A stretch of 63,602 bases of DNA, counting the filler, from Sphacelaria rigidula (Eukaryota), in NCBI GenBank assembly GCA_964200075.2. It is 10 parts of 10 records of this genome, joined end to end, with 100 filler letters (N's around TTAATTAATTAA, not from the genome) between each part and the next. Parts side by side here need not be neighbours in the genome. Positions count along the whole stretch, not along the records: positions 12,743 to 19,012 come from CAXNAA020021100.1; 9 more parts are not named here. One strand, written 5' to 3'. This document shows, piece after piece, positions 1 through 63,602 of the stretch (its first letter is position 1; each line of letters opens with the position of its first letter). Both the position numbers and the translations under genes were made by a program. Below the pieces are notes generated by a model. That model saw only the letters and a list, made by a program, of their open reading frames with translations, ran no database searches and was not told the origin of the DNA.

Positions 1-75
1 TCCGTCCCTGCTTTGTAGGGATGCGAGGTCAATGGTCTGATGACCATGGCATGCATGATCATGAGTGCACCCCCC
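1..75 (+). repeat. Dispersed structured poly-C-flanked element, subfamily A (5'-truncated copy)
   Basis: CGTCCC..GGGATG-CGAGGTCA-ATGGTC-TGAT-GACCAT-GGCATGCATGATCATGAGTGCA-CCCCCC. Homologous copies at 788-893(-), 8579-8681(-), 12743-12804(+), ~46273-46331, 50593-50699(-), 61345-61601(+), plus a 5' part at ~43484-43520. Confidence 0.85.
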
Positions 76-787
76 TCTCGTCGCATAGCTCATCTGGGCT
101 TGCTTGCCACAACCAAGTATCGCGCTTGGCCTGCGCACGGCATGTCTAGACGTCATGTGTAGAGACGAGATGCCATTTTTGGCCGCTGAGGCTACGCCGA
201 TGCAGTTACAATATGTATCGATCACGTTTCCATGCATCGACCATCAGAAGATAACTCATGCTTGCGGCATGCTTGCACTGCAGTGGATCGTCGTCTGGTG
301 AAAATGTTCATCTAGAGGAAAAGCAACAAGAAAATGAGCGCTGAACGTGTTTTTACCATTTTGGGAAGGTATATGATGACTCGTGCACGTAGCACACGCC
401 ATGACAAAAGCAGTAGCCGTGATGTACCAACCGCTTGACGAAAGAAAGCACCCCCTCCGTCTGTCGTGGTGTGTTGTTCCTCATACCACACACGATACGA
501 ATTGATTATGTGATGAATCGCTTGCACCCACCGCCACGTTTAATAGTATCTGCCCCCCGAGCTAAGGCGCTCATCGAAATGACGGCGGTTGATGTGTTTC
601 CGCGCCTCCTTCCTTCAAGTACTTGGGCGAGACATTTATCTGCAATGGGTTGCTGCATGTCTGGAAAACCCACAGCATGTTCTTTTTCTGCGGTAAAGCG
701 AGGCGGCCTGCACGACATTTCGAGCGATTGTCACATAGAACCGTCACAACTTACCATTTAGTCGGCCGAGAGCCGCCAAACTTCGGA

Positions 788-893
788 GGGGGGGCAATTA
801 TACTCATGATCCTGCATACCATGGCCATGAGACCATTGACTTCGCATCCCTACAAAGTCGGAACAGAGCACACCGGGTTTTCATCGGAACAGG
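788..893 (-). repeat. Dispersed structured element, subfamily A
   Basis: Reverse complement of the 1-75 motif, extended by the CCTG-TCCG..AAAACCCGG-GTGCTC 5' part; G-run at 788-794. Confidence 0.8.
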
Positions 894-3800
894 CTCGGCG
901 CGCGGGGAGGGAGGGGGGGTATCCCGATAACACAATTTACATTAGATCAAGAGGTGACGATCAGTTGCAACTGAGGAGGCGGAACTTGCCAGGTATGGCG
1001 ATGCGGCCTATACTCGATGGAAATTGCACCGGTTTGAGGGCGGAGAGTTCCGTCACACCTGTTGCTGGTAGTTAGAGCGTGTGTCTTGTAAATCAGATAC
1101 TCCGATTTCAGTTGGCCTCACTTGTATCCTTTCCGAAGTGGTTTTGTCTCCCGAGGCTAAGGTACTGGTTTCTCAAATTGAAAAGTGCTGGATGTGAAGT
1201 CTGCCCCTAGCTCTGTTGTAAGAACGAACACGCTTTCGACTTAGCAAGGGTGGTTGATTGTGAATCCTAAAGAATGCGGCGAAATTGCTTGAAATCGGTG
1301 GCGTAAAATCTGCTTCTAGGAGTATCATCAATCCCCTTCATCCAGCACCTGAATTTCACTCTCCACTCCTTGTGCGGCCGAAACGACTTCATTGTAACAT
1401 TGATGGAAATCACAGTTTACACAGTTCGTTCTACATGCTGTACCGCGGAGGTGCGGCGCACACTAACGGTAGGCAGTGCATGGTGAAAGATCGCACTATG
1501 CTTTCGACCAGACACAGCGTGCTGGACCACAAGTTGGGGGGTAGCAGAGGGGAAATGTGGAATGGTATCAGCATACTGAGGGCTGACAGTCATGACTGAG
1601 AGTCACCGCGTCACAATGATCTGGATTCATGTATTTTAGTGATCTGGATTCATGTATTTTATTTTCAGGACAAAATCGACCAAGCCACCTCCCCGCCACC
1701 TCTCGCTCCGGTGGCAGTACCAAGGTAACACGCCCACCGTCCCCGCACACGCCCATCCCTCGCTAATGGCCAAGCGTATCTCGCCACCGCCCCCAAAAAC
1801 CAATGAGCATATTGACGGAGCACGGTGAACGATGCCTTACACACGCGCCGTTTAGTCAACCCTGGAGACACTAGTAAATACATCAAAACCCAGGATACGG
1901 CTCTGTCAACCACTACCCTGAAACCAGCGATCGTCCGTCCCAACGAGAGTAACGCTGTAAGGACGCCACGCCGTTGGCGTAAATCTTGCCGCCGTATGAT
2001 GAAAGTCAGATTCGATCATGCTGCTTCGAGACACACGCTTGACAACGCAGGGCCAAGGCTTCACGCTCCGTCCATACTAACCCCATGTCCACATCCGATT
2101 CATCTGTTCCACTGTCCCCCCTCCCACCCAACGCCCAAACAAGATGCGAAATTATACACCACAGAAAGTACACACATTCAACAAATTCGTCCCGTTTGTG
2201 CCTACCCATGTCCTCCTCCCAGCATACACGTGAGCCCGCTCCCTGCGTGACTGAGCGCTTAGATGGTTAGACCACGTCTAAAATGTACATCAAAAACACG
2301 CAACTCTGGCTCGATGAACCTGAAGCGCAGTCACTCCAAAAAACGCCACATAGGAGATACTCACAACAAAGGCGGCACTACAGTAGTCCCCCGCCGCGCC
2401 CCCCCCACTCCTGAATCTAACTCAGTTTTTCACCCTACGAGCCGTAGCCGGCACGCGTACTCACGTCTGTTCCACTACGGTCCATGGATCACGTCGACAG
2501 CCATCAGCTACCAAGCGCTTGCTGTACAGATGAGGAACCGTACCGTTACCGATCGTGGACACAGTTCTCCCGCCCGACACCCCTCGGTACCCATTCCCCG
2601 ATTTTTCCGATCGCCTTCACATTTTGCTCGGTATCTCGGGGGGGAGTATTTCCAGAATGACAAAAGTGTCTGTACACATTTGAACGCACCAAAACGGTAG
2701 CGAGTTCAAATCTTGCACCTCAGCCCTCAGTGTCTTCTCCATGGAACACATGGCTCCAGAAATCATCCACCTCTCGAATATGCACAAACCGTCGTTTGAC
2801 CACTACAAAAGAGGAATAATGCACACGCAACAACAATGAGAAATTGTACCAACAATAACCTAACCACACCACCGCCAACAAGGAAATAATAACACGTCAA
2901 AGCTCGGTAATGGTACAGTTGAGAGTATTTTTTGTATACTTGTGAATCCCACGCCTCGAAAATTGATGCTACGATAGATGGAAGGGGGTGAGAGTTGGAG
3001 CCGTTTCTTCCACGAAATGACACTCCGAATCGCCCCTGAAAGCGGTAACGGTTGTTCGAAAACGCGCTTGTCACCGATGAATATAAATGCACACTGCTTG
3101 ACAGCGTTTTTACTCATATACAAGCGCACCGCGAGTAGGCCAGGCATGTCGTCTGACAAACATATGAGCCTTTTTTTTCGTGAAATAGAACACCATGCGC
3201 CCCAACTATCGTAGTATGACCACATGAGCAACTCGCAGCACATTGGAAAGAAGCACGATACCATCTTCGTACTACCGGTGTACGACTGACAACACTCAGC
3301 CACAAGAAGGACACAAAGAGCACATCCGTACATCACGTCAATGGCACAAAAATCACGTTTTTTTTCTAATATGTATGTTTTGGGCATGAAATCTCATCCC
3401 AGCATCGCTGTTCGTCGTCCCTCCACATATTATGTAACAACGTATCGCCTGACCTCGTCTCACAACAGACATACAAGCCTCCCTTCTCCCCACATCCTCC
3501 TACATAACAATCAGGCAGATCTGGGATATTTCGTACAGCCCTCCCTCAATCTACATACAATAATTGTGGGTTGGTTCTCACACCAATAAGATACATATGC
3601 ATATTTGCTTACAGATGAATACCCATGCCTTACATACATTATTTTTTTGTCATCTATCACCCATCGCGCACCCTCAGAGAATTCGAGACGGACACAAGAC
3701 CGCACCCAACAAACCTCCTCCGGACATCCATAGTTCGCATCAAACGAGGGGTGCATTGTTTACACACTGATACAGGGTCGGCCTGTGCGACGTTCACCTT

Positions 3801-3918
3801 GACAGGGGGCAAAACGTTACCTGCCCTACGAAAACATCAAACCTTCCACACTGTATCATTAATTAAAAACTAACAAGAACAAAAATAAAGAACTGAAAGA
3901 AGGTCCGCATCATGTGCT

Positions 3919-4242
3919 TCACACGTAGGGGTCCCTGTATGTCTTCTTCTTAGTGACGGAGTGCACCCAGCATACCTCCCCGTTAGACGCATCTATCCCC
4001 TTCTTCCAAGACGGAACCGACAACACAACGGGCGTCTTTTTCTCCTTCCCCTTTTTCTCCTCTTTCTTCTCCTTCTTGTCCTTGTCTCCCTCCTTTTCAG
4101 GGGGTCCCCCCGCAGCCGGCATTAGGGGCACGAATACTGTGGGCCAAGGAGCTGCCGCTTGACCGTAAGGCATGCCTATTATAACTGGCTGGGAAGGGTT
4201 CGCTGCAACCATCGCTTGAGGTGCGGCCACGGTTGTAGCAGG
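3919..4242 (-). CDS. Terminal exon of a Pro/Lys-rich protein ending in a WW-like domain
   Basis: Acceptor (ttcccgtttcag) then a 108-codon phase-0 exon to TGA: PATTVAAPQ...EKKEEKKGKEKK...VPSWKKGIDASNGEVCWVHSVTKKKTYRDPYV*. This matches the WW pattern P-x-W-x4-D-x3-G-x2-(YY)-x-N/H-x2-T-x3-T-W-x-D-P. Upstream exons were not confidently found. Confidence 0.65.
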   Translation of the reverse strand, partial: PATTVAAPQAMVAANPSQPVIIGMPYGQAAAPWPTVFVPLMPAAGGPPEKEGDKDKKEKKEEKKGKEKKTPVVLSVPSWKKGIDASNGEVCWVHSVTKKKTYRDPYV

Positions 4243-6170
4243 CTGAAACGGGAAACCCCATGGGCCTATATCGGGGATTGTGAAGGGGTAATCAAGAGAG
4301 TTCGCGTGGGAAGGGGGGAGGGGGGAGGGTGAGGGAGGAGGGGGTTAAGGTACATGAAACATGTCGGGAGAGGTGCGGGGGCAACAGGTGCATCGAATAG
4401 ATGCGGAGGGAGAAGCGAGGGCAAAAACGGAATAAAGGGGGGTTAACAGGCGAACTGAAACAAATGCAAAATGGCGTTCATGCGTGAGTCAAGGAGCGGG
4501 TCGGGTGGGGAATGCGCGCACCGACGCCTCTAGCAGGAAACGGCTTTGAACGGAAATATTGAAAAATGTTGTGTAGCGCGAATAACGGGAGGAGTTGAAA
4601 GTAGCGGGTGGGGGGGAAGGGGTAGGGAAAAGGGATAGACAGGCGGGAGAACAGGCAAACGTTTGTGTTCCCGTCAAGATAAACACCAAGGTAGGTCTCT
4701 TCACTATTGTGTGCGTTTGCATGCGATCGCTCTGGTGGCTGAGGGTAAACTGTATGTTGCCGATGAAGATTGATACGTTTTCAGAGGGGATTTGAATCTG
4801 ATCAAGTGTGGAAATGTGAATCAGAGACCTGGTGTGACTTGAACGCATGGCGTCCACGGTTTTCAGAAGTGCGAATACAAACAGGAACGTCACTCTCACG
4901 GCGCCATTTCTGTGTGCAGCAACTACTGTATCAACAGATCAGCATACTCTCCAAGATAGTGTATGTGCAGGCAGAAGTACGGTATGGACAGGATGAACCT
5001 CGCTAGGTGAGCGATACAGGGCTGTTGGTATAGTTGGACTCGATCTAGACCGCCTGAATACCCCCCCTTCCCCCTCTCCCCCGTCGCCTTCTCGCGCGCG
5101 CCGTTTTTAATGTTGTTATCGGCATTGTTGTTGCGATAAAACTGCTGTCCCCCTCCATGTTTTTTTGTACTTGCAAACAGAGTTCACAGCTTCCAGCTTT
5201 TTTAGAATATATTTCAAAAAAATTGTTTATATTTCGACTGCTTTGCCCCACTTCTCCTAAATGGATTGTGCGAAATTCATTTCAAATGCTCATGTTGACC
5301 GTGCGCGGTCGGCGGTTCTCTCGTTTCCGTGGTACATGCTCTCATTTGACAATCTTTACATCCAAAAGCACGAAAAGAACTATCGTTCTTGCTTTCGGCA
5401 CAGATTCCTGATCTCACGAATACCATGTCATGTGTGGTGTGCCAGATACTGTGGTGTGTTGCATTGCGCATCTGTGTGCCATGTGTCTTGTTGCGTATCC
5501 TTCTACCTCACGTAAACTTCGTCCCATACCCCATCATACATGTGACGCAAAAAATGGGCAAGTTATGTCAATTGTCCCCGAGTCCTGCACAGGATTAATT
5601 TGGCCATTTTCTATAAATAGAAACTCGATCCTTAGTACAGCTCTATAATGGTATCATCATTCAGGCGCAGCGGTTGGTTGTTGGTGGATCATATATATTC
5701 CTCAAGCTTATCCATCCAGTTCGTATCCGTAGTATGTTGTTGATTGTTTTCCCGTGGACTGTATTACCCTTGGGGAACGCATATTTTTCTGGCCCAAGAA
5801 TATCTTTGAAGAGAAGGGTGACGGTGCTTCCGAAATACGTATGATGCTGCATGGTACAAGCATTTACCTCCATGAATACTGCATGGGGCAAGAAGGTGGA
5901 GTCAGTGTTCAGGTGGACAATGCACTCAACCCGCGGTTTTCTCGATTACTAGTGGCGATACTGTGCTGATACCAAAGGTGTATCAGTCGACGGTAACACT
6001 TACAGAGACTTTATATCGATAATGAAATCATGCCGTTCTCCGTAGCGTTGTCCCCCCCCCCCCCCCTACCTTAGACTCTCAAGTTGGTGTCGAGTGGCAT
6101 CGGCGCTATAAAGGTGTTGTAGTTGCAACCACTATCTCGGCGTGGAAACGTTTGCAAACTGCACAGTGAG

Positions 6171-6201
<31 letters not shown>

Positions 6202-6271
6202 GGAGTGGGGGGGGGGGGGGTGCGCCCCGACGTCCCACACCCGCTTTTGTGCGTTGTGCCAAAAACCCTTC

Positions 6272-6371
6272 NNNNNNNNNNNNNNNNNNNNNNNNNNNNN
6301 NNNNNNNNNNNNNNNTTAATTAATTAANNNNNNNNNNNNNNNNNNNNNNNNNNNNNNNNNNNNNNNNNNNN
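6272..6371. other. Artificial contig spacer N44-TTAATTAATTAA-N44 (first of nine)
   Basis: Identical 100-bp spacers at 6272, 12643, 19013, 25383, 31753, 38123, 44493, 50863 and 57233. TTAATTAATTAA gives stops in all six frames. Intervening contigs are 6270-6271 bp. Confidence 0.98.
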
Positions 6372-8578
6372 AATTTGGACAATCTTTAAGAAACTAAGAA
6401 ATTACGAATTCTACATACTTCTGACGCTGACTACTGTATCTTTTTTTGTTTCATCATGTGTCAGTCCTGCGCCAAAATAAAATAAAACAATCCGATACCG
6501 GAATGCTCGCATAGAAGAACCATTCGACAAGCATTCGGCTGATATCAGCCGTGTGGAGTAGACAAAGTTCACACGAGTGGCGGGCTCGACACAAGGGAAC
6601 ATCGACCCAGCGCGTGACATCGGTTGCAAGCTTTGCTCAAGGCGGGATCGTGGGTGTAGATTTCTGGCTGAAATAGTGATGATTTCCCGCGTGGGGTGGT
6701 CTGAATAGTGTTGCTCTTCATTGACGCATCTCGTGCACAATACAACACCGATATGCGGCGACCACGCTCAGGGCACCAGGCCAAACAGACGCGTTCCGGC
6801 TAGTGCATGTTGTATTCAATCCACATGAAGAGGAAATTGGCCATTTGCTTCAACGAGCAAGTATCACGGCACACTTTTGTGCATGCATGCCTTGCACAGC
6901 CAATTGCGCCGCCTTCAACACTTGAAACTTGACATGAATTGCAGTATGAAAATGTTTTATGTGCTGCACCCCTTTTTGTCATGTGTGATAACTACTACAC
7001 TGTACAAAGCTACTGTCTGTACCATCCTCGGCAGTGCAATCGTGTACGGTATTCTGTCTCCTGCAGCTCAACACGGCGTGCATTAGGAACACAACACTAG
7101 ATGCCCTGTTAATGCCGACATGATTGAAGGCATATCGGTTGGCGGGGCAAATCCACAGTGCTGGCAAGTACGGTTGTGCGCTTGTCCCCATTTCTCCTGT
7201 GCTGCCGCAGGGGCGCAGCGGTTGCGCCAGTATGGTTTCGTACAAGGATTATGCGGGGTAACTGCAGCTGGTGTATCTTTCGACGGTTGACCGGTGCCAT
7301 TTTCGACTTTTGCACTTATTTTTCATTATGGTGTTGTCGACCACTGCTGCAGGCACCAACGTGAAACTTGGTGCACCAGTCGGACACACCACAGCCAGTT
7401 CATGTACCCGAGGACAGCCACTTTTCTTGCCCGCGCAAATTAAACGAAGCGAATTCCAGTTTTGGGCATTACCGTCTGTACGCCCTCAAAACGATTACCT
7501 GGCGGCCGAGATGTGTGTACCGTGAGTGAATGCACATCTGGACGTGGTAGCGCACTCACTTCCGCATCGTAACCACCTGGGAGGCTGAAGTGCTCGCAAA
7601 CAAACATGGATCATATCTGCCGCCGCCTGTGGATGATGGCAATCTGAAAAAAACACATTCCGGTATCGACTGTAGAGAGAGCTCAGGGCAGGAGGCATGG
7701 TCATGCACGCGCTGTCGTCGCTTCCATGCCCTGAAACTTTGCTTACATCTCATGTAGACGACAATCAATAAGTCCATGAGGCTAGATCCGGGGTTGGGCG
7801 TTGCAGCAGTGCGCGAGAGGAAGAAAAGAGCTCCAATTCTGTTCTGAAATATTTTTTTCTTCTTTTGGCGCAGCAGGACTGGTGTTCTCTTGTCTTGGGT
7901 GTGAAAGGGTGTAAAAAGCTCTGAAGAAAAGTTGAGTTTGTACAGTGAACCAAGTTTCCCCGCTTCTGAAGACGTGAGTTCAATGCGGAGGACGCCGGAC
8001 GTGATTCACCCAACACTTACTCTCGCCATGATGCTGACAGAGAGTGCCTTCTATTGCTCCTTGAATGGGAATTACTACATCTGGTGTAGTCGGTTCACTT
8101 ACAGACAGAGCATGTTTATGCTATTGGATGAAACGGGACCGTTTATTTTCTTTTTGTTGTATTGGTCCATTCTGGCGAGACCTGCGATCTACTCTGCACA
8201 AGAGCAAAATCATCTTACTTGCCTGCGTGCTCTCAGGTGGCCGGTCGTGCCTAGGATCAAGGGCTGCAATCCCCGATGTAATCAGCGGCCCTCAAAATTG
8301 AATAGGCAGAAAGCCGCCAAAACCGGCGTCGCCGACCCTACTTTTCACCCGGGTTTGGTCTGTTGCACTGTCCTCGTCTGTTCTTTACTCTGTATTGCTT
8401 TTGCCGTACATTGCTGTTCTCCGTGTATGTCTACTGTCTGTAAAGCTGTTCTAGTTGAAGGGTCCTTTGTTGAAGACGTTTTTTAGAGACGTCATTTTCG
8501 ACTACTAATAATAACTGTTATCTCTCCATCAATGGTTGCTTTTCCCGACATGAGCGGTCTTTGATGTGCTTTGCTGGA

Positions 8579-8681
8579 GGGGGTGTACTCATGATCTTGC
8601 ATTTCGTAGTCATTATTAGACCATTAACCTCGCACCCCTACAAAAGTGGGAGGAAGCACCCCAGGCTTTTGCCGGACCAGG
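8579..8681 (-). repeat. Dispersed structured element, subfamily A (diverged)
   Basis: GGGGGTGTACTCATGATCTTGCAT...AGACCATTAACCTCGCACCCCTACAAAAG...GCCGGACCAGG is the reverse complement of the family consensus. Confidence 0.75.
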
Positions 8682-8984
8682 CGCGAGGGGGGCTGGGAGG
8701 AGGGTAGTAATATGCCAGGACTGGGAGATATGCCACCGTCTGCTTCTCATCGTGGGTTTGTCAACGTGCACATTTTTTCAGCTTTGAGCGCTCACAACAG
8801 TATTGGGGAGACCCTCGTACGTGGTCATAATAGTGCCCTCCCCACCACGCCCCCCCAACGTTCACCACAGCCGAGAGCCTTCGGGCGAGAGGGGGTCTGA
8901 AAAGTATCCCGCCGCGTTTCGAATAATTGATTTACTGTTGTACCTGCGTACGTACCCATCAAAATTCGATTTAACGGTCGACGA

Positions 8985-9186
8985 GGAATAGGGACTGCAG
9001 AACCCCTCCCGCGATAAAAAAAATAAAGGCAATGACCGCAAAAGGAAGGTGGAGAACTAAAACAAATTGAGATGAAAAAAGTCCTGTGTTGGCCTTTCTC
9101 CTGTGTGACCCCGGCTGGTACGCCCGCATATACCGAAAGGTGTAGACCGGCGTCCAGAATAGACGAGATGCCAACACACACACACA
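8985..9186 (+). mobile_element. 5'-truncated SINE-like element with (CA)n tail
   Basis: Aligns by eye with 62825-63047 (..GAAGGTGG..CCTGTGTTGGCC..GTGTGACCCCGGCTGGT..TATACCGAAAGGTGTAGAC-GGCGTCCAGA..(CA)n). Confidence 0.65.
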
Positions 9187-9284
9187 TTCGTCGTACATAA
9201 TAGTTGATACTTTATTCACTTAATTCCAGAGGAAAAATCTATATTTGATTCTTTGAAGTAGCTGGCAGTCGCATGTGCTCCAAA

Positions 9285-9625
9285 TATTGAAGTGTTTCGG
9301 AAGACACTTTTTTGTCATCTCAGAGCGCAAATATCTCAGCATGACGGTGTACCGAAAAATTATTTCCCTCTCCGTCAAATGTGGTATTCCCTCAGAAGTG
9401 CCAGGAAAGTCTCGGAGACCCTATGTTTCCCCCCCCCCCCCAACCCCCGAAAAACTCCAGGATTCACAAAAGGGGCATAGGGTCTCTAATTTTTTTGCGG
9501 GGAACTCCTGATTCCCTTGACCTTTTTCGATGAAGTGTTTTTTTATTCCGTACCCTGATCTGAGATATTTGTACTCTGAAATTACGAAAAAAAAAGAAGA
9601 TTTTTCCGAAACTCTCTATTTTTAG
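9285..9625. mobile_element. MITE-like foldback element
   Basis: Imperfect inverted arms, e.g. TCAGAGCGCAAATATCTCAG (~9319) vs CTGAGATATTTGTACTCTGA (~9560), and TTTCGGAA..TTCCGAAA. No clear TSD. Confidence 0.45.
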
Positions 9626-10095
9626 TCGTCCAAAGTCGGCATCGCAGGATCAACGCCTACGCTTCCGTCGATTCAAACCGCGCGTGTGTGAACTTTCGTC
9701 TCTTGTTCCATCACTGGTGTGGATGTAAAGAGTCGGGAAGAAGCGCTCCCTGGGGTTGAGACTACAGATAGTACCCTCATAACGTTGGAGACCGGATCTC
9801 TGCTCATAAGACTGGCTGGCCGGGGTCACGGAGATCTAGGCTGTCTGTTGTTCGTTACTTGTGGCCTATGTACATGGTAAAAAACTAGGCGCCTTTAACC
9901 ACTTGGCAAGGGTACTCCATACTGGATCATGCATACACTTGTTTGCATGTGAAATTGAAGCCGATCCAACGTATGACCTACGCCCGCCGACAAGGGCTCA
10001 ATTAACCCTTCGACGGCAAGGGTAGGTCGTGTGTTGAATCGGCATCGATTTCACGTTAAAATAGTGTGTATGGTGCGGTAGTCCATCTGGATTAA

Positions 10096-10254
10096 CCCTC
10101 TTGGGACCGGACTCCAAGATACATGGTGTTCGCACGCAGGGACTTTTTGTGAATGGGCATCATTTTCAGTCGTTTTCAAGTAAAAATGATGCCGATTCAC
10201 AAAAAGGCCACTGCGTACGAACACCATGTTTCTTGGAGTCCGGTCCCCAAAGGG
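10096..10254. mobile_element. piggyBac-like MITE
   Basis: TTAA|CCCTCTTGGGACCGGACTCCAAGA ... TCTTGGAGTCCGGTCCCCAAAGGG|TTAA. The element is a near-perfect hairpin with CCC/GGG termini and a TTAA TSD. Confidence 0.85.
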
Positions 10255-10590
10255 TTAATCATCCTCCATTAAGTGAAGATCGATGCCGATTCAGCAGGCG
10301 ACCTGCCATCGGGGTCAAAGGTTCAAGTTTACACGTCAACAAGACTACATGCTACAGTACAGTCCCCCTCCCAGAAGTTGGCGGTTGTCTTTGTGTGGGC
10401 GGTTGGGCGGTTGGCTTTGTGTGATCTCCAGCTGAGACTGCTGTTGACACTTTGCCATCATTGCATGAAACAGTAGTATTGTGAAAGTGTTTTGAGTGTT
10501 TCATGGTACATGGTACAGGATGTGCATTAGGTACCAATCGGCTCATATAAAAATACTGACAAATCACAAAACCATCCATCATATCGGGCA

Positions 10591-10591
10591 G

Positions 10592-10623
<32 letters not shown>
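10591..10623. repeat. (GTT)n microsatellite
   Basis: About 11 direct GTT units. Confidence 0.95.
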
Positions 10624-10625
<2 letters not shown>

Positions 10626-11001
10626 CTTCACGTTAAAAAACCGGTGTGATATATGCGCGGTACATTCGCACTGGGCATCTGATGCGGACGTCTTCCGTGG
10701 TCACAGGCGGCAGTATTGGTGCATATTTCATACAAAACTCGGGGTATCATTATATCAAATATCGGTCCGATTTCGGAGGCTGATCCCCATCCTCAATGAC
10801 TGGGAAGACGATTTCTCCGAAGGATCGTTTGGAAAGGAGAGTAGAACCCTTTGCGCATCTGAGCTCCAGTTTTGGTGTCGGCCGACTTTCCTATTGAACC
10901 TTTGAGCACCCGCAGATGGAGATCTGAATCTCAATAAAGTCAGGTGAAAGTGATGCCATCAACAAATGCCGACGCCCCCTATTGGCATCCATAAGCGGTG
11001 A

Positions 11002-12166
11002 GGCGGGGTCTTATCAAAAGTGATGATCACTATTCAAAAAATCGCTTTTACAGAAGTGATTGCCCCCCACATAGACAAGTGCTGCGTCTTATCAACAAGC
11101 AGTGTTGTTCAGATCGAAGCCCAGATCTCCGCACATATAAAGAATGCGGCGGTTCTGGAAGTGGTCGTTAGTTCAATATCTCTGTACTGCTGCGGACAAG
11201 ACGTGAAGAGGTAGCACGGCGCCGACACACCTAGCCATGAGAACCGACGGATAGACATTCACCACTCACGCGCATTAGCTCAAGCGCTAGCTCTTGATCA
11301 TCTACACACGACAGCCTTTGTTTGACGGAAATCCGTCCAGTATTTGATGAAAGGCGGCCGCGTGCGTGTGAAATAAGAACCGCAAACGTGCTGTTGCTGA
11401 GTGTTTTTGAGCGTGTGCCGTGCGCGCGTCTTACGCGAATCATCATTTCTCACTGAATTCTGAACCGATTTTAGCAGTCACGCACAGCGTGCTCAGCTGA
11501 TGAGCAGCAATGAAAGGAGCGGTGTGTTTTGGTTTGGGAGGGCATTGCGATCCTCAGGTTCACGTTTGATTGACTTGACTTGTTTGTCAAGACTTCGGTT
11601 ATGCCCCTGTCAACGGGATGTTTTATGTTCCCGTTCGAGGTGACACAAAATCACTTTTACAAAAGTGATTTCAGGAAGTGTTTTTTCTCCTGAAATCGAG
11701 GTCAGTTCACCACTTGGGATGGTGAGAAATTTCTCAGAAACTTAAAACTTCGAACAAACTATAACACCAACACTAACCCTAACCCCAACGAAGGCACACC
11801 GAGAGCCCTCGCGGGAGGGGGTGGAGAGTGTTACCCAGGCGAAGGGTGCGTTGCCAGACCTCAAATCGGCGCCCCAGGCGCCGATTTTGACCAAAACGAA
11901 TTGTCGCGCAAGCTAGGAGCACGCTTAGAGCACAACCCATCAAATATCCGGATTTTCGCTGTTCACACTAAAATCAGGTCGAACTATCCAAGAAATTTCT
12001 CACCATCCCAAGTGGTGAACTCTACTGCTGAAATCACTTTTGCAAAAGTGATTTTTTGGCACTTTTCGGGGCGGGGGGGGGGGGGAATCGCAGCAACCAA
12101 TCATTGGTCGTTTTTCACAAAGATGATTCCTTGAAAAGTGATCATCACTTCTGAGAAGACCCCGCC
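11002..12166. mobile_element. Non-autonomous TIR element (GGC termini, Harbinger-like) with an internal foldback at ~11648-12056
   Basis: TIRs GGCGGGGTCTTATCAAAAGTGATGATCACTATTCAA / TTGAAAAGTGATCATCACTTCTGAGAAGACCCCGCC. Inner inverted pair AGTTCACCACTTGGGATGGTGAGAAATTTCT / AGAAATTTCTCACCATCCCAAGTGGTGAACT. TSD not clean. Confidence 0.65.
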
Positions 12167-12742
12167 TACAAGGGAGACAACCTAAAGTTACGATCTGAAG
12201 TTCTGGTCGTTAATTTATGATTGTTTTTTTTCCAACAAACTGAATAGCAATCACCTCAACCCTAAAACCCTAACCCCAACCCTAGACATAAGAGACCCGC
12301 GGGTAAGGGGGGTACATAGATTCCTCTATGCGAAGTTTGCGTTGACAGACGTCAAATCGACCCTGCAGGCGTCGATTTCGACAAAAACACGCTCTGGATG
12401 AGCTGGGTCCACTGCTCACCTGCCCCACACCATAAATTTTCTCGGAACTTTCTCAATTGTAAAATCAAGTCGTCATGTTGTCAACCATGGATATACGACC
12501 AAAGCTTTAGTTTGCTCCTCTCGTGAATGTGGAATATTTGTAATTAATTTGAATACCAAATGTGACGCAACGCAAACCAAATCATACCGCAACATGCACC
12601 TTGGTGCATGTGATCCTTGCCGCCAATGTATTCCCTACTGTANNNNNNNNNNNNNNNNNNNNNNNNNNNNNNNNNNNNNNNNNNNNTTAATTAATTAANN
12701 NNNNNNNNNNNNNNNNNNNNNNNNNNNNNNNNNNNNNNNNNN

Positions 12743-12804
12743 GTAGGGATGCGAGGTCAATGGTCTGATGACTATGGCATGCATGATCACGAGTACACCC
12801 TCCC
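12743..12804 (+). repeat. Dispersed structured element, subfamily A (at contig edge)
   Basis: GTAGGGATGCGAGGTCAATGGTCTGATGACTATGGCATGCATGATCACGAGTACACCC. Confidence 0.8.
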
Positions 12805-13169
12805 CGCCTCTCCAAATACCAGCCCAAAACTATCATGAAGAAAATGGCTATACAGCGCCTCATGTTTGGTATCAGGCTGCATAAAGTGCCTTAAATGGGT
12901 GACATTGGCGAAAACGAACCGAAACGTGGGAAATCCCAGCTGCTCTTTATGCTCGGCTATTTTCATTTCACTTTACGGGCAGAGTTTACCTCCCCGTCCC
13001 AGCCATTTGTTTTTTTTCGGGAGGGGGTTATTGTAGAAACACTCAAGTGTTAACGCGGTTGTTGAAATAGTGGCGAGAATCACGGTTGGGCGTACGACTA
13101 TCGCACATTCGTTTTTGCCATCGGCGCATGCTGATTCACTATCCTGTAATTTGGAATACCCTTGCCCAG

Positions 13170-14460
13170 GGCCTCGCAAGGAACTGTGACGACGGGCAAA
13201 CAAACAGTGCGTTCAATACCATTGACGTCAGTAACCAATGATTGATAATTCCTTTCCCTGTGCCATGTCTTCCTGCTGTTATTATACCCATGGGCGAATA
13301 GCGAAGTCAGGTATGTCCCTCTTAATGTTAGGAAGTAGGGGGGAATCCAGAAAGTGGTTGCTGGCCCTGCTGTCCACTTCCATCGTAAGTGGGGTTACCA
13401 CGTGCATATTCAGATGATCTACTAGGTTCCCAGCACGAAAGGTATACCCAACTCCGCTTGGTGGAGAAAGTTCCGTAACAGTCGCTGCAGTAGGTACACT
13501 TGATTGCTGGACATTGGTGTACGTAGGTACTGTAGTTGAAGTGAGAGTTGTAGTAGCTGTATTCGCCTGATTGACAGGTCCATAATTCTCTATGTTTTGA
13601 TGGTTATTATTGTTACCACAATTACGGTCGTGACTGTTGGTTCCGGTTATTGCCGTAGCGATTATTACTCTTGGGTTCAGAGCTACAACTTGCGTTCCCA
13701 TCATTCATTTAATCTTTACACTCTGTTATCACGTTTATTTGTTGTGTCGGCTACACCATTTAACGTGTCGGCTGTTGCGCTGCTTCCTAGATCTGCAGTC
13801 ACGCATGAGGTCACCAGGTTTCCCGCAATCATAACATTTATTCTGAGATTTGGTGGACCTTGAAGACAAATCTAGGGGTGATGATGCATACATAGCACTC
13901 TCTGTACCTATAGATTTTCTCACAGGTTTACCACGAGCTAGGCGGTTGACATATAGGTTGCGCATAGTTGATTCGATCTGTGACAGGCTACAATCAGGAT
14001 CTCGTTCAGCGCCGTGTTTAATTTGAACGTTATCATCAGTTAGCCCTTCTATGCATATATAATGTACTATGTCTCTAGAACATTTTGTATGAGCATCGTC
14101 GTTATTTCGAGTGACGCGCGTACTTGTGATCGATACTGATTGGCTCATTTCGGTTTCCTTTCTTCTGCATTCAACTGACTGTGTAATTGGTCGGTCATTT
14201 CCCCCGATACACAGTGCCCGAAATGGGGCCCTATCCACGAGCATAACAGTACAGTATACTAACTGCGTGGTGAGGCTCAAACCTGTCGAAAGTATGGCCG
14301 AGGCTTGTTTGTAGTACACAATATTCGACTGTCAACTTGACAGGAACAATCGGTTCACCACGTGAACCCAGCTCTGACAAGAGAGCTCGCAGAGGCTGCA
14401 CAGTGTTGTTCAACACTTGCTTGTGCAACTAAAGAAGAAAATATGTTTGACAGTTAGCGC
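13170..14460 (-). mobile_element. Decayed Ty1/copia LTR retrotransposon (gag and protease remnant)
   Basis: Broken ORFs give gag-like ICIEGLTDD..QIK..ERDP...SLSQIESTMRNLY, a degenerate zinc knuckle KCYDCGKPGDLMRDC and a copia-type protease motif LTMEVDSRASNHF (DSGAS-x-H). Stops and frameshifts separate the pieces. Confidence 0.8.
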
Positions 14461-14913
14461 TTCACTCGGCCGAATAAACACAATGAAACACTCGTTTTTT
14501 ATTCACGCAAAAACCAATAACAAGCTGGTAGGCTTGATTGAGTGGAGAAATAATAGAGAGTGACCACGAGTTGGTATTTCAGAAAACTGTCCTATCTCAA
14601 CAAAACCTCTCGTACTATGAACTGTACGACTGGAACTATATGACCATGAACTCTGCATCCACAAACTCATGATACTATAGACTCTTCGAGTCAAGCTCCT
14701 CACTATTCTGATATTAACAGTTTGATCTATACATTCATCAACCCTACGTAACCCTACGGTCAAAACCCGTTCGTACTGTCTGTTCTACTTGCTACTTATG
14801 TTGCGGCTCATGTTGAACTGTAGCTAATTCTACCGCTCAAGTTGTATACAGATATGAAATGGATTTCTTTCCAGCACACTAAATGGATCTGCTCGCGACA
14901 CGGTCATTCGCAG

Positions 14914-14961
14914 GTCTTTACCGCCGTTCGCAACGGCAGTGACAAGGTCTACGCTATCAAG
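14914..14961 (+). CDS. Ser/Thr protein kinase exon (subdomains I-II, catalytic Lys)
   Basis: cattcgcag|VFTAVRNGSDKVYAIK|gtatca, with an alternative stronger donor G|gtgagt after RFR at ~14985. VYAIK is the kinase AxK motif. Confidence 0.65.
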
Positions 14962-16655
14962 GTATCAAGGAGATCGAGGTTCAGGGTGAGTACGCGTTTT
15001 TTAGGCATGAGCAGCATGATATCACACTGGTTAAAGCTGTTGAGAGTTTCGAAAAATAGAGAGTTTTGGAGCAAATGGAGAGTTTTGGAGAAAATAGAGA
15101 ATTTTGGAGAAAGTAGAGAGTTTCGAAAAATTACGAATCTTATTCCAGAGTGAGAGTGGAAGAGTTTCAGAGCGGAAGCTTTTGAAACTTCAGGGTGGGC
15201 GGTGAAAAGTTCACAACGGAAGCTACTGTGACGTGACTTGATGTCGATTTTTTTGTCGCAGTAATTGCCGCAAGTCGTGCTGCCAAATGTGCGATTGGCC
15301 AGCGTCCGGTTCGAAAATGCATAGGTCAGCACAGCACTGTACAGCAGTAACCTTTCTGTGTTGTACCGTACTTTGCGGCACCATACCGTACATTACGCGT
15401 AACTTCACTCGCAGTACTTCACTGCACTGCAGTGCCCTACGGGATGCTGTAATGCATTGCAGTATACGGCACAGACAGCGTAATGCAATGCAATGCAGAA
15501 CCCTACAGTGCTTTGCGGCACGGTAAGGTACAGCGATACTGTACAAAACAAACGTGTGGCAGCACTTCCAAAGAACAGGTGAAGACGCATGACAACGAGT
15601 TTCCAACGTGCCACCCATGCAAGAGAAAGGAGCTGTGCCCAAGGCGACGTCCTGTGCGTGCTGAGCATTGAGTTTTTCGCAACAAAACCAAGCGAATGCT
15701 GATACCATGGCAGCATCGGGTCGTTCCCCTGATTACGGTGCCAAGGGTGGCTACTTCGTGGCTGTCCGTCGTGATGAGCATGACAGTTGTGATGGATGTC
15801 CCATGATGTTTGCTCGTCAGGGTATGTTGATTGTGAACTGGCTGTGACAGTGGTGGTGGGGGCGGGAGCGGTTCCATTTCTTCCCACTATGAAGTTTGAA
15901 GAGGCACACCGGTATATAGAGTGGAGTGCTCCAAACGGGACTCTGACGCTGAAGAAAAGCTCACGCTGAACTTTGCTTCATAGTGGAACACATACCGTTA
16001 CCGGCTTTTGTCTTCTTTTCTTTTCACTCTGACTCTAAAATACCGAAAACACATTCTCCGAAAGTCGATTATTCTTTTTCGCGTGTTAGATTCAGGCCGC
16101 TCATTATAGCAGACAAAAATATATATCTGGAGAAGTGGCTTTTTGGAGCTATTAAGTCGTTTTACGCCCTAGAAGAGAGCTAGGCGGATTTCGACACCTT
16201 GGAATGGCTTGCTGTACTCGTTGGGACGTTTCCAGCACACCTGTGCGTTTTCCCGGGAGCCGCATTTGTTTTCTTGCCCAGATTTGCATTTTTCTCGGAG
16301 ATCGCTGTGGCCACCAGAAAAGCGCATCTCAACGAGCACAGCAAGGCATTCCAAGGTGTCAAAAATTGCCTAGCTCTATGTTAGGGCGTGAAACGACTTA
16401 AACGCTCCAAAAAAACACCTTTCCAGATTTATATTTTTGTCTCCTACAAGGAGCGGCCTCAGAGTGGAAGGGGGAAGAACTGGTGATGGTATACGTTCCA
16501 TTATTATAACATTTCTGGGGTCAACTTTCAGCGTCACATCAGCTTCCGCTGTGAACTGTTCAGCGTCAACTGACAGCGCCCAATCTGAACTCTCGAAAGC
16601 TTCCATTCTGAAGCTTTTCCACTCTGACGTTGACATGAAGTTTCGATTTTTTTCC

Positions 16656-16791
16656 ACACCCTGGACAATAGATCACGTTGTCGAAGAGTGCACTGCGTAC
16701 GATATGGACTATTGCGTCTATTGCAGTACACGAAGGATTCCATACTGTACGCAGTACACGTTTTGACGATGGAATACATAGTCCAGGGTGT
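16656..16791. mobile_element. Small MITE (ACACCCTGGA TIR family) nested in another repeat
   Basis: ACACCCTGGAC..GTCCAGGGTGT. The body is homologous to 61413-61558. It interrupts a repeat family also seen at ~15050-15250 and 15890-16650. Confidence 0.65.
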
Positions 16792-16865
16792 TACTTTCCA
16801 CCGAACCTCTCTATTTCAACCTATCAAGTAGCACCTTTCTCGCCTTCCCACCTGATCTACGCAAG

Positions 16866-16903
16866 GTTGTACATCGAAGTGCACAGCGTATAAGTTCGCG
16901 GCG
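16866..16903 (+). CDS. Probable short kinase exon linking subdomain II to helix alphaC
   Basis: Branch-point-like CTGAT and gcaag|GTTGTACAT...TCGCGGCG|gtgagt, encoding VVHRSAQRISSR(R). Phase 0 in and phase 2 out, compatible with both neighbouring kinase exons. Confidence 0.5.
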
Positions 16904-17212
16904 GTGAGTATACAGCAGGCAGGAAAGGACCAGGAGAGCGAATTTTATTATGTTGTTGGTCAATTAGGCTCTACAGCAAAATGACATAGTTCACTTGCAC
17001 AGTTTTTATTTTCAACAGACGGCTGTAGTGTCAAAGATGATCTGATGGTAATGATCTCTTAGCTATGTTACCTAGTCTCGAAAATGCAAGACTCGTGCAC
17101 CGCATCTCGTAGCTCATGTCGTTCCTCAGACTGTGCGGCATCATTTGACCATTCATGCTACGATTTGATCCTGCACGCCCTTCGTCGCTGTATACCGTTT
17201 GTTGAGCCCGTC

Positions 17213-17485
17213 TGTAATGCGTGAGGGGATCGCGTGCTTGGGGGACCGCATCGGAGTGTGTAAACAATCCTATGGTTAGTGTTAGTGTTAGTGTTAGTGT
17301 TAGTGTCAGGGTTAGTGTTAGTGTTAGTGTTAGTGTTAGTGTTAGTGTTAGTGTTAGTGTTAGTGTTAGTGTCAGGGTTAGTGCTGGGTTGAGGGTTAGG
17401 GGTGTGGTCCCTGCAGGGACTGGCCCGATTGGTTTTGAAAACTACGATGCGGTCCCCTGAGCACGCGGTCCTCTCACGCATTACA
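17213..17485. mobile_element. TGT...ACA MITE with ~40-bp TIRs and 5-bp TSD (Ginger-like), containing a (GTTAGT)n array
   Basis: TIR TGTAATGCGTGAG(A/G)GGA(C/T)CGCGTGCT. TSD ccgtc/tcgtc. Internal (GTTAGT)n and GGGTTAG at ~17275-17400. Confidence 0.75.
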
Positions 17486-17820
17486 TCGTCTACCTCGGCG
17501 ACAAATGCCCTCCATTTTCCATTCCCGATATCAGAATACAATTAGCAACACATTCTCCGAAGGCACGGCGACTGCATGACATGCGTAAAGAACAGCTGTA
17601 CAACGTAAGGCTATCTGCCGTAAGAATACTGGAAGATGCATCTAAACGCTATGTGAGAGTATATCCAACATACCGGCGGGAGCTCTCCACTGGGCACTTT
17701 TGACGGCAACGCCATATTCGCTGCACAAGCGTGACTGCGGGTTCACCAACCGCGGGTTAGAGCTACGTTCACAACATCCTGCACTACTGTAGTGCTCGTA
17801 TGCAACACACACGCACACAC

Positions 17821-17896
17821 CTGGAACGTGTCCACGAGGTCGATAATGGACGGGTGGCTCAGGTATTGCATGATTTCCACCTCATTCATCCAGGCC
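17821..17896 (-). CDS. Intact-looking kinase exon (subdomains III-IV), antisense to the upstream kinase exons
   Basis: gtcgacaag|G-AWMNEVEIMQYLSHPSIIDLVDTFQ|gtgtgt. Retains the alphaC Glu and the L-x-H-P-x-I-I-x-L motif of CAMK-like kinases. Confidence 0.7.
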
Positions 17897-17994
17897 CTTG
17901 TCGACTACCGTCGGTGGAGTCATGCCAATGCAGAGGAGGGATCCGATCCCTTCTTTGCATTGACATGGCTCTACTACCGACGGTAGTCAACACG

Positions 17995-18070
17995 GGCTTG
18001 GTTGAATGGGGTGGAAATCGTCCAAAACCTGGGCCATCTCTACCTCATCAGCCTCGTGGATACATGTCAG
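17995..18070 (+). pseudogene. Degenerate sense copy of the same kinase exon
   Basis: Same 76-nt length, encoding AWLNGVEIVQNLGHLYLISLVDTCQ (alphaC E to G, HP to HL). Acceptor AAG is changed to ACG; donor gtgagt is intact. Confidence 0.65.
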
Positions 18071-18185
18071 GTGAGTGCGTGTGTGTTGTATACGAGCACC
18101 ACAGTAGTGCAAGATGTTGTGAACGTAGCTCTAACCCGCGGTTGGTGAATCCGCAGTCAAGCTTGTGCGGCGAACATGGCGGTGC

Positions 18186-18396
18186 TGTAATGCGTGAGAG
18201 GACCGCGTGCTTACAGGACCGCATCGTGGTTCGAAACACCTCAGGAGCGACGTTTTCCAAAACCAATCGGGCCAGTTCCTGCAGGGGCCACGGCTCTGAC
18301 CCCAACCCCAACACTAACCCTAACCCTGAGCCTTACCATAGGGGTGTTTGAATTACGGTGTGGTCCCCTAAGCACGCGGTCCTCTCACGCATTACA
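18186..18396. mobile_element. Second copy of the TGT...ACA Ginger-like MITE (opposite orientation)
   Basis: Same TIRs; TSD ggtgc/gttgc. The empty site (catggc-gttgc-cgtc) is visible in the other palindrome arm. Internal CCCAAC/CTAACC units. Confidence 0.8.
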
Positions 18397-18844
18397 GTTG
18401 CCGTCAAAGGTGGTCAGCGGAGAGCTCCCACCAGTATGTTGGCTATTCTCTCACATGGCGTTTGGATGCGTTCTCCAGTATTCTTACCGCCGATATCGCT
18501 TTGTGCACTTGGCTTACTTAGACCGGCTCGGTCTCTCCATAGGAGACACGGGCATGCGTGCTCCCTGTGCCTCTCGGGAGGTTTTGCCTCCACTACAATC
18601 CCTTGTACCTTGTACGAGCGCGCGCCGAGACTGAGGCTCTCATTCTGTTCTAGACAGCACACAGATATTTTGGTCTGTCGACACTCCGCTAGGGCACACC
18701 ACTCTGCCCAACGATGGTAGGCTCGCGTCGCAGGAGTGGATCGCAAGAGATATACCATTAGTCGGACTAGATTGTTGATGCACCAGCTCAGCGAGTATCC
18801 TCTCCCCCCCCTGTGTTGGAGGTGTCTCTATTAGGAGTAGGGAC

Positions 18845-18915
18845 GGCGCTCCGCCTCGAAAGGGATGTGTGATCAATGGTCAAACGACTATTGATAAGGC
18901 AAGCAACAAATGAAT

Positions 18916-18962
<47 letters not shown>
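18845..18962 (+). repeat. Dispersed structured element, subfamily B, with long poly-C
   Basis: GCTCCGCCTC-GAAA-GGGATG..ATGGTC-AAAC-GACTA..AAGGCAAGCAACAAATGAATA-(C)n. Other B copies at 25483-25528, 25534-25611, 31637-31690, 51683-51774(-), 55720-55804, 56255-56327, 60249-60321(-), 60328-60376(-) and 60859-60931. Confidence 0.85.
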
Positions 18963-18964
<2 letters not shown>

Positions 18965-20256
18965 CCCCGCCCGCGCGGAACAGAGGAGAGCTCGCGCGGC
19001 GGGCCCGCCATCNNNNNNNNNNNNNNNNNNNNNNNNNNNNNNNNNNNNNNNNNNNNTTAATTAATTAANNNNNNNNNNNNNNNNNNNNNNNNNNNNNNNN
19101 NNNNNNNNNNNNGGTTGCCACATCCTGTGAAAGCTCTCCATTGCGATTGATACTGCTTGATACATCTGTACATTGCCTGATGCGCACAACACCCGAATTA
19201 TAGTACAGACAAGTTTGTACCTGAAAATAGGTTGGATGAAACTTTCGGTCTTCATCTAACCCGGCCGTTACATACATTCGTTGATTTTCAGCAACATGAA
19301 GCCACTGTTTCATGCATGTGCAGGACACGTCATTCCTAACCAGCCTCGTTGATCGGTCTGGAGGCCCAGTCCCAAAAGGTTCAAGGCATAACTCATGACG
19401 TAAATTTTACGTTTTCGTTTCTTCTTTTCCGCGTAAAACCCTTACTGATGCGGTTTTCTCAAGCTATCGATTGTTATAATCCAATCACAATTGACGGTTC
19501 TCGGTAAAATATTCGTTCGATATTTTACCCCGAGCCAGGCCAAGGGTGACTTCCAAAATCATAAATATTACGACATAACTCATTACGGAAATATTTGTTT
19601 CCCGTTTGATTTTCTCCTGCGTGACACTCTCATTGATGGGGTTCTTTCAAGCTATAGAACGTTCCAGTCGCCCAAAAAGCAGAGATTTGGCGTCGAGCCT
19701 TTACTAACTATACGCCACCGTAATACTGCATTCGCGTATCATCTAGAAGCTTGAAATGGCTAAAAGTTATGGGTTTGTTCATCAACCCTTCATCCCCAAA
19801 ATGTGTTATGACAATCCTACACAGGCTGCTTTAGGATGAACGCCCAAAATGTATCTCCTCGCTATTTCTCCCGCAGAGATTGGGAGTGAGACCTTGAAGT
19901 TTTGCCCACGTATACTGTGGGATATTGCGAAAATTTTGATCAATATTCTTCCTTCGCTAGACATGTGGGGTTCGGGGGACCATGCGGTCTCGTGGGACAC
20001 GGGGTATCTGAAAAAAAAAACAAAAAATCGAAGAACTTCATTCATCGAAATTTTCGCAATTTAGCACACATGTGCAAAATTTCAGAATCTAACTGAAAAA
20101 AACCCACGTGAGAAATTGTCGATGAGTGGGGTAAACTGTAATATAATCTGCCGAACCCTCTCATTGCCTTATTTCAGCATTAAACCGACATTTTTTTTGC
20201 GCGTCTAAGCTTACATCCGCCGTTCGAGATCACTTTCAGAGTTACACAGCAAGTTC

Positions 20257-20783
20257 CAAGGTTGTGTTCTGTAGGGTATAGGGTTCCTTACAGAACTTAC
20301 CGAAATATCGGATACCGGTATGAAAGTCTTACAGATTATACACAACTGTCGGGTACCGGTTTTAAAGTCTTACAGAAATTACAGAACGTGTTTGGTACGG
20401 TACGGGAGGCTTTACAGAATACAATCGGGTATTTCTTCAAAGGCATACCCGCGCTCCGGGTACGGGCATACATCATGTTCGAAACTCACAGACTGGCGAG
20501 CAAGGGTATGGGAGGCGAACAAAACCCACAGAAACTGTCGGGCAGGGTATGGAGGCTGCACAGAAAACCGTACCCGCAACTGGGTACCTTCTCAAGAGCA
20601 TATCCGTGCCCCCGGTAACGGTACGGGAGGGGTACGGAATTCACAGAACTATCGGGTAAGGGTATGGAAGTCTTACAGAGTTTACAGAACTGTCGGGTAC
20701 CCGTATGAAAATGTCGGGTACGGTAATACCCTGGAAAATATCCCGGGTACACATAAAACCGTACCCTACAGAACACAACCTTG
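20257..20783. mobile_element. hAT-like MITE with GGGTA/ACAGAA subterminal repeats
   Basis: TIR CAAGGTTGTGTTCTGTAGGGTA / TACCCTACAGAACACAACCTTG; 8-bp TSD gcaagttc/gaaagttc. Confidence 0.8.
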
Positions 20784-23700
20784 GAAAGTTCTCACAAACG
20801 TTCTTTGGACTACCTCGGGACGACTGACAATTGCATATTTGATTTTTAAGCATTCTGCACTGGCTTCTTGGGGTCTTCACACCGGAAACGCCGGAAACCG
20901 GTAGAAAGCGGATAAACTTCTAAGTTTATTCGAGGTTCTCTTTTTCCATCTATAGCAACCATATCTATCAATTTGCGAAGTTTAAGGATGCTCAGTGCTT
21001 TTCTACAACAGGTGTATGAGAAGACTTCACGAGGCATCCATCATCAACGGAAATCCGACGACACAGAAATCCACATTACCGAAATACCATGTTTGGGGCA
21101 TACCTTGATGGCACACAATTCGTTATCAAACATGATTTTTGCGATAGATTCCCTAGCTGATGGCGGTTACCAAGGTATGAGGCATGGCGAGACTGGGGAA
21201 AAAAAATATCGGAATTTCGCGTTTGTAATTTCAGAACAAATCGAAGGCCCCTGATTGGCCGAGAAACATTCTCACGACCGGCACCACGGCAATGGATACA
21301 GGAAAAATTCTGGGTATGTCACACTGTTCGCTTGCTCGCGGGGGGTCACTATGATACCAAATATGCTTCTATGGGGTCCGTTTTGCGTTCTGTTCCTAAT
21401 GGTGAATAATTTTTGGGCTTTCACCCTGAACTAGTCTGTGTGGAACGCGTGAACATTGTTTGTCACCCACGCGTCACTGACTTCTCAGCGAGTAATTGGA
21501 GCGCACCTCACACGATGACAATGCTGTATCCAAAAATTCATTTCCCACGCGCCAGAGGGCAACACAACCGACATGTAAGCACGAAAATCAAGACTTGGCG
21601 TACGAAGCCGACACGACGTGATACCTCAAAACTTGGATCGCGATGGTACAGTTACCACACGTTAACTTTTTTTGTGATGAACAACGTTCTATATTCAAGT
21701 TCGAAATATGCATGAGGCAGGCCGCCCTGCCATATCAGAGTGTGGAACAGCTCGCAATATCCACGCCATGGGGGTGTTGCTGAGCAGTAGATATCAAGAG
21801 TGTAGATGGGTTGCTTGTGCTAGGCACGCACGATGTGTTGAAAACAAGACAGCTTCATGCATATGCATATCTATTCCTATGAAATCGTGACCGATGCATG
21901 CACCAACCGTCATGGAGGAATGACAAAAAAAAGGCGCTATAGATACACCACCTGACTTTGGGCTGAGTTGGTTGTTACAGCCCTCCCTACGTCACCCGCC
22001 CTTTGTGAGGGCATGTCCTTCTATGCAATCCAATTCTACTCGCTGCACCACGTACACGTTATTCGCCATCACGTGTGCTGTTTGTTCCTCTTCTTTTGGC
22101 CGCTTCCGCCGGGCTCGCCATGGATGGAGTAAACAGCTGCAGCTATCCAGACATATGTCTTCTCGAATACAACATTCCGCACCGCAGGTAGTGTGCGGCA
22201 ATCTCAATACTACCGTTGAGAGGTTCTTCACGCTTCGAGATGAAAGAGATCGGGACCATCCAGGAACGTCATGGGGGGGTGGATCAGTGAGGCGGAAGTA
22301 GGCACGGCGGCTCCAGCTAACGGGCGGCTAGAACGTCCACAGCTGTGGCGATCGCTTCAGACTCATAGCCAACTAGATATTGAATTGCATTCCGATCGTC
22401 ACATGCGCATCAGCTTCCTTACTTTTGCGAGAGCGTAGCGAGGGTAGATGATAAATTACATCGGAGGAGCATTGGCTCATGTACGGGGATACAATCCCTC
22501 ACTGGGGGAGCTGTGGCAACCTAGGAGTGTGCAAAATTTGCGACACAAACGCAAAATGTCCTTTGTTTGGCACAAAAAATATACGGCACAGTCTGAAGTA
22601 CCGTGGCCTTCGTATAAAGAGAGATCCCCGTAGTGACGCGCGCCCAACTGGACTGGAAATGAATAACATAAAAACTATCGTATTGTATTGAAATGAATGA
22701 ACATTTAAATGTACTTCCGAATCGAGGTAAAGACGATGACGTGTCTCCCTCGCGTACCTGTCTGACCAAAAAGCAGTATGACTTGTTAAATGCAAGCACT
22801 GGACTGCATTTCATGCTGCGAATTTCGGCCGATGAATGATTCAGAACGTAGCCTTCTGAGCCCACATGCCGCATGCGAAGCCTTTTCCGCAGTGGTGTAT
22901 ACCCGTTTGGTCGAAGTTTGTGGTCAGAGTACCCCCTTCTTGTCTACTCCTTCATCGCAATCGGGTAATGTCGCGTGCATCTGGTACTGACTGTAGTGTG
23001 CGAAAAAAAGCGGAGTACGTGGACGGCTCCGATCAAGGAACGACAGATCATTTGCTGCATGCGGGGGGGCTCAACACATACCTCAACAACCGTAGATATC
23101 CGTCGGGTGTAGACAAGGTACCGTAGGCTGCAGGGGACAAAGTTAACCCCCCCCCCGCATCCCCCCCCGCATCCCCGAACCCAGTTTGAGATAAATTCCG
23201 ACCTCGATTGTTTACCCGCAAGATGGTACTGCTAGTGAAGGCGATCCGTGTTGCATCACCGTTATCCAGGCATGCACGAGGGGACGTTCAATACTACAGG
23301 ATTTCATCTGTTAAGAGACTGGAGGTTGGTGGGAAAGTAGTACAAGGGGGTGTTATTCATCGTACTGTTGTGAGTTTACAATTTGAGACTTCGGTGGTCT
23401 CTGAAAGGAAACGCAGCGATTGTGTCGCCCTGCTAGAAGTCGCATCCTCAACATCTCTCCTTCGATATTTCGTCGATAACGTAGCTGTCGCGCGAGTTTC
23501 AGAGCTTGTGTATACATCTCGATAGATTAAAGATGAAAAACTTGTCATTGGGGGATACTAGATACCGTTCAGTAACAGCTAGCTGTGACAGCGGTGACGG
23601 TCATCTGCCGTGTCCTGCCATCTGGTCCTCCCGTCCGATTGCGCAACATTTGGACAAGGCGGAATGCTATAAGTCTGTGTCCTACCAACCGAACCCAGCA

Positions 23701-25482
23701 CCGCAGCATATAATACTTCAATATCCAGTGCTTGTAAGACAACAACCTCTGGCCCTACTGGCTCAAGTGCTGCGCATAGCTCTCCTACCGCATCCCCCCT
23801 CCCCAGGCGTTCCTCTCTGGACCGGCGTCAACTTCGTGCGCAGAAAATCAAACAGAAAACAAATCCAAAAAACGCTCCCCCCGCACACCATCATCACAGC
23901 AAGTGCATCTCTACGCAAGACAGCAGAGAGATACTGCAGGAACATAGGGATCAAAGGAGAGAATATTGCCTTGATCCTGGACCAACACTCCCAACAGCGC
24001 CGTGTATCGAGAGCAGCACGACAGTGCGGGCCTTGTGTAGTCCCTCGCGCCAACCACAGGCACAGTTTAGGTATACGTCGTTTGAAGATATTTTGCTGGC
24101 CGTACGTGAACTCGTACCAAACGCACCTCGGTCGCCATAGCTGTGCAACGGAGAAAATATCACCGACTCTCTGAAGGAAGCGAAGGCGCGCCACTCCAAA
24201 AGCTATCGTCTTCGTCCAGAGCTGTGCTTCTCACCAGCAGCGTATACGTGTCTCTCAGGAGTTCCGGCTTTTGAAGCTGGATGGGATCATCCCCGTGGCT
24301 GCCGCGCGCACACTTCATGCTACGCGTAACACCTGTGTTATTATTTATTATGGTGACTTTTTTCTGTTGTTCAATGTTTTCTGTTGTTTAATGTTTTTTT
24401 TTCTTGGTTACTCGTACCTGTTCGTTCTAACCATTGCGCCCTTGTGCGTTTTAACCTTGAAAAGTTAACAAAATGTTGTCCTGAAAAAATAAAAGACCAC
24501 AGTACTTGAGACTAATGCCGAGATAGCCCCCCCACAAAAAGTGCACCGGAGACCGTCCGACAAAACAGCTGCGATCCCACTATTATTGGGCTCGCTTGCA
24601 GCAATTTCGCCCACCTGAAAGACTTGTAGCAGTCCGAAATCGGCTATAACGCCCAAATGAGTCGCGTCGTGCAGCACGAAACCAGCTTTAACGGCATTTC
24701 AGATAATCGCCCCCGTGCACTTTTTTGGCCGGTTCGGGGGGGGGACTATCTCGGCAGCAGTCTTGAATCTTCATCAGAAAATTCACACTACACTAGAATG
24801 CATTATTTACATAGTGTGATCACAACGGAAACTCATGACTGATGATGCTGTTCAACGTGTGGACAATAAGGATGCGAGTAGAGAAGCATCACACAGCAAG
24901 CAAACGTGATACAGAGGCGATGCTTTCGTACGTATGGGTCAGATTATATAGCGCAAAGACTAATTCCAAGTAAATCATTTCCAAAACTCGAACTGTCTCG
25001 CTACATTATTATAAAGCACGTTCGTGTATATGTATATCATATCGTAGCACAACAAAGGGTATGTGACATATCTACCATGGTAGATATGCCATACCCTTTG
25101 AAGCACAAGCTTGATTTTAGAGTGCAATTCGTGAAACATGTTTTCCCGGCCTTCTAGTACCCGCAGTCACAGTACTGTACGGGCACAGAGCGACGGCGAG
25201 ATCATACCCATGAACGACATCAGGGACGCACAAGCGGTGCTCTATCTATTTGCATACCGTTTTTTGTACCCATGTTTGCTTTGAGCGTCGCTGTGTCTGC
25301 CGTAGTGTTGATGTAGCCGGGGTTGGCGTTGCAGTCTCTATTATTTATTTTATTATTATATTATATCCGTCACATTAGCTCGNNNNNNNNNNNNNNNNNN
25401 NNNNNNNNNNNNNNNNNNNNNNNNNNTTAATTAATTAANNNNNNNNNNNNNNNNNNNNNNNNNNNNNNNNNNNNNNNNNNNN

Positions 25483-25611
25483 GGTCAAATGACTAAGGCA
25501 AGCAACAAATGAGTACGCCCCCCCCCCCACGACGCTCCGCGCCGTCTCGAAAGGGATGCGTGGTCAATGGTCACACGACTGAGGCAAACAACAAATGAGT
25601 ACCCCCCCCCC
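25483..25611 (+). repeat. Tandem pair of subfamily B structured elements
   Basis: Two units, each ending ATGAGTAC..(C)n-ACGACG. Confidence 0.8.
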
Positions 25612-25814
25612 ACGACGTAAGCGCTGCGTAGTTTCTTGTCCTCAACTGTGGATAACACTTGGTCTTAGTACTCAAAGTACGGCACAAAGGTGTTGTCTCT
25701 GCCGGGTCCACTTTAAGAGGGGATGTTATTTTTCCTTTTATTCTGAAACTCGATGACCGGTAGACATGCGCTATCCTCCCTTGAGCATGGTCTATACCTT
25801 TTTGCCCCTCCCAG

Positions 25815-28800
25815 GTGGACCCGAGTCAGGGAGCGTGCCTGGACAACGAAACTGGTCTTTTAGTGAATCATGCTTACGGCTTAGTTGACATGAAGGTGAA
25901 GGCAATCAAAACCAACGACGTTTCGAGACGCATGTTCCCCGGCGTGTTATATCTTCGAAAACATCCGTAGATATGATTTGGAGTCGTGCCGTTCTCGATT
26001 GACACGCGTTGGTACCAGACAATAGAGACCGTACATTCTGAGTGATACCAAATAACAATGAAATATCAGTACATTTAGTCGCTGTGCAAGGGTAGTGGCG
26101 GCAGTTTGAGCTTTCACTGGTCCAAAGATGAACCCTGCGGTGCAGCACACGAGTTTTTCAAGCGCTGTGGTTGTCCTTCTTTCCGATCGAGCGTAGGTTC
26201 TGCAAAATGGAAGATCGTTCGGGTGGAGTCACCAGGCCTGTGGCGAGTTTCATCGTAAGGGCAAGCATTTCATAGGAGATCTCATGATCCACTGGCGCCG
26301 TTCATTGATTCCTCGTTCATAGGAATGCTCGGGATTTCGGCTCGTTCGATTACGTAGCCCATGGTCTGAAGGAGATTGGCAGGGCGATTGGTCAGACGGG
26401 TCACCGCTGTGGGAGGACTATCCTGAGGTATCAGCCGTGATACGTCCTTACGAAAGCTACCTCTATGCTGTGACTGCCGATTGCGTCGGCATGTCGTTGC
26501 AAACTAGCGAGTACCCTTGCGAAGAAGGAAGGCTATATTATCCTCCTCGACGATGACATCATTTGTTTCCGTGCTGGGCTAACATGTCTGTAGCCACTTC
26601 CTACAAATTTCTGTACACGTCGGTAAACTGCACAGGAACCGTGGGTAAGGTACCGTACCGAGTGTACCCCCGGTATTTACCGGGGTATCCCATACCGTGG
26701 TATGCGTAGATATCGTAGGTATGAGTTTTACAAACACCTGATTGAGCGGGTACAGTAGGTACTGAAATATCGAAATACCGTGGTATCATAGGTATCGTGT
26801 GTATGAGTTTTGAAAATACCTGATTGAGCGGGTACGGTAGGTACTGAAATTTCAAAATACCGCGGTATCGTAGGTATGAGTTTTGAAAATACCCGATTGG
26901 GCAGGTACGGTAGGTGCTGGTATCTCGAAATACCGTGGCATCGTGGGTATCGTAGGTATGAGTTTTGAAAATACCCGATTGGGTCGGTATCGGTAGGGTA
27001 TGAGATGTCCTAAATACCGGTACCGGGCACCTACCTTACCTACGGTGCCTGTGGCAAACTACAGTCGCTTACCTTTTACGCGATGCCAGTCTTAAGTCCT
27101 CTCATTTGTTTGTTACGCTCATTCTCCTCTCTATTTTTTGCGGGCGATAAAGGGTAATGAACTCTTACACTTGTGTCCATTACCAAAAAGGTGTATTCTG
27201 ACGTGTCCGAAGATACCAGCAGCCCGTGGCAGCGAGATAGCCACGACGGCACGTTCTGGATGGTATTTTCAGACTTCGCGCGCTTGTTTTCTAAGGTGTG
27301 CCTCTGCCGCGTCTTCCCCGACGAGGAATATCGGCAGTACTGTATACATGGTGAGTTAGGTAACCTGTTCCAAAGGTGACACAGCGCAACGGCGGGGAGC
27401 TTATAATGGCTAAAAAAACCACACTGAGCTCCCATGTGCCATAAACAAAGATGTCGCCCAGGATTTCTTTTTTAGTGTTCAGGTTGGCCGTCACATTTAT
27501 TTCGTGTTTTCGCCGTGACAGGAGAGTGGACCGGGAAAACCGCCGGTGGATCGGCGAAGCCACTGCGACGCGGTTCTGTCTCTAGATTGCAGAAAGACAG
27601 TCAGGTGAGTATTTTATCGACTACATGGTAGCCGATGCCACCACTGTATGATCTTAGTCGCTAGTCGGGAGATAGCACGGCTGGAAAAGTGTCACGAGAT
27701 ACACATCTTTTCAGGTATCCCTGCCCGACGACGTGATCATTGCCTTGAAATCTATCAAGGGCAGGTCGAGTAGAGTATACTCACTACAGTATTTTCAGGG
27801 CTATACACGTTACACGTTCACGTTCACGTTACGTTCATCACGTAATTTTTTAACGTTCACGTTACATGACACACGTTACGTAAAAAAATATAACGTTACG
27901 CTAACGTTACATTTGAAAATTCAAGGTGACGTTCACGTTACGTTCATCACGTAAAAAAAAGAATTAACGTTACGTCAACGTTACATTTGAAAAGTTCACG
28001 TTACGTTCACGTTACGTTCATCACGTAAAAACACTGAACGTTCACGTTACGCTTCGACCAAAACGTAACGTGAACGTAACGTGTAACGCTATGGCACGTG
28101 TAACGTGTATAGTCCTGGCTGTACATGTACACGTTCACGTTCGCGTTGCGTTCATCACGTAAAAACAATTAACGTTAACGTCACGTGACGTGTGTCACGA
28201 AAAAAAAATTACGTTACGTTAACGTTTCATTTGGAAATTTAACGTTACGTTCACGTTACTTTCATCACGTGAAAAAAAAATAACGTTACGTTAACGTTCC
28301 ATTTGAAAATTTAACGTTACGTTTTCCTTACGTTCATCACGTAAAAAAAATTGACGTTCACGTTACCTTTCGGCCAAAACGTAACGTGAACGTCACGTGT
28401 AACGCTATGGCACATGTAACGTGTATAGCCCTGAGTATTTTCGAAGAGTCATACTTTTAGTACTCAAATTTTGAGTAGAGTATTTTGAGGTCGTACTCCA
28501 TCTACTCAAATTTTGAGTAGAGTATTTGAGGCCGTACTCGACCTATCCAAAATTTGAGTAGAGCATTAAGGTCATACCCAAGTGATACTCCATACTCAAG
28601 TATTACTGAGAGTGCTTACTCAATATTTGAGCAGAGTATTGGAGGTGGTACTCGATCAACTCAAGTTTTGAGTAGAGTATTTGAGGCCGTTCTTGATCTC
28701 CTCAAAGTTTGAGTAGAATATTTTGAGACCGTACTCCTCGACGATCCGTCGACTCGACTACTCAATGACGATGAGTAGCGCTCTGTACTGAAAATGATAT

Positions 28801-31468
28801 CCAAGGAGTTGAGAGGTATCAAGTATGAACTGTCATGGGTGGGGGCAGGTGAGCTGGGGTAGGTAGGTTCATTCACCTGCACGTTTTGTTTTTTGTTTTT
28901 TCATGGCTATTGTTTGCTCATTATCATTGTAGCCCGTGACGTACCGCCACTCATCTAATTGATGGCTATCGTTGGCCCATGTATTCAAGATAGTCTGTGA
29001 AGGGTCGTCACGAAGTCGCCGACGGTCACGGTTGCTTATCATACCCAAGTGATACTCTATACTCGAGTATTACTGAGAGTGCTTACTCAATATTTGAGTT
29101 GGGTATTGAAGATGGTACTCCATCTACTCAAATTTTGAGTAAAGGATTTGAGGCCGTACTTAACCTACTCAAAAATTGAGTAGAGTATATGAGGCCATAC
29201 TCGACCTACTCAAAGTATGAGTAGAGTATTAAGGTCATACCGACGTGATACTCTATACTCAAGTATTACTGAGAGTGCTTACTCAATATTGGAGTATAGT
29301 ATCTGAGGCCGTATTCAATCTACTCAAATTTTGAGTACGGTATTTCAGGCGGTACTTAACCTACTCAAAAATTGAGTAGAGTATATGAGGCCATACTCGA
29401 CCTACTCAAAGTATGAGTAGAGTATTAAGGTCATACCGAAGTGATACTCTATACTCAAGTACTACTGAGAGTGCTTACTTAATATTTGAGTATAATATCT
29501 GAGGCCGTATTCAATCTACTCAAAATTTGAGTACGGTATTTGAGGCGGTACTTAACCTACTCAAAAATTGAGTAGAGTATTTGAGGTCGCACTCGACGTA
29601 CTCAAAAATTGAGTAGTGTATTTGAGGCCGTACTCGGCCTACTCAAAATATGAGTTGAGTAAATACTCGGGTATTTTACTTGGATACTCAAAAGTACATA
29701 CTCTACTCGACCTACCCTTGAAATCTATCAACCGCTGTCGAAATGGACATGATGGCAAGAGAGAAACCGGTTGATTCCGTAATCCACTGATCGTTGTGCG
29801 CACAGGAAAAAATGAAAGACTCTCTTCGCCGCGAGAGTGTGGTTCATATCCAAGACGACAGCGACCCATATTGGTTCAACAACCCACAGTATCGACTGAC
29901 GGTTAATGATCCCACGGAGGTAGGGGAGATTTCATGTCGTTGGATATTTTAAGTAGTGCCCTTGGATGGTTGACGGTAGATGGTAGACGATAGACGAACC
30001 GCAGTTGCGTAATATCAATGCTCGTTTGAAAATAAATCGGTGGTTATGGTCGCTCGTGGCCGAGCCATCGCTCGCATTGGGTGATAGGCTGACTGTACTT
30101 GGCTGCCTTTTGAATTGTTAATATCGGCTGTACGCCCACTCTGTTCATTTCTCTTCAGTAATCTTCGCGGCTTCGTACGCACGCGCGTCGCCAACTCAGC
30201 ACACCACCATCCACACACACCAGTCACCTACCCATTGCTTACGCTGACAGGTTCATATCAGTTTGATGCAGCAGGACAGAAGATCAGCGAACCACTTGCG
30301 AGATAACTATCGCATAGCCTTCGAGATCATGCGGACAAAGCGTCACAACACACATAAAAGGTCCAGTTCTGCATGCCCGATGCTACACTTGATTTTGTCG
30401 AAAAATAATTGGGAGTAAGGAGTGCCACTAGTGTCCGCTTTCATATCTTCAAATATGTACCCAAGTATTTGCCACCAAGGAGAGCAATCTCTGAAGGCAT
30501 TGACTTGACGTCTCCTTGCAAGACCCCAGGTGGCGAGACTAGGTTTATGTGTATGCTGCTGCGGTTGTCTTGAGTCTTTCGACCCGGACAGCTATCTCAC
30601 TCGGACAACCACTGGTAGACGGAGCGTAGACAATTAACTCGGACATCAAATCATGTTGTCTCATAGGATCTGGGAGAGGAGGCAGGACGATGTTGTGGCT
30701 GATTCACACGAATCGTTCTTCGCGAGCGCGCGTGCGGAACGAGAGGTAACGAGGACAAGCGTTAAGATCGATCCGAGGTGCGTGCGGAAAACAGTTCGAT
30801 GAGTCCAAGTGTTCCCCGTCCTCGCGACTGGGCGATATGACGACAGAGGAAAATGATTGCAATGTGCCCACGGCGGGCTGTCTCTGACTTGCGTCGTCAG
30901 CACGAGAGACGCAATGCCCTATAATCTGGTATTTGTCGCCCTTCTCTTGCGGCAACTATACTGCTCAGCACCATTCAAATAGCTACACTCTTCAAGCCTG
31001 TCGTTGCCTCAGGCACGCCTACAACATCGTCCCACATTCGATGGAGCAGAAACGCGAGGGGAAGTTCACGCTTCGAATTTTCAGCAGAAGAGACGTATGT
31101 GTCGAACCGGTGGCGGAGACACACACTGTGGTGAGCCATCTCGCACTGTTTAGCTGGCCCTCCACATATTCGCAAATGGAGATGCCACGAAGCCCCCCTA
31201 TCGAAACTCTGCAGTACTTCACCACGGCAACGACCGAACGGATTTGACGGAACTGAGCCACCCTTTTGCTGTTGCACCCTCCCTACTTCCCCCCTGCGGT
31301 GCTCCGACGCCATGGTTGTAGTATCTACACGGATCGTGGGATCGCACGTCAGAGCGCGACACTGCTGGAGGTCCCCTTCGACTGGTCGATGAGAACAAAG
31401 GCGTGAAGAACAACCCCAAGTGGTGCCAGAACCCCCAATATCTTCTCAACATCCCTCCAGGGCAAGTG
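25815..31468 (+). CDS. Calpain-like protein, partial: C-terminal half of the CysPc domain plus one complete and one partial calpain domain III; 9 exons
   Basis: GT-AG exons with consistent phases: 25815-25895 (..GLLVNHAYGLVDMK), 26323-26427 (ECSGFRLVRLRSPWSEGDWQGDWSDGSPLWEDYPE), 27191-27350 (..DGTFWMVFSDFARLFSKVCLCR..), 27522-27604 (GEWTGKTAGG..), 29806-29919 (..WFNNPQYRLTV..), 30251-30360 (VHISLMQQDRR..), 30667-30777 (..EREV..), 31013-31130 (..YNIVPHSMEQKREGKFTLRIFS..), 31322-~31468 (GSW..TAGG..WCQNPQYLL..). The catalytic Cys exon lies outside the contig. Confidence 0.92.
26631..27053. mobile_element. hAT-like MITE in a calpain intron
   Basis: TIR CACAGGAACCGTGGGTAAGGTA / TACCTTACCTACGGTGCCTGTG; imperfect 8-bp TSD gtaaactg/gcaaacta; internal GTATGAGTTTTGAAAATACC repeats. 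Confidence 0.7.
27756..29720. mobile_element. hAT-like non-autonomous element with an internal ~40-bp satellite-like array, in a calpain intron
   Basis: TIR CAAGGGCAGGTCGAGTAGAGTA / TACTCTACTCGACCTACCCTTG; perfect 8-bp TSD AAATCTAT; many TACTCAAA..TTGAGTAGAGTATT units. Confidence 0.88.
27796..28433. mobile_element. Dimeric hAT-like MITE (ACGTT-rich) nested in the 27756-29720 element
   Basis: TIR CAGGGCTATACACGTTACA / TGTAACGTGTATAGCCCTG; perfect 8-bp TSD AGTATTTT; an extra internal right end at ~28117 marks two tandem units. Confidence 0.88.
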
Positions 31469-31852
31469 GTGAAGAGTAGCTCGAGCAGACATTGCGTCGA
31501 ACGAATCGACTTAAACTCGAAGCACTACGTGTGGCCAAAGTGGATAAATATGCCACCTACCCTAGCCACCCATTGCTTTTCCCTTTGTAGTTTTCCTCGC
31601 GGTAATTACATCATTCATTCCTCCCCTTTTTGTCGAATGCGATTGATGGTCAAACGACTAAGATAAGCAACAAATGAGTGCCCCCCCCCCGCCATTTTTT
31701 GTTGAATGGGTACGGTATTGATCGGAAGGGCGAACGGAGGGAATCGGGTCACNNNNNNNNNNNNNNNNNNNNNNNNNNNNNNNNNNNNNNNNNNNNTTAA
31801 TTAATTAANNNNNNNNNNNNNNNNNNNNNNNNNNNNNNNNNNNNNNNNNNNN

Positions 31853-34800
31853 TTGGATTGTATGGGTGGGTTTGGGGAGGATGTCGGAGGCGATTTCGGA
31901 GTTGGCTTGCTTTTAGATTTCTGTTGGCTGGCAGATTTGGATGCTCCACGTGATTTTTTTAGTGGCGGCACCTGAAACTGAGCGATTGCGCGGCGATTGA
32001 GAATCTGTTGAAACGCCAAAGAACTGACTGTGACGCCAGCGAGAGATGCAGCCTCGTGGTGGCGTGCTCGGTCAACAGCTTCCTGTAGGGAAGTTACCCC
32101 GGTGCGCAGAAGAGGCTGCGGCAGCGGGGCGACCGTGGTGTCTGTATCCACGGTGCGGACGAAACCTCGGTCACACCGAGGAAAGGTACTTTATAAAACT
32201 TGGAACACCTCGCCAACAATGAACACGGCAGCGGGACTCAGCAAGCGTCATCCACGCAGACTGGTGAACGCAAACGCGGCACCTCCAAGCGTACCGTTGT
32301 CTTCAACGCCTCAAATGCTATGGATGACGACGATTGAAGGTGTGCCACGAATTCAGCGTCCGCGCTTGTAGGGGTAAGTTCGAATGCTGATTGTCTGAAG
32401 TCTAGCATGGGCGTGAAGAGAAAAAAATCTCTCACCACGTCAGTAGCACACAGTCCAGTGTCTTACGGTGTATCTCAATATACTCCGGTGCCTACCTTGG
32501 ATGAAGTTAGTGATATCCCCACTTGCTCATCAATGGATGTTATGTCAGATTGTGAAGTAAGTTCAACGATCGGATCCCCGCCTGTTTCGAACAAGTCTAG
32601 TAGGAAGACACTGGCCTCAACCACTTCCTCCGTATCAAAAAAATGTTCGAAACGTGCCCGCTGTGAATCTGTAACGACAGTATCCAATACGTCTACTGCA
32701 ACCCCCAGTATGAGTGCTGCCATACATGATGAATCCCATCGAACATGGTATGCCTCTTCATTGGCTTCTGTAGACAATTCATTCTCGTTGTCGTTTTCTT
32801 TCCAGCGTGTACGTGACACAGGCTCAATCAACGGTCAAGTCACACCTGATATAACGTTAGACGCTGCTACTGACGTCTCAGTGGCATCGATAGCATTTTA
32901 AAGAATAATCTCGTGCTTCGATCAATCCCACTACATCCTGTCCCTCCCTCTGCCGTAAATTTACGTGCAGCTAACGGTTCACCCCTACAAATCCTGGGGT
33001 TCGCCCGTTTCAAACTCAAGCTGGGTAAAACAACCCGCTCCATCGAAGCACTTGTCGTCCCTTCACTTGGTCCTGACTTGTTGCCACTCGATAATCACTG
33101 TATGTCTAAGTTTGGTGCCACCCTTGATTGGGCAAATCAAACATCGTCTTTCCCTCATGATAGCTTCTCTATCCCAGCCATTCATCGGGAAAATAGTAGC
33201 AACCCCTCATCACAGACGCCTACTGATCAACAATCAGAAATGGTTTCGGTAGTGGCTTTGCATAGAGATGCTGAAGAAATTCCGGTAATACTGCTAGCGC
33301 GGGTCACGCTCAAACCTCAGCATAAGGCAGTCGTCGAAGCTTTTACAGAATATTTGCCAGCGACTAATTGTACAGTGATTGTCGAACGTCGTCTTGTCTC
33401 TAGCGATGAAATGTCACACCCTGACAGTCCAGGAGTGTTTGAATCACTAATAATCGCCCATACATTGGCGACATGGTCTGCTACAGACGGTTTCGTGGCA
33501 GTAAAAATCGCTTATCTATCGTCTCACGAAGTACCATTGCTAGCAAGATTAGTTTTGGGTAATCTCATCACTGTATCTGTCGAAACCCAGAACATTTACA
33601 TGTCAATGCTGTAACGAGAGTCGCCCGAACAGTATCTGAAGTCAACAAAGCAATAGGCGAGCTTAGAAATCCACTGTCCAAATCTTTCGAAGGCTCCACG
33701 TTTATCAAGTCTCAAAAAGACAGCCTTCTCAATTTATGCGCGAAATTCCGCCCTGTTTTCTCTCTGTCAGTGCAGGAGTTGGGCACATGCACCATCACAG
33801 AAGCAGATCTCCCGCTCAAACCAAACACCCGTCCTGTCGATAAAACCCCTTATCGTTCCAATCTCCGCACCCGTGCGATTATTGATAAATGCGTGAAGGA
33901 CATGCTCGAGTGGAACATTATTAAAGAGCGTCCCAGCGCTTGGGGTTCTCCTGTCCATGTTGTCGCGAAAGAGAATGGTGAACCACGATTTTGTGTTGGT
34001 TACCGTGGAACATTGGCCCATCTCTCATCCGCAAAACATGGCTTCTTTCAAATATCGACACATATCTTGATGCAGTTGGCGGTGCAAATCTATTACGGTC
34101 ATGGATGTCATGAGTGTGTATTGGCAAATACCAGTACCCGAAAAAGACATGGATAAAACCGCTTTTGTCACCGAACGTGGTAAGGATTTCTTCCGTCGTC
34201 TCCCATTCGGCATATTATGTGCTCCATGGATTTTTCAACGCACCATGGCTATGGCTCTCGGTCACATAAGGCCAGATTATGGATTTTTTTGCTACATGGA
34301 TGACATCATCTGCCTTAGTTCCACGTTCGAGGAACATCTGAAATCCCTCGAACGTACATTCGCAGCCTTACAAGCCGTGGGCTTAACTCTCAAGCCCTCA
34401 AAAATCCGTTTCGGCCCCGAATTGGTCTCATACCTTGGCCATGTCATTTCTGCCGATGATATTTCAGTAGGTCAAGACCGCATTCAAGCTATCAACGACT
34501 TGCCTACTCCGTCTTGTATCAAAGACCTTCGCTCTGTCCTGGGCATGGTAAATTTTGTGCGTCGATTTATCAAAGATTACGCCGACATCGCAGCACCTCT
34601 GGTCGATCTCACTCGAATAGAATTCACCATCAAACGCCTGTTCAAGAAGGCATGGAGAATTGAACAAGATAACGCCTTCGCTCACATTAGCGATTACTCA
34701 CACCAGCACCAGTCCTAAAAAGTCCGGATTTCTCTTGAGAGTTTGTCGTACACTGCGATGCTGGTGATCTTGGTTCAGGGTCATTCCTCGGGCAGCAGTC

Positions 34801-36930
34801 TAAAGACAGCACCAACACGAACGACGTTGACATGATCGCATATTTCTCGAAGTGTTTCTCCAAATCACAGCGTCACTATAGTCCCACGATGAAATAATGT
34901 TACAGTGTTGTCTGGTCTCTACTTCACTGGAGGTCCTATCTTTGGGGTCGTCATTTCACTTGCTGGACAGATCACCAAGCTCTCACGCATTCATATAATA
35001 TGCAAGACACCAGCAACATGCTAACTCGATGGTCAATCAAACTGCAGAGCTTCGATTTCACGGTGAAACATGTTCCCGGGAAATTAAACGTTGTGCCAGA
35101 TGCGTTATCTCGCCTATTTGGTGGCACAAATGGTGAAGAAATTCCATCGGAACCCAGATTAGCAGCCATCTGCTGTAACGTACCAGATGATCGACCGTAT
35201 CATCGCCCGTCCCTCCAAGAACTCGAAGTATCTGCCTATCAATTAGATTATATACTTCCTGTCGAGAGCGACCGCGACATGTTCACAAGTGCAGTATCTA
35301 TCTTCCCCGTTGTAGATCCCATTCAAATTGCGAAACAGCAACATGAAGATCTCGGTCCTTACATTGACTGTCTCAATAATCCTAAGTCGTCCCCCCTGCC
35401 TCCGGAACCACTCACACGATGAGCTATTTTTTCCTCCACGAGAATTTGCTTTTCCGCTCTTACCTACCAGGTAATTTGAGGAAACGAAGCGATCTTCGAG
35501 ATCAATTAGTGGTACCTGATAAATTACGTCCCCTTATCATGAAAGCGTGCCATCACCTTCCCGCTTCTGGTGGTCATCTAGAGTTCAAAGGTACTTTCGA
35601 TCGAGTGCGTGACAAGTACTGCTTGCCCACAGTACACACTGATGTTAAAAGCCACGTTGACTGTTGCCAATCATGTCAAAGGCGCAAGTCCTCAACACGG
35701 CCACCGGTGTTACCGGTCGGTCACCGTCATATCACAAGAACATTTCAGTGCGTCGCGGTCGACCTCGTTGAGTGTAAGTCCCGCTCCCGAGGAAATCGAT
35801 ACATCTTGTCAGAAATTGATCACTTGACACGATTTGTAGTCCTCATTGCTATTTCCAACAAAGAGGCTATAACCGTCGCCCATCACATAGTGGGACGTGT
35901 CTTTTCCATCTTTGGCCCTCCCGAGACCTTACATTCAGACCAGGGTCCAGAGTTCAAAAACGAACTCGTCAGAGAACTTCAAACCGTATTCGGGTATGAG
36001 AAGACTCGAACCACACCATATCGTCGCCAAGGTAACTCTGTTCTCGAACGAGTCCACAGTATGGTACACAAAATGTTCGCGATGTACAGTGATATTGCGT
36101 ATTCTAACTGGGCAGATATGTTGCTGTTTGTCCAACTGGCACATAACACAGCCTATCCACCCACGCTTCACGAAACACCACACTTTTTGATGTTGGGCCG
36201 TCCCGCCGCACTACCCATCGATCTTATCCTTGATGTGCCGTCAACATCCGCACCCCAGTCTCCCCTGGATGATACGCGCGAAACTGTCAATAAATTGCAA
36301 TTAGCATATGAATTGGTTCGCCGGAATCTCAGAGAACGGTCGGACAAACAAGCTAGTGCAAGCGAAAAGGTATCATTCCCCAAATTTGTCACAGGTGATC
36401 AAGTCCTGATCTACCGTCCTTAAACGGACACTGATGGCCCCAACCCTAAGCTAATCAACCCATAGCGTGGACCATACACTGTTCGTAGTCAGATATCGCC
36501 AGTCGTTTATCGTGTCAGTAAAGATGGCGAAATATCCGAAATATCCGTCCACCTCGGCAGACTAAAAAAATATCGAGCTCAGTCCTCCCCATCTCCCGTT
36601 GACCACGAAGTCCTGGACGAATTGCTCTTAGAAACAAAGTTGCCAATCCCCGATTTGAGCGGTGACAAATCAGTCAAATCAATCACGTTTGGCTTGTTCA
36701 CAATCGCGGGAGTAGATGGTCACAAAAAAGGTGTGGGAGCAGCATCGAAAACGAACTTTCATTATCACCTGAAATTTAAAGATCACCCCCTTCATTGTGG
36801 TGTGTGGCGTCATGTCTCTGCCCTACCCCAATGCACGGAGATGATCGCGTCATATCGTGCGGAAGTCTTGTCGCGGAATTCCACCGCCTTTGATCCGCCA
36901 CAACGGGAATCGCGATCCGTTTTCTCCTGA
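31853..36930 (+). mobile_element. Decayed Ty3/gypsy LTR retrotransposon (protease-RT-RNase H-integrase, chromodomain-like tail)
   Basis: Protease-like TLDAATDVS..LRAANGSPLQILG; RT PSAWGSPV..PRFCV, YWQIPV..DKTAF..LPFG..YMDDII; RNase H VHCDA..AYFSK..TDHQAL..LTRWSIKLQSFDFTVKHVPGKLNVVPDALSR; integrase H..GGH..C-x2-C, VAVDL, HSDQGPEF, LERVH. The order RT-RH-INT is gypsy. Multiple stops and frameshifts. Confidence 0.95.
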
Positions 36931-38304
36931 TACTCTTGGGTATTTCATGTGTACGTACCCCTCTTGTCCCCATCATTCCCTCAGGTGCCGATGTCGCAAC
37001 TACCGCTGCCTACCAGGAGTATCTACTTCTGTGGACGTCAACGGCTGATGTCGAACGGATGTTTCGTCGAAGATACTGAGTGTCTATCATGTATGCTCAA
37101 GTACCGAAAATCCATCATCAGTCGCAGACGGGAAGCAGAGCATATTCGATTTTTTTTCTACCACGAATCAAGTAGTCCATTCCATCAGCATGGATATTAG
37201 ATAGAGTTGGTCGTATGCTGTACCGCATTCGATTTTTCTTTTGGCTGAGTTGTGGGATCGACTATCGTTTTAATAGGTCATGTCATGGGATTTCACTTAC
37301 GAGGATCACCTCAAGCTAGTCACTATATTGTAAGTGCGTAAAATGGTTTTCTCGAATTAATATCGTGAGGGTCAGCAGTAGTAGTGAAATGGTTAACTTG
37401 GAAGTTCACAGTATGTACATGGTGTAAATATTACGTTGCACATTAAGTGAATGGAAAAGGTGGATACATGTGTCATGGCGGTGAGTACCAAGTGTGCTAC
37501 ATGTAAGGTCAACAAAGAAAAATTACACTACTGAACATTCATCACCGAAAATGCTGCAACACTGTTTCACTGTCATCGCTGAGTGGATTCGCCTGAGCAA
37601 GGATTCCTCATCGGAAACATCTCAGCATCCACTCCCCATCCCAACCCATGGACAGCTATAACCAACATATGGTTGAATAGCACCATGGGTCATACCGTCT
37701 TCGGCTATGCCTCTCCACATAGTCCATTGATTTTTGTCGACCGAGTGAAGGTTTAAAAGTACCGTCGGTCACACCTCACATCATTTTTTCCCCAAGATAT
37801 ATCCACTAGTTACCCACAAATATCAATAGCCGTCCAATTTCACAACTCCCACCATGCTCTCCTCATAATTCCAGGGTGTAAGACAAACGAAATATACCCA
37901 GTCTTGTGCAGCTTGTCCTGCCATCTCACACAGCAGGTCCCTGCTGTTTCGTGTTATGTAAAAAAACGTTGCTTACAACACGATCATGTTAGAATCATCC
38001 ATGGTACTTGTCTACCACCACCGACACTGATCGAATAGGGAATTTTGACAAAAGTGTCACAACCGCTATAAACAGCCGATCATCTATGTTGAGGATGGTG
38101 CTTTTCATTGAGGATGAGAACCNNNNNNNNNNNNNNNNNNNNNNNNNNNNNNNNNNNNNNNNNNNNTTAATTAATTAANNNNNNNNNNNNNNNNNNNNNN
38201 NNNNNNNNNNNNNNNNNNNNNNATTACAGTATTGGAGAGGGGGATCATTTTGGTCACTTGATCACAGTATCGAGCGGGACATCATTTTGGCTATTAATAC
38301 TATT

Positions 38305-38352
38305 GATAATAATAATATTAATAATAATAATAATAATGATAATAATGATAAT
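38305..38352. repeat. (AAT)n microsatellite
   Basis: Imperfect AAT/GAT run. Confidence 0.85.
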
Positions 38353-38395
38353 AAAAAATAAAAAATCATGTATCCCCTTTCTTGCGTGTTATTTT

Positions 38396-38607
38396 CAGGG
38401 CACTTAACGTTACACGTCACAAGCTAAGCCAGGCTAGTACTACGGTGGGGGACCACGTGGTCCCCCACCGTAGTACTAGCCTGGCCCGACGCTCGATTTG
38501 ATTTGACTTGACTTTAAACAAGGCTCTGCGTTTAACGAACTTTGTGACGTGTAACGTTAAGTTGTGACGTGTGACGAAATCTGTGACGTATAACGTTGAG
38601 TACCCTG
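38396..38607. mobile_element. CAGGG...CCCTG MITE carrying a 5S rRNA-derived palindrome
   Basis: TIR CAGGGCACTTAACGTTACACGTCACA / TGTGACGTATAACGTTGAGTACCCTG; weak T-rich TSD. Confidence 0.7.
38421..38492. pseudogene. 5S rRNA gene fragments forming a perfect 58-bp palindrome (38428-38485)
   Basis: AAGCTAAGC-CAGGCTAGTACTACGGTGGGGGACCACGTGG resembles the eukaryotic 5S internal control region (A box, intermediate element, C box). The minus strand reads GCGTCGGGCCAGGCTAGTACTACGGTGGGGGACCACGTGG. It is not a full-length gene; the 5S identity is from recall. Confidence 0.75.
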
Positions 38608-39250
38608 TTTTTTCTCCCGGTGGCTTGGCAGCACAGTGTACTGCAATTTTTGTTCGGTAATGGATTGGTTATTCGAGGGTGGCCGTGACAATTTACGACG
38701 CTCAGAAGAGAGGGTTGTAAATTCTGCATGTAAATCGCATGTTAGGAAACTATTGTGGCGTCATCGTAGTTGTGCGTTTTCTTATGTTGTTTATAGCTAG
38801 AGACTGCGCCGTTTGCAGGAGAGAAGTTTTGGTCGTTTTTGGACGTTGTGATCGTGAACTCTCTTCAGGTGGAGTAACACCTGAGGACCGTTTGTTGCGT
38901 AACGATGATTTTCCTCATTGTTCTTCAAGAATATGATGACGTGCAATCTACCTAAACAAAATAATGAAAATTTGAAAGTTGCCCAGTCAATTTTGCTACG
39001 TATATAAAATAAAAATACTAAATTGCCTCTTTTTTATTTTAAGGAACGACCTTAACGGGACGCAACGTATCATGTTATCATTGTGTGATCTTGGAGTGAC
39101 ATGGAGGTCTATCCTTGAGCGACGGCAAATAAGTATAACATTATTGGAAGCGAGTGAAGATGGCACACGGTTGGACAGCACCGACGGTTGCTGTCCTGAC
39201 ATTTTCTCCCCCCATGATACTGCTCGTGGGTCAAAAGTTCGCAGGCTCAA

Positions 39251-41549
39251 TCCTTTGACCGCCCAGGGGGGGGGGGGCATCGGTTGAGACGACATCAATT
39301 TCACCCGAAATAATAACTATTAGACGTGCTAATTGGGGCAAAAAGCGATTGGGCTGTTCGAGGAAATTCCAACGACCACAGAAAAAAATTCCCCTTTTCC
39401 TTCTTTGCCCTGGGATGCTACGCCCAATTACACTTGCTTTTACAATCCAATTTCTTTACGGGTTGATCGCGCGCGCAGGCGACACCCTCCCTTTCACACC
39501 CTACATCCTATTGCTGACCATCCACACGTAGCCCGTAGCCGCGGTCTTGTCCTCCTGCTTTGAAGGCGTACACTCTAAACATGAATATATATATATATAT
39601 ATAATTTAAATACCATTTCCGCCTTACTGATCTGACCGCGGGACGTGCCCTGAAATGGGCGCTGCAGTGCAGTACATTGGGGTTGTGAGCACCCAACGCA
39701 ATTTTAGACTGAGCAAAGTTCTGAGAAATTTTATGGTCTGGGGCAGGTGAGCAGTGGTGAGCAGTAGACCCAGCTCGTCCAGAACGTGTTTTCGTCCAAA
39801 ATCGGCTCAAAGGCGTCGATTCGAGCTCTGGCAACGCACACTTTGCCTAGGGAACACTCTGCACCCCCTTGCCCGAGGGTTCTCGGTATGCCTTGGTTGG
39901 GGTTAGCGTCAGAATTGGCGGCATCTCATTGTACCAACCATTGTTTACGTACAGTTCGTCAGGTCGCTTCCTTCCACGTGTCCACAACCGCTACGGGACC
40001 CTATTCCCCTCGGCATATTTCCCGATAATATCTATGGATCCCTCCGCTCCGTTCCAGGAATGTTCATATCTCCGGCATAGTTTTGGGGACGTTCCCTCTG
40101 GAACACTCTTCTGTCCCCTCGGGTCATTGTCTATCGCGTCCCCGGAGTAATAGTCATACTCCAACTCGAGTCACTTCTTCTCTCGACCCTGGAGTTTCTC
40201 TCCACACAAGAACAAACTATCTAGGCACGTCCCACGGCCAAGTCCGTGGCTCCCGAGATTACCACTCCCACAGCCAGGGGTAGTAGCCTTATTGGCGTCA
40301 ACGCAGACATATTTTGTTGAGGAGAGCTCCGCCGCTTCTGTACACAGCCACACAAGGAACCGAAGGCTAAAAGCATGGCATGTACTGGAATAGACGACAT
40401 CATGGTGACCGAATTGCGCTCTCCTCTTCATCTGTGTTGTTGATTGTATTGGTGCCGCCATGTTCGCCGTACCGCCTCTACACCCTGCGTCCGCTGTGAC
40501 TTGAGCTTGTATGTCGTGAATACACGGACAGGTGTCTCCCACCCTCCACTCAACCCAGGGGCACGTGTTGTATCGGCATACTTTCCACCTGAAAAATAAA
40601 TGCAAAACCCAGATGATCCAATCGGCGGTCGGAGAGTTCAACTTTAGAGCCGGTTATTCTAGGAAGAGGCGGCCGTCTCCAGAGATTTCGACTCGAAAAA
40701 TGAAAACAAGACACCACCCTGGTGATCAAGCGTCACTCTCACGAGAGCGGGAGGGGAGAGTGACGCTCTCGGAAGGAGTAATCCGATACTCGACGATACC
40801 CACAGAAGAAGGGAGGAATGCGGCGGGGGGCACAAATAAGATAACATTGTACTGTACTGATTGTACTGTGCTGTACGGTGCACTTCGGCTTTGTCTATTT
40901 ACACAGACAGCAGCCACCTCATGATGGGTCAGTTGTGTTTGTATGGGCGTACTATTTACCTCGAAGATGAAAGCCCCCCGCAGCCCAAGGACTTTTTTTT
41001 TTGCAAGTCGAGGCAGGAAGGGATGGCGGTGTCGGCGGGTTTCGTGTAATCTGACCCTTGGTGGGTGATACCCATCGACAAATGGAACAAACGCAACGGA
41101 TGAGAGATAGAGGACAACACCGTACTGTAATATAAAGTACTGTACTGCTGTCCTGTACTGTGCATTTTCGATCTGCTCTGTCTCGACCCGTACAGACGGG
41201 TACCCCCAGAGTGGGTCATCTGTGTTGCATTGTCACAGTTTCAGTCTAAAAATGAATGGTGAAAATACCGTACTGATGAAAATACCGTACGGGCGATGCA
41301 AGGCAGCAGGGAGGTAGGTGTGCGTGTCATGGGAGCAGATGGCCTTCTGCGCTTCTTTCCCAATCGACCGGGCGGCCCATTCGCTTCTTTGCCGTTCGAC
41401 TGGGCGGATCATTCCCATTTCATTGGCTTGTGCGATTTTCCTATAGGAAGATCCTACACACTATTTGAAAAAATTCCAACATGTTTTGGCTTCGATTTGT
41501 ATGTCTAACTGTGTGGCCCAGGCGACCCATGCTGGCGGGGGTCAAAGGG
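39251..41549. mobile_element. Possible old piggyBac-like non-autonomous element
   Basis: Ends TCAA|TCCTTTGACCGCCCAG and CTGGCGGGGGTCAAAGGG|TTCC, i.e. degenerate TIR and TTAA. No ORF. Confidence 0.35.
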
Positions 41550-42102
41550 TTCCACGTCCAGGCTACTTGGAGGGGTAGGTGTGTATTGTAGTGCGTATCC
41601 GAATGATCATGCGCTTGAGAGAAGGGGACATGTTTCGAGCAACGTCTTGCATGAAGAAGCCAATTCTAAGCGTAGATGCAGGCGAAAAATATGGTTGAAA
41701 CATTTTCAGTATAACGCACTGCATACGTACATTACTTGACGTCGTATCCACACGCGCGCGCGCGCACAGACACGCACACAAGCCCATGACGCGTGTGGGG
41801 GGCTATGAAACACGCGTAATGAACTCCTTTGCTCCATGCAGTGATAATTACTCCCCCTTCCCTCACTCTCCTTCTATCGCATGATACGGTTTCGTGTGAT
41901 CGATGGTACGCTGAAGGCTCTTCGTTTCATGTCTCCGTTTCATGTATTTTTCCTCTCGATATTTGCTTGCGGGCACAGTGCAGCACTCGTTCATGTCCTC
42001 AGCTCCCGTCGACTCCGTTCCCCTCCCCCCCTCCTTCGTATTTGTCCGTTCAACTTTTCCCTTTCCTCGCGCGGGTCGTGATCCGTCGGGGTTAACGAAC
42101 AG

Positions 42103-43460
42103 GTGGTGAAGATAAAGGCGATTAGCGTGATCGGCGGGGGAAATGGGTCCGCCCCATCTAGCATGAAAGTGTGAGTGAGAATGAGTGCAGTCACTGAGTG
42201 TTTCTCGCCCGCACGACTGGGAAAAAGCCCAATGGAGCCATGCAATTTGCTCCAGGTTTGGTCTGTGTCCCACCCTGCCATGCGCTGCTCTCTTGGTCGT
42301 TAAGCGTTTACGGTTGTTGGTGGATCATGACTTTTTGACGTTGCCAAGGGAAAGTTCATGGATAGAGCTGCGCGCTATGGATCCGTGTAGTAATTTGGCG
42401 CCCCGGCTGAGACTGCTCCGCGTATACGATCAATTGAGCGGATGACAGCGCGTTCCCTGTGGACGGCATGGTCACACGTTGCTTCGATGTGCAATCTCCT
42501 CAGCACTGTTGCTTTTTTCTTGGAAGCTGTGCCTCTGTGATGCAGATGTGGGCGGTGGTGGGCAAGGGCGGATGTACATTTACTTCACCAAGAAAGCAAC
42601 GCTTGGTCACCGGTTTTTGTATCTCGCATCATAGAAGACGTCTCCTGTAGCTCTTGGAATGTACAATCCGTGGTTTGGATCTGATGTCGTAAGAAACGCA
42701 TAATTCGCGCGTGGAGCGCGATGTTCAGTCAATTGATGCTGATGCTAATGCTCGCTTTCTCGTCACACAAATCAGGTTTGTTAATCGGGATGACATAGAC
42801 TTCGGCCTTGCCCACGACCTACCTGCCGTGCAGACTCTGGAGATGGTGCGAGATTGCCAAGGGATAGAGGTATTATTTCCAGCTTCATCGTGCACTATGC
42901 TGTGTTCTTTGGTGTCGAAGCTGCACATGGCTTTCAATATGGGTTGGCATGACCAACCGTGCAAATCACCCACGTTGCATGATATTTACCGTGAGTGCGC
43001 CAATACAACGCATACATGAATGTTATATTTTGAGTGTGATCCTTGGCATATGCTCCTTGAACCGGATCCTGTATCGCCACTAGTCAACGCCATGGATCGC
43101 AGAATGTCGCTTTTTATTTTTTTTTGTGGCGAAGATATAGATGGAACTTTTACGAGAGTCAGCCGCGCGTGCCGAACGCCCCGACTTCGAACAAACGAGT
43201 TTTGACTGCCCATTGAATCTGGACAGTCGATGTATGTCTGTAGGCTGGGTACGTGCGTGCGCCAGAGGATAACTTGAGCCTACCCTCTCCTGCATTTCGT
43301 TGCTTCCTCGCGCGCGTGAATTTAACCAGTTCAGGTAGATTATCCTACCAAGCTTTCCAAGATGCAGAACGTGAGCGACATCACCCTGTTCGTTTCTCAA
43401 AACTTCGGCGCGGACTCGACAGTCATCTCTTATCTCGGATTCAAGGGTGAAGGCACAAAT
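42103..43460 (+). CDS. PITHD1: PITH-domain protein (PITHD1-like), three internal exons
   Basis: Exons 42103-42170 (VVKIKAISVIGGGNGSAPSSMK-V), 42776-42869 (FVNRDDIDFGLAHDLPAVQTLEMVRDCQGIE) and 43335-43460 (VDYPTKLSKMQNVSDITLFVSQNFGADSTVISYLGFKGEGTN). All GT-AG, phases consistent. First and last exons not located. Confidence 0.88.
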
Positions 43461-43770
43461 GTAAGGAAATAGAGACGCTGTTTAGCCCGGTCCGGCGAAA
43501 ACCCAGCGTGCTCCGTCTCGGCTACGTAAGGGCGGACCCCCTATGGGGTTGGTGTCGTATGGGAACTAGGCTGATAAATACGTTCATCACTGCGTAATCT
43601 AGGCATCCAGATTACCATTTTTATTTTTGCGCGCTTGCGTTGTTTTCTGCGGTAACCATGATGGTGGTCGAGCTAGGTAATATTGTGCGGGGTGGGAGAG
43701 CCTCAATTCCGCGCAAGGCGGATGATCATATTATGTAGCGTTCATATGATGAGACACCCGTGAGGTAGTA

Positions 43771-44492
43771 CAGGCTGGTTCACGTTCATCACCCAAAAAA
43801 CACTCATCGGCAAAACCTCACGCCGTTTGAAGGAGGTAGACCCTGAAATTTTGCACGAATGTTTGATGGGTAATTACACAACTTTCGAGGGTCGAGTTTC
43901 TTTTTACTTTTTACCTTTTCACCGTTTTTCGGGGGTCCCATTTTTTTTGTGGAAAACCTCGACCCAATCGGACCCCCGTAAAACGGCAACATAAGAAACA
44001 AACAAAAAACCTCGTCCATCCCAAGTTGCGTAATGACCCAAAGCACAGTTGTGCAAAATTTCAGGGTCTAACTCCTTGAAACGGCGTGAGGTTTTTGGCC
44101 TTTGTGCGATGAAGTTTGCCGTACCGCGGTGAAACCGCGAACTACTTGATTTTAGTACCAAAGCGGCGTTTTTGGGCCTTCTTTGACGTGAACATGGAAA
44201 TTCAAGCATCAGTTGATCGAGTTTTGCGACGAAATTTTGTGGAGTCCACCCTTGGGTTATGCGGGGGCAGATAGTACGCGAAAAAATGAAAAAAAAAGCG
44301 TAGTGCCATTTTTCTGGGGTCCCAGAATGGAGACTACTTCGCAAAACAACTTCGATCCCGTCGGACCCCCGAAAAACGGTGAAAATCTCAAGAAGTTCAA
44401 GAAACATCGTCCGTCCAAAGTTGCGTAATGATACATAGCTTTTTTTATGCGAAGTTTCAGGATCTAACTCCTAATGACAGCGTGAAAGTTTG
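43771..44492. mobile_element. MITE-like repeat with internal inverted and direct duplications (truncated by contig end)
   Basis: AAAACCTCACGCCGTTT..GACCCTGAAATTTTGCAC vs GTGCAAAATTTCAGGGTC..AAACGGCGTGAGGTTTT; duplicated GGGGTCCC..TCGGACCCC blocks. Confidence 0.55.
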
Positions 44493-44592
44493 NNNNNNNN
44501 NNNNNNNNNNNNNNNNNNNNNNNNNNNNNNNNNNNNTTAATTAATTAANNNNNNNNNNNNNNNNNNNNNNNNNNNNNNNNNNNNNNNNNNNN

Positions 44593-45958
44593 TCTTTTCC
44601 CGCTCATTTGCAGCTCACGGACGCCACAACGACCACGCCCCTTTCTCCCCGGAAATGGTTCCCGAGCCTCTCCGCATCGACACGATACCTGGACTCACAA
44701 CTGACAGCGCGTCGGTCTTGTGTGATGCGGTGGGTTGTGAAACACCACCGGTTCGTTGCGATCTCGGGGCTGGTGTCAGGGTTCTTCCGTCAACAACGGG
44801 TGGTTGTCGCATCATCAAGCGTTGGTTCAAGCAACGGATACAGTACTGTACGCACGCACACCTCACCGAGCCCGCGTGAATCGTCCTTGGGAGTACTTCA
44901 AACTGCTCAATTAACTCGAATATCACGACACCCATCTTCTTCCCTCCTTTGCTGCTACCATAATGTGGTAGCGGCTGGGCCGCCTAAGAAGCTCACTTCA
45001 CTTCAGCTCGTTCAACCTGACGATATATCGCGAGTTGTGCCAGTAGGGATAACCGGCGTTGGGCTACAAATGTCCATGATTGATACTACTTGATAAGAGT
45101 GTGCACAATGAGAATCGGATCTTTAGTACGACTGACAGTCCCGTCTGCTCCTCGTGTGCGCAGATCACGTTTTCATCGGAATCGGCGCCACAGGAGCCGA
45201 TTTGGGGTCTGAAAAGGCAGCACTTTGCCGAGGGAATGCTATGTACCGCCCTTGTCCGAGAGTTCTCGGTTTGCGTTCGGTTGGGGTTACGGTTAGGGGG
45301 AGCGATGCTTGTAAAATTGGTCGAAAATGTATTCAGAACACGTGCACAGCAATTACCAGCGGCCAGCGAGGAGCTCGGACTGTGTCCGCCAAAGATATGT
45401 CTTCTGATGGGTCCGTACATGGACCTCTTCGTTTGAAGGCGGCTAAGGATTCTGCCTGCGACATATATGCCAGTAAGCAAACTCTTACGAAGGCTGTTAT
45501 GCAAATGCTGCTGTCGAATAGCCGCAACATAAAACTCGGCCCAGGCGGCAGCAGGCAAGCTGTGTATCGCTGTCGGGAGCAGGTAATTGATGAGGACAAG
45601 AAAGATATCGGGTGTATGTTCCGCATCAATTGTTGCAAGCGCGGGCGCGTTGCTGTGTGCTGTAGTGCTGAACGCCATTAGTGTCCTACTCCTATTTCTA
45701 TATGCGTGACCTCCAGTACTATATCCGTTGCTTGAACCAACGATCGATGATGCGACAACCACCCGTTGTTGACGGAAGAACCCTGACACCAGCCCCGAGA
45801 TCACAACGAACCGGTGGTGTTTCACAACCCACCGCATCACACAAGACCGACGCGCTGTCAGTTGTGAGTCCAGGTATCGTGTCGATGCGGAGAGGCTCGG
45901 GAACCATTTCCGGGGAGAAAGGGGCGTGGTCGTTGTGGCGTCCGTGAGCGGGAAAAGA
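44593..45958 (+). mobile_element. Mutator-like (MULE) non-autonomous element with ~250-bp TIRs and a transposase N-terminal remnant
   Basis: Near-identical inverted arms at 44593-44848 and 45714-45958 (left arm cut by contig edge). Internal 45397-45687 encodes IYASKQTLTKAV...AVYRC..x..GCMFRINCCK...ERH*CP, resembling the MuDR/FAR1 WRKY-GCM1-type zinc DNA-binding domain. Confidence 0.65.
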
Positions 45959-47279
45959 GCCGAATGTGCGGGCACCATGGTTGGAGTTGGCGCGTAGACT
46001 CCCTTGCGCGCGATGTGCCGCATCAGGTACAGTATAGAGAGCGATGGCCTACCACAGGTACATTCTCGGTCGATCGATGGCCCAGATAAGGTACGATTGA
46101 AAAATAATTCCTAGATCAGGTATACGTGGGCGAACTTTGACCTACAAAAGGTAATCGGTTTCTGGAGGCGAGACGTCCGTTTTCGCGTGGCTGTATCTCT
46201 CGAGGAACATGTTTTTATCCGTTTTTTTCGGGGCCCGGGTGCCAACGCCCCCCCCCCCCCCCGATTGATGTCCTCATGACCATGCATGCCATAGTCATAA
46301 GACCATTGACCTCACATGAGTACACCCCCCCGAATGATGTGCGTGAAAACTCCGGAGCGAAAACGGTCGAAATGGCGTGTTTGGCTGTTTTCGCGTTTCT
46401 GGCCATTTTTGTACCTTTCTTGGGCAAAAAAAAGAAGGCATACCTTTTCTAGGCCATTGCCCAAAGATAGCAATGGGAGAAGGTCCGAAATTTCGGAAAT
46501 CTCCCAACGGTGCGCAGGGTCTGTTATTATCCAGATCTACTGTTGCAGATGGATATCTCATTACAGATGGTGCTGATCTCGTCGTTAACTTGCCCTCGCC
46601 GGCAAAATATAGCCCAGGGATATGCTACCTGCCCGTGTATGGCGTTCATTACTGTGGTAAACATCTTTCTCGCAACCTACCTGTGACATGGGGGGCAGTC
46701 GGATAGGCTAGGGCGTGATTCATCGCCTCTTTCGGGATGCGACAGCAGCACAAATGAGGAAAAGCACCCTCTGTAGAAAGCCCAGTGCATTGATTGCAGC
46801 ATGCTTGTTTTCTGTCAGTCGTATGCACAGATACACCCTATGAAAGCACTAGCTACAGACTTTACAGACGGTGTGGTAGCGTACACTCGTAGCAGCACTG
46901 CAGGCAAGTAGGTAGCTACTGGATTGTTTTTGCTCCTCACTTCGGAAGTGCGTATGCCTGCAAACTACGACCACCGTGCTTTACCCGAACAGCTCCAAAA
47001 CCGCTGCCCGGGCACACATCATCTAAGGAGATAGATACCGCCAACCCGCGGTGCTTTTTTTTTAATGTACGACACAGCCCAGGGTGTCACTAGCAAGGTT
47101 CCTGATGACTCTCGCATGCTTGCGAGCGCCACGGCGTGCGCCAACGGCAGCTCTGCGGAGTGTTGCGCTGCGGTCCAAAATGGTCGGAGTTCTCCAAACG
47201 TGAAGGTTCGGAGAAGAAATCTAGCCGCTTGATTATAGGAAAACTCCGACCGCCAGGTACGAAAACTCCTAAACTCTAG

Positions 47280-47835
47280 GAGATCTCCGAAAAACCTGCG
47301 TCGATAATAACGGCCATTATTACCGACATTGCTTTTTCGGAGATCTCGGATTCGATCAGACATGTCGGACTCTGCGTTCGGGCTTCTCCGACAACGAAGC
47401 AGCGTGATTTTTCTCCGAACCTCCATTTTGGGGACAAGTCTGGCTATTCAGGACTGCAACCCAGCAATTCGGAGAGCTGCCCTGTGTGTACGCAGTGGCG
47501 CTCAGAAGCTTTAGCGAATCATTTATGTCCGAAAATTTCGATGATCTCCGAAAAAATTGTGTCGATAAAAATGTGCCTTATCGACCCTGTTTTTCCGAGA
47601 TCACCAAAAATTTCGGGCATAAATCATACTCGAAAGCATGTGAGCGCCACGGTGTACACACAGGGCAGCTCTCCGAATTGCTGGGTTGCAGTCCTAAATA
47701 GTCAGACTTGTCCAAAAACAGAGGTTCGGAGAAAATATCACGCTACTTCATTGTTGGAGAAACTCGAACGCAGAGTCCGACATGTGTGAAAACCTCAGAG
47801 ATCTCCGAAAAACAGTGTCGATAATAATGGGCCTT
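47280..47835. repeat. Foldback repeat (MITE-like)
   Basis: Inverted arms ~47355-47530 / ~47610-47785 (ACATGTCGGACTCTGCGTTCG / CGAACGCAGAGTCCGACATGT) with repeated GATCTCCGAAAAA..GTCGATAA blocks. Confidence 0.65.
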
Positions 47836-50144
47836 ACAAACGTTTCGCCATCCTATTATTTCCGGCACACGCCCCTTCTACGTTGTCAGCTGTTCTTGTC
47901 AAGAACGAATGATACTCACAAGGACACGCGCGAGCGCCCCGCGACGCCACACGGAGTGTATGGCTTTTGCAGGGACGAACTTGCAAAATAGGAGAAGCGA
48001 TGATGAGATTGTTTGACTGTACAACCTCCACTGCTCACAGAAGAGCTCGTGATGTTCAGAGTCGAGGGAGAGGCCCTCAGTGAGCTTGGTGGTGGCTTTT
48101 GCTGTACTGCTGTACTGTACTTTACACCCCATGCCTAGGTGATTTTTTCGGTGCCACACGCGCATACCCTGAAACCTGAGTACGCGAGGACTGCAGAGCG
48201 GTTGCCAGAATAAACTTGCGACTCCTTGGGCGCAGCCCCCTTGTGATGATAGATACAGTGTTCAATATTCTTGACGTAATTCTGGAAATATATGCAATGT
48301 CACACGCCGAGCAAATTGCTTCCTGGTTCTTCGTCATATCGCCCACTATCCGATAACCACCACCCCCCAAAACAGTATTTTTGGTTGCTTGTAGGTAGCG
48401 GTTGCTGGAGGTATTCTAAAGAGGGGATAATTTAGTTCGAAAGAAAACGTGCTCCGTTGTCGCCCTGCATGGCTTCCGACGCACACATGCTCCACTCAAG
48501 GCACAAAATTACTCGAAAGCATTACTAGACATGACACCAGCAATCCTCACGGCTTGCTGTGGCGAGATATGAATTAGCAAAGAAAGCAGATACGTTTCTC
48601 GAGAATCCAAGACCGAAAAGGGGTTCGCAGGAGGTCCTGTTCGACAAAATGAATAGCACAACATTTCTCCCTCATAATTACACATGCGAAATAACCCAAT
48701 GTATATGTAGCAGCACCCAAACTGCAGCAAAAAATGCTCCAAATATTCTGCATATCCTTTGCTGCAGATAATCCCACAGTATCGACGTTTTTTTAGGGGG
48801 GGCGCAAACTGTTTTGCTACAAAATCTGCAGCACTTTTGTTGGCCACGTGTTGCCGTCTGTCTGGCTGCCCAAAGTCAACCTCACAACCCTGCGTTCGTG
48901 ACCTGAACGACAGTCCCAAATATATTTACCATCTCGGGAATATCGGATACCTCACAACCAAGCAGATAAGACCGGGCACTGATGACGCGCTGCAGAATTC
49001 GTTACGCGTAGCACTCTTGAGTTTCGAAGCAGCTGTTCTCAAAGGTGTAGGAACAAATGACGTATTTCGCTTGTTGGCAAGGCACGAAATCGGCCACGCC
49101 TCTAGAGTACAGTGAACACTGTACACATCAAGCGTGGAAGCGTCAGCTCGCTCACCTACACTGTCGTGCGGCACCCCTCCAAAGCTAGCCACCATGAATC
49201 CTACATAAGGAAACAGGTTCACCAACACGTAACAATTCACGAACTGCGCGCCGTTTGATTTTTCCGTCGCGTATCGTGGTTGGTTTCGAAACCGGAACGA
49301 TCAAAACAGGAGGAGGATGGGGACGACGAGGACGACGACCGGGGGCGGGAGAAGGAATAAGATTTAAGCAGGGTACAAACGGGTGCCTCCACTATCACGT
49401 AAAATGAAATACACACTCCGGACCAGTGGTGCTTTTGCTTCATCAAGGATTTTCCCATATCTTCCGCCACCAAACGTTCTCCCCGCGACCACACGGAGAA
49501 ACTCTCGGGATGGTTCTCGGTTGTGAATGGAGTATGACATGTTTTACTGTCCGCTGCTCAACGCCATTTCCCCTTGCGAATTTCGACGCATTGGTCGAGC
49601 TGTTGGCAGGTAGCTGAGTACGCCCGGGAGTTCAACCTACGTAGCTAGGAATGTTCCTCTACGTGAGTGCCGAATTCCTAACGCAACAATATGTTGTGCT
49701 TAGCTTCGACTAAATCCATATCGACATTCCAATACATACACGCCTTGCATGAACAAGATATCCCATACAGGGCAAAAGACAAAAGCAGGTACAGTCTCCC
49801 ATATTTCAGCCAAAACGTAGGTACAGTTAACCGCGCAAGTTGGAGTTGTCTGTCCTAGGCGCAAACCACTTAGGACTCAATCCCCACGCGAAGGCAAGGC
49901 GCCCACAGCCCATGCACAGCATGTCCACCAACTTTCGCAAAAAACGAGCGCGGCTATACGGCGGAATGACGCCGCGGGAAAAGAAGGCCGTGCAGTGTAC
50001 CCCGCAAACACTACTGGATTTCTCTTGTACCTCATGGTGTCTCATATTATGTCCAAAGTGTACCTCTATTTGACCAATATAGGCCTTCCACAGCCCCCGT
50101 CCAGCCCGGCGCACGGCACAGAACCGATTGGACGAAGAACTTAT

Positions 50145-61969: not shown

Positions 61970-62442
61970 GGCTACTTCTCACGCATAAAAAAATAACACC
62001 TGTTGAAAAGTGCATTTTTGGCACTTCTCCGTCGTTTTCCCCTCGAAAAGAGGGCCAGGGGACACCTTCGAATGACTTTCTCTACTCGCTGAGGCCGTTC
62101 CAGAGCTTTTTTTTTTGTGTGTTTTTCGTAGGTCACGGTTTCGTTTCTGGCCAAACTCGCATTTTCGATACCAAACGGTCAAGTTATCAAAAAATAGTAG
62201 GGAAACCGACATTTTTTTGGCAACTTGACCGTTTTTTGTTGAAAATGCAAGTTTGGCGAAAAACGAAACCGTGACGTACGGGAAACGCAAAGGTGCTCTG
62301 GAACGGCCTCAGCGAGTAGCGCAAGTCATTCAAAGGTATCAACATCTGCCTGGCCCTCTTCTCGGGGGGAAAACGACAGAGTAGGGCCAAAAATGTACTG
62401 TTCAACCAACACGTTTGACTTTCTGATACATGAGAAGTAGCC
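61970..62442. mobile_element. PIF/Harbinger (Tourist-like) MITE
   Basis: TTA|GGCTACTTCTCA ... TGAGAAGTAGCC|TTA; 3-bp TTA TSD; long imperfect internal foldback. Confidence 0.85.
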
Positions 62443-62666
62443 TTATATCGCGTCCTTTTTTCTGTCTTTAATTTTCTTTTTTCTTCTTCGTTTCTTATGT
62501 TGTTCAGTCATCCATTGCGCAGGCTCTGTAGAGGATGTCTTTTCGACAGCACTCCAGATGGTAGATTTATCTGGGGTTGGTTCCTGATCCATTGTGAAAT
62601 TTCTATCACCGCACACACCAGTGAGTGGCGAGGTAGTGTTTAAAAGCTTCCACTAGGTTGTTTACC

Positions 62667-63047
62667 GGTCGCCTGGGTGGCTGGCTCAGGTAGTAACCTC
62701 GAAACCCTCTGACGGGTAGGTCATGGGTTAGAAATTCGGAGCGATCTAGGATTTTTTCTCACAAAATGCCCAACAGTGGAGAGCGACTATGTCGTGGGTA
62801 CACAAAATTCGACTTGGCGGGCGACGAGGGAAATCGACTGCTTAACCGTTCTCACGATAAAAAATAAAATAAAAGCACCGCAGAAGGAAGGTGGTGAAAT
62901 CAGAAGAAATATAAAAGAAGAGCTCCTGTGTTGGCCTTACTCCGGTGTGACCCCGGCTGGTGCGCCCACATATACCGAAAGGTGTAGACTGGCGTCCAGA
63001 TTAGATGGGATGACAACACAACACACACAAACACAACACACACACAG
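62667..63047 (+). mobile_element. Probable tRNA-derived SINE with (CA)n tail
   Basis: Degenerate A-box-like TGGCTCAGGTAG (~62682) and B-box-like GGTTAGAAATTC (~62726). The 3' half is shared with 8985-9186; CA-rich tail. Confidence 0.55.
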
Positions 63048-63602
63048 TAGGTTCCCTGTAGCTTGGTCGGTTTTTCACGGATCTTTTGTAGTGTAGGTGC
63101 TTCTTGTGTTTCCAGTACAGTTTTGGTTGGGACTACCTTTTTTTGGTTGGGACTACCTTTTGTTGGCTTTTTTGGTTTATGGGTATGGATGGTATGCTCC
63201 TTCCACTGTGTAACGACAAGCGTGAGAGATCGAGCTCATGTGATGAAAGTAATGACGAAACTAATGATATTAATGCAGCGTCTGTGCACAGCCTTATCGG
63301 GGTCTTGGCCGCAACTGTCGGAAGGCGCTATGAGGTTTTAATTCTGGCGATAGCCGCTGCACCAACTTTGTTTGATCCTCTGTATGTGTCAGATGTTTTC
63401 GGTTTTCATTAACTTGTGCAAGGACATTTTCGGATCTTCACGTCGTCCTAGTTAGGTGTAAATTAATTCAGAACAACATAGCCGGCCGACTTCAAACGCT
63501 TGTATCCCTCATGTTGGAGGTGGCGAGTCCCCCCCCCCCCCCCCTGCCTCCCCCGGGCGTGCAGGGCAGGCCGGCATTGTGCGCCATGTCCGGCACCCAC
63601 AA

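Follow-up and report, generated by a model that had tools for sequence, protein, structure and literature searches.

Inverted duplications that involve coding sequence are known from several settings, which differ widely in scale and consequence. An inverted-duplication model for the origin of young plant MIR genes was reportedly put forward by Allen and co-workers in 2004. Site-specific DNA inversion switches, such as those worked by the Hin and Gin invertases, the FLP system of the 2-micron plasmid and the shufflons, flip defined segments of DNA. The large palindromes of sex chromosomes, measuring tens of kb or more and with arms more than 99.9% identical, undergo arm-to-arm gene conversion and keep genes intact in both arms. 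Exon switches based on homologous recombination are, to our knowledge, not established as a form of regulation of eukaryotic nuclear genes. An update of the inverted-duplication model of plant MIR gene origin is available (PMC3237417). Drosophila hairpin RNA (hpRNA) loci are described as making endo-siRNAs against their parental genes (PMC10317233; PMC10292708), and fold-back inversions and inverted duplications are described as arising via hairpin-capped breaks or template switching (PMC7467729; PMC3907307).

Here we analysed a window of 63,602 nt from Sphacelaria rigidula, that is, the whole stretch of DNA under study, which is made up of ten 6270-nt pieces joined by N-linkers. The palindrome described below and the first exon of the kinase-like gene around it all lie inside a single piece (12743-19012), which ends 517 nt beyond the palindrome; the remainder of the gene lies outside this 6270-nt piece. 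The features are the following:

14914-14985, plus strand: exon 1, with a VYAIK motif, 24 codons, phase 0 at both ends, placed by a spliced contig of read run X8
15126-16652, 16094-16459 and 16656-16791: nested inverted-repeat elements in the presumed intron
16866-16903, plus strand: exon 2 as proposed earlier, with no family match and no other copy in the window
17212-17485: second member of the family of the MITE listed last, separated from the left end of the palindrome by 126 nt (repeat scan, blastn)
17612-17944, minus strand: left arm of the palindrome, an inverted copy without the MITE (alignment, blastn, inverted-repeat scan)
17821-17904, minus strand: antisense kinase-like alphaC-beta4 exon, 28 codons from a TAG acceptor, donor GTGTGT (Pfam, PDB)
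17944-17945: centre of the palindrome, the arms abutting with a spacer of 0-1 nt (arm alignment)
17945-18495, plus strand: right arm of the palindrome, sense relative to exon 1 and interrupted by the MITE (alignment, blastn)
17987-18070, plus strand: degenerate sense exon copy, still open, TAG acceptor kept, donor GTGAGT (translation, alignment)
18181-18396: MITE of 216 nt in the right arm only, its empty site visible in the left-arm alignment

This locus resembles the young plant MIR genes, as the update portrays them, in that a segment of a coding gene is duplicated head-to-head into a long imperfect hairpin with complementarity to the founder family. It differs from them in that the duplicate sits inside the founder gene, spans live splice sites and is known from DNA structure; moreover, the organism is no land plant. 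Like the Drosophila hpRNA loci, as far as the two accounts describe them, it consists of long inverted repeats from a fast-evolving multi-copy family and could silence relatives in trans. The Drosophila loci, however, form transcription units of their own, with siRNAs and targets that have been proven, whereas our palindrome is known from its sequence. With the fold-back inversions it shares a head-to-head duplication with nearly no spacer at the turn-around, although those described are usually kb to Mb in size and often somatic or pathogenic, and the one here is 333 nt long, old (11-25% diverged) and intronic. The inversion switches likewise have inverted repeats around a segment whose orientation sets the coding sequence that is read, but the piece with our palindrome holds no recombinase gene or defined crossover sites, and the arms abut, flanking no unique segment. 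Finally, conversion between arms, as in the sex-chromosome palindromes, could account for the greater similarity of the intronic arms relative to the exons, albeit at a scale of hundreds of nucleotides.

The palindrome structure is real. The first-pass annotation had described a head-to-head duplication of an exon around ~17944 with nearly no spacer, which was borne out by the arm alignment and by blastn of one arm against the other (83.8% over 489 nt, E 5e-150). The stretch 17703-17915 is 85% complementary to 17976-18188, and the complementarity extends to 17612-17710 and 18397-18495. The duplicated segment of 333 nt comprises the 84-nt exon with ~40 nt of intron upstream of it and ~209 nt downstream. 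Over 332 aligned columns the arms show 49 substitutions, besides one 3-nt indel and one MITE, so the palindrome is old and no sequencing chimera. Their identity varies by part between 75 and 93%, with the best-conserved part of the stem at 17711-17820 (92.7%). The exon copies differ at 21 of 84 nt (25%), whereas the flanking arms do so at 28 of 248 (11%; Fisher p 0.004), and 12 changes are clustered in 33 nt at 17840-17871 (permutation p 0.05), the adjoining intron having few. The greater divergence of the exon copies compared with the intronic arms is a puzzle, which neutral decay after a single local duplication does not predict. The excess confined to the exon could report on exon-templated gene conversion. 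There was no third copy of a palindrome arm within the window by blastn and no direct repeat at the palindrome borders (17611/18496); membership in a MITE or foldback transposon family was rejected for the palindrome, given its low copy number and the lack of a target-site duplication.

The structure is also present in sequencing reads. A contig of 205 nt from run X1 (record 6) spans the centre and matches 17794-17998 without a difference; a variant contig across the centre (~17866-17988), with four other letters at 17916-17931, occurs in X1 and X3. Since two distinct short-read contigs span the centre, a technical fold-back artefact is an unlikely source; these contigs would read identically in either orientation of the inner segment. 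Other X1 contigs cover 17478-17771 in the left arm region and 18400-18593, both with 0 differences, and another one (record 7) repeats the junction of arm and MITE at 18061-18246 with 17 differences. Run X4, from a second study, contains left-arm sequence matching 17758-17915 but for 13 differences, and one run containing locus sequence is labelled algae metagenome. Related contigs in X1 and X3 amount to at least six more on 17741-17791 and at least four to five on 18561-18693; only one further contig, the variant, lies at the centre besides the reference-type one among the contigs listed. An exact 31-mer of the arm had 0 matches in metagenome contigs, and a protein-level metagenome scan yielded 321 pattern matches, none of which was confirmed.

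The gene model around the palindrome had to be revised. Exon 1 had been thought to end at 14961 and to be followed by an exon at 16866-16903 in a three-exon model. A 504-nt contig (record 25) of X8, a run guessed to be RNA, places the 3' end elsewhere: its positions 27-99 match 14913-14985 with 0 differences, and the match breaks off at AG and GT signals, with the donor GTGAGT at 14986. The assignment of X6-X8 to RNA is a guess, nearly none of the sampled words being present in them, and the runs listed as containing the stretch include none labelled RNA. With its end at 14985, exon 1 ends in phase 0, and the next exon must therefore begin in phase 0. The exon at 16866-16903 thereby becomes unnecessary; it has no independent support and is probably not an exon, and the three-exon model as a whole is not supported. 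On entry in phase 0, the acceptor proposed earlier at 17896 brings a stop into frame 0 of the minus copy. The kinase frame instead requires the TAG acceptor 8 nt farther upstream, with the exon starting at 17904 on the minus and at 17987 on the plus strand. Under this RNA-supported model, the spacing between Lys and Glu, counted on the translation, is 15 residues. Exon 1 alone gave no kinase match in Pfam or PDB, and a 53-aa minus ORF and the 40-aa stretch ending in exon 1 had no relatives among longer proteins. Using all exons in tblastn and blastn, we found no exon copies elsewhere in the window.

The two exon copies differ at 10 of 28 residues and are strikingly unequal, as the first-pass annotation had noticed in calling the antisense copy kinase-like and the sense copy degenerate. 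Only the minus copy matches the Pfam Pkinase profile (PF00069; E 0.0062, 16.4 bits, profile positions 44-68), missing the gathering cut-off of 31.7 because such fragments are too short, and all 46 of its PDB matches at E<=10 are protein kinases at the alphaC-beta4 segment. The plus copy has no match to PF00069 and a single PDB match, which is not a kinase. The idea of an intact exon on the minus strand stands as regards the kinase-like copy itself, but not as regards its acceptor, which lies at 17904 and not at 17896. In the translated sense copy, the alphaC Glu is replaced by Gly and the HP motif by HL, as had been stated, and there is indeed no stop or indel; the donors also read as claimed, that of the plus copy being the stronger. 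The acceptor of the plus copy had been regarded as lost, which is incorrect since both copies have kept an in-frame TAG acceptor. We rejected the absence of stops in the plus copy as a sign of function, as 48% of copies remain open when 21 random changes are simulated. The 10 residue changes of the plus copy compare with a mean of 13.1 under random mutation (P 0.054).

The presumed intron between exon 1 and the palindrome (14986-17611, plus strand) consists mostly of nested inverted-repeat elements and is free of kinase-like ORFs on both strands. Neither a further kinase exon nor exons for the HRD catalytic loop or DFG occur among the 198 ORFs of the piece 12743-19012. A minus-strand kinase gene that would own the intact exon was also considered and rejected, as there is no kinase-like minus ORF in 12743-19012, where short exons would escape. 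The genome is repeat-rich and unusually rich in hairpin elements: besides the palindrome, 11 short-spacer inverted-repeat loci occur in 62.8 kb of the window.

We favour, with about as much confidence as doubt, a fold-back duplication, not programmed, within a degenerating member of a multi-copy kinase-like gene family; if transcribed, it would produce a long hairpin RNA. A heritable inverted duplication of the 333-nt segment would have taken place inside one member of the gene family, in intron DNA crowded with MITEs and other hairpin elements. Collinearity with exon 1 suggests that the right (plus) arm is the resident copy and the left (minus) arm the inverted duplicate; the MITE would have entered the right arm after the duplication. 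Because the sense exon lacks the alphaC Glu and the HP motif, the assembled orientation would encode at best a non-catalytic kinase-like protein, and the locus is most probably a paralogue in decay. We saw no sign of a programmed function. We counted for this fold-back duplication that only the minus copy scores as a kinase and that hairpins are common locally. Were the locus transcribed, the sense exon with its two splice sites would be base-paired to the antisense arm in a stem of ~330 bp, from which one would expect skipping of the in-frame 84-nt exon and/or dicing into small RNAs matching the kinase family. For plain decay, it is an odd asymmetry that the degenerate exon is the resident sense copy, and we also counted the slightly low number of residue changes in the plus copy against decay after a fold-back. 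If only such a duplication in a decaying paralogue has occurred, the locus would be a tidy example of gene fragments turning into long hairpins, the starting material for hpRNA and young miRNA loci.

It is doubtful that the duplication was kept or recruited as a hairpin-RNA locus, producing siRNAs or a young miRNA that acts on the kinase family in cis and in trans. The stem itself is very stable: the plus-strand RNA folds into one long stem of -665 kcal/mol (z -38.9, with 0 of 20 shuffles as good), in agreement with the ~330-bp hairpin that had been predicted at first sight. The palindrome is an inverted duplication that resembles a protein-coding gene over an extended length, and the arms hold 84 nt of coding sequence of an apparently multi-copy, expressed family. 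The preservation of the stem at 17711-17820 and the occurrence of the palindrome in two variants and in the run of the second study also speak for this possibility. Of the 34 transition mismatches, 22 are G-U pairable in the plus-strand RNA versus 12 in the minus-strand RNA, a skew that speaks for a hairpin-RNA locus but is not significant, and we rejected selection for G-U pairing in the plus-strand RNA. Against such a locus, Rfam at the gathering score had 0 matches in the whole window; the similarity to mir-627 at 17902-17988 (36 bits versus a cut-off of 86) is a generic hairpin resemblance. Furthermore, complementarity is lowest (75%) in the exon, the part expected to do the targeting, and similar-sized hairpins are common in this genome and mostly repeats. 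The locus would matter far more if the stem feeds small RNAs regulating an expanding kinase family.

We consider it improbable that the sense copy, though diverged, serves as a functional exon in a kinase paralogue that is non-catalytic or re-tuned, with the antisense copy being incidental. Gene conversion limited to the exon, templated by a paralogue or a cDNA, would then have altered one of the two copies. The retained frame, TAG acceptor and stronger donor are in line with this, as are the confinement of the excess divergence to the exon, including the cluster at 17840-17871, and the fewer residue changes than under random mutation. However, these statistics are borderline and come from 84 nt, the alphaC Glu is gone together with any kinase profile match, and among the contigs listed there is no transcript with the sense exon.

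An invertible exon or inversion polymorphism, in which the outer arms recombine by crossing-over, so that the inner segment is inverted and the intact exon comes to lie in sense in some genomes or cells, is in our judgement quite improbable. It would account for a family-like exon lying antisense beside a resident intron context. Moreover, the contigs break at 17772-17793 and 17999-18060, and across these gaps none of the contigs listed links the inner part to the unique flanks, so that they leave the assembled phase unconfirmed. The 15 joints listed include no opposite-strand joint at the arms. The RNA-like contig provides a further argument. X8 has a depth of 91.9 at 17827, equal to that of the exon 1 contig, and the bin 17780-17919 has a depth of 26.3, which corresponds to 40 nt at depth 91.9. 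Thus, the contig with exon 1 seems also to carry ~40 nt of the intact minus-type exon. At >=90%, however, the fit of the minus exon to this contig is limited to ~40 of its 84 nt, as opposed to 73 of 73 nt for exon 1, and a flipped allele should fit throughout. Since only part of the exon fits and related contigs exist, a sister gene copy is the likelier source, judging from contig numbers and depth figures, rather than a flipped version of the locus sequence. Exon 1 of the contig is identical to the locus, where the contig may still have its origin. The X8 bins without cover, 16800-16939 (the proposed exon 2) and 17920-18059 (most of the plus copy), weigh neither way.

Other observations also disfavour the inversion. 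None of the 198 ORFs of the piece matched a recombinase or invertase family at E<=1. Short arms that are 11-25% diverged are a poor substrate for homologous recombination, and a flip predicts that the exons diverge no more than the introns, the reverse of what was observed. A fuller version, in which the exon is flipped by crossing-over between the intronic arms, non-crossover conversion keeps the arms alike, selection keeps one exon copy intact and the RNA-like contig represents the ON state elsewhere, is very improbable. In this scheme the sense orientation would mean an active kinase and the antisense orientation an inactive, hairpin-forming gene, the ON state being found in another strain. 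The coexistence of both orientations would give the locus far greater importance, such exon switches not being established in eukaryotic nuclear genes.

An assembly inversion had been named at first among the mundane alternatives. An assembly artefact, either a fold-back chimera or a mis-oriented contig join, is extremely improbable: palindromic chimeras are a recognised artefact of long-read libraries and X1 is possibly the same sample from which the window was assembled, but the arms are just 75-93% alike with a MITE in one of them, the two distinct short-read contigs across the centre come from two samples, and the left arm recurs in the run of the second study.

The MITE in the right arm has terminal inverted repeats at ~18185-18235 and 18347-18397 and a telomere-repeat-like core, and, unlike the palindrome centre, it draws very many read contigs.

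The head-to-head palindrome described in the first-pass annotation was confirmed and proved larger than first drawn. The repeat search returned two pairs of arms, 17703-17915 against 17976-18188 (213 nt, 85%) and 17612-17710 against 18397-18495 (99 nt, 85%), and blastn gave 83.8% over 489 nt (E 5e-150). Global alignment revealed one unbroken mirror image of 17612-17944 in 17945-18495; the turn lies at about 17944, and the spacer is no longer than 1 nt. The two arms are separated by 49 substitutions and a MITE. By blastn, no further copy of the palindrome was found in the window. The palindrome lies wholly within the piece 12743-19012, and any gene continuing past 19012 is visible only up to that position. 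The features on which the argument turns are as follows.

14914-14985, plus strand: exon 1, with the VYAIK motif
17612-17944, minus strand: left arm, carrying the antisense exon copy (minus copy, 17821-17904)
17945-18495, plus strand: right arm, carrying the sense exon copy (plus copy, 17987-18070)
18181-18396: MITE insertion of 216 nt with terminal inverted repeats, in the right arm only (global alignment)
17212-17485: second copy of the same MITE family

Because the left arm retains the empty site, the MITE arrived after the duplication. In this MITE family the terminal inverted repeats measure about 50 nt and the core is telomere-repeat-like or made of GTTAGT repeats, and the family probably numbers thousands of copies. 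Enormous numbers of read contigs were placed on it.

Five sequencing runs from two studies contain part of the stretch, all as contigs, the best being X1, which may be the assembly's own sample. Record 6 of X1 (205 nt) spans the palindrome centre at 17794-17998 with 0 differences. A variant contig found in X1 and in the run X3 also crosses the centre, at about 17866-17988 as placed by the distances to its ends, with four other letters at 17916-17931; it is the only variant there besides the reference type among the contigs listed and may represent an allele, another copy or the trace of arm-to-arm conversion. Its letters at 17916 and 17925 make both arms identical. A technical fold-back chimera is ruled out by the two centre-crossing contigs together with the substitutions and the MITE between the arms. 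A run from the other study, X4, carries 17758-17915 with 13 differences. Among the contigs listed, six further related ones in X1 and X3 fall at 17741-17791 and four to five at 18561-18693, and record 7 of X1 covers the arm-MITE junction (18061-18246) once more, with 17 differences.

The gene model around the palindrome had to be revised. A 504-nt contig of depth 91.9 from X8, a run whose RNA origin is a guess, matches 14913-14985 with 0 differences over record positions 27-99, and the match ends at an AG acceptor and at GTGAGT (14986), so that the contig looks like a spliced transcript. Exon 1 on this contig is 72 nt long, begins and ends in phase 0, and extends to 14985 instead of 14961 as annotated earlier. 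With this phase, the minus copy contains a stop when read from the acceptor formerly assigned at 17896. A TAG acceptor 8 nt upstream gives the kinase frame and starts the exon at 17904 (minus strand) or 17987 (plus strand); exon 1 then ends in ...VSRRSRFR and the next exon begins with STRAW.... By our own count on the revised model, the VAIK Lys is separated from the alphaC Glu by 15 residues, a spacing that is ordinary for kinases. The former exon 2 (16866-16903) is no longer needed, and nothing supports it. Since both copies keep the TAG acceptor, the acceptor loss ascribed to the plus copy becomes moot: in the assembled orientation the plus copy is fully spliceable, but it would encode an alphaC without its Glu.

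The earlier translations of the two copies hold. The minus copy matches protein kinases weakly but specifically: it aligned to positions 44-68 of the Pfam Pkinase profile (E 0.0062; 16.4 bits, against a cut-off of 31.7), and all of its 46 PDB matches at E<=10 were kinases aligned at alphaC-beta4, the best being CDK7 (E 0.02). The plus copy gave no kinase match in the Pfam or PDB searches. Compared with the minus copy it has 21 differences in 84 nt and 10 in 28 residues, including alphaC Glu to Gly and HP to HL, with no stop and no indel. This open frame says little: given 21 random changes, 48% of simulated copies also stayed open; the residue changes were slightly fewer than the random mean of 13.1 (P 0.054, simulation). 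No further kinase exon turned up: among the 198 stop-to-stop ORFs of at least 20 aa on either strand of the piece 12743-19012, the minus copy was the only one to match Pkinase at E<=1. Exon 1 by itself is not recognisable as kinase; it had no Pfam match, and its two PDB matches were beta-propeller repeats.

As the plus arm is collinear with exon 1, we take that arm to be resident and regard the minus one as the inverted duplicate, which would have been inserted directly upstream in a fold-back duplication. Such a structure fits fold-back inversion mechanisms (PMC7467729 and PMC3907307). The simplest reading, to which we give roughly an even chance, is that the locus belongs to a multi-copy kinase-like family with an expressed sister copy, the present copy being degenerate in its sense exon. 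Related contigs are found elsewhere, and the X8 contig matches exon 1 perfectly but only about 40 of the 84 nt of the minus copy, as deduced from depth: the value 91.9 recurs at 17827, and the depth of 26.3 in the bin 17780-17919 equals 40 nt at 91.9. The contig therefore seems to carry about 40 nt fitting the minus copy at >=90%, probably 17821-17860, ending at the minus-copy donor.

Oddly, it is the resident copy, in sense, that has degenerated. Identity between the arms is 34/39 (87%) in the inner intron, 63/84 (75%) in the exon and 186/209 (89%) in the outer intron, reaching 102/110 (92.7%) at 17711-17820. The exon copies thus differ more than the intronic arms (21/84, 25%, versus 28/248, 11%; Fisher p 0.004), and 12 of the differences fall inside 33 nt at 17840-17871 (permutation p 0.05). 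Neither neutral decay nor a simple flip model predicts this excess. Possible causes are an exon-limited conversion tract into one copy, with a cDNA or a more distantly related paralogue as donor, arm-to-arm conversion homogenising only the introns, and selection on the plus copy.

The locus may also act as a source of hairpin RNA. An inverted-duplication route to young MIR loci was reportedly set out by Allen et al. in 2004. The palindrome fits the known origin of hpRNA and young MIR loci through inverted duplication of a gene segment (PMC3237417, PMC10317233 and PMC10292708). The predicted long hairpin was borne out, as 17600-18510, folded as RNA, formed one long stem at -665 kcal/mol, against an average of -305 kcal/mol for 20 shuffles (z -38.9). 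Were the region transcribed, the stem would be certain, and dicing or a role only possible. The excess of G-U-compatible mismatches in the plus-strand RNA (22 versus 12) was not significant.

An inversion of the inner segment, which would switch the exon on and off, is improbable. The centre-crossing contigs read identically in both orientations of this segment, and the contigs listed leave gaps at 17772-17793 and 17999-18060, so its phase relative to the flanks is without independent confirmation. Against a flip stand the partial fit of the X8 contig to the minus copy, the short and diverged arms, the exon-over-intron divergence, and the lack of a recombinase among the 198 ORFs. The palindrome was also rejected as a recombinase-driven switch, no recombinase having been found in the piece 12743-19012, as a transposon family member, and as a known miRNA family, the sole Rfam signal being a generic hairpin match to mir-627 (36 bits versus a cut-off of 86). 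There is a small but real chance that it is something more remarkable.

The surrounding DNA is eukaryotic and repeat-rich, with canonical GT-AG introns and numerous MITE-like hairpins. The window is not continuous but made up of ten pieces of 6270 nt, with a linker (44 N, TTAATTAATTAA, 44 N) at each join, and features are not to be read across the joins.

6272-6371, 12643-12742, 19013-19112, then every 6370 nt to 57233-57332: linkers, reported as palindromes by the repeat search
13738-14331, minus strand: 198-aa open frame upstream of exon 1 with a gag-like CCHC zinc knuckle (Pfam zf-CCHC, E 0.057), probably the gag remnant of a retroelement
34071-36423, plus strand, another piece: LTR retrotransposon with Ty3-like frames for reverse transcriptase (RVT_1, E 1.5e-23) and integrase (Integrase_H2C2 and rve)
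47333-47812, 52310-52781, 43812-44095, 62002-62406, 10002-10326, 16094-16459, 16656-16791, 28031-28400 and 29125-29533: further long inverted repeats of the hairpin type, their spacers short or absent
18880-18965, with further copies at 25497, 25583, 51702, 56301, 60250, 60328 and 60905: dispersed repeat ending in a poly-C/poly-G run

Nine of the 26 inverted-repeat pairs are linker artefacts, and the rest group into the palindrome locus and 11 others in the window. The other hairpin-type repeats have arms of 47-223 nt that are 71-97% complementary. Foldback structures seem unusually abundant in this genome, and their frequency points to a general mutational tendency rather than a kinase-specific device. 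Allowing <=3 mismatches, the window contains 8 copies of the dispersed repeat unit, with its long terminal poly-C/poly-G run, versus 0 expected; the highest contig depth of the stretch lies next to the copy at 18898, in the bin 18760-18880.
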